DNA from: Callorhinchus milii
Taxonomy: Eukaryota
Assembly: GCF_018977255.1 (NCBI RefSeq)
Contig: NW_024704743.1
Span: forward strand, 15,130,001-15,194,000
DNA length: 64,000 nt
Reading direction: 5' to 3'
The number at the start of each line of letters is the position of its first letter. Positions within the stretch are counted from its first letter, which is position 1. Made by a program: the position numbers and the translations under genes. Shown in pieces: positions 1 to 64,000 of the stretch. The notes below the pieces were generated by a model. It saw only the letters and a list, made by a program, of their open reading frames with translations. It was not told the origin of the DNA and did no database searches.

Positions 1-579
1 CTAGTTTGATAACTTCTTGAAAAATATTTACTGCAATGGTCTTGACTAATTCATAGTAAAACCAGATTCAAATCTGTGTAAGGATTTTTGTTGGTCAGAA
101 CAATAAATGAGCAACAAAAATAGATTGATCAACTGTAAATATAGTGTTCATATCCCGCTGAATTAAAGTAACTCCAAATAATGCCTTTCTATGCTTCTTC
201 CCTGCTGGATCTGAAGTCTTGGCTCTTAAATTGCTTGTTTAGTTAGAATATCAGTGTTCTGCTGTTCCTAGTTTCAATCCTGCATTCCCCCTAACCTTGG
301 AAGGGCAATTTAAAGCACTGGAACACTTGAAAACATACATGAGAGTTTTGATGGAGGTTTTCTTAAAAGGACAATTTCTTTGTTTTTCAGGTCATTGCTT
401 CTGATGATCTGACTTATGAAAAACAAAATAAATTTGTTTTAAATGGCTTGTTTAAATGGCTTCATGATGTATCAAATCAAATCATTTGGTTTCTGATCTT
501 TTGGCTTGTTCCATGAATTTTATTGCTCAGTAAAAGGCATTTAAATATACCAAGTTCAATTCAAAATTCTAACATTAGA

Positions 580-935
580 GAAGTGGTTTGGCACAGTTAT
601 CCCTTGCATGCTTGTCTCTGGATCCTGAGTTCAAGCCCAACTTTGGGATTTTAGCTGATGGTCCAGATTGACATTCCATTGCGCTACTGTAGAATTTTGC
701 ACAATTACTCAAAGTGGTGTCCTAATGAGATGTTAAACGGATGTCTCGTCTTTGGATTCAGGTGGATATTAAAGAACCCATGATTCTTTTGGTAAATTTC
801 TCTTGGCCAAATGTCCTCCAAATAAATTGGCCATTTGCTTCACGGCTGTTTGTGGAACATTTTTGTTTTTTGCGTTTGCCTATAAATATGCAATCACTAT
901 ATTTGACAGTAATTACATATGATGATGATCTTTGA
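580..935 (+). mobile_element. Old Deu-domain SINE, degraded
   Basis: tRNA-like head (gagttcaagccc) and Deu core atgagatgttaaac...caggtggatattaaagaacccatg. Confidence 0.5.
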
Positions 936-1136
936 GATGTGCTGACCTCATGGGTATGAATATCAAATTGCAACTTTTAGTTGTTCGATGTAATATTTTT
1001 GAAGATAGTTTCTATAGTCTCAATCTACCCAAGTGTAAGCCTTGCCTTCTTCCAGACAAGAAACAGATCTGTGTTATAGCATATGTCTGTGACTTAGTAT
1101 CTTTGTATTTTCTTTTCAATCTTTCTTATTTTCCAG

Positions 1137-1228
1137 TTTATTTGGGACCGATTAGCTTCAGGGTTTAAACACAAGAACTTTCGGACACGTGAAGGAGTTT
1201 GCCTCTGTCTCATTACTACGCTTTCCAA
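1137..1228 (+). CDS. CLASP2: CLASP2 internal coding exon (TOG1 C-terminal HEAT repeats), FIWDRLASGFKHKNFRTREGVCLCLITTLS(N)
   Basis: Polypyrimidine tract + ttccag acceptor, AA|gtaagt donor; 92 nt, phase 0 to 2. Peptide matches the CLASP family; LASGFKHKNF and EGVCLCL are CLASP2-type. Confidence 0.93.
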
Positions 1229-1487
1229 GTAAGTACAAGTTTATATTTGGATCAGTTAAATTTGTATTTGACTCATTTCAGATATTCACAACTTTTATTT
1301 GGAGAAGTGTGAGTATTTACTTTCAGAAGAATAATGTAACACTTTCTGGTCTGTTAAAGTTAACCATTGTGGTAATGTTTTGAAATATTTTAATAGCAGA
1401 TTAGGTTAAAGATGCATCAAGCATTTTGATCCTGTTTTCAGGTTTAAAAAAAACTGCACACAGTGGATATATTTCATGAATCCTCTC

Positions 1488-1800
1488 GCTTCCCTGGTGG
1501 CCAGGAGGGTAAAGGCACCACTTTGTGCATAATTAGGCTGCGTAGACTGAAATTATGCAGTTTATGCATGTGTTAGCTGATTTCAGCCAGGGCAATAGTG
1601 GGACACAAAAACTGGCCTCAGTGTGGCTGGACCAAGGAGGGGAACATCAGTCAAGTAGTTTCTGGTCCTTATCACTAACTGGAGACCATGATAGAAGGTG
1701 CATTTATTTGAACATCTTCTGACAACAGAATTTAACTCATCCAGTAGCCTCAGCAACCTGGGTTGGAGTAGAGAAAATCAGATAGCATAGTTGCTCTGAA
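1488..1800 (+). mobile_element. Old SINE-like family B; related copies at ~30330-30600 (-), ~34490-34880 (+), ~48148-48530 (+), ~53960-54280 (+)
   Basis: Shared motifs such as gttagctgatctcagccagggc, attggcctcag and tcctgatcgctatccag, recognisable across diverged copies. Confidence 0.45.
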
Positions 1801-2747
1801 ATGGTATCTAATGATTGTTGACGGAGTTGGATTTAGGTTGAGAGCAGACTACAACATCATACATTATCTACTCTTCCCCCAGTTTTATCTTGATTGAATT
1901 TTCTTGATTTAAGTCAAAAATAATTTTGTTGGCCAACACTGCTAAACGGTGCCCTGTTTGAACCCATATTAGCCTCGATCCATAACTCCTTCACTTGGCT
2001 TTCTCTCATCTCCACAATACTGCCCACATCACTCTCCCCTAAGGTCCTGTGACCCTCATTCATACGTTTTTGGTCACTTTTCCTTCATCCCTCCCCCATC
2101 TTTTTCAACTGCGTTTTTAGTCGATTTTCCTCCCCCCCCACCCCACAGCTGGGGCTCCCAGTCAGCTCCAAGAAATTTGATATTATGTCCTGAGGTGACA
2201 TAATATCAACCTGTACAAATGCAAAATTGCTGTATTTGCTTGCTTGCTATTGAAGCAAGAAATCTTGAGATTCATGAGCATTTATAAATCAAGGATTGTG
2301 CTGTGGAACTCTGCTTTGACTTTTAAAAAATAAATGAGGATTGAAGTAAGAAGCAGAGAGTTTGGCAAGGAAAATAATGCTGTGAAATTCTTGGCTGGAT
2401 GTTACAAACTAACTATTTGCAGCACTAAATGTTTAAGATATTTTTCTGTTTCTCATCAGCCCTTCATTTTAGAGATTAAAGATAATTTTGTTTGTGGCCA
2501 GCAATAATTGCAGGGCAGAACATGTACTGTTAATACAGTAGTTCCTTGTAAAATTATAGTGTCCATTTTAAGATCATTATAATTTTTGAGATTTTTTAGA
2601 TAATTTTTATACATTCAATTCTACAGCAATTTCACAAACAAAAAAGACTTGTTAACTTGATATGTTACCTAGATGAAAACTCAAATGTCTATAGTTTTCC
2701 AAATTCTATGCAATGTTTGAAATTAATTTAAATTCTCTCTTTTACAG

Positions 2748-2823
2748 TTATGGAGCACAGCCATTAACATTAAGCAAAATTGTACCACATATATGCAACT
2801 TATTAGGAGATCCAAATAGTCAG
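2748..2823 (+). CDS. CLASP2: CLASP2 internal coding exon, (N)YGAQPLTLSKIVPHICNLLGDPNSQ
   Basis: tttacag acceptor, CAG|gtaagt donor; 76 nt, phase 2 to 0, in frame with the previous exon. Confidence 0.95.
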
Positions 2824-4296
2824 GTAAGTACTCACTCTCTTTTAATAATTTGTGAGCATTTCTTTAGGTCAAACAAGAAGGAGGTCGTATTTATTTCCAG
2901 TGTACACTGTAATACAAATTTGCATAGTGCCTTTCACATCGGTAGGACGTCCCAAGACACTTCATAATCGTGGCTTGGCACCTGAGATGGGCGTGGGAGC
3001 TGAAGAGGGCACAGAGGGAAAAGATGACATTATATAAAATACAATGCAGTGAAGATCTATTTGACATGTCAAGACAAACCTCTGTTTAATACCACTAAAG
3101 ATGTGTTTTTTGTTGGACGTTATTTTTGATGTATGTCACTAAGAGGATCCTTTATATTAACTGCTTCAATTTAAACCATTCTTTGTGTTAGAGGAAGTGA
3201 GTCAACTATATTGATAAATAATATAAATTTGCATGAGATTAAGATGATCATTACAACATTTTCTATTTCATGTTTATGCCAGATAAATGATGCATGAAAC
3301 TGATATTTCAGAGAAGTATTGTCTTTCATATGGCAGTTAAAATTATAGAACAGTGACCTATTCAATAGAAATCAATTTTTCAGTTTGCTTCATTACTAAG
3401 CAGCTCAAAAGGACTTAACCCAAGATCATGTTTCTTTAGATGGTTGATGTTTCACTGGGGAAAAAAAATTCTATCCAAAATCTAGTGTAAATGCTATACA
3501 TGATAGATGTTGATTGATTTAAAAGAAAAAATTGCTTACACCGGTTATAAATCCTACATGTACAATGAACAATGGAGCATCAGTCAAGCACTGCTCCCAA
3601 TGCTATGCTTAATGAGGGCACACTCAGTGTTAAACTGGCTCATATGGTGATGGCATTTGATAGTGAGTGTTAATGAAAATCCAAAAGCATTCTGTCAGAT
3701 GTTTCTGAAGATGCAAACCTCTCATTAAGAGATAATTAATCATTAAGTCACAAGCTATTTCCACGTCTCGAAGAATGTGGCAATATTTGTCCAAGTCCCA
3801 TACCACTATGGTGACAAATCAGAAATGGGGCTAATACAGTCATGATACAAATGATATTGCAAAATTCATGGGGTGAACTTGATGATATTTGCATAGCTGC
3901 AGCAGACATAAAGAGCAGGCAATTAGAATTTAAAAATGTTGAGGTTGAATATCTTAAAATGAGATTTTATGAAGATAAAATCTGAGGACATGCATCTCCT
4001 AACTGATGGAAGGTCAACATGGAGAAGTGGATGTGAAGGACACATCTGTACATTTGAGGCACTCCTGAGATTTCAAATGTGTAAGATACCTGGAGCATGA
4101 AGTGATTCAGTTGAGGCTGACAAGTATTAAATAAGAGTTGGAAGTTTAGAAAAATTCTAAAGTGGCCTTGCCTTTATCTAAGTCTGTACATCTACTATTG
4201 TCTGTGTATTGGTGTATGTGTATGTATGTGTGTGTGTGTATATACACATATATATATAGTCCATATCAGAGTCGAACTTTACTTGCTTAGATTGAT

Positions 4297-4790
4297 CAGA
4301 ACAACCTCTCCCTTTCCTCTGGTACTGTTGCCTCCCCATTAAAAACCGCTGTCATTGCTCCTATCCTTAAAAAACCCTCCCTGGACCCTTCTCTACTCCC
4401 TAAATACCACCCCATCTCCAATCTCCCCTTCCTCTCCAAGGTCCTGGAAGGAATTGTTGCTTTTCAGCTTCGCACCTTCCTCTCCTGCCGCTCCCTTCTC
4501 AAACCTCTCCAATCGGGCTTTCATGTCGCCCACAGCACAGAAACAGCCCTGGTCAAAGTGTCAAATAACATTCTGTCCATCTGCGACCAGGGCTTCCTCT
4601 GCCTCCTCGTCTTCCTTGACCTTTCTGCTGCTTTCGACACTGTTGACCACTCTATCCTTATCCACCGCCTCTCCTCTCACCTCAACCTCCACGGTGCTGT
4701 CCTTGATTGGTTCAGATCGTACCTTTCACACCGCCTGCACTTCATCTCCTCAAACAGTTTCTCCTCTAGCTCCTACCTCTCCGACTTCCT
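4297..4790 (+). mobile_element. L2 LINE reverse-transcriptase fragment
   Basis: PISNLPFLSKVLE, QSGF, LVFLDLSAAFDTVDH RT motifs. Confidence 0.85.
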
Positions 4791-4889
4791 AACTGGGTGG
4801 CCTTTTTTTGGGAGTAGTGGGGTGGTCTGGGTGAAGGCGGGACACCAGCGAGATTACAGGAGCTTTCGGGGCCCAGCACTGCACACTGA

Positions 4890-5168
4890 CAAGAGCGAGA
4901 GACGCACACACACTCAGAGACACAAAGAGACACACACACTTACAGACACAGAGAGAGAGTGACAGAGTGAGGCACACAAACACAAAGAGTGACATACGCT
5001 CAGAGACACAGAGAAATACATTCTCAGAGAGACACACACTCACACAGACACTCACAAACACAGAGAGGGAGACGCAGACCTGCGCACGCAGACACTCACA
5101 AATGCATATAGAGAGACATACACACAGACAGTCATACACTCTCTCTCTCTCTCACACACATACACACA
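4890..5168. repeat. Compound (CA)n/(GA)n low-complexity microsatellite
   Basis: Direct inspection. Confidence 0.9.
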
Positions 5169-5319
5169 GTGACGTCAGGTAAACAGCCGTGAGACCTGCC
5201 GGCCAGAAACTACATTTATAGTGTGCTTGTAGTTGAGGAAGGTGTCTGTAGTGGATTCCGCAGGAAAGGTGCAGCTAGACTTTTCTATTGGCCCAGGTTA
5301 TAGCCCCTTCGGAGGTGAT

Positions 5320-5630
5320 TCGCCCTTCAGATGAGATGTTAAACCGAGGCCTCAGCTGCTTGTTCAAGTGGATATTAAAGATCCCAGGGCACTAGTTGAA
5401 AAAAGAAGGGAGTTTCTCCTGGTGTCCTGGCCAATAATCCCCCTATAAAAAAATTGGTCATTCACTTCATGTCTGTTTGTAGGACATTGCTGTGTGCAAA
5501 TAGGCTGGCTACTGTGTTCACTGACGAAATGCACAATCACTACACTTTACCAAAGCTCTTCACAGAATTTACTGTATATTCTCCAGAAGTGAAATGGGCT
5601 TTGCTAAATGTAAGGATTATTATTATTGAT
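5320..5630 (+). mobile_element. Deu-domain SINE; similar copies at ~18985-19385 (+), ~34147-34425 (-), ~51435-51755 (-), ~62843-63240 (-), ~63265-63478 (+)
   Basis: Deu core cagatgagatgttaaaccgaggc...gtggatattaaagatcccagggcact...ggtgtcctggccaata, followed by an L2-type tail and (TTA)n. Confidence 0.7.
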
Positions 5631-6809
5631 TATAATTTGCAGTTACAGCAAGAAGCTATTGCAGAATTGCTAATATATCAAACATTACTCACACTTCCAT
5701 GAGAGGAAGACTAATTGGAAAAGCAGCAACATCTTCCATAATATAGCTGTTTATTATGATTCAGCTGTTCCTGAATTTGCTGAATATACACAGATGCCTT
5801 GCTCCCATTCACTCCTTTAAAACGTTGAGCAGTGGATCTACGCTGAGGACCTATGATTAATGCAGAGCAAGGTAGCAAGAACTTGATATTTGTGGTGTAA
5901 CACTTAGAGGCCACAAAACAGATTGTTACTTTAGCATGCAAGGACTCTAACCAACTTCATCTGTTACTGTAAAATTTCTAGCAATGCAAACTACTGTCTA
6001 ACACCTAAACCAGTAACTGCAGTAACTATGTCTGCATCCAGCAGCCTGGTATGGAGTGTCACTGTTCCACCTACCTCTTTAATGCTGGCAGATATCAACA
6101 CAATGCAACCTGCACTGCAGTGTAGTTCGGTGAAATAATTTATCTGCAAAACTGAGCAAAACACCGTCACGGTGGACTATGATAGCATAAATAGCTATTT
6201 TAGTTGTAAAGGTATCCACAATAATTTGTGTAAGTTTCATCTGTATGATGTTGCACAGAAGAACATGTAAGTGTCATTAATTGTTTAGGTAGACTTGTAT
6301 CACTCCTTTCACTCAAAACAGTGTATAATTTACCATGTACTGCAATTGTAGCTTATCTTTTGAGCTCACGTTTTATATTTCTTTTTAACAATTGCGCTGA
6401 TGTTGTATACTGCTGAAGTGCTTTGCTTTACCTTTTATTATATGCCTATAATAAAGTGGTATGCATTTTACATTTTCACTATTTTAATGATCATATTGAT
6501 GTTGTGTGTGTGTGTATATATATATGTATGCTTATTGCAGTGAAAGATTTAATTATACATAAAACTGCCATTAATAGTAGAAGTAAGTACAGTTTGTAGC
6601 TTGTAGATATGTAATTGAACAAAACGTAAGTAATCAAAGAACATTTTTATACACACTTTTATAAATGACTTATATTTAAATTAATACAATAATTATTCAT
6701 TTCAATGTCCTGCAGCATCCTCCATACAGTCAAACTTATTTAGAACTGGTTGTAAAGACCCTTCTGTTCTGTTGAAAATATGGTAACAGATATAATTGCA
6801 TTTTCACAG

Positions 6810-6907
6810 GTAAGGGATACAGCCATGAATACCATGGTGGAGATTTATCGTCATGTAGGCGAGAAAGTACGATCTGACCTCAGCAAAAAGGGGATTCCTC
6901 AAGCGCG
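6810..6907 (+). CDS. CLASP2: CLASP2 internal coding exon, VRDTAMNTMVEIYRHVGEKVRSDLSKKGIPQA(R)
   Basis: ttttcacag acceptor, CG|gtaagt donor; 98 nt, phase 0 to 2; conserved VEIYRHVGEKVR. Confidence 0.95.
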
Positions 6908-6944
6908 GTAAGTCACTTTAAGCATTTACATCACAAAGATTTAC

Positions 6945-7205
6945 AAAAAATGTACAGCATGGCAACAGGCCACTTGGCCGAAACAGTCCGTGCCGATGTT
7001 TATACTCCACATGAGTCTTCACCCTTTCCTTTACTTCCTTCCCATGTCCTTCTATTTCTCCACTCCCTCCTGTGAACCAGTTGTAATGAACCCCAACCAG
7101 TAGAAACAGCCTATTTACAGTAAGCTTATCAAACTGTTTTATAATTTTAAACTCTTCTGTTAAGTTCTCCCTTAAACATTTCTTCTCTAGCGAAAAAAGA
7201 CCCAC
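6945..7205 (-). mobile_element. CR1 LINE 3' fragment
   Basis: GLFSLEKKCLRENLTEEFKII on the minus strand; 3' UTR shared with the copy at 40740-40800. Confidence 0.65.
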
Positions 7206-8255
7206 AGAAGCACTCTGGGACGTCCTCCCGAAGTGAAAGGTGCTATACAAATGTAGTTTGTTGTTGATATCGGTAAGCTGCCAGCCACAGTATCATCAAC
7301 AACATATATTTGTATCGCGCCTTTCACATCAGGAGGACGTGCCAAGGCGCTGGACAGTCAGGGATCCACACCTGAGCTGATGATTGGGATCAGGAGGGGT
7401 AGAAGGCGGAGAGGGTAGGTAAGTAGGAGGGTGACCGAAGCATGGTCGAAGAGGGGGGTCTTGAAGGCAAGGGAGGAGGCGAGGCGGAGAGACTGTGGGA
7501 TGAAATTCCAGAGGGTGGGGGCAGAGCGGCTGCCCTCAAAAAAAATAATAATTTGGGTTACTCCATTACTGTTTGTGGACACTGCTGTGTGCAATTGGCT
7601 GCCGCGTTTTGCCCACAAATATACAGTCAATTCACTTTACAGTATATTGTGTGAAGCGCTTTGAGACGTCTAGAAGTTTGAACAGTGCTATATCAAAATG
7701 CAAGGTTTGTTATTATGTGTATTTTATACTATGTATTGTAATCCTGGGTAATTAAACTTCACGACAGCAAAAGTTTAGTCACTCATTTAATGCTGATTCT
7801 TGTTCATTGGAAGAACTTGTATGTCATCACTGTTTTATCGAGGAACTCAAACGTTTAACCTATGTTTAAGAGAAATAAATCAACCTACATCTATTTTACA
7901 GTAGGAAGTAGGCTGGCTGGTTGCCATATAAATGTTAAACAGATTTATGTTTGCTTAACCATCAGTTACAGAGATAGGAAGGAGCAAGGTTGTTGAGGGC
8001 TTTGAAGGTGAGGACCGGGATCTTGAACTGTATCCTCTGAGTGATGGAGACCCAGTGGAACCGGGCAAGGATGGGAGTAATAGGGTTGCAGAGCCTGGTG
8101 CGGGAGAGGACACGGGTTGTGGAGTTCTGGATGATCTACAGCCTGTGGAGGGAGGAGTTGGGGTGGCTGCCAAGCAGGAAGTTTACGTAGTCGAGCCTGG
8201 ATGTGACGAATGAGTGGATGAGGGTCTCGGTGGCCTGGGGTGAGAGATAGTGGTG
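7205..8255. mobile_element. Cluster: L2 tail (+, 7205-7266), L2 3' end (-, 7293-7536), SINE tail (+, 7540-7715), L2 fragment (-, 7972-8255)
   Basis: SAPTLWNFIPQSLRLA and [15 protein letters not shown]2 ORF2 C-terminal motifs; shared 3' stem-loop tails. Confidence 0.75.
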
Positions 8256-8979
8256 TTTTTTTTCAGAATTTCCAGTCTTTTTTCTAAGGTACTTTGTTTG
8301 ATATGACATCATGTGGTTGTTCTCCTTTTTGAAAACCAGGAACAAAAATACATAATCTCACTTTCTGGCTGTTTTTTAAAAAAAAGGTTCACTACTTATA
8401 GTTCCTTGAATCAGAGTAAAATCACTCTATAAATACTAGTCTTCAATACTGAGGCTCTCCAGTAGGCTTTCTTCCCCAACATTCGTTTTCAGATTGGGTT
8501 TGATTGCTACATCAGAGCCTTCTCGGGAGAAGCTGTGAATTGGAAAATTGCTTGCTAAAAGGGTAAAAATCATCCTGATTGATCATCATGATTCAGGGCC
8601 TAATTGTTGGTATTCAATGTTCTGCTAAAGGCATTTTGTGAGGTTCTGTCCAGGTGCAGTACTGCATTTAGCCAGTGGAAGCCCTCAGTTAGCTCCAGAA
8701 GTGGTACAGCTTTTTGTGAAGAAAATTAATCAGCGGTACAATTTCACAAGCTTCAAAAGTTATACCAGCTTTCTGCCACTTCTACAATAAAATAACTGGT
8801 CCTGGACATAAGATTTGTGGAACTTTTTCACCCTCAGAGTTGGCCAATTCTGACAGATTCCAGATACTTAGCTATATGCAGTAGCAGATCCGGAAGTCAA
8901 ATTATCCATCTCTACATACGTTACACCAGGAAAATTGAGGACAGATGAGTGGAAGAAAACCATCCTCACAGCTGTGTAC

Positions 8980-9557
8980 AAAAATAGAAGTCGCTGAGAA
9001 CACTCAGCATGAGTCACCATTTCGGGTCCACGACCCTTAAGTCAGAACTGGGGCATGTTGGGAGGGAGAGGCTTTTAAGGGCTAACAGAGAGGGGGGAGG
9101 CAGGGCAAGGAAGACAAAGGAGAAAATGGGGTAGAGAACAGGGGATGATGGGTTAAAGAGGTATTAATAATGCAAAACAAAGTGTGGGGGGGGTTGCAAC
9201 AAAATAGGCAGACCAGAGAGAAAAGGTATTTCTGGAACCAAGATGATGTGATAATGGTCGCAGAAGAGGGGAAGGGGAAAGGTAAGCTGTTACGGTCTGC
9301 AATTGTTGAAATCAATATTGAGGGCTGTAAGGACCTTAGCAGATAAATGAGGTGCTGTTCCTCGAGCTTGCACTGTGGCTCATTGGAACAGCGTAGGAAA
9401 CCGTGGATGGAGAGGTCAGAGTGCGAGTGGGAGGGAGAGTTGAAATGGCAAGAAACCGGAAGTTCGGCGTTGTGCTTGCGGACAGAACGGAGGTGTTCAG
9501 CAAAATTGGTCACCTGATCTGCATTTTGTCTCCCCAGTGTAGAGGAGATCACATTGT
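8980..9557 (-). mobile_element. Penelope-like element 3' fragment (GIY-YIG C-terminus + terminal region)
   Basis: FAEHLRSVRKHNAELPVSCHFNS...KLEEQHLIYLLRSLQP; highly similar to 60045-60662 in the opposite orientation. Confidence 0.8.
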
Positions 9558-9878
9558 GGAGTCCTGTAGCTCAGTGGTTAGAGCACTCGCTTTGCAAGCG
9601 AGAGACCTGAGTTCATTTCCAGGCAGGTCAGGGCGAAACCTTGGGCAAGTTTCCTTACTCCACACGCCTAATAATAATCCCTCCAAAAACAAAACAATAA
9701 TAAATTGGTCATTTTTAATCTACGACTGTTTGTGGGACATTGCTGTGCGCAATTGGCTGCCGCGTTCGCCCACAAATATACAGTCAATTCACTTTACAGT
9801 GTGTTCTGTGAAGCGCTTTCGGACGTCCTTCCGACATGAAAAGCGCTATATCAAATGCAAGGATTATTATTATTATTA
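9558..9878 (+). mobile_element. Full-length tRNA(Ala-like)-derived SINE, short subfamily; other copies at 32255-32580 (-), 33832-34146 (+), 10865-11118 (+, 5'-truncated)
   Basis: A box tagctcagtggttagagc, anticodon arm ctcgc-tttgcaa-gcgag (TGC), B-box-like gttca, Deu-like 3' core, L2-derived tail and (TTA)n. Confidence 0.9.
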
Positions 9879-10864
9879 ACCTCCCCCTCCATATACACTC
9901 TGCCACCCACATTCATGACCACCCACTCCACCTGGTGATTACCCGGGGCCTCAGTGTCGCAGACCTCACAATCACCGATAAAGCTATCTCAGATCACCAT
10001 TTCATCTGCCTTAACTCCTCAATCCATCTCCAATCTCGCTTTCCTTTCCAAGGTCCTTGAAAGAGTTGTTGCTTCCCAGCTTCATTCCTTTCACTCCTGT
10101 CACTCCCTTTACAACCCCTTCCAATCGGGTTTCGGTGCTGCCCACAGTATGGAAACAGCCCCAGTCAAGGTAACAAATGACATTCTGTCCATCTGTGACC
10201 AGGGCTCCCTCTGTCTCCTTGTCCCCCTCAACCTCTCTGCTGCTTTTGACACTGGATCACTCTATCCTCCACCGCTTCTCTCACCTCAACCTTCAAGGTT
10301 CTGACCTTGAACGGTTCATATCCTATATCTTACATCGTCTCCACTTTGTCTCCACAAGTGGCTTCTCCTCCAGGCCGCGCACCATCTTGTGCTGTGTTCC
10401 TCAGGGCTCTGTCCTCGGTCCTCTCCTTTTCGACCTGTACGTGCTCCCTCTTGGTGCCATCATCTGCAGACATGGGGTCAACTTCCACATGTACGCGGAT
10501 GAAACCCAACTCTATCTCTCTGCCTCCATATTTAACTCCTGACAGAATATCTGTCAGACATCAAGTCCTGGATGAGAGCCAATGTTCTACAGTTGAACGT
10601 CAGCAAGATCGAGGCTCTCCTGATTGGCTCTCCAGCGCCTCTGCACCTCAGGCAGTGGCAGGCTCCAAGGATGCACGCTCCAGCTTGCCAAGCCAGTCAG
10701 GAACGTGGGTGTCTTCTTCAACCCTCAAATGTCCTTTCTCCCCCATATCCGTGCCACGACCCGCTCTGCCTTCCCCTACCTTTGCAACATTGCCCGACTT
10801 CGCCACTGCCTTACCCCTCAGGGCACCGAAACCCTCATACATGCCTTCATTACAACCAGGCTAT
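9879..10864 (+). mobile_element. Internally deleted L2 LINE (endonuclease remnant fused to RT)
   Basis: THIHDHPLHLVIT..ISDH endonuclease motifs, then [25 protein letters not shown] and [10 protein letters not shown]. Confidence 0.85.
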
Positions 10865-11427
10865 GCCAGGCAGGGCGACACCTTGGGAAAGTTTCCTTAC
10901 TCCACACGATTAATATTAATCCCTCCAAAACAAAACAATAATAAATTGGTCATTTTCAATCCACGACTGTTTGTTGGACATTGCTGTGCGCAATTGGCTG
11001 CCGCGATTCGCCCACAAATATACGGTCAATTCACTTTACAGTCTATTCTGTGAAGCATTTTGAGACGTCAAGAAGACGTGAAAAGAGCTATATCAAATGC
11101 AAGGATTATTATTATTATAACTTCATCCCCAATATACAAGTGATTTACTATCTTAACAAAATGATAACAAAATCCTGTTGTGTTTGGGATAGATGATGTG
11201 CTATGAAAAGATTGAAATAAACAAAGGGAATATATGGTAGGAACAGAATATGTAAAGGAAGAATCCAAAAGGTTGTAAGAAATATCGAGAATGCAAAAAG
11301 AAAAAATAAACCAATGAAGCTAAATAATCTTGACCATATTGTTCCACCGCAAGTAACAAAATTGCAAATTGAAGTGCGACTTGTTAACTGAATTTAATGG
11401 TGATTACATTTCCTACTTTATAGGCTG

Positions 11428-11925
11428 AATAATAATAATCAGTGCATTTGATATAGCGCCTTTTCGAGTCCTTGAAACATCTCAAAGCGCTTCACAGAAT
11501 ATACTGTAAAGTGAATTGACTGTATATTTTGTGGGCGAAATGCGGAAATCAATTGCTCACAGCAGTGTCCCACAAACAATCGTAGATTGAATAATAACAA
11601 CCCTTGCATTTGATATAGCGCCTTATCATGTCATTGATGTTTCAAAGCACTTTGCAGAATATACTGTAAAGTGAATTGACTGCACATTTTGTGGGCGAAA
11701 CACAGCAGCCAATTGCACGCCGCAGTATCCCAAAACAGTGGATTGAATGACCAAAACTATTTATTTATTTTAAGGGCTTATTACCCCAGAAAGCGATCCA
11801 CCAATCGACTAACAACTGGGTTCCTACTTACTGCTAGGTGAACAGAGGCGTGTGGAGTAAGGAAACTTTCCAAAGGTTTCGCCCTGCCTGGGAATCAAAC
11901 CCAGGTGCTCTCGCTTACAACCACT
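11428..11925 (-). mobile_element. Two tandem SINE copies (tail only 11428-11590; long subfamily 11590-11925); other long-subfamily copies at 26085-26418 (-), 44460-44799 (-), 52603-52958 (+), 63885-64000 (+, partial)
   Basis: Same head and tail as the 9558 SINE plus a ~60-nt internal segment (cctagcagtaagtaggaacc...gatcgc). Confidence 0.85.
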
Positions 11926-13099
11926 ACTTTTGAGCAAGATAGCAGGGCGAGTTATATCTCTTGTATTTTTCCAGTGCCATACTCAAAGTGTTTCACAGGT
12001 AATTTTAGTCAAGCGTAGTGACTGTATTTATAGGCAATATAGCAGAACAATCCCACAAACAGCCCCCACCGTTAACCAGTGAGATAGCATGGTTGCAGAG
12101 ACTGAAATATCACTGAAATACAGCAACAAAGTTTTCAACCAATTCATTTTTGGCCACCATTTAAGGAACAATTTCTATGCTGCCTTTGTTTTGAACTTGT
12201 ATGACTGAAATACATTGGTTGGAATATTATGTATTTTCTTGGTAATCTGTCAGTTAAACTTTAAGAATGCAGTGATCATGTTGAAGATTTAGGAATTTGA
12301 AATAGATGTGATCCCGTATAAGCAATACTGAGGAACCTGGCAGGTATGATGTATCATGGCACAAAATTAAATAACAATTCCCATGTAAAAGTGATTATTT
12401 TAGGGCTGTAATTTCATCTCTGGATTCAGATTGATAGGAAAGAAAGAACTTTCTATTTCAGCAAATATGATAATTGAAAACCGTTTTTAAATGTTTGGCA
12501 AGGATTTATGCAGAATTTTCTTTTTCTCGTTGAAAATCACTTTGAGCAGATAAAATCTGGGCATATGTGTGCAGGGAACACTTGTGTATGCACACTATTG
12601 AATTCACATTGAGAGAAATAAGATCACATATAAAACTAAGTTTATACTACCCTATGTCATCCAATCTGGTGTCGTCCTATGCATTCATACCTTGGTCCAT
12701 ATGTTGAACATGTGGGTGTTTTTTTAAAATGTATTTTTTAGTATGTCAAAATGCTCTATTTAAAGTTCCTGTGGTGACAAATTTCTACTACATTTTTGGT
12801 GGCAAATTAGAAGAATTTGGGCAAGTTTAATTGAGCATTATAAGGCTTTTCACGAATCACACTTGTAGTTTAATGTCACCTAAGAAAACCTTCAATAAGA
12901 TTACTTTTGTAATCATTGCTGTGTATTTATTGATCTGTACAAAACATTGCATAATGAATTTTTTTTTGTTGTTGTTTCTAAACCAAATAGTTATCCAATA
13001 ATTTCATATTTATACCCTGGATTACATACTATATAATAAGTGACATACAAATCAGCCAGTCATATTACTGATGGGTTTGGCAGTTTAGTCATATGATTA

Positions 13100-14670
13100 C
13101 AACAATAACAAAATTTCATTTGTAAAGCGCCTTTAACGTCGGAAAGACGTCCCAAGGGGCTGAACAGTCAAGGATCAGGAGCCGAGTCTTGGGGGCCAGG
13201 GTTGGGATGAGAGAGGGTAGAGTGCGGAGGAAGGCACGGTCGAAAGGGAGGGTCTTGAGTCGTGCCTTGAAGGAGGCAAGAGAGGGAGCAAGGTGAAGGG
13301 ATTTGGGGATGGAGTTCCAAAGTGTGGGGGCAGAGAGGCTGAAAGCCTGGCCTTCTATGGTAGGTGGGTCGGGTGGAAGACATGGAACAGACCAGAGCCT
13401 GCTGAACGGAGGGAGCAGACAGGTTGATTGGGGTTAGCAGGTCAGAGAGATAGGAAGGGGCAAGGTCATGGAGGGCCTTGAAAGTGAGGACAAAGATTGT
13501 GAATTCTATCCTCTGAGGGATGGGGAGCCAGTGGAGCCGGGCGAGGGTGGGGGTGATGGGGTCACAGAGCCCAGTGTGGGAGAGGACACCAGCTGCAAAG
13601 TTCTGGATGATCTGCAGCTTGTGGAGGGAGGAGTTGGGGAGGCCGACAAGGAGGGAGTGTCCTTAGTCACGCCTTGAGGTGACGAATGCATGTATGATGG
13701 TTTTGGTGGCCTGACGGGTGAGGCAGTGGCGGAATCAGGCAATGTTGTGGAGGTGAGGGAATGCAAGAGCGGGTCATTGCACGAATAAGAGGAAGATAGG
13801 ACTGTTGAGGGTCAACATGACACCTAGGTTCCTGACTGGCTTGGCGAGGTGGAGTGTGCAACTGTAGATGCTGATGCTGCCAGTGCCTGAGGTGCGGAGG
13901 CAATCAGGAGGGTCTTGGTCTTGCTGACATTCAGCTGTAGAAAGTTGGCTCTCATCCAGGACTTGATGTCTGACAGATAGTCTGTCAAGACGTCAGTTGT
14001 CCTGGAATCGAGGGTGGAGGCAGAGAGAGAGAGTTGGGTGTCATTCGCGTACATGTGGAAGTTGACCTCATGTCGGCAGATGATATCACCAAGGGCGAGC
14101 AGGTAGAGAACTTGACCAGAGAAGTTTCCATGCGGTGAGCAGCACCAAAACCCGATTGGAGGGGCTTATGAAGATAGTGGTAGGAGAAGAAGGAGCGAAG
14201 CTGGGAAGCAATGACTCTTTGGAAAGAAAAGGTAGGTTGGAGATGGTAGTTAGAAAATAGAGGTGTGTCCAGGGAAAGTTTTTTCAGGATGGGCCTGATT
14301 ATAGCCATTTTTAAGAGGATGGGAATGGTGCCAGATGATAGGGAGAGATTGATGGTGTCGGAGAGTAGAGTGGCGAGGAAATGGAGCTAGGAGGTAAGGA
14401 GAGGGGTGGGTATGGGGTCAAGGAGCAGGTGAGATGAGAGAAGAGGGGGAGACAGGTTCAAAAATATGGAGGGAGTGATGGGTAGGGGTCAGAGTGTGGG
14501 GAGAGATGGGGAGGGAGTGGCAGTTAGAAGGACGAAATCCAGCATCTCCTCACAGTCAGAGTTTGACGAGAAAATGGTTGAGGCGTGGGAGGGTGGACGG
14601 AGGAGCCGGTTGGTGGTGGAGAATAGGAGCCTGGGGTTGTCCTTCGCCTTCAAGATTATCTAGAATGCGT
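13100..14670 (-). mobile_element. L2 LINE, 3' ~1.5 kb with internal deletions
   Basis: HMYANDTQL, IKSWMRANFLQLNVSKT, LHWLP motifs; 3' stem-loop and (TTG) tail at ~13100. Confidence 0.88.
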
Positions 14671-15674
14671 TATGAAAACGAAGCAAGTCAACCTGAGTCA
14701 AGAAATAAAACTCACTGCCTAGTGAATAATAGCAAGGAACCTTGATTCTCAGCAAGGCAAGTCCAACAGTGATGGATTAAGTCCTGGAGTCTTGATTTAG
14801 TCAAATGCCTTACAGCCCGGAGAGGTTGCTGAGGAGATGTTATGTGATACTGCTCATCATCTCCTCTGGGTGCCTCCTCAAGCACCCTCGACCTTCACCT
14901 CAAATGCCAAGTGGAAAGAGGTCCTGAACTTCGTCTCGAAGTTGACAACATCCTCTTGGTTGCCTCCTCTTCCTCCCCCATGATTCCCAGCAACGTCAGC
15001 CCTTGTGCTTTCTACATCATCCACTCTTTCTACCACAGCTCCGACCATTGCCATTGCCCATGCACTCTTTCACCCCCATTTCTCCGTCCTCCCTCTCAAC
15101 CATCGTTACCTATATGAAGCCCGCCATCTGCTAAGTTATTTGATGGTATTTAATTAGCACTGATAGTATCAGTGGCATCTGATTAGCACTGGTGCCAAAC
15201 AGATTTTCTTGTCAGTCTAACCTCTTTTGAAATCTGGAGGAGTGAAAAGAAAGATCTTTACGGTTTTCCCTTCTTTCATTTTCTTCTGTACCCCATCTGT
15301 GTCTTTCTTGTATTCATGCTTTTCATTGGGTTTTGAAATCAACATGGAATGTAACTGTTTCATCAGCCCCCAGACCCCAGGTTTTAACAACATATTACTA
15401 ATCAATTAAGCTGCAGTGTAAGTGTATATGGCATCTTATCCCATCTTCACCTATAATACAGAAACATCTCACTATGTTTCACTGTTCCGGATCTATGAAC
15501 CCAAATAACGGGTGAAAATGGGGCTGACATAATGTCACTTCTTGTATACTGTGTATTTTTAAGAAGTGCAGCTCATGCAATTTCCTGAAAAATGGATTCC
15601 GAGGGTGTAATTTGTTGCGCATGCACATGTGCTAGCTTTCAAATTGCCACTGGTGTCACTATGTGCGCTGTGTT

Positions 15675-16712
15675 CAAGCTGCAGAACATCCAGAACTCTG
15701 TAGCTCGTGTCCTCTCCCACACCAGGCCCCGTAACCTCATCACACCCACACTCACCCAGCACCACCATGTCCCCATCTCGCAGAGGATCGAGTTAAAAAT
15801 TCTCATTCTCACTTTCAAGGCCCTCCATGGCCTTGTCCCCTCCTATCTCTCCGATCTGCTAATCCCTTATCAACTTGAGCGCTCCCTCCACACAACAGGC
15901 TCCGTCCGAACTGCTCCATGTCCCCCGCCCGACCCGTCCCACCATCAGCGGTTGGGCCTTCAGCCTCTCTGCCCCCACCCTATGGAACTCCATCCTACAT
16001 TCCCTTTGCCTTGATCTGACGGAAGTCGGCTATTTTTTATTTGCAGGAAGCCAACCTGCCAATGCGCCAACACCACACAGTGACTACCTTGTATGATATC
16101 CACCCTTAGGGGATATTTTATTTCATTTTGATCCGTTTCTAGAGTCAGGATACTCTTCAATATATTAAAATAACCTTTTAGCCGTATCAGTTGCTCAGTG
16201 ATCTAAACCCTCTTTTTAGCTACCTCTGAGTTATTGCATACATAACAGATAACAGTTCATTGTAATTGAGTCTTTGCAAACTTACTTGAATACCTACTCA
16301 GAAAATATAAAATAAGCAGATATTTGCTATATTTTGTCCTTTCACTATACCTATTTACTGCTTTGTAATATAGCCTTAAAAACAACAAAATCTTTTGTAG
16401 AGCTCCTTTCACGTTAAGGACGTCCCAAGGCGCGGGACAGTCAGGGGTCAAGACCTGAGCATGGGGAGGGGTGGGGTAGGGGTGAGGGAAGGCAGAGAAA
16501 TGGGAGGGCGACTGAAGACACGATCAAAGAGGAGGGTCTTGAAACCAGCCTTGAAGGAGGCAAGGGAGAAAGAGAGGCGAAGGGACTGTGGGATGGAGTT
16601 TCAGAGTGTGGGGGCAGAGAGGCTGAAAGCCTGGCTTCCGATGGTAGGGCGGTTCGGGGGGAGACATGGAGCGGCCGGAGCCCCCTGAATGGAGTAAGCG
16701 GGCAGGTTGGTA
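15675..16712. mobile_element. Two L2 3' fragments in inverted orientation (15675-16012 +; 16380-16712 -)
   Basis: LQNIQNSVARVL, RIELKILILTFKALHGL and SAPTLWNS motifs. Confidence 0.85.
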
Positions 16713-17190
16713 GAAAGGAAACTCAATTGGGTTCTTTCTGTTCACCGTATTTTGGAAAGGTATGGCCTTTCCTAATCCCAACTCTAATTTAAAGTAGAAA
16801 ATTTCCATTGCAATAGAAAAATAAAAATATTTTCTTATCAAACAATACATATTAAATGTTTGCCCCAATAAAAGGGAATACATACAAGTACAAAGAACAC
16901 TATGTTGTAGTGAACTGCAAGCAGCAAGTTCCCATTTGTTTTTTTTAGAATGAAAGCTGTCTCCACATTTTCACATGTACAAATCAGAAATGTATTACAC
17001 ATATAATATCACATTTTTTTGCTTTGTACGTCTCTGAAAGTGGAGTGTGACTTAATTGGCCAAACGTTAACTAAACCACTGCCAATTGTGTTAACGTATT
17101 CTGTCTTCAATGGAGCTCCTATTAATTAATAATATTAGAATCTGGTTTGCTTTGCATATGAACTAAAGTGAATTAAAATTTTGCTTTTAG

Positions 17191-17261
17191 ATTACAGACA
17201 TTATTTGCAAGATTTGATGAAGTGCACAGGTCTGGAAACATGATATTGAGTTTCAGCCTTG
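17191..17261 (+). CDS. CLASP2: CLASP2 internal coding exon, (R)LQTLFARFDEVHRSGNMILSFSL
   Basis: ttgcttttag acceptor, G|gtaagt donor; 71 nt, phase 2 to 1; FxxFDEV and SGxMILS motifs. Confidence 0.93.
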
Positions 17262-18222
17262 GTAAGTATATAACAGTAGCTGGTACTGTATTTACTTTTG
17301 GTTTGCTGTAGTAATTTATCAGATTCTGTTATCCAAGATCAATACAATGAGTGCTGTGTCTTACAAAATATCTTATACGCAGTTGTCTTTTGCATTGTAC
17401 TGGCTCTGAGGAAACATGCTTCGCAAAGCCAGGCAGTAATCCAAGGCTCCTGCAAATGAGCTCTTATTGTTTAAGTAGATAGGTAATTGCTTTCCAGATA
17501 AGCATGATAAAATGTAACCAATGCTTGATTACGTTTCATATTTGTTATCTGAAATAGTGCATTATTTATGTGAATTTCTAAACCATATCACAGGACTTTA
17601 ACTCTTAGATTGTTGATATTTTGATAAATTACGCTATTAAAATTAGGTGGTGTTATGGGTGCTGATTTAAGAAAAACCTATTAATGGACTGTAGAAACAA
17701 AATAAAGAGCTGTTTTTGTTTTCTCCTTATTGTTACGATGTGGAATGCCCTACCTAGAATCGCGTTTGAGGTATAATTCATATTAGTCTTTAAGGAGGAA
17801 TCAGATAAATATCTGGAAAGGAGAAACTAAGAAGGGCATAGAAAAAGGCTAGAATAAATGGATAGTTCTTTTTGAGACCCAGTGCAGATACAATGGGCCT
17901 TTTGTCCTTTTTCTGTATTATACATTTCTATTGTATCTTTGATTGTCGATGTGCGTTGGGACATGAGCTCTGTTAATCTGTTCATAATTTTTTTAAACTT
18001 TGGAAATGTTTTTCTTCTGTAACATTGACTTGCAACTGTTGGGAAAATCAGAAGGAATATTTATATTTGGTTAAAATAATTCATTAATGCTACTGTACTG
18101 ATTTGAAATAGCTACCTGTGGTAAAATTGATTGAAATCATGACAATAATTGATTCTGTACAAATATCTATTCTTGTTGACTTTTAACTTATGAATAAGAC
18201 AAGTCACAAGGGCCTGATGGCA

Positions 18223-18906
18223 TTGAGGTCAAAATAGATTATTGGGATACAGCAAAGAGGTTTCTGAAACTATGCTATTTGTTAACCTTTCAAAAAATGG
18301 GTAACATGATCTACATAATATTCTGGTAGGCTTGCGGAAATGTATTGCATTCATAGATTCTCCACGAAAGAGAGGCTTCTGAACCAATCATTAATCCTTT
18401 TTGAGATCCCTGCACTCCAATGCTATTAGTTCCTCCTATGTATGTTTATCTAATGAATGTGATGTCTTGTGTTTCCGATTTGAAGCCTTGGTCACTCAGG
18501 GGCTTCATTAGCCTTGTATCATTTTGTGCAAACACATCAGGCCAAGTCTCTTTATTATCATTTCAACCAGCAATGTGATACTTCCTTTGCTGCTGGAATT
18601 GATTCACTGATGACTTTACAAGCAATTATATTGTAGCCTTGGAATCTGGATCAGACTGGTAAAGAATTCCTAGTGGAGACCGCCCACAATTTAGCACTGA
18701 ATCAGAAATCTCAGCGAGGATTAAAGAATGGCTTGTGTGGGACGTTAGAAAATGTTAACAAGCTTGTGCATTAAATCTCTTCTGAATTTGAGGTTAAAGT
18801 AGATTATTAGGACACAGTAAAGAGGTTTCTGTAAATATGCTGTTTGTTAACCTTTCAAAAAATGGGTTACATGGTCTACGTAATATTCTGGCAGGCTTGA
18901 GGAAAT
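18223..18906 (+). repeat. ~119-bp local direct duplication (18223-18341 and 18788-18906)
   Basis: Ungapped alignment, e.g. tttgttaacctttcaaaaaatggg in both copies; 565-bp spacing. Confidence 0.9.
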
Positions 18907-19449
18907 AAGAGGTCGCTCAATCAGAGCTAGCTTTTGTGCATTGCATGCAAAATAGTTCAGTAATGGCAATGTTTGGTTGCCAAACTATCTTGGCTCAATT
19001 GATAGCACTCTTGCCTGTTGGCCAGAATGTTGTGGATTCAAGTCCTGAGTTTGATTTGAGCGCCTCATTTATAGATGCTTAAATCCAATACATGGGAGAG
19101 CTTTACATTGTTGGAGGTGCTGTCCTTTGTATGAAAATTTGAACTGAGAACCATTTCGTAACTCGGATGGATATCAAATTCTATGGCACTGTTTGAGAAA
19201 ATACAACTGAGTTTCTCCCCCTAGCCTGGTCAGATATCCTCTAGATGAGTGATTCATCTAATGTCTGTTCAACATTTTGCTGGTGGAAATAGCTGCATTT
19301 GCAGAAGAAAACAGTTACTATATTTTACAAGTCCTTGTTAAAGACTTTGAAATTTTTGGAAGTAATAGGTGCTATAAAATGCACATTTTTTTCTGTCTTT
19401 TTCTCTTGTATAGGGGAGGGGAAAGTCGTAGGAACAAAATGTTTGATTT

Positions 19450-19910
19450 AACAACAACTACTACAATTTACATTTGTATAGCGTCCTTCACATCGGGAGG
19501 ATGTCCCAAAGCACTGGACAGTCGAGGATGTGCACCTGAGCTGGGGTTTAGGATCAGGAGGGGTGGGGTCAGGAGGGTTGGGGGTAAGAGGGGGACCAAA
19601 GGCGCGGTTGAAGAAGAATGTCTTGAGATGGGCCTTGGAAGAGACAAAGCAGGGGGCGAGACATAGGGACTGTGGGTTGGAGTTCCAGAGGGTGAGGGCA
19701 GAAAGGCTGAAGGTCCGACCACCGATTGTGGGGGTGGGCAGGCGGTGTGGTGCAGGCCAGAGTCTCCCAAGTGGAGTGAGTGGACAAGCTGGTATGGGGT
19801 TAACGGGTCACAGAGATAAGGAAGAGCAAGGCCGTGGAGGGTTTTGAAAGCAAGGCCTAGGATTTTGAACTCGATCCTCTGGGGGATGTGGAGCCGAGCG
19901 AGAGTGGTGG
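19450..19910 (-). mobile_element. L2 LINE 3' fragment
   Basis: Homologous to the other L2 3' ends; tail at ~19450-19520. Confidence 0.8.
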
Positions 19911-20179
19911 TGATTTAAACCTAGAGTGATAGAAAATTTTGATTATGTAAATCCCTGGGCAAGTACACTGCTTTATAACTAACATTACTGTATAGTACAT
20001 GGAATACAATCCAAAATATGCTTCTGGTTTAATTGCAAATGCTGCACAGGATATTGTCTCAGATGTCCACCTCTAAAGATGTAATGGTGTAAGAGGGCTT
20101 ATGGTTTACATAGGATATTCTAGGCCTGATTTGGTTTTAAAAAAAATAGAATAACCTAGTTATGTTACTAATTCAACCA

Positions 20180-21074
20180 GAATTTTCCGTGACTCCTCTC
20201 TCCCGCCCCCCTTGTTTGCTGTGGGCTGATTTGCATTCATTTGGTCTCATTGATTTCTCTGTTCTTGTTCAGCTGTCATAGTTGATGAAGCTCGAAAGCT
20301 GGATTGCTTTGTGATTTCCTCCACAAAAGGCACATTGCACATTCATTGCACCTGCGCAGCTCGGCGACTTGTGTCGCTGTCTCCAGTGGATCCAATCTGT
20401 GTAAAATGTTGCGTAGCTTCCTCAGCACTGAAGCCTTGGATTGTTTTTGATATGTTGTTTACACAGCTTAATCAGATACAGCTTTTTTAAAAATAAAGCA
20501 GGGGCTGTTCAGAAAAAAATATGTGTTTGTACACAGCTGTGGACATTACAAATCTAGGTTAAAATTTTAAATAAACTCTTAATATGCAGATAAACTGTAA
20601 TCTTGTAGCCATGTGACTTTTCTGATTACGTGGAGCATCTGTGGGGAATACAGATTACTGAACATGTGTCTTGTGTTGTGGTGGTTGCCTTAAGAGTCTC
20701 TCTGTCGGAATCTTGTCATCTATGAATAGAAATAGGAAGAGTTCTGTATATCGTGTGAAACCAGTTTATCAGAAATCTGGAAAATCATTGTTTAGCACTG
20801 CCAAATCGGGTATCTGGAGCAGCCTCGACATTTCTATTAAAGGCAGTGAGAGATTCTTACACAAAACCCTGTGAGCAGAGGGACTTTTATTCTGAACTTT
20901 TCTAACAGCTGTTGGCTATTGCAGTGTGGAACTGCAGATCTGACTAGGTCACAGCATTTTGCTTATCTCCCTCTTGGTGCACTGGAGATAGCAGCACAAG
21001 CTGCAGTTACAGTACTCAATTGGTTCAGCATCTGATGTGACATTTCTTTCACAAATTCAAGCTTTTTCAGGAAT
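20180..21074 (+). promoter_or_regulatory. Putative internal promoter/5' UTR region of the gamma-like isoform
   Basis: No recognisable TE directly upstream of the MAMDD exon; GC box (ctcccgcccccc ~20200) and octamer ATTTGCAT (~20229). The TSS cannot be determined from sequence. Confidence 0.45.
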
Positions 21075-21587
21075 ATGGCCATGGATGATGGTGAGTAGCA
21101 ACAAAAAAAATCTTTCTTTAATGTTCAAGACAGTAATATTCAAGGATAGCTGCTCTGTACTCTGCTCCTTTTTTGTGTAGAGCTATTGTACATAGTGGGG
21201 AAAGGGGAAGAAGAAAGAGTGATTGTTATGGTTTCTTTTGTAGCCAGATTATGTTCACTATAGACAGAAATCTAATCTGTAACAGCTCTAAGTGTTATTG
21301 AGTTTTCCTTTTGTTTACTGATTCAGATGGCTGTTTTGACAATGGAACGCAATGTTTTTTTTCAAAATGTTCTCAGGCAGGATTTTATATTTTGAAAAGT
21401 TACTAGCTTGGTTTGCTTTATTCAAATTCAGTTGGTACAGAGGCTGGTCTTGTGTTGTGGTGGTTTCCTTAAGAGTCTCTCTGTCACAATCATGTCATCA
21501 AGGAATAGAAATAAGAAGTGTTCTGTATGTCGTATGAAACCGTTTATTAGAAATTTGGAAAATCTTTGTCTACCACTGCCAAATCGG
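20668..21587 (+). repeat. ~140-bp direct duplication (20668-20809 and 21447-21587) flanking the gamma-like exon
   Basis: gtcttgtgttgtggtggtt.ccttaagagtctctctgtc...cactgccaaatcgg in both copies. Confidence 0.9.
21075..21090 (+). CDS. CLASP2: Alternative start exon, coding part MAMDD(D); CLASP2-gamma-like N-terminus
   Basis: gaatATGGCCATGGATGATG|gtgagt: strong Kozak contexts and a phase-1 donor. Joining to 47337 gives MAMDDDKSFDDEESVDG; recalled mammalian CLASP2-gamma begins MAMGDDKSFDDEESVDG. Confidence 0.85.
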
Positions 21588-22694
21588 ACATGTTTAGCGA
21601 GTAAAAACAGAAGTAATAGTTTTCACAGAATTCTGAGATTTTAAAAAAAAATCTCCTGGTCATTAATTGGCTTAGTTGCTTTCTCAAGATCTATTTGAGG
21701 AATCCCTTTATCTCTAAAATCTCAAAGTCAAAACATTGGGTATTTGAAATCTAAATCTATAAAAATTGTATGAGAAAAGTTCTGTCTTGCTATTTTGGGG
21801 AATGTTGCCAAACTATAATTGCAACCCTCATAGATGAATCTTTTAAATAAATGTAGTTTGTTACATTATATTTAGTTTCACACGGTTCATTTTTTATCCT
21901 TTTAGTTATTGCTGTTTTTTGCAATTAATGCTCTACATCGTTCCTAGATTTTGTTCTAAATGTTGAAGTCCACACATAGTGAAAGAAAACAAGCCTAGTT
22001 TTGTGTTACAGCTTCCTATGTTTTTCTACCTTTGAATTTATGGGTCTGTTCTTATTTCTGGCTACTGTTCCCTTGAGTGGACTGCCCTGTTAGTAGAAAC
22101 TCATCATTCATTTGTGTCATCAAGAAAAGCAGTGCTTCACACAAGGTCAGCTGATAAATGTAGAAGCTTTGTGAATTGATGTCAGGAATGATTTGCAGCA
22201 CAGGATTGTACTGTATTGGTGTAATTTAATTGCAGAGTACTATATCAATATAAAACCCAGATGCCAGCTCGTCTAAGCTTAAAAGAACTTGAGAAACTAC
22301 GTTGAATGCGGGCTTCTTAGCGTCTGCTTGCTGGATCATTTTGTATGTATACTAGAGACTTCCAATTACACCCAATTTGTGAGCCAAATTTATTTTACAA
22401 AAAAACATTGTTGTAACACGGTTGGTTGGATCCAGTGTCTCACTGACTGAGTTATAAGAGATGTGGGGGGAAAATGGCCGACTTCTGAGTTGCCAGGGTG
22501 CTGCTGACATAACTTCCTGCATGTGGTGCACGGGAAGTGATGTTAGCGTACCTTGTGCATATGCACGCAACACACCGGTTACTGGAGATGATCCAGAAAT
22601 TGGTCATTATTAAGCATGGGAAGCAGGCTAGTCAGTGCCGGAAGCCAGGTATACAGCGCTTCAGGTTAACACGGGTTCACAGATGATCCATGTT

Positions 22695-23305
22695 ATAATA
22701 GGCTGGACTATGGGAACTCTCTCCTCGCCGGTCTTCCCGGCACCTCTGTCCACAAGCTGCAGGTCATTCAGAACTCTGCAGCTCGTGTACTGTCCCGCAC
22801 CAGGCTTCACGACCACATCACTCCCACCCTCGCTCGCCTCCACTGGCTCCCCATCCCCCAAAGGATCGAATTCAAGATCCTCATTCTCACCTACAAGGCC
22901 ATTCACGGCCTTGCTCCCTCCTACCTCTCTGACCTACTATCCCCCTACTTACCTGCCCGTACCCTCCGTTCCTCTGGCTCCGGTCTGCTCCACATCCCCC
23001 GCCCCAACCGCCCTACCATCGGTGGTCGGGCCTTCAGCCTCTCAGCCCCGAGGCTCTGGAACTCTATCCCCCAGTGCCTTCGCCGCGTCCTCCCTTTCCT
23101 CCTTCAAGGCCGGTCTCAAGACCTTTCTCTTTGACCGTGCCTTCAGCTCCCCTCTCGACTCTCTTCCTCCTCCTCGCTCCCTCCCTTCCCTCCCCTCACC
23201 CTGACCATTTCCCCACTGACCCAACTGTGCAGCGCCTTGGGACGTCCTCCCGACGTGAAAGGCGCTCTATAAATGGAATCTTGTTGTTGTTGTTGTTGTT
23301 GTTGT
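22695..23305 (+). mobile_element. Young L2 LINE 3' end
   Basis: [34 protein letters not shown]; intact 3' stem-loop at 23231-23266 and (TTG)n tail. Confidence 0.9.
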
Positions 23306-26300
23306 ATAAGTGAAGCAGAGCTATATTGAAGGGCATGATAACAGGTTCTATTGTGTTAAGTGGGCTCACAGAAGTAAATTGAAGTTGGAACTGAAGTAGC
23401 CACATAAAATAGCCAAAACAAACGGAAAGGAGCTTTGTTCCACAGACAAATAAGCCATGCAAGAATGGGTTATTGACAGGCTAGGGGAAAAAAACATGAG
23501 CAAGGATCGAAGAATCAATTCAAAGTTGCTGTAGTGTTTTCATGCCACTGATATCCAGGGCTATTCAGACTTTAATGAGATGCATTTTATATTAAATTTC
23601 CGTGCTTTGTCTGTTTTGGGCTTAACCAAATTAATTGAGAATGCAATGATGTTAATTGATAATTTGTAGTGTAGATATGCTCATTGTATTTATTCCATTA
23701 TTATATTTATTAGGCATCATTTCAAAATTTACTGTATAATTGATCACATCAGAAAATACTATAATGTCTATGGGAGAATAAGTTTAAGCTATGTCCTTCA
23801 GGAGTTATTCACCTGGAGTCTTGCAAATCTAGATCTTAAAATATGTTGCCTTTCATATTTTTATGTAACTCCCTGGCCAAACAGCCAAATAACTGTTGTA
23901 ATTTGCCTTTCACTGAGGAGCTAACCTCCATATAATAACATTCCAGTTTATTAATGATTAATTATTTAGGGTTATTAAATCAGGAGACCAAATTTTAGTT
24001 ATTTCCTGGATTATTCTGTGAAGAGGATTATGATGTAATAATAATAATCCTTGCATTTGATATAGCGTCTTATCCATATTTTGTGTTTGTATATATAATT
24101 CTAGCATACTCTAATCCAACCATAACCAGATTATCTTCCTCAAAAGTTAAAATAGAACAAAGGGCATTGTGAAGGCTTGGCCATTTTTTGGCACATTTAA
24201 TGTAGCTATTACCATTTTAGTTATGATTATGGTAATACTGAAAATATTAACTAACAAGACAAACAATGCTCATCTTTGAAAGTGGCAGAACTGGGCCGTG
24301 CTGGAAGGTAAATGTGCATAAAGTGTACCTGCTGAAAATATCAAATAGGACAGCTGTATGACTTTAGTGACATTCACAGATACAAGTTTTTCTGGAATTT
24401 GTTTTAAAGAAAAAAAATTAACACAATTTGATTTAACAGTTCTTATAATGTAATTAATGGGGAAGTACATTTATTTAAACGTTTAAATGTTAACCATTGC
24501 ATTTATTGAAATAATTTTATGGTAATCTTGTTAAGACCGAGTCTCCATTCCCTTCAGATTCTTTAAGGATGGTATCATTCTGGGTTACTATTCAGCCTCT
24601 GGCTGCACTGTGAGCGATAGCTCAATTGATGATGTTGGCACATGAGCACTGCTCATTGTTCAGCTCCAACATTTATATTTAAAAAATACCAGTGCTTTTT
24701 TTATATATATATATATATAAAATCTTTATTTATATAAGGTCATACCTTATAGTGAACCCCTCTGAAATCCTACTCTGGAATTAGGTTACAGAACTGATAA
24801 AGCAAGATGTACTGATCTCCTGTTTATGTCTCAAGCAGCAGGAGTGCTCATAAGGCGATTAATTACAGAGTTTTTATATTTCATAGAATGGAGCACTGCT
24901 TGTGAATGAGGACTCTTTCAGTTATATAAGGTTGTAATTGCATATGAATGTCTGTACACTAACTCCACTGATCAAATTGTTTAATTCAAGACATTTTATC
25001 TATTAATTGCAATGATGCACCGGTATCTAACCTAAATTAAATCAGGGATTGCTTATGAATGATGAAACAGAATCTCTCTTCCTGAGAATTTACAGTTTTT
25101 TTCAAAATAAAAGTACTAATGTATAATTCATATAAGCTTAGTTTTAAGAAAGGCCACAGAAATGAACCTCTATTTTCCCCACCACCCAAAAAGACATGAA
25201 ATTCCAACTAGTCTTAAGATGCAACACAATTTTGTTAAGAATTTTCTAATAATGTTGTGTAATCTAAAATTTGATAATTTGGAAGATGGTCATTTTAAGA
25301 CGTGAGGGAAATTCTTCAACAATTGAATGGGGAGGCTGTTGATATTCATTTCCCTTGTTAACATGGTGCCTTTCCTTTGTGCTGTAGAACATGGGAGGAG
25401 TTTGTAAGTGATACAACCATAGAGGGTTTATGTTGAATAACATTTTTGTGATAATTAAGCAAAGTTAAGTCGATAGGAAGGTCTGATTTTTTTTATCAGC
25501 TCTATTTCTATTCCTTGTAAAATATATTCTAAAAAACGAAGTGCTGACATTAAGACGCTTTTTTAAACAATCTCAGTAATCAGTTTTGTTTGTTATTGAA
25601 GGTAGTTATAAACTAAGAGATAATGCATCAACTATCTACTCATTTCTCTCACACTAGCCCAGTTCTGTCATTATCCAGGTTGAACATCTGCCAAGGATCA
25701 CTTACTGATTTAAAAACATTAAATTAACCAGAATGTGTGGGAGAACACCAAAGGATGTTGACTCTTTCAGTATTAATGAGTTGCGTATTCTGAACAGCTC
25801 AGAAGCTTAAACGGGAGCTGTTTCAAACTAAGACACACATTAATTTGTTGTCTTCCTTGGATCTTCTATGTATTATTATTATTATCTTCTGTGTCAATTG
25901 GCCTTTGTAAAATATTGAACAAAAAAGTGCATTATTATATTTGCTAAATTATGTTTGTTTTTAGTATTGTCTATTAATAATTGTCAGAACTGAAAAAGTC
26001 TGCCTTTTAATAACAAAATATATAGTGCTGTGATAGATTCTTGTCTAATTTGCAGTTGTAGACAGCATTTTTTGTGATGATAAAATAATAATAAAAATAA
26101 TCCTTGCATTTGATATAGTGCATTATCACGTCTTCAAGGCCTCTCTAAGCGCTTCACAGAATATACTATAAAGAGAATTGACTGTTTTGTGGGCAAAATG
26201 CAGCAGCCAATTGTGCACAGCAGTGTCCCACAAACAGTTGTGGATTGAATGACCCAAATTCTTTTTGAGGGATTATTACTTCTGGAAAGCGATCCATCCG

Positions 26301-26414
26301 CGAATCAACTAGCAACCAGGCTCCTACTTACTGCTAGGTAAGTAGAGGCGCGTGAAGTATGGAAACCTACCCAACGTTTCGCCCTGCCCGGGAATCGAAC
26401 ATGGATCCTCTCAC

Positions 26415-26463
26415 TTGCTTCTTGGCCTTTTGGCTAAGATCGAGTGTAGTATCTGTTTGTATC
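26415..26463 (+). pseudogene. 3'-truncated U2 snRNA fragment (about nt 2-50)
   Basis: ttgcttcttggccttttggctaagatcgagtgtagtatctgtttgtatc versus U2 ATCGCTTCTCGGCCTTTTGGCTAAGATCAAGTGTAGTATCTGTTCTTATC; includes the GTAGTA branch-point recognition sequence; two differences are CpG decay. Confidence 0.9.
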
Positions 26464-26819
26464 CATTACTCCTTGGGGATGTGCCTGCCAGAAAGATCTC
26501 CTATTCAGATTCGCTTGCGTTTACATGTCCACTACTGAATCTTTCCACAATGATTTATAGCAGGATTGAGCTCCTGGCAGGAGCTATGTCTTTGGCCTGC
26601 TGTTGGCTTGTCTGGCCAGAGAGGTAATCCAGTCATCTGACTTGCTCGGGTTGTTGTGAAAACAAGTATCGGGTCCGCACCGTTCTTTGACAAGAGAGTT
26701 TGGGGAAGAATGTGGTTGTCTGTGGGACTACCCTCATTCATTTGAGAAATGTGTTTCGGTCTAATTTGGCTTACAATGGATGAGAGGCACCTAACCTTAA
26801 CCATCAAAAAAAACATGAT

Positions 26820-27190
26820 ACTTCAGTATCCAAATCAGATTGAGTTTCATGTATGCCTTCTGTGTATAAAACTTTGTATCTAGAATGCAGTGTGCACCCT
26901 CCATCAGAGGGATACACACCCTGCTTACCTAATTCTGTAGAGTATTACAACATAATACAAATTTACATTCGCACAATGCCTTTCACATCAGGAGTGCAGA
27001 TTTGCAAGAACCAAGGCTTGTGCGTTGAGGTACTGCTGGAGTTTAACCAGCTAAAGCTATATTGTGCTTGAAAAAGCACTTTCTTGCAAACTTTCCTCTG
27101 TTTGTCCAGCTTGAACCGCTTTCTTATTATGGCTTTGACTTGCAGGGTTAAGAGGAGCTGAGTGGGAAGAATCCCTGCCGGCAATCTGAT
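26820..27190. repeat. Unclassified old interspersed repeat; homologous copies at 29800-29982 (inverted), 36243-36305 and 38100-38640
   Basis: Shared blocks: tatccaaa..a.a.tgag..t.catg.at; ctgcttacctaattc; ttgtccagct; ggctttg.cttgcagggttaa. Confidence 0.7.
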
Positions 27191-27616
27191 TTTAGCAGAA
27201 TATGAAGCAGAGGTAAAGTGTGTTCTCACAATACTCTGGTCAGATGTAGTGGAATCATTGTACACAAGGAGATCCTGCAATCTTTTTTTCCCAACTTCAA
27301 AACGGAGATTTGCTGTTCTTGTTTTTCTTTTTTTTAAATCCCTGTTTTGCTTTTTTTTAATCCCTTTGACTGTTGTATTCTAGCCCTCAGGCTGTTGCAC
27401 ATTTTGCAATACACAGTTAATGCAGTATTTTTCAATGAACATTAAGAAACGTAGGAATGGAATGATTACATTCCCTATGTGATCTATAGATTGGGAGGAA
27501 TTTGCCCAGAACTTCCCTGTCAAAAATGTGCATTGGTTGTCTGGGTATATTCAGGCTGGACTTTTAGTTTTTAATAAATTATCGCATGAAAATTGTCACC
27601 ATACATTTCTTGTACA

Positions 27617-28425
27617 GTCCTGCATGAGAGCTAACTTCCTGCAGTTGAATTTCAACAACACCATACTTCAGGCGCTGACAACATCTCCCTCTATGGATGC
27701 ACTCTACATCTCATGGAACCAATACGGAACCTCGGTGTCCTGTTCGATGCTCAACTGTCCTTCATATCCCACATACTTGCCATGACCCACTCTACCTTTC
27801 CCCACCTCTGCAACATTGCTCGATTCCGTCACTGTCTCACACCGCAGATCGCAGAGACCCTCATACACGCTTTCATAACATCCAGGCTCGACTACGCAAA
27901 CTCCCTGCTTGTCAGCCTCCCCAACTCCTCCCTTCATAGGCTGCAGATCATCTAGAATTCTGCAGCCTGTGTCCTCTCCCATACCAGGCTCCACGACCCT
28001 ATCACACCCACCCTCGCTCGACTTCATTGGCTTCCCATCACACAGAGGTTACAGTTCAAGATCCTGACGCTCACTTTCAAATCCCTCCATGGCCTTGCTC
28101 CCCACTACCTCTGCAACTTAATCACCTACCAACCTGCTCGCTCCGCCCGCTCAGTGGGCTCCAGCCTGCTTCACATCACCTGCCTCACCATTGGTGGGTG
28201 GGTTTTCAGCCACTCTGCCTCTCTGGAACTCCATCCCGCAATCCCTCCGCCTCGCCCGTTCCCTTGCTTCCTTTAAGACCCGTCTCTTCGACCATTCCTT
28301 TGGTCACCCCCTTCCCCCCACCCTCCCCAATCCCGACCCCCCAACTCGGGTCCAAAACACTGATTGTCCAGCGCCTTGGGATGTCCTCCTAACGTGAAAG
28401 GCGCTTTACAAATATAATGTTCTTG
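27617..28425 (+). mobile_element. L2 LINE 3' fragment
   Basis: RNLGVLFDAQLSF, ETLIHAFITSRLDYANSLL; 3' tail. Confidence 0.88.
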
Positions 28426-30939
28426 TGTTTGTACTTGATATTTTAAGAGCTCTCCTTGGTCCTGAAGAGTTCTGTTAGTATTCATAAACCATTCTACATC
28501 TGTGATTTATTTTAATCTAACCTGCTGTAAATCTTAGTGAAGTATATCATTAAGGTTAGCACTATTTTATACAGTGGTTACTGCTATGTATATAATAGTT
28601 TGACATCTTTATCACTCATTTCAACCAGATGTGTTTTCTGCCCTGTATAATCTTGAACTTGCTTTCTTGACATATATGAAAGTATTATTCCGGTGTAACG
28701 GAGCTTGGTATTTTATACCCAATGCTTCAGTGATCAGAATCGGGGCTTTTTGAGTCTGGAAGACAAAACGATATCCTGTTCATATTGACAAATTTAAAAT
28801 ACGCACTTCTCAAAATAAATTTTAAATATCTAATGGACACAAGCATATATTTTGACGATACCCAAAGCTTTAAATTAAGTTGGAGTCATAATACATAAAA
28901 TGTTGGCGCTTACGGTTTGAGCAAAGGAGCGAGCTGACCACTTTTTGTTGCAAGTCCCTCCAAGGTGCAACTCTCCTGCCTGCTGAAACACCTTGTGTTT
29001 TAACCCCTTGTATTCTCACACTCACAAAGTTACAGACGATGAGTTTTCATTCAAACCAGGCCCCCTTCAGCCAACAACATCATCCTTTAACAGAGAATGA
29101 GACAGTTCCTGCTACCTGTGGGGTGTAAATGACCAAAACAATACTGCACAACATTCTAAAGGACATTCAGTCTCCATTAAAAAAATCTTCAATCGAGTTT
29201 GCAGGTTCCCTGGTCATGATGTCACCACTGCCACTGGATTTCCTTTTCCATTCTGTTAGACAACTTCCACTGAGGGGTTTCTTGTCGAGACTGAAGAACC
29301 CTTAATTATTTAGTGGTTTCTCACAGCTCAGCCCTCTTAACACTTGGGATCAGCATTGTTTTTTGCTTCTCTATATTGATGCTAGTTTTAAATGTATCTT
29401 GGCACATTACCAAATCATAATTTTCTTCCTGCCTGCTCTGTCTAGTGTCTGATTGTTGAGAGCAGTGTTACCAAAGTGTGTGACAATAGCCTCAAGCAGA
29501 AAAATGTGCGTTACTGTGTCAAAATGCCTGTACTATTCAAGGGAGCCTATCTTGTCCTGGAACTGAGTTTGCTTTATTAATCCTAATAATAATCCTTGCA
29601 ATTGGTATACCACCTTTCACGTCAGGAGTGTGTCTCAGCGCGCTTCAGAGGATATAATGTAAACTGTAATGACTGTTTTGTGAGTGAACAATATATAGAA
29701 AATTATGACTGCCAGAAGCTGTCGGGGACCTTCTGATTTGCATCTTTTTCCATTCTCGTTCCAGTACAATGTTTTTCTTCTCTCTACTGAGGTTTTTCTG
29801 TGTTGGATTCCAGCAATACCCCAATGCACACTCCCAGGGAGAGAGTGCGCATTCCATTCCAACAATTTATCTCTGGGATTTCCATGTGTAGGTGGGATGC
29901 ATGGAATTCTCAGCTTTGTTTGGATACTTTTAAGCATGCTGATGGGTTTATGGATGTGTCAGACACCCAGCTGACCAGAAATCTAATAGTATATTGCCAA
30001 AGCACCTACTTTTTCCTTCAACAGTTTTCTCCTCCAAGTGTTACTTCTCTTGAAGGGTTTTGACCTATTTTTCCTTTTGCTGGATATGATTCTATGGCAG
30101 TTGTTTGGCCACTCTTTTTTGTTAATCTATGCTGAAGATTTTGTAACCAGGGATATTGCATTTCCATTCCCTCCCTAAATAAAGCAAAGTTTGTGTCAAC
30201 GCTGTAAGCGACCTCAACTGTTATTCTTTTTGCAATCGGCTAACTCAGCAAATACAGAATGCAACCTTCTCATCTGTAGGTCTTGCCTTGGTGCTGATAT
30301 CTTTCCTCACTCGGCCTTTAGGGAAGTACCCATTCTTCATGTGTCAGTCTAGCAGTGATTGTGACAGGTTTAAGCACCTGGGGGGAGAGGGAGAGGAGAA
30401 TCGCAGTCAAACTGATACTGTCCTTTAATGTGCTGAGTTTCCTGCAGGGGTGACTGATTACAGATCAGGAGTACGTAACCTAACTGAATTTTATTTCTTC
30501 CCTTACCTGAGGGGCATTGAAGCCAGTTATAGCAAGTCTACAGTCCAGGTTCATTTCAATTTGCACAGTACAGCCCTCTGATCAATCCCGGGGCCCTGGT
30601 CAGTACTACTCGTTCCACAATGTAATATGAATTGATAAATCAGTTATTTTGAGATCTGTTTCTTTTGATGGCTGTTGTTGTGTAACATGATAGTTGGGTC
30701 GTTATTACCTGTCTCACACCATTGGCTAAGAAACTCCCAAACATTTACCAACAGCAGCACTATCCATGAATTTAAAAGCAGCTCTCAAACTCATTATTTT
30801 ACATTGGCATTTCAAAATCGTTATCACTGGGGTAAATTGCAGTCTTCAGTTAACCCACAAGAGAAGTAAGACATCTAGTCAAAACTGGGTTATTTTGTAT
30901 TGTTAATCATCATATTCCTTCATACTGGGTTGTTGTACA

Positions 30940-31740
30940 TAGAGTAATATGGCACTCGGCCCAACTAGTCTATGCCGGTGTTTATACACAAGCACCTATC
31001 TTTCCTTTTCCTACACCCATCTGTTCCCTTCTCCCTCTCTCTCATTTATGCACCAGCTCAGGTGCCCATTCAGCACTATGGAGTGCTTTGAAAGTCCTCC
31101 AGAAGTGAAATGTGCTATATAAATGTGGATTGAATTGTGTGCATCAAGTGTTCTCTTAAATAAATTGATACTATTTGCTTCAATTACACCTTCCAGCATT
31201 ATATACCACATTTTCACTACCCTTTGAATGATGATGTTCCTCCTAAACTCTTTTAGATCTACCATCAGTTATATTTATGTGTTCCAGTTATGGATTCACA
31301 AACAGGTGGAAGTAGCCTATCAGCATTAACCTTATCAAGTCCTTTCATAATTTTGAGCAAAAAAAAAATAGAGGGATTAGGGGATATGGGGATAGGGCAG
31401 GTAATTAGAGATAGGTTTGAAGATCAGCCATGATCTTATCGAATGGCGGGGCAGGCTCGAGGGGCCGAATGGCCTACTCCTGCTCCTAATTCTTATGTTC
31501 TTATTATTGGGCACCTCTTTCATCTCAACTCTGAAGAGAAAAGCTGCAACTTGTCCAGTCTTTCCTGTTACCTTTATCTAATCATCCCTGGTAACATCCT
31601 TGCAAATCCACACTCTTTCTAACACTATAATATCTTTTATGGAATATGGTGACCAGAACTGTACCCAGTACTCGAAATGAGGTCTAAACAAAGTTTATAT
31701 AATTTTGCATCACTTCCCTAATTTTATACTGTTTCCCTGG
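30940..31740 (-). mobile_element. Old CR1 3' fragment with a younger CR1 3' end inserted (~31370-31505, +)
   Basis: RRNIIIQRVVKMW..EANSINLFKRTLD; the inserted piece ends ggccgaatggcctactcctgctcct plus a ttcttat repeat. Confidence 0.65.
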
Positions 31741-31748
31741 ATGCAAAC

Positions 31749-33492
31749 CACTGGTTCTCAAAACAAATATTTTTAGTGGCCTCAGTGTGCGGCCCCCGAC
31801 ACTTAATGGTAGCCACAGTGCGAGTTTTTCCTAAAAATACTTAATCATAAGAAAAATAAAACAGTAACCTGTAGACTGGACAGGTTGCAGCTTTATATAG
31901 CACATATGCACATCTCAAATGTTTTTTCTTTCTGTAATTTGACAAGCCACACTTGAGAAAACAGTTTTTTCATGTACCCTTTTTCGACATATGGAAGACA
32001 TGTAAGAAGTTGGCTGACTCGATCTGCATAACAAAGGCCAACGAGACCAGTGAGATTCGCTTCAATTCTGTACTGCACCTTTCCTTACCATCAATCTTAA
32101 GCTTTCAATCAAACGTGCAGCACTTCAGATGATATTAGTCGATGTGAATGAGGGACCAGAGTTGTCTGTACAGTTGTAATCGGCTCAGTGGTTAAGAGTC
32201 ATTATGTTAACCAACTTGCAGTTGCTTTGCATGACCAGCACTGTATTTAAACTAAATAATAATAATAATAATAATCCTTGCATTTGATATAGCGCATTTC
32301 ACGTCGGGAAGACGTCCCAAAGCGCTTCACAGAACACACTGTGAAGTGAATTGACTGTATATTTGTGGGCAAACGCGGCAGCCAAATGCGCACAGCAATA
32401 TCCCACAAACAGTCATAGATTGAAAATGACCAATTTATTATTGTTTTTTGGGGGTTTTGGAGGGATTATTATTAGGCGTGTGGAGTAAGAAAACTTGCCC
32501 AAGGTTTCGCCCTGCCTGGAATTGAACTCGGGTCTCTCGCTTGCAAAGCGAGTGCACTAACCACTGAACTACAGGACTCCACAAAGCTGGCCAATAGCAG
32601 CTGCACATCTCACGAGGCATTGGAAACTTAGAGAAAAAGAACATCTTACTGACGGGAAGGATTTTTTAAAAATTCCAGAAATCCTTCACCATATCTTGTC
32701 CTCACCCCCAACCCTTGGTTCCCAAATCCAGCTTCTCTTCTCCCCATTATCATGTCAATTTACCTCAGTAGCAACGGAAATCCCAGTTTAAATGCAGTAA
32801 TGTTTTTCAAATCTATAAATGGAAATAACCAGGACTTTAAATTCTGCAATTTGCAGCATTCTGGCAATACTGGCATTTTTTTTAAAACAATACAAACATT
32901 AACCAAGAACGATGCATTTCTTCCCCTCCACTTCTCCAAAAACTTCTCCTGCTCTCCCATCACTCCACCCACCTCTCTCTAGTAGACCACCATGGATCTC
33001 TCTCCTCGACCCTGATACATTTGCATAGCACCTTTCATGTTGGGAGGATGTCCCAAGATGTTGGACAGTCAGGGATTTGGACCCAAGCTGGGGGTTGGAT
33101 CAGTAGTGAGGGTAGGGGTAGGAGGGTGACCGAAGGTGTGATTGAAGAAGAGGGTCTTGATATGTGCCTTGAAATACGTAAGGGAGGGAGCAAAATGAAG
33201 GGAGTGTGGGATTGAGTTCCAAAGGGTGGGGGCAAAGGGGCTGAAAGCCCGATTGCCGATGGTGGGGCTGACCGTTGACGACAACAAAAACTTTAAAATA
33301 TATATATATATACATGCACCAAATAGAGCAATGAACAAGGCTTAAAAACACACACGCACAGAAACTTGGTCTTCAAAGTTTTCTCTCACTCAAACTCAGC
33401 TTGGCTGACAGACTGGAAGCGAGCACCAAACTTTCCGGGGGGCTGCTGTGGCCCCACAAAATCATGTGGATGGTAGCATTTGAGAACTGCTG
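31749..33492 (-). mobile_element. Putative hAT-Charlie-type DNA transposon fossil with nested SINE (32255-32580) and L2 (33017-33275)
   Basis: Imperfect TIRs cactggttctcaaa / tttgagaactgctg; minus-strand YMKKLFSQVWLVK resembles the hAT C-terminal dimerisation motif. No clear 8-bp TSD. Confidence 0.45.
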
Positions 33493-35337
33493 ACAAAACC
33501 CCAGGAAGTCTATTTGCACTCTTTGTGGCTTTGGCTACCTGTGCTGCAACTTTTAGAGTCCGTCAATCTGGAGCCCCAGATTCCTTTGCAGTTGTTCTCC
33601 CTTTTAGGTTCCTATTATCCAATGTATTTGGCTTCTTTATTCATCTTGCCAACATAGGAACATACGAATAAAAGTAGGCTAGTCAGCCCCTCGAGTGTGT
33701 CCCACCATTCTCCAAGACCATGACTGATCCGCAACTCAATTCCACCTCACTACCCTCTCTCCATATCCCCGATACCTCTGTCCATCAAGCATTTAAATAA
33801 TATATTCCTTGCATTTTGCAAGGCATTTTGTGGAGTCCTGTAGCTCAGTGGTTAGAGCACTCGCTTTGCAAGCGAGTCACCTGGGTTCAATTCCAGGCAG
33901 GGCAAAACCTTGGGCAAGTTTCCTCACTCCACACGCCTAATAATAATCCCTCCAAAACAAAACAATAATAATAAATTGGTCATTTTCAATCTACGACTGT
34001 TTGTGGGACATTGCTGTGCTCAATTGGCTGCCGCATTCACCCACAAATAAACAGTCAATTCACTTTACAGTGTGTTCTGTGAAGCGCTTTGGGACGTCCT
34101 CCGATGTGAAAAGCGCTATATCAAATGCAAGGATTATTATTATTATTTTATATAGCGTTTTTCATGTCATTGAGATGTCTCAACGTGCTTAACAGTATAT
34201 ACTGTAAAGTGGAGTAACTGTGTGTATTTTGCGGGTGAAACACGGCTGGCAGTTTGCGCACAGCAGTGTTCCATAACCAGCCATGGCGTGAGTGACCAAT
34301 TTTATTGGCCAGGACAACAGGAGAAATTCCCTACTCTTTTTGAATAGTGCCTTGGGGTCTTTAACATCCACCTCAACAGGTAAACGGGACCTTGGTTTAA
34401 CGTCTCATCCAAAGTACGGCACTACTAAAAATTAGGCAGTTCTGTCATTATCTAGAGTGGCATGATTTTATTATCAGATAAGAGTCCTTGGCTCTCCTTT
34501 TGACTCAGTAAGTAAATGAGTTGTTGGGTCTTGAACTAAATACATGATTGGAAGGTCACAGCTTCAATTCCTGGCCTGCACTGAGTTACCTGATCTCATA
34601 TTGAATGTCACTAAGGTTCCTTCAATTTGACTCTGCATCTTCAAGGAAGGGTTTCCAGTCCTAATTGCTGTTCAGTGGAGCCTTTTGAAAAGTGCACGTG
34701 TGGATTTCTGGTTAGGACAGGATTGGGCCTGTCTATGATGCATGTCATAATAAAATGGCCTGCTCTCTTACTTTATATTTTGAGATACCTCAGGGCTTGG
34801 GTGAGAGGCTGCAGAGCTTTTAGTGCCCATGAAATCCTATCCTATCAAAGGTCATTGCCTTGAGCAGAGAAAATTGAGAGGGAAAAGACAAATCGTCTCT
34901 GTTCTTAGGGGCACATAAATATCGGCATATTGTTTGGTGGCTGCGCTTTAGGAGAACACCGGGGCAGTGGTGCAGAGCAGTTGCCTTGGTGTCATTATTT
35001 GTGCATAAATAAAAAGGGCAGCAGTGAAGAGATAATCACCTCACTGGATATGGAACCTGAGAGAAGCTGGATGAACAGCTTTGTGACCTGATGTAAGCTG
35101 AAGCCAACCTCAGCATTTAATGTATGCAGCAGAGCACAGCTTTGCTTTATGAGGCAGAAATTCTATTCGTGTGGGGAATGTCTAATTTTCAGGTTTCGCA
35201 GCTGAGAAAGCAGCGCAATAAAAGTAAGATTTTAGCTCCGTTTTTTTGCAAATATATTTTGGAACTATAATATATGGTGACATTAAATTATCTAGTTTTA
35301 TTTCAACAAAGCTTGCACAATTTTTTAGATTATGGAA

Positions 35338-36180
35338 CGGGGGGAGGTTGGGATCAGGGAGAGTAAGAGGGTGGCTGAAGGCACGATCGAAGAGGCGGGT
35401 CTTGAGGCGTGCCTTAAAGGAGGCAAGGGAGGGAGCAAGGCGAAGCGAACATGGGATTGAGTTCCAAAAGGAGGGGGCAGAGAGGCTGAAGGCCTGTCCG
35501 CCGTTGGTAGGGCGGGCCAGGCGGGGGAAGTCAAGCAGGCCGGAGTCTGCTGAGCAGAGGGAGCGGACAGGTTGATATGGGGTTAGCAGGTCATAGAGGT
35601 TGGAAGGGGCAAAGCTGTAGAGGGCCTTGAAGACAAGGACAAGGATTTTAAACTCATATCCTTTGGAGGATGGGGAGCCAGTGGAGCCAGGTGAGGGTGG
35701 GGGTGATAGGGTCACGGAGCCTGGTGTGGGAAAGGACACAAGTTGCAGTTCTGGATGATCTGCAGCTTGTGGAGTGAAGAGTTAGGAAGGCCGACAAGCC
35801 GGGAATTGGCGTAGTTGAACCTAGATATGATGAATGCGTGGATGAGGGTTTTGGCATCCGGAGGGGTGAGGCAGGGGCAGAGCCGAGCAATGTTGCGGAG
35901 GTGGGAGAGCAGATCATGGCACGGATGTGAGGGAGAAAGGACAGCTGAGGGTCAAACAAGACACCAAGGTTCCGGACCGGCTCAGTGAGGTGGAGTGGGC
36001 ATTCTTGGATGGTGATGCTGTCAGTGCCTGAGGTGTGGAGGCGCTGACGGGAGCCAATCAGGAAAGCCTCGGTCTTGTGGACATTCAACTGTAGAAAGTT
36101 AGCTCTCATCCAGGACTTGATGTCTGACAGACATTCGGTCAGGACAGCAGTGGTCCTGGAGTCGAGGGTGGTGACAGAGA
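35338..36180 (-). mobile_element. L2 LINE ORF2 C-terminal fragment
   Basis: DIKSWMRANFLQLNVHKTE, RNLGVLFDPQLSF, LHWLP. Confidence 0.9.
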
Positions 36181-39100
36181 TTGGCATATGTAATGTTGTT
36201 CATTGGGGAGGAAGGGGGAAGCCTCAGACTTTTTTTGGTGGGGGGTCAGCTGGGTCATCCTGCTTAAGATTATCCAAACCAGACTGTGAGTTCCATGCAT
36301 TCCACCAAAACAAATTCCCAGCCAGCTCAGCTCCAAAGAGACCCAACTGATCCTCTCTACTCCTCCCCCAGGAGGATAGTCACTCTTTGGTCATTTGACA
36401 TCTGTGCAACACAGTTTAACATGAAATGGGTTAGAGGATTGCCACCATCGCCCTTCCCATTGAGTGATGGTTCCACCATTTGGAAATACGGAGCTTGAGC
36501 AGCAGCTGCTTATCTCTCTGCAAACGGATCAAGGTGGATTCCATGCTCTGGATTTACAAACGCATGTTCACAAAGTCGGACTCCAGGCAACGGCTTCCAG
36601 TAAGCTGTCACCCCAAGCCTCAGAGTTTCCTCATCATCTATCTGATTCACATATTATTATTATCTTCCTAGTCTTTAGTTTTGGGTTGACTTTGGATATG
36701 GAGTAAACTGTACAAAGGCGCCCACATCTTAAGGTTAAATACTATATGCAGCACAGTAAATCTGTCCCAACAGATGAGCTAATCCAGTTGAATCAGATTG
36801 TACCTGTGTTTAAAAAGGTCACAGTATTGTAAACTGCTTTTTGTCACATACTTCTGTTCAGTTATAGGGAAACATTTGTTGAATAGTTTGGGATTTTTTA
36901 TTCAACTGTGTTATTTTAGTTTCTATGTACAAATAATGCTTTGCCATCAGACATTTGGGACACTGACGGTTCGAGAGTTTGGTGCCAAACTAATTATTAT
37001 CACGTGAATGTCATCGACTTATCTACTATGTGTAAGGATTTCCTCCTAAACCATATCATAATCTTTTTTTCTCTTGCCTTTAATAAAGTGATATGATCGT
37101 AGTGTTCGCATGTTCGGTGGCAGAAATGTTTTTTGTATCTTCTCTTTTACTGACGTTTTGTGTTCTATCCATTAATTGAGGTATATACAGCCTCAGGGAA
37201 ATTTATTCCAATCATTTGTCCATTGCTATGGGTAATGGCAGTAAATTGTTTTAAAGATCTGGCAGATTTTTGGGGGATTTTCCTGCAATGATTGACACTT
37301 ATGACCTTTGCTTGTATTGTTTACTGATCAGACACAATTTTCAGCTGCAGAGCTTCTTGTGAATGTTTAATTGGATGGAAGAAACTTTTTTCAGAGTACA
37401 TTGGCTTCAAGCAAAAGAGTTGTGATTTATGGTTTGCTCAAATCAGAGCAAATCAGAATGAGAATGAACTTCAGATTGGAGTTAACAGAACAGTCATCTG
37501 AGGAGAAGAGAAGCTATTGATACTTCAGGGGCCCCATACTGTACAACCCTTTCCACCTTAAGTCACAGAACTGTTTAACACATACATAAGTGATAGTTTT
37601 AGTGTTTCCTGCCACCAAAGCAACAATCTAATTCATCCTGTATCTACAACATTCCAGATCAATGTACCCTGCACGTTGTCCCGACGTGAAAGGCGCGATA
37701 CAAATGTAATCTTGTTGTTGTTGTGTCGTATATAAATGCAAGGTGTTGTGCGAAAACATTCTCTACTCTCAATTGTAACTAATTTTGCTCTGATTTTAAG
37801 ATTATATTCCTTGTATCCGATAAGGGAATGTGTCATGCATCCTCAATCTAGTTTGCTAGTTCTCTTGATTATTTAAAGCACCTTATTCAGATTAGCCCAT
37901 ACTCTCTTCAGCTGTTGAATATAAACCATGTTTCCTAACACTACCTTTATCCCATCTATATCAGATTGGATGAAGGAACTTTACCCGTTCTGATTTTTGT
38001 CAAGGCGAATGCTCGGGAGGTGGATTGCTGCAAGTATCAGAAGAACATCAAATTGAACCTCAAGATGGTGACTAGATTTTTTTTGATGTAAACATTTTTT
38101 TGGTCAGCTGGAATTCTGACAGATTAAAACCCACCACTATGCATAAGAGTATCCAAACCAAACTGAGAATTCCATGCATTACATGTATACGTGGAAATTC
38201 CAGAGATGTTGTTAGGAATGGAATGCGCACCCTCTCCCTGGAGAGACAACGCATCCTGCTTACCTAATTCCGGAAAGTATTAAGCGCAGGTTGGCAAGAC
38301 CCAGGGCTTTAGCTGGAATCCAACCAGCTAAAACCACATAGCTTGCCATTGATACCACTGTCTGGTAAGCTTTCTTGCTGCTTGTCCAGCTAGGACCACT
38401 ATACCCATTAGGGCTTTGGCTTGCAGGGTTAACGTCCTGCCGACGAGCCAGCTTGGCTGTGCTGTCATCAGCAGTGCCCTGGAATACTGCGGACCTGCCT
38501 GGCTCAGGAGCAGGACTACCACAGAGGATTAGCTTGATTCTGACGTTCTGTTGCCAGCATGTCACCTTGGAGCCAATTCGGCTCCAAGCAGACATCATTC
38601 TTCCTTTATAGTCAGCATTATTCATAAGATCTGAGCAGACAAGAGTCACTAACCCTTATTGGTCAAAGAAAATGTGTTTTTTCCAGTCTCTATTATAGAG
38701 TGAGAGGAAGATTACAAATAAGCTTCCATTTCCACTTTGTTTCCACTGCAGTTATTTTTATTTTAAAAAAAGGAAATCTGAAATAAGATACTAGAAATGC
38801 ACAACTGTTTGATCAACATCTGAAAATTCATGTTTCGAGTATGATCTTTGATTAGGATCAGCCTCAAGTGGTGGGTTTCCAAAATCCCGAGAACTTCAGT
38901 AAAGGTAATAAAAATATTTAAGTGTATTTTATTTAATTGAGCGGAGGCATATTTTAAACAAATGGTGCTGTCAGTCACCAGATTAATTTAGTATTTTAAC
39001 TTTAATTTTTAAATGCAGTCTAATCTTTTCTTCTGCTCTTCAGTTCTATTTTGGACAATGTGCCTGAACATCCATATTATTTCAATTCAGCAAGTTGTCT

Positions 39101-39894
39101 GCAGTAACGGAAGGAAGTTTCTCTCAGCTATTTGGTTGAATGAATTGGATGTTTTGTTGGCTCTTGATCTATTAGTGGTTGATTGTAGAACGATACATTG
39201 CATCATCTATCTCCCCCTCTTTTCCCCTGGTCTATCTTGATTGTAATTCTCCCTTATTTAGTTACCTGCACATTAAAATTGAACCATTATCCAGTAGAGT
39301 AAAATATAATAATCTTTGCTTTTGATGTAGCACTCTCCATGTCTCAAATTGCTTCAGTTATGTGTAAAGTGTAGTGACTGTATATTGCTAGATGAATAAA
39401 ATCATAGAATATCCCCTTATAAAGAGTTGTGGTGGTAAGCTCATGAAGTTGACATTTTTTTTAACATTGGGAGCCAGTGAACCCAGGTATCACAGCACCA
39501 TTTCAATGCAGATTGGAAGTTTTGGACCTTGACCACAGAGCTCCACTGAATGTGTATTGGTGTTCCAGTACCATGTTAATCTTTTCACACACCATTAAAT
39601 GTGACCAGAATGTGGCAGCAGATTTCCTGTGAAGGAACAGTGTGTGTATGAGTCGCCTACAAAATACATTTTACGATATATTCTGCAAAGCACTTTGAGA
39701 CATCTCAATAACGTGATAAGGCTCTATAGCAAATGCGAAGATTATAGTTATTATCATGCAGATACTGAAAATCAGATATCGGTTCTCGGTGGTTGACACT
39801 TTTGAAAAATCTGCCACCAAAGGATATGTTGTGAGCGGTTTGGAGATAATCAATTTAACTCAAGCTATGAAATAATTACAACTTTCTCTGTTAC

Positions 39895-40823
39895 ATTTGT
39901 TTAATTTCAAAATTTGCAGACGACACCAAATTGGGGGGAGTAGTTAATACAGAGGAGGCCTGCAACAAATTACAGCAAGACATTAATAAACTTCTGAATG
40001 GGCATTTAAATGGCAAATGCATTTCAATGTAGAAAAGTGTGAGGTGATACATTTTGGTATAGAAGGAATAAGGAAGTTTCAAAGACCTGAAACATAAAAA
40101 CCTAAATGGGGTAGAGGAGCAAAGGGATCTGGGGTATACATACACAATTCACTAAAAGTATAAAAAAGGCAAACGAGGCATTGGGGTTCATTTCTTGAGG
40201 GATAGAAATGAAAAGCAGGGAAGTTATGGTAAACTTCTATAGAACCTTGTTTAGACCACACTTAGAACACTGTGTGCAGTCCTGGTCCCCACATTATAGA
40301 GGAATATAGAGGCACTGGAGAGGGTGCAAAGAAGATTCACAAGGATGATCCCAAAACTGAGAGGTTATATCTATCAGGAAAGGCTGAACATGCTTCGACT
40401 CTTCTCTTTAAAAGAGAAGGGTAAGGGGTGACCTCAAAGAGGTCTTTAAAATTATGAAAGGTTTTGATTGGGTAGACATAGGGAAGATGTTTCCACTTGT
40501 GGGGAGACCAAAACCAGAGGCCATCAATATAAAATAGTCACAAATAGATCAAATAGGGAAATTAGAAGAAATTTCTTTACACAGAGAGTAGTGGGAATCT
40601 GGAACATCCTACCACAAGGAGTTGTTGAATCAAATAGCATAGATGTATTTAAGGAGAAGCTAGATAGGTACATGAGGGAGAAAGGAATAAAAGGTTATGC
40701 TTGAAGGCTTAGTTGAGGAAGGGCAGGAGGAGGCTCATGTGGAGCATAAACACCGGCATAGACCAGTTGGGCCAAATGCTCTGTTTCTGTGCTGTATATT
40801 CTAATGTATTCTAATATATTCTA
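39895..40823 (+). mobile_element. CR1 LINE 3' ~0.9 kb
   Basis: ISKFADDTKLGG, WQMHFNVEKCEVIHFG, TRGH..RRNFFTQRVVGIWN; ends in a tandem tattctaa-like tail. Confidence 0.9.
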
Positions 40824-41096
40824 GTTTGTCACTGCTGTGAATGTTGCCCACAGTTAGCATTCATTATGTAAGTGAATTGAATCAACAACACCGCAAGACA
40901 TTGTAGATAAAATCTTTGCTTCTAGATAGTTTCAAAGCACCAGTATTAAACCACTGTATTCAAGGGTAGGGTGACTACGAGAAATCATAACATTAAAGTA
41001 GACCTGGAATGGAAAAAAAAATCTATTTTCATTCTATCCCAAAAATGCATTTTTTTTAAAAATTGCTCACTACTAATATTACTTTATATAGAGTTT

Positions 41097-42670
41097 CTAC
41101 ATAAGAAATGCTAGACAAAAAAGAGACCAAGGTCCATCTAGTTCGCCTTCCACCTTCCTGGCCGTTGCATGCACATGTGTCTCAAACTACCTGTGCACTA
41201 TACTCCATAATATTATTTCCTAAAGAAAACTATCTAATCTGTGTTTGAAGGAATCAACATTTCCTGCTTCAAACTTTTCCCTAGGGAGCCTGTTCCACAG
41301 GTTTACTATTCACTCACTGAAATAGTATTTCTGTAAACTCATTCTGAATTTACTCCCCTTCAATCTCAGGCCATGTCCTCTGGTTTTACTATTCCGGACT
41401 AGTTGAAACAGCCTGTCATGATCTACATTGTCTAGTCCCTTTAGAATCTTAAAGCAGCAATCATATCGCCTCTCAATCTTCTCTTTTCCAGGGTGAGCAT
41501 GCCTAATTTACTGAGTCGCTCCTCATTGCCCAGTCCCTCCATTCCCTCAACCGTCTGGTAGCCCTTCTCTGTAAGCTCTCAATTTCTCCCATTTCCTTTT
41601 TGTACTGCGGCGACCAGAATTGTACACAGTACTCTTAAGTACCTTTGCACCAATGATTTATACAGTGGCAGGATTACCCCACTATTTTGGCTTGCTTTTT
41701 TTGATACTATATATATACATATATATATATTTTGATATATATACATATATAATATATTTTTGATACATATATATATTTGATACATCACAACATCTGGTTT
41801 GGTTTATTCACTGCCTTCAATTTATGGTCAATCAATCCTTTTCATTTTCCATACATATTATTTTCCTTCCGTTCAAATAATAGTCCCTTCCTGGATTTTT
41901 TGGTTCCCCATGTGAAGTACTTTATATTTTTCCATATTGAATTTCATCTGCCACCTGTCTGCCCAATTCCCAAGTATGTTCAAATCCTGTAACCTATCTT
42001 GTTCAGCTTTGCAATCGACCACATTCATTAGCTTGGTGTCATCTGCAAACTTAGCTACTGTGCTTGTGATTCCTAGTTCCAGATCATTTATAAAAATATT
42101 AAACAAAAGAGGTCACAAAACCCTTGTGGAACTCCACTGGTAACATTTTCCCAATCTGATGACATTCCCTGTACCACCACCCTCTGGGTTCTTCTGGTCA
42201 ATCAGTTATGTATCCATTCTAATATCCCGACCCAACTGTCCAGAGCCTTGGGACGTCCTCCCGACGTGAAAGGCGCTCTATAAATAAAATCTTGTTGTTG
42301 TAATATATTTCCACTGATTCCTGGTTTATTTACTTTCAATACCAGTTTCTCAAGAGTAACTGTATCAAAGGCCTTACTGAAATCTAAATATACGCATCCA
42401 CAGCCTTACCCTTGTCAAGCTTTCTTGTCACACTGTCAAAGAAAACAGTAAATTAGATTGGCAAGACCTACCCTTCATGAACCCATATTGGCTATCATTT
42501 ATGATTTTATTTCTGTCCAGGTGCTCTGTGATTTTATCCTTAATAAGAGTCTCTGTAATTTTACCCACAATGGGTGTCAAACACACTGGTCTGTAGTTTC
42601 CTGGGTCACGTTTGTTACTTTTCTTAAAAATAGGAATAACATCTGCCTTTCTCCAGTCCCCCAGCACCTC
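41097..42670 (-). mobile_element. CR1 LINE RT/3' region, interrupted by an AT-rich microsatellite (~41705-41776) and an L2 tail (~42230-42300)
   Basis: DWRKADVIPIFKK, DPGNYRPVCLT, FNIFINDL, KFADDTKL, WQMKFNMEKYKVLHMG. Confidence 0.9.
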
Positions 42671-42759
42671 TCCAGTGTTCAGCTTCTCATTCCTAATAGT
42701 TTATCATTTGTCCCTGTCATAAACCATCATCAACATAAACCTCTCCCTGTCCACTGGCA

Positions 42760-44378
42760 CTGTTCCCACTCCTTTAAAAACGGCTTTCATCACTCCTATC
42801 CTTAAAAAACCCTTCCTGGACCCATTCCTGCTTGCAAACTACTGCCGCATCTCCAACCTCCCTTTCCTTTCCAAGTTCCTGGAATGAGTCAATGCTTCCC
42901 AGCTTCGCTCCTTCCTCTCCTGTCACTCCCTTCACAAACCGCTCCAATCAGGTTTCCGTGCTGCCCACAGCACAGTAACAGCTTTGGTCAAAGTGACAAA
43001 TTAAATTTTGTCTATCTATAATAATAATACTTGCATTTGATATAGCGCTTTTCACGTCTTCTAGATGTCTCAAAGTGCTTCACAGAATATACTGTAAAGT
43101 GAATTGACTGCATATTATGCGGGCGAAACGATCTGCGACCAGGGCTCACTTTGCCTCCTTGACCTCTCTGCTGCCTTTTATACCGTTGACCAATTTATCC
43201 TCCTCTTGCCTCAACCTTCATGGTTCTGTCCTTGAATGGTTCACATCCTACCTCTCACACCATCTCTATTTCATCTCCACAAATGGTTTCTCCTCTAGCC
43301 CCACACTGTCTCATGCAGCGTTCCTCAGCGCTCTGCCCTTGGTCCCCTCCTTTTCAATATCTACATGCTCCCTCTTGGTGACATCATCCGCAGACATGGG
43401 GTCAACTTCCACACGTATGCAGATGACACCCAACTCGATCTCTCTGCCTCAACACTTGACTCCTGATAGAATGTCTGTCAGACATCAAATCCTGGATGAG
43501 AGCTAACTTTCTTCAGTTGAATGTCAACAAGACCGAGGCTCTCCTGATTGGTTCCTGTCAGCACCTCCACACCTCAGGCGCTGACAGCATCACCATCCAT
43601 GGTTGCACACTCCACCTCACTGAGCCAGTCTGGATCCTTGGTGTCTTGTTTGACCCTCAGCTGTCCTTTCTACCCCACATCCATGCCTTGACCCACTCTG
43701 CCTTCCCCCACCTCCGCAAAATTGCCCGGCTCTACGACACTCACACTGCAGGCCACCGAAATTCTCATATACGCATTCATAACATCGAGGCTTGACTATG
43801 CAAAGTCCCTGCTTGTCGGCCTCCCCAGCTTCTTCCGCCGTAGCCTGCAGATCATCCAGAACTCTGCAGCCCGTGTTCTCTCCCTCACAAGGCTCTGCGT
43901 TCCTATCACCCCCATTCTTGGCCGACTCCACTGGCTTCCCATCACACATAGGATACATTTCAAGATCCTGGTCCTCATCTTCAAAGTTATCCATGGCTTC
44001 GCTCCCCCCTACCTCTGTGATCTCCTAACCCCCTACCAACCTGCCCGTTCCGTCTGCTCAGCGGGCCTGCTTCATATCCCCTGCCTCACCCACCCCACCA
44101 TTGGCAGGCGGGCCTTCAGGGACTCTGCCCCCCACCCTCTGGAACTACATCCTTCGGTTACTTCACCTCGCCCCCCCTCCCTTACCTCCTTCAAAACCTA
44201 TCTCAAGACCCTTCTCTTCAACCTTGCTTTCAATCACCCTCCTTCACCCCCCACCCCAACCTCCACCCTCCCCGATCCTGAACCCCAGCTCGGGTCTGAA
44301 ACACTGATTGTCCAGCAGTTTGGGACGTCCTCCCGACGTCAAAGGCGCTATACAAATGTAATTTTGTTGTTGTTGTTA
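42760..44378 (+). mobile_element. L2 LINE 3' ~1.6 kb with an inverted SINE tail inserted at ~43018-43130
   Basis: RT through C-terminal motifs (YADDTQL, MRANFLQLN, ITSRLDY, LHWLP) and 3' stem-loop with (TTG)n tail. Confidence 0.9.
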
Positions 44379-46199
44379 TATTGTTTATATAAAGATGTGC
44401 TTATTGTTAATGGTAGTTTTATTTAGAGGTGCAGCCTGCTCATATCAGTTTATAATATCCTAATAATCCTTGCATTCGATCTAGCGCCTTATCACGTCTT
44501 CGAGACGTCTCAAAGCGCTTCACAGAATTAACTGTATATTTTGTGGGCAAAATGCGGCAGCAAATTGTGTACAGCTTTGTCCCACGAAAAGTCGTGGATT
44601 GAAGTGACCAATTTTTTTTTTTGGAAGGAATTATTACCCCCGGAAAAGTGATCCGACAATCGACTAACAACCAGGTTCCTACTTTTGTTAGGTAAACAGA
44701 AGTGTGTAGAGTAAGGAAATTTGCCCAACATTTTGCTCTGCCAGGAATCAAACCCACGTCTCTCGCTTGCGAGGTGAGTGCTCTAACCGCTGAGTTACAG
44801 TTTATACCGAAGAATCGTGTTATAAAGCAGTCGTTGAGGTAAAATTCCAACCTGCCTTATAATTGGGTTGAATTATCAGACAGTGCTTTCGCATCACAAA
44901 TCACATAGGTGGTGAAAGCAGCTTGCTTTGTGTGCTTACAAACTTGTCAACATCCAGGAGATCCAGGAGATTGCTGCCAACTTCATTTGATGTACACTGA
45001 GCATGTTGCTGTGCAGGAAGTGACACTTGCATCGTTTCGCGAGCAAAAATAACTGAGTTAGTAAAGCTCAACATTAAAAACATACTGGAATGTAAAATGA
45101 TTGTTGACATATTCATACTGGCTATCCTATTGCTAAATTTGGATTGTTCAGTATTCAAATAATAGTAGTTAATACTTTAATTCTGAATTTTAACAATCTG
45201 TTTTTTCAATTTAATACTTTAAAAGTGATAATGTTAATATTTTTTTCCTTTAAAAAATCCAGCAGTTGGATTAGAGCGTGCACCATGGATTGTTACATGC
45301 CCATAATATAATAATATTTTTTTTATTTCAAGCGTTTGAAATTATTACATTCTTGAGACGTTATATTATAATGATAATATATGAATAATAATCCTTGCAT
45401 TAGAATTTGTTTTAAAAAAATTATAATTATCACATTGAGAGTCTCAGAGAGCCTCAGAGAATATACTGTAAAGCATATTTTGTGGACGAAACACGACAGT
45501 AAATTGCACGGCAGAGCAGTGTCCCTCAGTCATGGATTAATCAATTTTTTTTGTCCTTGAATTTGATATAGCGCCTTATCATATCATTGAGACTTGTAAG
45601 CGCTCTGAGACGCTGTCCGGCGTGGAGGGCGCTATATAAATCCAAGTTGTTGTTGTTATTGTCCATGGTGACTTGATCCATTGTGCATTGGATGGTCATC
45701 CCAGGCCATGCTTGTGAATTCATTGTGTGAATAACAGAAACTTGGGAGCAATACCCACCCTCTCAACTGAGAGTTGGTGCGGAGAAAATATCTTGAGGGA
45801 ATCTGTTTCTCAAAAAACAATTGTTTAATAATGTTTACAGTTCAACTAAAAGAATAAATCCCATGTATGTTAATGGTGAATAAATTTTGCTAAACATGTG
45901 TTGATTTAAATATTATCTCATAAACAATTAAGTTAATATTTTTCTCTGAATTTTAAGAGCACAGAGCAGTGACAATATGTTGTGAACAATTCTAGAATGT
46001 GTCCCATTTTATGGCACAAGAACAGATTGTTTTGTTTGAATCCTGTATTACTCTGGGGATGTTGAAATTATAAATAAGCCTGCGGCATTGCACGCTGAAT
46101 GTTTCCTTTTATTAAAAAATCTTTCCTTTAGTTATTTAATATTCATATCTGTCTATGAGGTGGTCATTTTTTTAAGAAACCTGATTAGGATGCAAAACA

Positions 46200-46902
46200 G
46201 CACAAATGGGCCTCACCCTGTTGGTTGACATTTATTAATTGAATTTGAGCTCCAGCAGTAATGAATACAGAGCACAGACTTAGGCAGATATGTAAGGCCA
46301 GCTGTACAGTAAACTAGCAATTAAAATATCTCTTTGAGACGTGCGAGACAGTAATATCCTGCTTTGTGTATCATGCAGTGTTTATCTGTTGGGCAAAATG
46401 AATAACTGCTGCCGGTTTGATGCAGGAAATGAAGGATACACCACTGCTCGGAGTCATTCAATTGTCAATTATTGGAGAAAAAATAGCTGTGTAACTGATA
46501 CACACAAAAGGAAGTAGAATGTAGAGAAACATATAGCTTCTGCACTTTTTGATGTGATTGTTGGATTCTGTTGCAGATACGCAAGGTTTGGTTGGTAAAA
46601 TCTGTAATAAAGGGTTGCGGGTGTGCAGGAAAACAGGATTTATATGCATGAGAAATTCTCACCTCCTCTCCAGGACTGACTGTATAGGATGATGTCACCT
46701 TCCAGCTGATTGGCTGCTGAGAATCGAGTGAAGGGAGAAAGGGTAAAGATGCCGCACAAGCCTCAGTGCTGTCTGTATTCACCGAGTATATTTTTAGATG
46801 GGGACTTACATTGATTATTATTATCGGAAATTAACTGCACTTGGCCATGTGATCTATTGGGATGCTCTTACATGAAAAGAATTGAAGGCTTTAAAAGAAG
46901 GA
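46200..46902 (+). promoter_or_regulatory. Putative internal promoter/5' UTR region of the beta-like isoform
   Basis: No recognisable TE directly upstream of the MRRLICKRIC exon; position inferred from the exon, TSS unknown. Confidence 0.4.
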
Positions 46903-46936
46903 ATGAGACGGTTGATTTGCAAGAGGATCTGTGCCT
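46903..46936 (+). CDS. CLASP2: Alternative start exon, coding part MRRLICKRICA(Y); CLASP2-beta-like N-terminus
   Basis: ATGAGACGGTTGATTTGCAAGAGGATCTGTGCCT|gtaagt; phase 1. Joining to 47337 gives MRRLICKRICAYKSFDD; recalled mammalian CLASP2-beta begins MRRLICKRICDYKSFDD. Confidence 0.88.
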
Positions 46937-47336
46937 GTAAGTTGCACAATCTGGGTGGAAAAGACAGAGAGCTGGTGACACAAAGTGGGAGGCTGTGTAG
47001 GCTGGAGCGCATACAAAAACAGCAGAAACAACAAGGATTTGCCTCATAAGTGCATTTTGGCATTTAAAAAAGGATTGAAATGTCAATATAACAGACTTGA
47101 ATGCAGATTTACACCAATCTCAGTTGAAGTGCTTAGTATATAGGACGAAAAAGGCTAGATTAATGCTGCTTCATCAGGGTGGGTATATTTTCATGTTATA
47201 CAGTCACACTGGTCACGGAGAAAGAAATCATAGTAATGGATATTGATTTTTCTTTCACCAAGGTGACTTGGACATACTGGATATTTTAAATTGTCTGTAC
47301 CTTCATAAAACAAAAACATTTTGTCTTTTTTTAAAG

Positions 47337-47477
47337 ATAAAAGCTTCGATGATGAAGAGTCTGTGGATGGAAGCAAATCATCAGCTAGTTCTTCATTTAA
47401 GGTACCAGCCACGAAGAAAATGGGAAGTACAAACACTGGTGGCAAGAGATCAGCCTCAGCACACGGATCAAAATCAG
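47337..47477 (+). CDS. CLASP2: CLASP2 coding exon common to all three isoforms, (D)KSFDDEESVDGSKSSASSSFKVPATKKMGSTNTGGKRSASAHGSKS(G)
   Basis: T-rich tract + aaag acceptor, G|gtattg donor; 141 nt, phase 1 to 1; KSFDDEESVDG and FKVPA are CLASP2-type motifs. Confidence 0.95.
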
Positions 47478-48814
47478 GTATTGATTTTCTATTCTATACA
47501 CTGTGACTTGACTTTGCATTCTAGGTTTAATTGCCAGTAATATATAAAGAAGGATGTGTCATTCAAGTGTGTCATCATAAGTAAGATAAAATGTTATTTC
47601 AACATCTGTCTGGCCTAAAATTAATTCTCTGAATTTTAATGTTTTGTCAATCTGTTACTGTTCTTTATGAAGAGGGTAGGTAGAGGCATGGAATTGTTTG
47701 CCAGAAGCCATTGTTAAATCAGAGTCCTTATTATTTTGGAAAGGGAATTAGATAAATGCTTGAAAAAGATGAACATTAAGGATATGGGAGCAAGCAGACT
47801 GTGGGATTTGATTAGGTGGCTCATATGGAGAAAGAAATCATCACATGGACTTGATGTAATGAATGGCCTGTTTCTGTGCTGTAACATTCTGTGATTCTAT
47901 TAAATGGGATCATAATGCAGTTGTAGAAGACTATGATAAAGAGAAACATCTTAGAAATTGTAGTTGTATTCTAAAATAGCAATGGGTGAACTGAAGGTAC
48001 AACAAATTGCAAGTAGATTTGAGGGAAAATCCAGGTTTCCGAATTGCTCCATGGTCTTAAATGTTAAGAGTGCACTTGTTGATATCTTCGATAACCCCTG
48101 TTGTATTGCACTGGATAGTGCTTTATTGACTTAAAAGTGATGCAGAGGCTTCCCTGATGGCTCATCAAGTTTATTCAGTGATTGGCTAATCCATACAGCC
48201 TAGGCAAGACTTTGTTTCAATCTCTGGTATGTGCTATATCTGATTAGCTGATCTTATCTGGGCTGACAGTGCTATGATTGGTCTCAGGATCCAATTCTGC
48301 TGCTGTCTGCTGTCCAGGGACCCCTGTTGTAGGTGCATGTGTGTAAACATGCTATATAAGTTGTTGTTATGTGCGTACATCTGATGCAGATGGGATCGAC
48401 TGATGTCCCCCTCTCGAATAGCCTGCTAACATGCTCTGTTGATGCCATGGTAATGATGAGTTACCCATGGATGGTTCCCCAGAGAAGGCAAAAAGGAAGG
48501 GAAAAAATGGCAGAAAAAAGTAAAAAGAAATGGCAGTGAGGGGTGTTTCCTGCTTCCTTTACTTTGATATGGGCATGAAAAGCAGATGGCTCAGCGTACA
48601 TACACAGATAATAATAATTCCTTGCAAAGCGCTTCGCAGAATATACTATAAAGTGAAATGATTGTATGTTTTGTGAGCAAAACACATGTGAAGTACTGCT
48701 TGCAGACCATAACTAACGAGATTGTTGATAAGAATAAAAGCTGTGGAATTGGAAGAGGCAGAAAGGTCCTACAAAGAGAGCTGATAAGATATGCCTATGG
48801 GCTGATTACTGGCA

Positions 48815-49500
48815 AATAACATTCATTACAATGAATGAAAGGTACTGCATATTGGAAGTAAGAAAAGCAAACTGGTGCACTCCGTGGATGGGGTAGAATT
48901 TCCTAAGGGGGAGGCTGAAAGAGATCTAGGGATGTTGGTTGACTTATCGCTGACTATGTCAAAACAAAGTGAGGCAGCAATTAATAAGCCAAACTGGATG
49001 CAAGGCCAAATTGCTAAATCATTTGAATTTGGATCTCCAGACATCATACTGTGGCTTTCTAGTGCTTGGTCAGGCCACACCTGGAGTACTGGACACAGTT
49101 CTGGTCACCGTGCCCAGGCTCTCGAGGCAGTGCAGAGGAGAGCAATGAGGGTGACCCCCAGTGTTGGAGGATGCATTATGAGCATTGATTAGCCAAGCTA
49201 GGGCTCTTCAATTTTGAGAGAAGATGACTGAGGGGATGCTTTTGAGGTGTGTAAAATTTTAAATAGGATTGAAAAGTAAATCCAGAACAATACTGTCGGG
49301 AGTACCAAAACAGAAGAGCAAGAGGATATAGGCTTCAAGAGTTGCAGAGAGCAATTTCAGGAAACTTCCAGGAAGTTTTTCTTTATTCAGAGGTAATTAA
49401 TGACTTGAACAGATTGATGGTAAGAATGGTTGAAGCCAGGACACGTTTAAAAAGCAGCTTGATACTGTGATGGGAGGACAGCAGAGTGGGTTTTCTTCGG
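48815..49500 (+). mobile_element. Old CR1 LINE 3' fragment
   Basis: KVLHIG, ERDLGMLVD, RPHLEY, LEAVQRRAMR motifs. Confidence 0.75.
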
Positions 49501-50717
49501 AGGGGTGAGATCAGATGGAGATATCAGGGTTGATTAAGATGGATACTATTAAGTGTCCATGCCTCTGTCCTGATAACTTCAGGATTAAATGATGGTTCGG
49601 AAGTGCAGTTCCTGTTTCATGCAAGTTTCACTCATAGTTCAATAAATGATGGGTAACTGTTGTAAATTTTTGTTTGCATTGGACAAAGTTCCTGTAGATA
49701 ACACTATTTTATGATAATTCCACAGCAGGAGAAATAATGCTGCTGACATTCCAAATGGACTCTTTGATGCAGAATGTTTAGATGCAACTTGTGTGTTTGA
49801 TGAACTGATCTGCAAAGATCAACGATTCATTCAGTGTGAATTGAGTGAGAATCTCAGTATCGGTCATGGTGCCATAGAGATGATTATTGGTAACTTTGGT
49901 GGGCGGGCTCCACGAATGTTAACTTTTTCGCAAAGAAACCAGAAAGGCTATTTGCACATCATTTTACCATAACAGCACACTGGCACTGATTCCACATTTT
50001 CACAAGTGTGTAGATCGTGATGGTGACTTTGTGGAAAAATAGCTGCACTAGTATATTTTTAAAAAGCTTCTTTTGTATCTATGTTAAGTTTTGTACGTTA
50101 ACAATTAAAAAATTTGAGTTGTCCATCATAATTGCAAGGTATGACTGAGATGTCATAAATTTAGATATACCATAAGATTATCGATCAATTTGAATATACT
50201 TATTTTGAGTCCAGTCAGTGGATTTGTATCTCTGTAATCTATAAATTCTAATTGCTTCATTGGTACAATCCCAGTTTCTATTACTGTGACAAAAATATTT
50301 AGCTTTTACAACATTGTGGATTTATTTCGTAGGTGACTATAAATTGGTTATTGGCCTTTTTGATTATTCTGAAATATAAACTTAAATCATTCCTTTTTTT
50401 TAGTAATGTAAATGTTTATGCAGGTGTTTTTTTTTAAAAAAGGCTGTAGTTTGGACTGAAATTATGAAATTGGTGAAAAATAGAGGTGAAAGATGCAACT
50501 TCCACCAGGATTTCACACAAGAGTGAAACATTGTGTGCTATTCTATTTAGACTGATCTAATCCATGTGAATAACTGCAAAGAGTTATAATATCTTAATTT
50601 ATGATAATATCAGAATTTCTGGATACTGTATACATCCAGAATTTGTAGTTAACATAGCATTTCATTTTTATGTTTGTGGGTTCCTTTCACTGTTTTCAGT
50701 TAATTATGTTAAAAATA

Positions 50718-51369
50718 CAGTGGAACCTCAATCTTTGAGATGGGAATTCAAAATGGATGCCATTTGCAATTGTGTGATGATCATTTAATTTCACTGAATG
50801 CGTTGTCGTTCACCATACAAGAAATTATTACATGAAATGGGTGGTTCACAATTTATTTATTGCACTGTATTTAAATTTGTGAGATAGATGTTATAATTTA
50901 GGACAGAAACTATGTTATTGTGGGCAGAACAATTTTGCTTGTTTTAACACTAAGCTAGTTTCAGATATGAGCAACATAACAGTACACTAAAACCCCAACT
51001 AGCTAGACTAATGGGGGGAGAAATCTGGTCTGACCAGCGGGAATTTGCAGCTAAGTGTAGTTACAATGCCGATACCAGAAAAATACCAATAAATGCTGGT
51101 ATGGGCATTGGAATTGTTTCGATCCCATGAAAAGAAGACAGGTTGAAAGGTAGTGAATAAGCTGTCCTCTGCTCACGAGATTCAATCCGAGTCAAAGTCA
51201 CTGTGAAGACTGTGAGGTGGGAAAAACATCATTTGGGCTGTTCATGTTGGTACAAGCTAGGAGAGTTGGGAGTTGAGCCTACTGATGGGCCCACAGAATT
51301 TTTTTTTAATTTTGCTGTTTCAGACTCAGCCTCGTTCGAATTCCGGATACCTGGAGTCGAGGTTTACTG
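50718..51369. mobile_element. Possible non-autonomous Tigger/pogo-like DNA element
   Basis: TA-cagtggaacctc at the left end and gaggtttactg at the right end (imperfect TIRs); interior not recognisable. Confidence 0.35.
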
Positions 51370-54300
51370 AATGTTGCATTTTCTATTTCACTTTGGATTT
51401 ACTGTATTCAGTATTGTGACGGTATTTTTTTATACATCAACGCAACAGCCAATTGGAGCACAGCAACATCCCACAGCAGGCTGAAGCGAATGACCAATTT
51501 TATCTGGGGGACTATTGGCCAGGACACTGAGGAACATAGGAATAGGAGTAGGCCATTGAGCCTCAAGCCTGTTTCACAATTCTATTAGATCATGCTTGAT
51601 CTGTACCTCAACTCCATTTACCTGCCTTTGCTCCATATCCCTTGATACCCTTCTCTTGCTAAATGTGCCATGGGATCTTTAACTTCCAGCTGAACAGGCA
51701 GAAAGGAGCTGGGTTCAACTTATTCAAAGGACTGCACCTCCAACAATGCAGCATTTGATCTGATGATCATAACCATTAAAATACTTCAGAGCACTTTATC
51801 CTAAACTTAAGTCTTTGAAGCTTGTGGCTATTCATTGAAAACATTGGGCAAAATTTTTTCAAAAATTAATTTACAAAGTTATCTTTGGGATTTCAGTGAA
51901 ACTTAATGGCATTACCCATGAGGTAGACGTTACAGTAATAATATTTAAACTATAGATTGCTGAATAGAGTTTTGGAATGAAATGTTTCTGGGTCAGATGT
52001 AACCAATGACAAAACCAAAAAGAAGCAGCTAAGCTGAGCATTTTTCACGGTTGACTGATGGGAGCTATATTAAATGCAAGGATTATTAATGTTTATTTTT
52101 AGATTTCTTTCTAGTCTTCTCATCTCTCAAATGAAATCAAGATATTCTCTTATTGGAGAGCGACAGGAAAGGACTTGGCTTAGTTACTCAAACGGTTAAA
52201 AATGAATGTTTCTTCTGTCACAAATTGGAGAGCATACTCTTTGTGCCTAACCTATCTAATAATATCTCGCAAGAGCTATGCTTAGGAAGGCTGCCAAGGT
52301 TACTGCTATTTACAGAATAGTGGCATAATATTTCAAAACTACTAGTGTAAAGAACTAATATGTACTAGTCTTTTCTTGAATTACGATCTTTATGTTGAGT
52401 CTACATGAATTCAAAGTACAGTGCATCATGTTATTGCATTCTTTTCTTCATCAGCCCCCCACACACCCTGTTGCTTAAGGAAAAACTGTGTGATCCAGCA
52501 GTTTACATTCAAGTATATTCTTTGTGTTCGCCATATTTAGGTTTCCAACAACCATATTCTTTTAACATTTATGATTAAAAAAAATAATCTACAAACAGGA
52601 AATGGAGTCATGTTAGCGTATTGATTAGAGCACTAGCCTCACTGGCCTGGGTTCGATTCCCAGGCAGGATGAAACGTTAAGCAATTTTCCTTACTCCACA
52701 CACCTGTTTACTTGGCAGTAAGTAGGAAACCAATTGTTAGCCGATTGGAGGATCTCTTTTCCGGAGTAATAATCTCTTCAAATTAAAAAAAAATTTGGTC
52801 ACTCAATCCACAACTGTTTGTGGGACACTGCTATACACAATTGGCTGCCACATTTTGCCTACAAAATATACATTCACTTTACAATATTCTGTGGATCTCC
52901 TTGAGACGCATTGAAGATGTGATAAGGCACTATATCAAATACAAGGAATATTATTATTAAAATGCTGGAAACTCACAGGAGGTAGATCAATATCTGAAAG
53001 GGAAAAATAGGTCAGAGGTTCAGGCATAACCTTACCCTGGACTGTAGAGCTCCTCCATCAAAGTCAGGAGCTCTTCGTTTCAGGTAGATTTCATCCACTC
53101 GCCACTGAAATAGGGCGCCGATCCCCATGAGCATATCTGTCAGTTAGCAAGGACACTTGTCATATTCCCATTTTTCTTATACGTAGGGAAATGTTTCACA
53201 TTCATGTAATCCCATCTGATATTTATTCCGTGAGTCAATGGTAAAATTCGATAGAGAGTATACAGAACAACAGTACAAATATTTTTCTTAGTAAAGGGTG
53301 TGCACCATGGGGTTCCTTCTGCCTAATTTCTGAGCAGATAAATGCTAAATCTGTGCACCTAAAATAAGGGCATTTGGGCTTAGCAATAAAGCATTTTAAC
53401 TGATAAGAACCTTTTCACACCTTAAAATACATTGTCACTGATCTTACTATGAGCCAACAATAATGTGAAATTAAAAATCAACTTCAGAATCTACACTTTT
53501 TTCTAAACCTGAAGATTAGATTTGGGGTCGTATTGATCCGTTTATTTTTGGCTCAATTTAACAATTTATGGAGATGCTGCCCAATAGTAGGATAAATTCT
53601 AATACAAACAAAAAATTAGTACCAGTCTGGAATCAGGATAAAAATTACTTTAAGGATCTAAATAAAATATTCCAGAAAAAGGTTAGAAAAAGTGATGTTC
53701 CAATATGCTAATTTTGATGGAATGGTAATTCTTATGGCAAACCTGATTTGAATGTTTGACTTAGTCTAATTCAGCAATTTTATAATTTTGTAAGAAATCT
53801 GTTCTTTATCCAAAAGGAGACTGTGTTAAAACCATTCATATCATTTAAATAATTACCATGTAATAGTTATCATGGCAGGAGAAAATAGGGTTGATAATGT
53901 GTACATGAGAAAATATAATATAAACTCCCCTCATGACTCATTTGATTAAAGTACTATTCAAAGAAGCTGGAGGCCAGAAAAGTTGTGTCAGCTGACCTTA
54001 CTTGGGTTGCTGGTAGTAGGAGTCAATGAATGGCTTCAGCATCCAGGGCTATGAGAAGAAGCACCTTTAAGGTGTCAGTAAACACTATTAAACGTTGTAT
54101 GTGAACATTAATTGAGAGCAGGAATCCGCTTGGATGTTATTTCTCTGCCTATTCGCATAGCTTGATGATAAGTATTGCCTCGGCCTCCATGTGAAGAATC
54201 GGCAAGGTACTGGAACTTTGCTGGCGCCTGTGAATTGATGCCTCAAAATAATTTGGTGTCCAGTGGGTTGGGAGAGGTGGGGAAGAGATGAAATAACTAA

Positions 54301-54576
54301 GAGTCTGAAAGAACCTGTTTCATGTTTGATGTTAGGTATGTTTGAAGACTTGTTTCTTCATCCTTTTATAGATAATAAAATGAATGGTAAGTAGGGTTTC
54401 ACTGGGGTTGAATTGGTTCTGAACAAACACACATAACAAAGTCAGGCAGTCCTGCAGCAAATCTGAGACATTGTGATAGTTGATTTGTTTAGAACTATTA
54501 AAGAGAAAGCCTTAAACAATAGGAGAACCATAGTCAGGCATTGTTAACATTATGGTTTTAGCTGTTTTGTCTATTA

Positions 54577-54965
54577 ACAACAACAACTTGCATTTATATA
54601 GCCCCTTCATGCAGGGTAGCATCCCAGAACAATTCACAGTTTCGGAGTCTGACAACGAACCAGGGGAGAGGGAGGTGACGGTAAGCATGATCAAAACGGA
54701 AGGTCTTAGGTGGGATTTGAAGGTGGGGAGGGAGGGGGCAAGGAGGAGGGATTGAAGAGAGAGAGTTCCAGAGTTTCAGAGGCAAGGTGGCTGAAGGTAC
54801 AGCCACCGATGGTGGAGCAAAGGGCACGAGGGACAATCAGCAGGCCAGAGCCAGCCGAGCAGAGGCAGCGGATGGTGGAGTGGGTGGTAAGCTGGTTGGA
54901 TAGATAGGAAGGTCCAAGAGAATTAAGTGATTTGAAAACGAGTGAGAGGATCTTGAAATCAATCC
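54577..54965 (-). mobile_element. L2 LINE 3' fragment
   Basis: Homology to L2 3' ends; (CAA)n tail on the + strand. Confidence 0.7.
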
Positions 54966-55059
54966 GTTCGGTGATTATTTTTTTGTATTATTATTGGGAG
55001 TCAGTGATGGTGTGATGGGGGGGCTAACATCTAACCTAACACTGAGGTGATAGATAATG

Positions 55060-55840
55060 CGGATCAATGGATACCATCCACATGGATGTTCAGAAGATAT
55101 TTGATAAGATTCTGCACAAAAGACTTCTGCCTAATGTTAATATAAACTTGGAGCCATGTCATGGATAGCAAATAAACTGGGAAGTAGGGAGAGAGTTGGA
55201 ATAAAAGAGACATTTTCTGATTGGCAGCAGTGATCAGTGTTGTTCCCTTGGGATTGGTGCTGTGGCCTCAGCTTTTCGCTTTATACATAAATTAAATAGA
55301 TATAAAAAGAGGATAGTGTTTCCATCATTTACACATAAATCATCTTGATATGGGAACAGGGGGTAATGCATCTATATTTACAGCTGTTACTGCAAATTAT
55401 AGTAGAAAATTGCAAAAGGATTATGTGACTGGGCAGAACATTTAGACGTATGGAAGTTAGGATGTATAAAGGGAGAAACTTTAGCTAGGGATACATGAAC
55501 AAATGGGATGTAATAGTTCAAGTATAAAATACTATAAAAAAAAGTTCCAGATGCAGAAAACAGTCAAAAAAAAAGGTGACCCTGTCCCTGGGCTTTATAA
55601 CAGGATATATAATCTAAAATGAAGGAAATGCTGCTGTAGTTCCACAGAGCACAAGTCAGGCCTCATTTGGAGTATTATGTTCACATCGTTTTAGGAAGCA
55701 CATGCCAGTTTTGGAAAGATTTTCTTTGATTCTACAATTTGCTGGAGTATGGGGAATAGACAGGTACATTTTAATTGCTTTTTCAAAAAGCTAGCACAGA
55801 CATGAATGGCCAACTCGCCTTCTGTGTTGTAAATTTCTGT
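55060..55840 (+). mobile_element. Highly degraded CR1 RT region
   Basis: Remnants of FQKxFDKI, VPxGLVLWPQLF and RPHLEYYV. Confidence 0.5.
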
Positions 55841-56854
55841 TTCTGAGTCCAGCAATGAAGTTATAGGGACTTGGCAGTTAGAGGCTGGGTGAACAAGTTG
55901 GTTATGGGATTATGTAATGAGATATTCAAAATAATGAAGATAGATGCAAAACATCTTTTCCCTCCAGTGGGGGAATCTGGAAAAGGAAACATAATCATAA
56001 AATTAGAATTTCCACAGCGCTGTAAATGGGGTCCACATTGCATTGTGTTAAAAACTGAATTTGTGTTAGAAAAAAAGTGTTAGAATGGAGCCGCACCAGT
56101 GTATCACAATCAAGCTGTTGGTTGTTAACACTGACTTGTAATACTCCTACAGTGGAAAATGTCTTCTTTTGATTTACTAAATGTGGCATGTCTGAAGCTG
56201 ATTTGAGAGTATCTTCATGTGATGTTTGTCTCAGCATTCAATGCACTTAGCTGGTTCTTCCTGTATGACATCCTGATTGGATTTCTTAATTGATTATGTA
56301 GAAGGTGAAAAAGACAAAGAAATCATGGAGACCAACATGCACTGTTCAATGCAATTGAAATACAAGATCAAGTGAATCACCTAGCAATTTTTATTTGCAA
56401 TTTCCTGCATTGGAACATAAATATGTAGCAAAACATTTTTTAAAAAAAGTAAACCTGTGTAGAATTTAAAGACTGTTCACATGCTCCAGATTTTTACAAC
56501 GTTTATCTAGGCCACACCTATGCTATTTCAAGCAATAATTTCAAGTTCTTTCCAAACCTTTTGCTTCCAATTTCCTTTACCTTTTTCTCAAGTGCTTTTT
56601 CGCTCCCAGTCTCTTATCTTTTGTTTTATGTATGTTTAGGTAGCATAAATTAATTAATGTAGAATATGCTCTGAAAAACATGTTAAATTTTAACCAGGCA
56701 AAACGGTTTTCTATATGTGTTCTGTCAATTGTTCTTTCAAAAGTCAAAATAAAATGTGTAAAGCCGAGTAGGCAAATATTTGTGACATTCCTGATTGCAG
56801 TTATTCTTAAATCTCTAAAGCATAACACTGCTCTAACGTACATAGCAGTAGTTT

Positions 56855-58730
56855 AACTCTGGAACGCTCTCCCTCAATCCCTTGCCCCCTCTCCCCTTTT
56901 TCAAGTCCCGCCTGAAAACCTTCCTCTTTGACTGTGCTTACGGCCACCTCCCCTCTCCATCGCCCTCCCCGACTCGGAGTCAGGTTATACCACTGTTAAG
57001 CGCTCCGAGACGCTAACCTGCGTGGAGGGTGCTATATGAATGCAAGTTGTTATTGTCGTATTGTTTTTGTTTAAAATGCAACAATAGCTGCAGTATGGCA
57101 CTTTTTCAATATACGACTAAAATACCAAAGTACATTCCAATTTTAAGTGATAAAGCACTGAGGCTGATTTGAGCTAAACTTGTACTTGCATGTAAAAAAA
57201 AATCCAGATGCTGTTAATGTTGTAATTTAGTAATGGTTAACATGTGCTGTTCAGATTTAATAAAGACTACCTTTGTTTTTGTATAAATGGAGACATTTCA
57301 GTGCCTATTCAGCTGATTTGTAATATCAAGTTAAATCTGAAGAACTGTTTGTTTGTTAACACAATATTCCACTGTTCCAAGCAAAATACTCTTATCAATT
57401 TAGGAAGCATTTCTGTGAGGAAATTAACAGCATTATTTATAATCATGTTCAATAGATTGACAATTTAAAATGTTTCGGAAACTGGTTAGCAGACTTATAT
57501 CAATGCTTAATTTAGAATCATTAGAAATTACAACATATAAATAGACAACAACGGCAAGAACTTGGATTTATATAGCGCCCTCCACACCGGACGGCGTCTC
57601 AGAGCGCTTTACAGTAACGGATCCCGGGGCCGAGCCAGGGGGAGGGTGGGGATGGTGACCAAAGGCGTGGTCAAAGAGAAAGGTCTTCAGCAGAGACCTG
57701 AAAATGGGAAGGGAGGGAGCGAGACGAAGGGAGTGAGGAAGGCAGTTTCAGAGCCTCGGGACATAGTGGCCGAAGGCACGGCCGCCGAGGGTGGAGCGGA
57801 GACAAGGAGGAGGCCAGACCCAGAGGAATGAAGGCAATGGGTACTGTTTTGAGGAGAGAGGAGTTCAGAGAGGTCGGGGGTTGCAGAAGAGTGCAGGGAC
57901 TTGAATACAAGGGTGAGGATCTTGAAATTGATCCTCTCTGGGATAGGCAGCCAGTGCAGTCTGGCAAGGACTGGGGTGATCAGGGAGCAGAGTTTCGTGC
58001 AGGGGAGAATGCGGGCGGAAGAGTTTTGAATGATTTAGATTTTATGGATGGTAGTGGATGGGAGACCGGCAAGAAGGACGTTAGAGTAGTCCAGCCGAGA
58101 GGTGACAAAGGCATGGACCAGAGTTTCAGCGGCTTTTGGGGAGAGGTATTAGTGGAGACGGACAATGCGTCAGAGGTAGAAGAAAGTGGTGCTGGTGAAG
58201 GATCAGATGTGGGGTAGAAAGGATAATTGGGGGTTGAACCTGACGCCTGGGTTGCAGACGGGTTTGGAGAGATTTAGGGGAGGTCGGGTAGGTGGAGGAG
58301 GTGAGAACCGTAAGATTTTAGACGTTGATGAGAGCCAAAGAGTATGGCTTCCGTCTTGTCAACATTCAGCTGAAGGAAGTTTGCGCTCATCCAGCCCCTG
58401 AGATCTGACAGGCAGACTGACAGAACATCAGGGGACTGGGAGTCGCAAAGAGAGGTGGAAAAATAGAGTTGGGTGTTGTCTGCATACATGTGGAAATGTA
58501 CCCCATGTCTGTGGATGACATCCCCAAGAGGAAGCATGTAGATCAGAAAGAGGAGGGGGCCAAGGATGGATCCTTGGGGTACCCCACAGGTGACCGGGTG
58601 AGAGCGGGAGGAGAAGCCGTTTGTGCAGATGTACTGCTGGTGGTTTGTGAGGTAGGACTCGAACCAGGCTGTAAGAATCCACTGAGGTGGATGACGGAGG
58701 AAAGACCCTTTGTCTGTTCACACCAATGCT
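56855..58730. mobile_element. Second L2 subfamily: short 3' end (56855-57060, +) and ~1.2-kb copy (57545-58730, -)
   Basis: PQGSILGPLLF, HMYADNTQLY, WMSANFLQLN; distinct tail agcgctctgagacgc...gtggagggcgct. Confidence 0.85.
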
Positions 58731-58749
58731 GATGTTACCTGTTTGAGAT

Positions 58750-59553
58750 AACAACAACAAAATTACATTTGTATAGCGCCTTTCACGTCGGAAGGACGTC
58801 CCAAGGTGCTGAACAGACAGAGTTTCGGACCCAAGCTGGGGGTCGGAGTCAGGGAGTGTGGAGGGCGGGGTGGAAGCAGGGAGATCAAAAGCACAGTTGA
58901 AGAGGAAGGTTTTGAGATGGGTCTAGAAGGAGGCAAGAGAAGGGGCGAGTTCCAGAGGGTGGGTGCAGAGTGGCTGAAGGCCGGCCGCCAATAATGGGGC
59001 AAGCGATGGAGGACGTGAAGCAGCGGAGCCCGCTGAGTGGAGTGAGCGAGCAGGATGGTAGGGGGTTAGGAGGTCGCAGAGGTAGGTGGGAGCAAGACCA
59101 TGGAGGGCTTTGAAGAGGACTAGGATCTTGAACTGTATCCTCTATGTGATGGGAAGCCAGTGGAGTCGGGCAAGGCTGGGGGTAATAGGGTCATGGAGCT
59201 TGGTGTGGGAGGACTCGGGTTGCAGAGTTCTGGATGATCTGCAGCTTATGGAGGGAGGAGTTGGGGAGGCTGACAAGCAGTGAGTTTGCTTAGTCAAGCC
59301 TCTATGTAATGAAAGCATTTCGGCGGCATGCGGTGTGAGATAAGTTACTTGAAGTGACCAAACACCCCTTCCCTTGCCTCCTTCGAGGTCCATCTCAAGA
59401 TCTTCCTCTTTGACTGCACCTTCGATCATTTTCCCACCCCACCTCACTTGGCCCCACTTCTCGAATCCAAGCCAGCTCAGATACATTGTCTCAGATACTG
59501 TCCTTGGAACATCCTCCCGATGTGAAAGGCACTATGTAAATACAATTTGTTGT
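58750..59553. mobile_element. Head-to-head L2 3' fragments (58750-59340 -, 59370-59553 +)
   Basis: L2 3' homology on opposite strands, each ending in the stem-loop tail. Confidence 0.8.
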
Positions 59554-59599
59554 AGTGTGCATTTGAGCAATGAAGTGATATCAGGAAGTGATATCAATG

Positions 59600-60662
59600 G
59601 CAACCTGACGACCCGGAGGACAACCATCATTTGGCCGCCCTATTTCCCGCACCACTACCCTCACGCCTTCGCCCTCTTCCCAGAACCATAATAGGGTCCC
59701 CCTAATCCTCACTTTCCACCCCACTAGCCTCAAAATCCAAAAAATAATTCTCTGCCATTTGCGGCACCTCCAGCGTGATCCAACCACTAAGCGTATCTTT
59801 CCCTCCCCTTCCCTCTCAGCGTTCCGAAGGGACCGTTCCCTCTGTGACTCCCTGGTTCATTCCTCCATCACCACCAAAAGTTCTTCTCCTCCCCGGGACT
59901 TTCCCATGCCAGCGTAAGAGATGCAATACCTGCCCTTTCACCTCTCATACCACTGTCCAGAGCCCCAAACATAGATTTCAAGTGAGACAGTGATTTACGT
60001 GTACTACCATCAATGTATTTTACTGCATTCGCTGCTCACGATGTGATCTCCTCTACACTGGGGAGATAAAATGCAGATCAGGTGACCGATTTGCTGAACA
60101 CCTCCGTTCTGTCCGGAAGCACAACCCCGAACTTCTGGTTTCTTGCCACTTCAACTCTGACCTCTCCATCCACGGTTTCCTACGCTGTTCCAATGAGCCA
60201 CAGTGCAAGCTCGAGGAACAGCACCTCATTTATCTGCTAAGGTCCTTACAGCCCTCAATATTGATTTCAACAATTTCAGACCATAACAGCTCACCTTCCC
60301 CCTCCCCCTCTTCTGTGACCATTATCACATCATCTTGGTCCCAGACACATCTTTTTCTCTCTCTGGTCTGCCTATTTTGTTGCAATCTTTATCCCCCTTT
60401 GTTCTGCAGTATTAACACCTCTTTTCCCCTGCTTTGTTGCAATCCCCCCATTTGTTTTGAATTATTAACCCTTTAATCCATCATCCCCTGTCTTCTACCT
60501 CATTTTCTCCTTTGTCTTCCTTGCCCTGCCTGCCCCCAGCCCTTAAAAGACTCTCCCTCCCAACAGACCCCAATTCTGACGAAGAGTTATGGCCCTGAAA
60601 TGTTGACTCACTTTCCTTTCTTCATAGATGCTGTCTGACCTTCTGAGCATTCCTAACAACTT
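59600..60662 (+). mobile_element. Penelope-like element 3' ~1 kb (GIY-YIG endonuclease region + terminal region)
   Basis: PLILTFHP, GTFPCQRKRCNTCP, FTCTTINVFYCIRCSRCDLLYTGE..RFAEHLRSV (with stops and frameshifts). Confidence 0.85.
60571..60610 (+). ncRNA. Minimal hammerhead-ribozyme-like motif in the PLE terminal region (sister copy 9011-9050, -)
   Basis: CTGACGA-agagttatggccct-GAAA-tgttgac; sister copy CTGACTTA-AGGGTC-gtg-GACCC-GAAA. Confidence 0.55.
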
Positions 60663-60701
60663 TTTTTTAATGTCAAGATTGGTGCCCATTAGATGTGTTT
60701 A

Positions 60702-61160
60702 CAACACCACCACCAAAATTACATTTATAGAGCGCCTTTCACGTTGGGAGGACGTCCCAAGGCCCTGGACAGTCAGGGGTCAGGACTCGAGCATGGGGCA
60801 GGGGTGGGTTAGGGGTGAGGGAAGGCAGAGAAGTGGGAGGGCGACTGAAGGCACGATCGAAGAGCAGGGTCTTGAGGCCGACCTTGAAGGAGGCAAGGGA
60901 GGAAGAGAGGCGAAGGGACTGTGGGATGGAGTTCCAGAGTGTGGGGGCAGAGAGGCTGAAAGCTCGGCCACCGAGGTAGGGCGGGTCGGCGGGAGACATG
61001 GAGCAGGCAGGAGCCCGCTGAACGGAGGGAGTGGGCAGGTTGGTAGGGAGTCAGCAGGTCAGAGGTAGGAGGAGGCAAGGCCATGGATAATGGTCTTGAA
61101 AGTGAGGACGAGGATCTTGATTCCATTTTTAGAGCGCCTTTCACGTCGGGAGGACGTCCC
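60702..61160 (-). mobile_element. Young L2 3' end with a second tail stem-loop at its 5' junction (61131-61160)
   Basis: [22 protein letters not shown]; agagcgcctttcacgt.gggaggacgtccc occurs at both ends. Confidence 0.85.
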
Positions 61161-62681
61161 AGCAGCAGGGGAGTGAATTGATGGAAGCTCGCATTCCATG
61201 GAGGAATGTACATACAAAGATAACATTTAGCTAACCTGCCTGTGGTTTCATCTATCATTTTAATTTGTTTTTATGATTTGTTAGTTGAAACATTTTCATT
61301 TTAAGCAACCATGCATGTTGGATGATCCAATGTGCTAGTTTAGATTAATTTGACAAAGGATTTATTGAATAGTTGTAGAATTTCCATTAGTCTTGTGTAT
61401 TGTGTAACATGGTGACGTGTCATCTGAGTGAAGTCCAATTTTAAATAGCTTCATGAAATCAATTTTACTACAACCAACCTCAATATCTAGAATGTGGAGA
61501 GATTGTTTCACAGTGAGTGCCTCTCCCAGATGGACGTGACTACAGATCAAGATCTACTGGGATTCTGCCAGATAGAAAATTGCTCACATTTCTGGCCAGA
61601 CAAATTCCTTGAAAGCCTATACCGCATTTTAGAATGTTTCTGGCAGCAGTTTAGCAACCACCAATGTCTAGGTCAGATCTGATGAGCATTCTTGTTGAGG
61701 CTAATGTTGGGCAAGGATAATAATAATAATCCTTGCATTTGATATGAGTGAGAATGCGGTATCTTCGGTGTCGTGCATGTGGTGGAGTTGTCCTTTTTGT
61801 GTTACATAACTGCTTTTGGGACCTGCTTTCTGTTTTCCCTCCAAGGTTATATTGTTGTCTTTATTTTCCAAATTTTGACCCTATTCATATTCTTGTTGTG
61901 CTAATAAATGTGCAAAAAAGGGAGTTTTTGGTGATTTTCTGGATGGGGCAAGAGCTCATGGGACAGCCATGCATAGTGTATTATATTTATTGCTCCCACT
62001 TGGAACCTTGGTCTCTGATATGAAAGAAGGAGTTGTCACCTTCATGTTAATCTTGCAGAATACTTCAGAGCCATTTTAAAAAGAATGTGTCTGATGTTCC
62101 TTGTCTGTTGCTACTATCTCCCTCATAAGAACACTGCAAGTGAACCGTGATAGAGAATCTGACTCAACCAAGGAGGACTACATTTCTGATGAGTTCCTCA
62201 TTTTTCCCAAGGCTGCAGCTTATTCTTTGAAGATGTTTTATTATTTGGCCACTTATAGGTTTTATATAAAATGTGATATTTGTGTTGTTTTATTTTGAAA
62301 TGGGAATTACAACAACAACAAAATTACATTTGTATAGTGCCTTTTCACGTCGGGAGGACATCCCAAGGGGCTGGAATTAGACTGTAAATGTCTCAGCATC
62401 TATTATTCACTTGCTTGAGTACCTTTTAAATCAATTGTTTGAAAAAATACTGGTCATTTCAATATCCAGGAAGCAACTGCAGTGTTGAATGATTTGTTTT
62501 GTTGTACATATTACAACAATGATCAAAGCCATTTTGTTTTCGCAAAAGAGAAGCAGATGGTCCCACCATTATAGGAGTTTTACTGATTAAAATTGCTTTT
62601 CTATAGGAATAAATATCTTTTGTTTAGTCCGAGCATTTTGGTTTAATGAAATAATTATAGGAGTTTTTTTCATTAATTCAG

Positions 62682-62752
62682 GGGCATCAAAAGATGGAGC
62701 AGTGGATGAAGATGATTTCACAAGAGCATTTGATGACGTGCCTACAGTACAG
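62682..62752 (+). CDS. CLASP2: CLASP2 coding exon, (G)ASKDGAVDEDDFTRAFDDVPTVQ
   Basis: ttaattcag acceptor, CAG|gtattt donor; 71 nt, phase 1 to 0; conserved GAVDEDDFxxAFxDVP motif preceding TOG2. Confidence 0.94.
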
Positions 62753-64000
62753 GTATTTACACAATACATTCATTTGGAAAAAGCCTTTCCGATGACTTGC
62801 ACTCTAACTACAATATATTATTGAACTAAATAATGGTGGTATTAATAGTAATAACAATAATAGCCCTTGTATTTGATGTAGCATCTTCCATGTCCGGAGG
62901 TTGTCTCAAAGTATTTCTTAGGGCTTCTTATAAAGTGTAGTAACCATTTTGAAGGCAAACCCTGCAGACTGTTTCTGTACTGCAATCTCCCACAACAGCC
63001 ATAAAGTGAATGATCAGATTTATCTGAGGAATGTTGGGCCGGACACTGGGAGAAACTTATTTTCTTTTTAAATAGTGCCATATGATCTTTATTATCCACC
63101 CGAACAGGCACAGTTTAAGTTTAAAGTCTTATCCGAAAGATAATACCTACAACAATGCAGTGCATCTCCAGCACTCTATTGGAGTATCAGACTAGACTAT
63201 GAGAGTTCAAAGTCCCAACATGGGCTTGAACCCCACACCATCCTTTGGATGAGACGATATACCAAGGTCCCATCTTCCTGTTCAGGTAGATGTTAAAGAT
63301 CCCATGGCATTATTCGAAAAGAGAAGCAATATATCCCAGCCAACAATCCCCCAAATAAAAATTAATTCACTTAATAGCTATTTGTGTGCAAATTGGCTGC
63401 CACTTTTGTCCAAAAATTCAAAGTAAAATCCTGTGAAGCGCTTAATAAGGCGCTGCAGCAAATGCAAGGATTATTTTATTGGCAAAGAATAAAAACACTG
63501 GCAACGAATAGTTTGCCCAAATGACTTGTTTCTGTTCTGTAACATTCTATGTAATTCTAAGTGGATGACAAAAGTTTTGTAGTTGAAGAACCGATCTGTT
63601 TTTTCTGAGTTTTTTTTTTACCCCCTCTCAGATTGAATCTAGCAATCTGTTTATGTAAGTGATGGGCAGCCTCAGAAACAGAAAATATTCATTTTAGGAA
63701 TGCAGATTATTCCTGGATGCTGATTGTTTAGGTTGTGCACAGGTGTTTAGAGTTATTGACACCCTAGATATATGGTTCCTTTGTATTTTATTGTATGGGG
63801 GACTATTTAAAGGGGAATGTATTTTTGATGTCCGTGTGACAATGCACTTATGAATAAATTCAGTCTTTGCTTTTTTAATTTTGGGAACACCTTAGGCAAG
63901 TTTCCTTACTCCACACGCCACTGTTTACCTAGCAGTAAGTAGGAACCCAATTGTTAGTCAATTGGCGGATCGCTTTTCTGGGCATAATAATCTCTTAAAA

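Follow-up and report, generated by a model that had tools for sequence, protein, structure and literature searches.

A probable CLASP2-gamma start exon in the CLASP2 gene of the chimaera Callorhinchus milii

The CLASP2 isoforms go back to Akhmanova et al. 2001, which PMC6373834 and PMC6035287 cite. According to PMC6035287, the C-terminal CLIP-binding domain of mammalian CLASP2-gamma holds the protein in an auto-inhibited state, which partners such as CLIP-170 relieve; alpha, in contrast, is constitutively active. For CLASP1, alpha is the only isoform described in PMC6373834. The alpha and gamma isoforms of CLASP2 differ in length by 233 residues according to PMC4054870. In mammalian alpha, 238 residues precede the shared Asp, compared with 5 in the start MAMGD; the difference equals these 233 residues, and MAMGD is therefore the gamma start. 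The human gamma start MAMGDDKSFDD, which the preliminary description of this locus had given, is indeed what the NCBI Homo sapiens record P0136 contains.

Gamma-type starts before DKSFDD were found in seven of 313 fetched proteins. These are human P0136 (MAMGD-DKSFDD), mouse isoform h (P0137, MAMGD), isoform X29 of CLASP2 from the catshark Scyliorhinus canicula (P0090, an NCBI predicted model, MAMGD-DKSFDD), the snake Micrurus (P0135, MAVGD), the birds Turdus (P0138, MMAVGD) and Callipepla (P0127, MMAIGD), and P0139, which carries no name. Conservation of the gamma start is thus implicit in public annotation, because the RefSeq catshark model already carries it. No paper on the evolution or age of the CLASP2 start exons was found in the literature searched, which consisted mainly of open-access papers.

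Here, we analyzed a 64,000-nucleotide stretch of the C. milii genome (contig NW_024704743.1, positions 15,130,001 to 15,194,000, forward strand), referred to as the window. Six of its exons, all with AG/GT ends (the three TOG1 exons, the last alpha-specific exon, the common exon, and the exon that follows it; Table 1), join into about 183 residues that are found in the C. milii alpha-type model P0003. Over 46 residues, the common exon, which begins at 47337, shows 100% identity to three C. milii entries named CLIP-associating protein 2 (P0001–P0003), and its identity to shark and ray CLASP2 is 72 to 83% (best 120 of 141 matches). The remaining sequence is intron with many LINE- and SINE-like repeats, judging from the list of open reading frames.

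Table 1. Features of the CLASP2 gene in the window (position 1 is the first nucleotide of the window).
Feature	Position	Strand	Basis
Three TOG1 (alpha) exons, with introns	1137–1228, 2748–2823, 6810–6907 (span 1137–6907)	+	tblastn and joined translation compared with P0003
Last alpha-specific (TOG1-side) exon	17191–17261	+	Matches C. milii alpha-type model P0003
Presumed gamma promoter and 5' UTR (putative limits)	20200–21074	+	Motif scan, ATG list, acceptor check
Gamma start exon, coding end	21075–21090	+	Sequence; best MAMGD match among intronic GT sites
Gamma donor GTGAGT, phase 1	21091–21096	+	Sequence; U1 pairing score
Beta start exon, coding part (MRRLICKRICA plus T)	46903–46936	+	Identical to starts of C. 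milii X14 and X15
Candidate fourth start	47145–47178	+	Match to catshark X28 start; donor at 47179
Common exon, convergence point of all starts; linker before TOG2; 141 nt, phase 1-1	47337–47477	+	Identity to C. milii CLASP2
Next exon after the common exon; beginning of TOG2	62682–62752	+	Joined translation

The gamma coding piece lies 3,814 nt downstream of the last alpha exon. It consists of 16 nt, namely five codons (MAMDD) and a single G of a split Asp codon, and is followed by the donor ATG|GTGAGT in phase 1; the acceptor AAAG|AT at 47337 lies beyond an intron of 26,246 nt. When 21090 is joined to 47337, the junction reads MAMDDDKSFDDEESVDG (MAMDD-DKSFDD), and the frame stays open through both the common exon and the next exon. 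The predicted product keeps the frame and lacks TOG1. The coordinates, the phase-1 donor, the distance of some 26 kb to the acceptor, and the MAMDDDKSFDD frame given in the preliminary description were all reproduced. That description had also pointed to two well-placed Kozak ATGs. Both are present in good context (A at -3 and G at +4 for the ATG at 21075, G at both positions for the in-frame ATG at 21081, where the gcc context is the Ala codon itself), but the second Met is replaced by V or I in the snake and the birds, so the twin feature is not conserved. Pairing of the donor with the 5' end of U1 is beaten at only four of 1672 intronic GT sites, by a crude duplex score under which the annotated beta donor has 116 better-scoring sites; the gamma donor is also one of three G|GTRAGT sites in the intron.

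Short frames running from an ATG to a phase-1 donor are common, 22 being present in the 30,075-nt intron, and it is therefore the cross-species match that carries weight. The pattern MAM(G/D)D followed by G|GT occurs once in this intron and in none of 200 Markov-2 resamples; a looser pattern, MxMxx followed by G|GTRAG, was reached in one of 200. Scored with BLOSUM62 against the pentapeptide of human, mouse, and catshark, the gamma site ranks best of 1670 intronic GT sites, with a score of 19 compared with 9 for the next.

Four of the five residues of the chimaera start are identical to those in human, mouse, and catshark. Position 4 is Asp in the chimaera only and Gly in all seven other gamma starts. 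The Asp4 codon is covered by a contig from sequencing run X2 without any other letter at that place, so that Asp4 is not an assembly error. As in mammalian CLASP2-gamma (P0136 and P0137), the predicted chimaera product has a five-residue MAM-x-D start joined to DKSFDDEESVDG and lacks TOG1, and alpha and beta starts coexist in the same gene; the differences lie in Gly4, which is Asp here, and in the linker after DG. Another close counterpart is catshark X29, a cartilaginous-fish gamma start in a species whose models also show alpha, beta, and KARLMLL starts; this model differs in being already annotated and in having Gly4. Judged by these comparisons, the 21075–21090 piece is orthologous to the start of CLASP2-gamma, and the gamma alternative start looks as old as the jawed vertebrates. 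The preliminary claim of an ancient multistart design holds to that depth, given the records from the catshark, the snake, both birds, mouse, and human, and the alpha/beta/gamma design would go back at least as far as the common ancestor of jawed vertebrates. As the counterpart of a known isoform, the chimaera exon was to be expected and is tidy rather than surprising, a shark model already having the gamma start. The annotation of C. milii may gain an isoform from it.

The alpha donor (TTG|GTAAGT at 17262) and the beta donor (CCT|GTAAGT at 46937) are both in phase 1, and the split codon is completed by AT at 47337 to give Asp after alpha (G+AT) and Tyr after beta (T+AT). Since all upstream donors share phase 1, the frame entered at 47337 is the same whichever of them is used. 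The shared acceptor and the contribution of G (alpha and predicted gamma) or T (beta) by the donors hold at the level of the sequence. The window's beta start is identical to those of the C. milii models X14 and X15 (P0001 and P0002); a beta start is present in six of 17 cartilaginous-fish species among the matches listed (cluster representatives) and occurs as MRRLICKRICD-Y in unnamed CLASP2-type proteins. Like gamma, CLASP2-beta lacks TOG1, begins with a phase-1 start, and uses the same acceptor. It differs in having a separate exon 400 nt from that acceptor, a Tyr codon at the junction, and a start with two cysteines, whereas the gamma start peptide has none. The two-cysteine start of CLASP2-beta serves palmitoylation and Golgi targeting, a role for which no source was found in the literature searched. 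Beta models of Hypanus and Carcharodon reach 12 to 13 residues upstream of MRRLIC; around 46864–46902 in the window, that frame has a stop shortly upstream and no such Met.

Expression-related evidence came from contigs of sequencing runs and from C. milii protein models. Nine of 13 runs contain part of 20150–21120; none is recorded as RNA, and it is our guess that these are RNA runs. Filtered records of four of the 13, placed on 19950–21440, gave five contigs with no joints and no loose ends; run X5 gave nothing. The contig pieces cover about 0.21 (run X1) and 0.16 (run X3) of this stretch, compared with word shares of 0.72 and 0.47, and with records missing, the gaps are uninformative. The placement spans the gamma exon only, the acceptor lying 26 kb outside it. 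The contig of run X2 (20620–21276) passes unspliced through the gamma donor and may represent alpha pre-mRNA, nascent RNA, or DNA. The pieces from runs X1 and X3 begin at 20314 and 20304, both from one study and both contig ends, which cannot mark a start site. Of the three C. milii cluster representatives among the matches listed, one is of alpha type and two are of beta type, none with a gamma start; the cluster of P0003 has 17 members. A gamma start is found in one of 17 cartilaginous-fish species among the matches listed (cluster representatives).

Upstream of the gamma ATG, a motif scan gave a GC box at 20203 and an octamer at 20229, about 850 nt from the gamma piece. Motif and CpG scans of the presumed promoter region revealed no TATA box, no CpG enrichment, and no CpG-island promoter. 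Nine upstream ATGs (20285–21035) would burden a long gamma leader if transcription started far upstream.

The same region contains several repeats. A 21-nt inverted repeat (20368–20388 and 20980–21000) pairs at 20 of 21 positions, two of them G-U, at -33 kcal/mol; in the presumed gamma leader, it would enclose a loop of 591 nt. Its best-helix score of 52 was reached in none of 200 shuffles (maximum 49), and the helix appears in both the minimum free energy and centroid folds of 20300–21090 (z -2.0); it may represent either a structured RNA element or what is left of a transposon. A 142-nt direct repeat, 89% identical between 20668–20809 and 21447–21587, flanks the gamma piece and has no further copy in the window, although 18223–18341 and 18788–18906 form a local pair of a similar kind. 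The 142-nt repeat has no Rfam match. Its folds are no more stable than those of shuffled sequences (z +0.5 to +1.4), and a structured small RNA was rejected on that result. Near the gamma exon, Rfam gave nothing at gathering score, the matches in 20100–21700 being weak, at chance level, and far below it.

We estimate at roughly three in four the probability that the chimaera CLASP2-gamma transcript has a first exon whose coding 3' end is 21075–21090. That it is a gamma exon in use, whether as first exon or micro-exon, is very probable. The analysis establishes the sequence, the frame, the orthology, and the gene identity; we infer the promoter, the first-exon status, and the splicing in the chimaera. 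An intronic promoter, lying no more than about 4 kb past the end of the last TOG1-side exon, would start the gamma transcript, and the first exon would be spliced over 26 kb to the common acceptor, skipping the beta exon. Promoter choice would swap the N terminus and leave the frame untouched. The resulting gamma protein would begin with MAMDD-DKSFDD and, by analogy with its mammalian counterpart, is likely a TOG1-less, partner-activated CLASP2. By this design, two microtubule stabilizers, one constitutively active and one gated by partners, would come from a single gene.

The same gamma protein could also be made if the piece were a 20-nt internal micro-exon (21071–21090) preceded by a noncoding first exon, for example within 20300–20480. 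An acceptor-like ttttcag|G is present at 21071 (AG at 21069–21070), 4 nt before the gamma ATG, this arrangement would splice out the nine upstream ATGs, and the GC box and octamer lie upstream. We consider it unlikely, however, since the pyrimidine tract is unremarkable (172 of 879 intronic YAG sites are as rich), no good donor was found in 20150–21075 (the best being CGG|GTATCT), and the X2 contig is continuous across 21071. Use of the same acceptor-like site in alpha transcripts (17261 to 21071–21090 to 47337) would insert 20 nt, shift the frame, and make the piece a poison cassette that lowers alpha. This is very improbable: it leaves the conservation of the ATG-frame peptide across seven other records unexplained, and the shifted frame meets no stop within the exons of the window. 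A further alternative is that the exon is a homologous relic, unused or decaying, and that short CLASP2 proteins of the chimaera are all of beta type. The three C. milii representatives without a gamma start and the change from Gly4 to Asp would fit such decay, but both ATGs, the frame, and the near-consensus donor are intact, four of five residues are as in human, and such features would hardly have been retained by a dead exon of 16 nt over hundreds of millions of years; we regard this reading as improbable.

The remaining alternatives concern the identity of the gene and of the match. If the gene were CLASP1, a gamma-like start would be older than the CLASP1/CLASP2 split. In favor of CLASP1, 23 of 24 residues of the exon 2748–2823 match human CLASP1, and the whole TOG1 scores 377.7 bits against human CLASP1 (6MQ5, 257 aa) compared with 298.8 bits against CLASP2 (5NR4, 230 aa), a comparison of scores rather than a tree. 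Against it, the tree of TOG2, the domain being taken from the database protein P0003 of which the window encodes residues of about 129 to 311, groups P0003 with shark CLASP2 (98/96) in a larger clade of CLASP2 sequences (81/92), with a separate CLASP1-type clade (99/97); 27 of 31 rows were kept, four having fewer than 200 aligned residues. The linker is KSFDDEESVDG as in human CLASP2, where human CLASP1 has KNFDDEDSVDG, and the NCBI name and the beta exon also point to CLASP2. A chance match is excluded by the resampling and by the ranking of the gamma site among intronic GT sites. We therefore give almost no credence to either possibility. The preliminary assignment to CLASP2 is borne out by the C. 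milii CLASP2 matches, the tree, and the linker type, and on this evidence the window gene is the CLASP2 of the chimaera, despite support below 95 for the CLASP2 clade. Its paralog CLASP1 (human 6MQ5 and 4K92) differs in its KNFDDED linker and its own TOG2 clade, and resembles it in TOG1. With the gene taken as CLASP2, the chimaera TOG1 would be slowly changing, and its greater likeness to human CLASP1 would arise because TOG1 of mammalian CLASP2 changed fast. The TOG1 encoded by the exons in 1137–17261 is closer to human CLASP1 TOG1 than to human CLASP2 TOG1, which hints at such rapid change.

Alpha, beta, and gamma hold as starts, but the three starts of the preliminary description may be an undercount. 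A window frame reading TKKARLMLLHQ plus G ends exactly at a phase-1 donor, AGG|GTGGGT at 47179, followed by a 158-nt intron to 47337. The catshark model X28 (P0091) begins MSKARLMLLCQ-DKSFDD, and against this start the 47179 site scores 32, the best of 1668 GT sites, with the next at 17. By the crude score, U1 pairing is stronger at only three of 1672 GT sites. In place of the first Met of the catshark start, the window carries ACG (47145). The second Met is retained as an ATG at 47163; initiation there would yield MLLHQ-DKSF, and initiation at the ACG an 11-residue basic leader. A KARLMLL-type start was present in one of 313 fetched proteins, a single predicted model, and no paper naming an isoform of this type was found in the literature searched. 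We tentatively suggest, as a possibility that we consider less probable than its opposite, that cartilaginous-fish CLASP2 has four rather than three phase-1 starts leading to 47337, the fourth (47179) kept in chimaera and catshark (KARLMLLxQ) and giving an undescribed, TOG1-less, unpalmitoylated isoform. It could arise from its own promoter or from a beta transcript that reads past the beta donor; the conservation could also be noncoding, as the segment lies in the 400-nt beta intron. This possible fourth start is the more valuable question compared with the gamma exon.

Two unnamed proteins of the CLASP1 clade (P0178 and P0188) have nine-residue starts before the linker. They may represent CLASP1 isoforms that lack TOG1, or their gene models may be truncated; if they are true isoforms, removal of TOG1 by an intronic start could predate the CLASP1/CLASP2 duplication.

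Other elements were seen elsewhere in the window. A U2 snRNA match at 26414–26629, just above the Rfam gathering score (47.4 compared with 46 bits), is probably a pseudogene copy. Three Rfam tRNA matches (9560–9631, 32507–32578, and 33834–33905) are probably the heads of tRNA-derived SINEs. Fragments at 59581–60476 and 9082–9570 in the list of open reading frames resemble Penelope-type retroelements.

Follow-up and report, generated by a model that had tools for sequence, protein, structure and literature searches.

The first coding exon of CLASP2-beta in Callorhinchus milii encodes a conserved two-cysteine tip that replaces TOG1 and is likely palmitoylated

The CLASP2 gene of Callorhinchus milii carries, within a 30-kb intron, a 34-nucleotide open stretch that runs from an ATG directly to a splice donor. 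This arrangement raises the question of whether so short a stretch can serve as the start of a CLASP2 isoform, and what its N-terminus would do for a microtubule stabiliser. The window analysed here is the whole stretch of 64,000 nucleotides that contains this intron. We consider it likely that the stretch is the first coding exon of CLASP2-beta, in which TOG1 is replaced by a basic 12-residue tip whose two cysteines would be S-palmitoylated, thereby tethering the protein to membranes, probably in neurons. The features that define the beta start are as follows.

46903..46936, plus strand: first coding exon of CLASP2-beta, 11 codons plus one base, encoding Cys6 and Cys10, with a phase-1 donor; the start of XP_042188149.1 and XP_042188150.1.
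46937..47336, plus strand: intron of the beta transcript, GT-AG, 400 nucleotides, defined by the splice sites in the window sequence.
47337..47477, plus strand: first exon shared by every CLASP2 isoform; its sequence matches C. milii CLASP2 at 100% identity, and it is joined to 62682 in RNA.
62682..62752, plus strand: next common exon, the start of the TOG2 region, defined by the RNA junction, tblastn, splice sites and a structure match.

The preliminary description presented the exon as hidden in the intron and as one that automated annotation easily misses. Neither statement holds, since this is a real and known exon that is already annotated in this genome. Two NCBI models, XP_042188149.1 and XP_042188150.1 (CLASP2 isoforms X14 and X15), both open with it, isoforms X1 through X13 have the alpha N-terminus, and automated models from 10 other cartilaginous fishes contain the exon as well. 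The existence of the NCBI beta models would imply transcript support. Only a gamma-type exon in C. milii and a second proximal donor, both described below, are unannotated.

In the window sequence, the ATG occupies 46903-46905 and the 34 coding nucleotides end at 46936 with the donor CCT/GTAAGT (the slash marks the exon boundary), which faces the acceptor TTTTAAAG/ATA at 47337. The proposed ATG-to-donor stretch 400 nucleotides before the common exon is therefore present as described. The proposed in-frame splice also agrees with the models, since joining 46903-46936, 47337-47477 and 62682-62752 by their coordinates yields a translation equal to the first 70 residues of XP_042188149.1. CLASP2-beta is distinguished by a short alternative coding exon at its start whose frame continues into the first common exon, and this feature is thus found here. 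We take its two-cysteine peptide to be the one called 'beta' by Akhmanova et al. in 2001. Assignment to CLASP2 rather than CLASP1 is consistent with the best solved-structure matches, which include the CLASP2 chains 3woy, 3woz and 8whh.

The beta exon is one of several alternative starts that share a single intron, and the exons upstream of it were located as follows.

1137..1228, plus strand: CLASP2-alpha coding exon of the TOG1 region (tblastn of the alpha protein P0003, 100% identity; splice sites).
2748..2823, plus strand: CLASP2-alpha coding exon of the TOG1 region (tblastn of the alpha protein; splice sites).
6810..6907, plus strand: CLASP2-alpha coding exon of the TOG1 region (tblastn of the alpha protein; splice sites).
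17191..17261, plus strand: last alpha-specific exon, whose phase-1 donor opens the 30-kb intron of alternative first exons (tblastn; splice sites).
21075..21090, plus strand: candidate gamma-type first coding exon, MAMDD (five codons) plus one base, with the donor G/GTGAGT (pattern match).

The donors of the alpha, gamma-type and beta exons are all of phase 1, with 47337 as their common acceptor. The gamma-type pattern occurs once in the window, where 0.03 matches are expected by chance. Records of this type are known in other sharks and rays, and none of the C. milii models X1 through X15 uses 21075-21090. The fourth codon of the C. milii candidate encodes Asp, and that of other sharks and rays encodes Gly. 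The surrounding DNA is AT-rich, intronic and loaded with repeats, including LINE-like and short elements. Reverse transcriptase fragments of retrotransposons (Pfam RVT_1) lie at 58277-58717 and 41876-42112, both on the minus strand, and at many other intronic places. Related ORF fragments at 59581-60476 (plus strand) and 9082-9570 (minus strand), of which the one searched has no Pfam match, resemble the endonuclease region of Penelope-type retroelements.

Use of the beta exon removes TOG1 from the protein, as had been proposed. The TOG1-type Pfam family PF21041 matches residues 57-204 of the alpha protein and is missing from the beta protein XP_042188149.1. The beta protein retains the Pfam family CLASP_N, and its solved-structure matches at residues 64-311, 622-853 and 1020-1252 indicate that the later TOG domains are kept.

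Protein records establish that the tip is conserved among jawed vertebrates. Among 362 proteins, 29 records representing 11 cartilaginous fishes contain the 12 residues unchanged, so that the orthologous exon sought in other chondrichthyans exists, with an identical peptide, in 10 further species. In 25 of these records the peptide is N-terminal (nine species: C. milii, Leucoraja erinacea, Hemitrygon akajei, Mobula hypostoma, Pristis pectinata, Scyliorhinus canicula, S. torazame, Stegostoma tigrinum and Chiloscyllium punctatum). The other four, from Hypanus sabinus and Carcharodon carcharias, place a short extension before it. These extensions have no counterpart in C. milii, where the frame is closed by a stop 10 codons before the beta ATG. 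An out-of-frame ATG is found in C. milii 31 nucleotides before the beta start, and its ORF (46872-46940, plus strand) overlaps that start. At about this distance upstream, the models from Hypanus and Carcharodon carry an in-frame Met, and the presence of an ATG ahead of the start may thus be a conserved feature.

At least 114 amniote records, among the best 120 of 873 matches, differ from the C. milii tip by a single residue, Asp for Ala at position 11, and come from birds, a lizard, a turtle, platypus and rodents. This identity of 11 of the 12 residues supports orthology to the mammalian two-cysteine basic N-terminus and agrees with the one substitution in 12 residues noted at the outset. A representative search with 37 matches contributed tamarin and godwit records that keep Cys6 and Cys10, as well as a mudskipper record, the one teleost record for the tip, that keeps both cysteines along with Gln7 and Asp11. 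Cys6 and Cys10 are present in all beta-type records seen, and the shark, teleost and amniote records all agree at 10 of the first 12 positions. Because holocephalan, shark, ray, teleost and amniote records all carry the tip, parsimony favours an origin of the exon before the split between cartilaginous and bony fishes, as first suggested. Its presence in the last ancestor shared by cartilaginous and bony vertebrates is therefore well supported.

In the same representative search (37 matches, 10 of them named and no jawless fish among these), no CLASP1-like match carried a beta-type tip. Record P0188, whose source name is CLASP1, has downstream sequence of the CLASP2 type and was left out as a beta form of CLASP1. 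A degenerate pattern of the beta exon gave no matches in metagenome contigs. Outside subscription papers, no literature on the evolution of CLASP2-beta was found, and none of the literature found to name CLASP2-beta prints the tip peptide.

The composition of the tip points to membrane attachment. Residues 1-13 have a net charge of +5, and Cys6 and Cys10 are flanked by basic and hydrophobic residues, as in N-terminally S-palmitoylated proteins. Two cysteines among such residues at a free N-terminus are the usual layout of palmitoylated tips, for example those of GAP-43 and SCG10. An amphipathic helix is not supported for the tip, whose hydrophobic moment is unremarkable (64% of shuffled sequences score equally high). 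Akhmanova and colleagues reportedly noted a palmitoylation motif in CLASP2-beta in 2001.

Mammalian CLASP2-beta is described in PMC6373834 and PMC6035287, and the literature reports that it 'appears to be membrane-bound'. The region assigned to mouse CLASP2-beta was amplified from neural tissues (PMC4054870), and the portions of PMC10404969 and PMC2171674 consulted contain nothing further on the beta tip. In the mouse synaptic palmitoylome (PMC8230572), the 28 of 44 Clasp2 places covered include C226, C533 and C1175, whereas peptides from the N-terminus are absent. Two of these three positions in that portion of the dataset are one residue off the numbering of a rodent beta record, and therefore the entry searched was probably the beta form. 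The N-terminal tryptic peptides of that form, at 4-5 residues, are probably too short for detection by mass spectrometry.

If the palmitoylated-tip reading is correct, an internal promoter near 46.7 kb would drive the beta transcript, and the basic +5 tip would bind acidic membranes weakly, and DHHC enzymes would acylate Cys6 and Cys10. CLASP2 would then be retained at Golgi, vesicle or growth-cone membranes and be activated there by partners. Expression of the C. milii form would probably be enriched in brain, as with mammalian CLASP2-beta. PMC6035287 proposes that the beta and gamma isoforms depend on partners of the CLIP-interacting domain for optimal activity, and that isoforms lacking TOG1 are auto-inhibited until a partner engages this domain. 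The protein encoded here might likewise remain auto-inhibited as long as no partner has bound its C-terminal CLIP-interacting domain. The predicted outcome is suppression of catastrophes that is both localised to membranes and gated by partners.

The exon could also be real while its cysteines serve another role, such as binding a partner protein, coordinating a metal or forming a disulphide, with the basic residues or partners accounting for membrane association. Invariance at 10 of 12 positions exceeds what a lipid anchor normally requires and suggests recognition by a protein, although recognition by DHHC enzymes could account for such constraint. Moreover, no passage that directly demonstrates acylation of Cys6 or Cys10 was found in the literature outside subscription papers. 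Both the reported membrane association of the beta form and the typical layout of its N-terminus argue in the other direction, and we regard a non-palmitate role for the cysteines as improbable.

A different challenge to the palmitoylated-tip reading concerns how often the beta donor is used. Contigs from four runs (X1 through X4, none of them recorded as RNA and none labelled by tissue) were aligned to 18.5 kb of repeat-rich DNA, and these alignments add the following features.

46712..46902, plus strand: probable 5' leader preceding the beta coding stretch (contigs start at 46712 in run X4 and at 46728 in run X1).
46395..46742, plus strand: candidate non-coding upstream exon with the donor AGG/GTAAAG at 46742 (putative, from the run X1 contig 46395-46741).
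47145..47178, plus strand: conserved sequence leading up to a second phase-1 donor, AGG/GTGGGT (match to a catshark model; end of a run X1 contig).

The junction 47477>62682 is present in three of the four runs (X1, X2 and X3), which therefore contain spliced RNA. The junction 46936>47337 is not among the 15 of 671 joints listed (repeats crowd the tables, and 32 of 42,577 pieces are listed). Contigs that continue unspliced across the beta donor were recovered from run X1 (46728-47177, depth 34), run X2 (46559-46976) and run X4 (46712-46985), and the beta donor is therefore often unused in those samples. The leader contains five upstream ATGs, each of which reaches a stop.

Two run X1 contigs end one base before AGG/GT donors, at 46742 and 47178, and both carry 28 loose letters. 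On the assumption of a word length of 31, and with the loose letters of a minus-strand contig at its right end, an assembly spliced to 47337 is expected to show exactly this number (27 exon letters plus an ambiguous G). From the contig ends and the loose-letter count, we infer the splices 46742>47337 and 47178>47337. The 46395-46742 exon has no in-frame ATG, and the first available would be at 47420 in the common exon; the shark and ray models P0288, P0329 and P0330 start at a Met matching 47420.

The in-frame ATG for the 47178 donor is at 47163, and the catshark model XP_038665828.1 (isoform X28) starts six codons earlier, at a position that is ACG in C. milii (47145). The two stretches agree at 8 of 11 residues, compared with 5 of 11 at best in 100 resamples of the intron. 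No second record with the N-terminus of catshark X28 was found among the best 120 of 127 matches to a query made up mostly of common-exon words. This N-terminus is thus known from one database record, and its protein may be incidental. The best-scoring proximal donor is AAG/GTGACT (47263), which follows a short phase-0 ATG frame (47236-47262, plus strand) that is out of frame with the common exon.

These data could be taken to mean that most proximal transcripts in C. milii skip the beta donor in favour of 47178 (or 46742), such that the beta ATG mainly opens a 48-codon upstream ORF and the beta protein is rare. The three readthrough contigs, the deep contig that stops at 47178 with the expected loose letters, the conservation of the second donor region in catshark, and the stop at 47049 that the beta frame meets when read through are all consistent with this proposal. 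However, the runs are unlabelled for tissue, rare forms are lost from contigs, and few of the joints are listed. Furthermore, the NCBI models X1 through X15 include the beta form and none with 47178, and the near-invariance of the peptide indicates selection on the protein. We therefore judge this explanation very unlikely, and it may in any case hold in non-neural tissue together with a membrane-attached tip.

The layout of the exon by itself offers little proof, since the 30-kb intron contains nine in-phase ATG-to-donor mini-exons with equal or better donor scores, among which the gamma-type candidate scores highest. The beta donor lacks the exonic AG consensus, but its donor-matrix score still places it within the top 2.9% of GT sites. 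When the whole window was searched in six frames, the beta peptide agreed with the N-terminus of a rodent CLASP2 in 10 of 11 residues and at a single place; the next best place reached 5 of 11, and the best across five shuffled windows reached 6 of 11. A chance mini-exon is effectively ruled out by this match and by the identical peptide in 10 other cartilaginous fishes.

A broader proposal, which we advance only tentatively and think somewhat unlikely, is that splicing of the proximal first exon forms a conserved three-way switch, which toggles a lipid anchor by tissue and has been kept since the split between chimaeras and sharks. If so, donor 46936 would yield the membrane-anchored beta protein, and donor 46742 would yield a non-coding leader. 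Donor 47178 would turn the beta start into the 48-codon upstream ORF and provide a fourth, undescribed N-terminus that is also encoded in catshark, perhaps from the near-cognate ACG.

These findings confirm that the alpha/beta/gamma first-exon layout of CLASP2 already existed in the jawed-vertebrate ancestor. A CLASP specialist would not be surprised, and the exon and its conservation are readable from public records. The very strong constraint on the beta tip is an argument for studying its acylation and function.

Compared with C. milii isoforms X14 and X15, which are predicted models without experimental characterisation, the exon and the spliced N-terminus are the same, with no difference over the first 70 residues. 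GAP-43, SCG10/stathmin-2 and PSD-95 also have a pair of cysteines close to the N-terminus, next to basic and hydrophobic residues. Acylation has been shown for those proteins, and CLASP2-beta is likened to them by sequence layout, with no claim of homology. CLASP2-gamma likewise begins with an alternative first exon that is short and lies within the same intron, and it has TOG1 removed, but its tip has no cysteines and its candidate exon lies 26 kb upstream of beta. Mammalian CLASP2-beta, as described in the passages of PMC6373834 and PMC6035287 cited above, lacks TOG1 as the C. milii protein does. The junction falls at the same point in the common exon, and 11 of the 12 tip residues equal those of the rodent, platypus and tamarin records, with position 11 being Ala rather than Asp in every cartilaginous-fish record seen.
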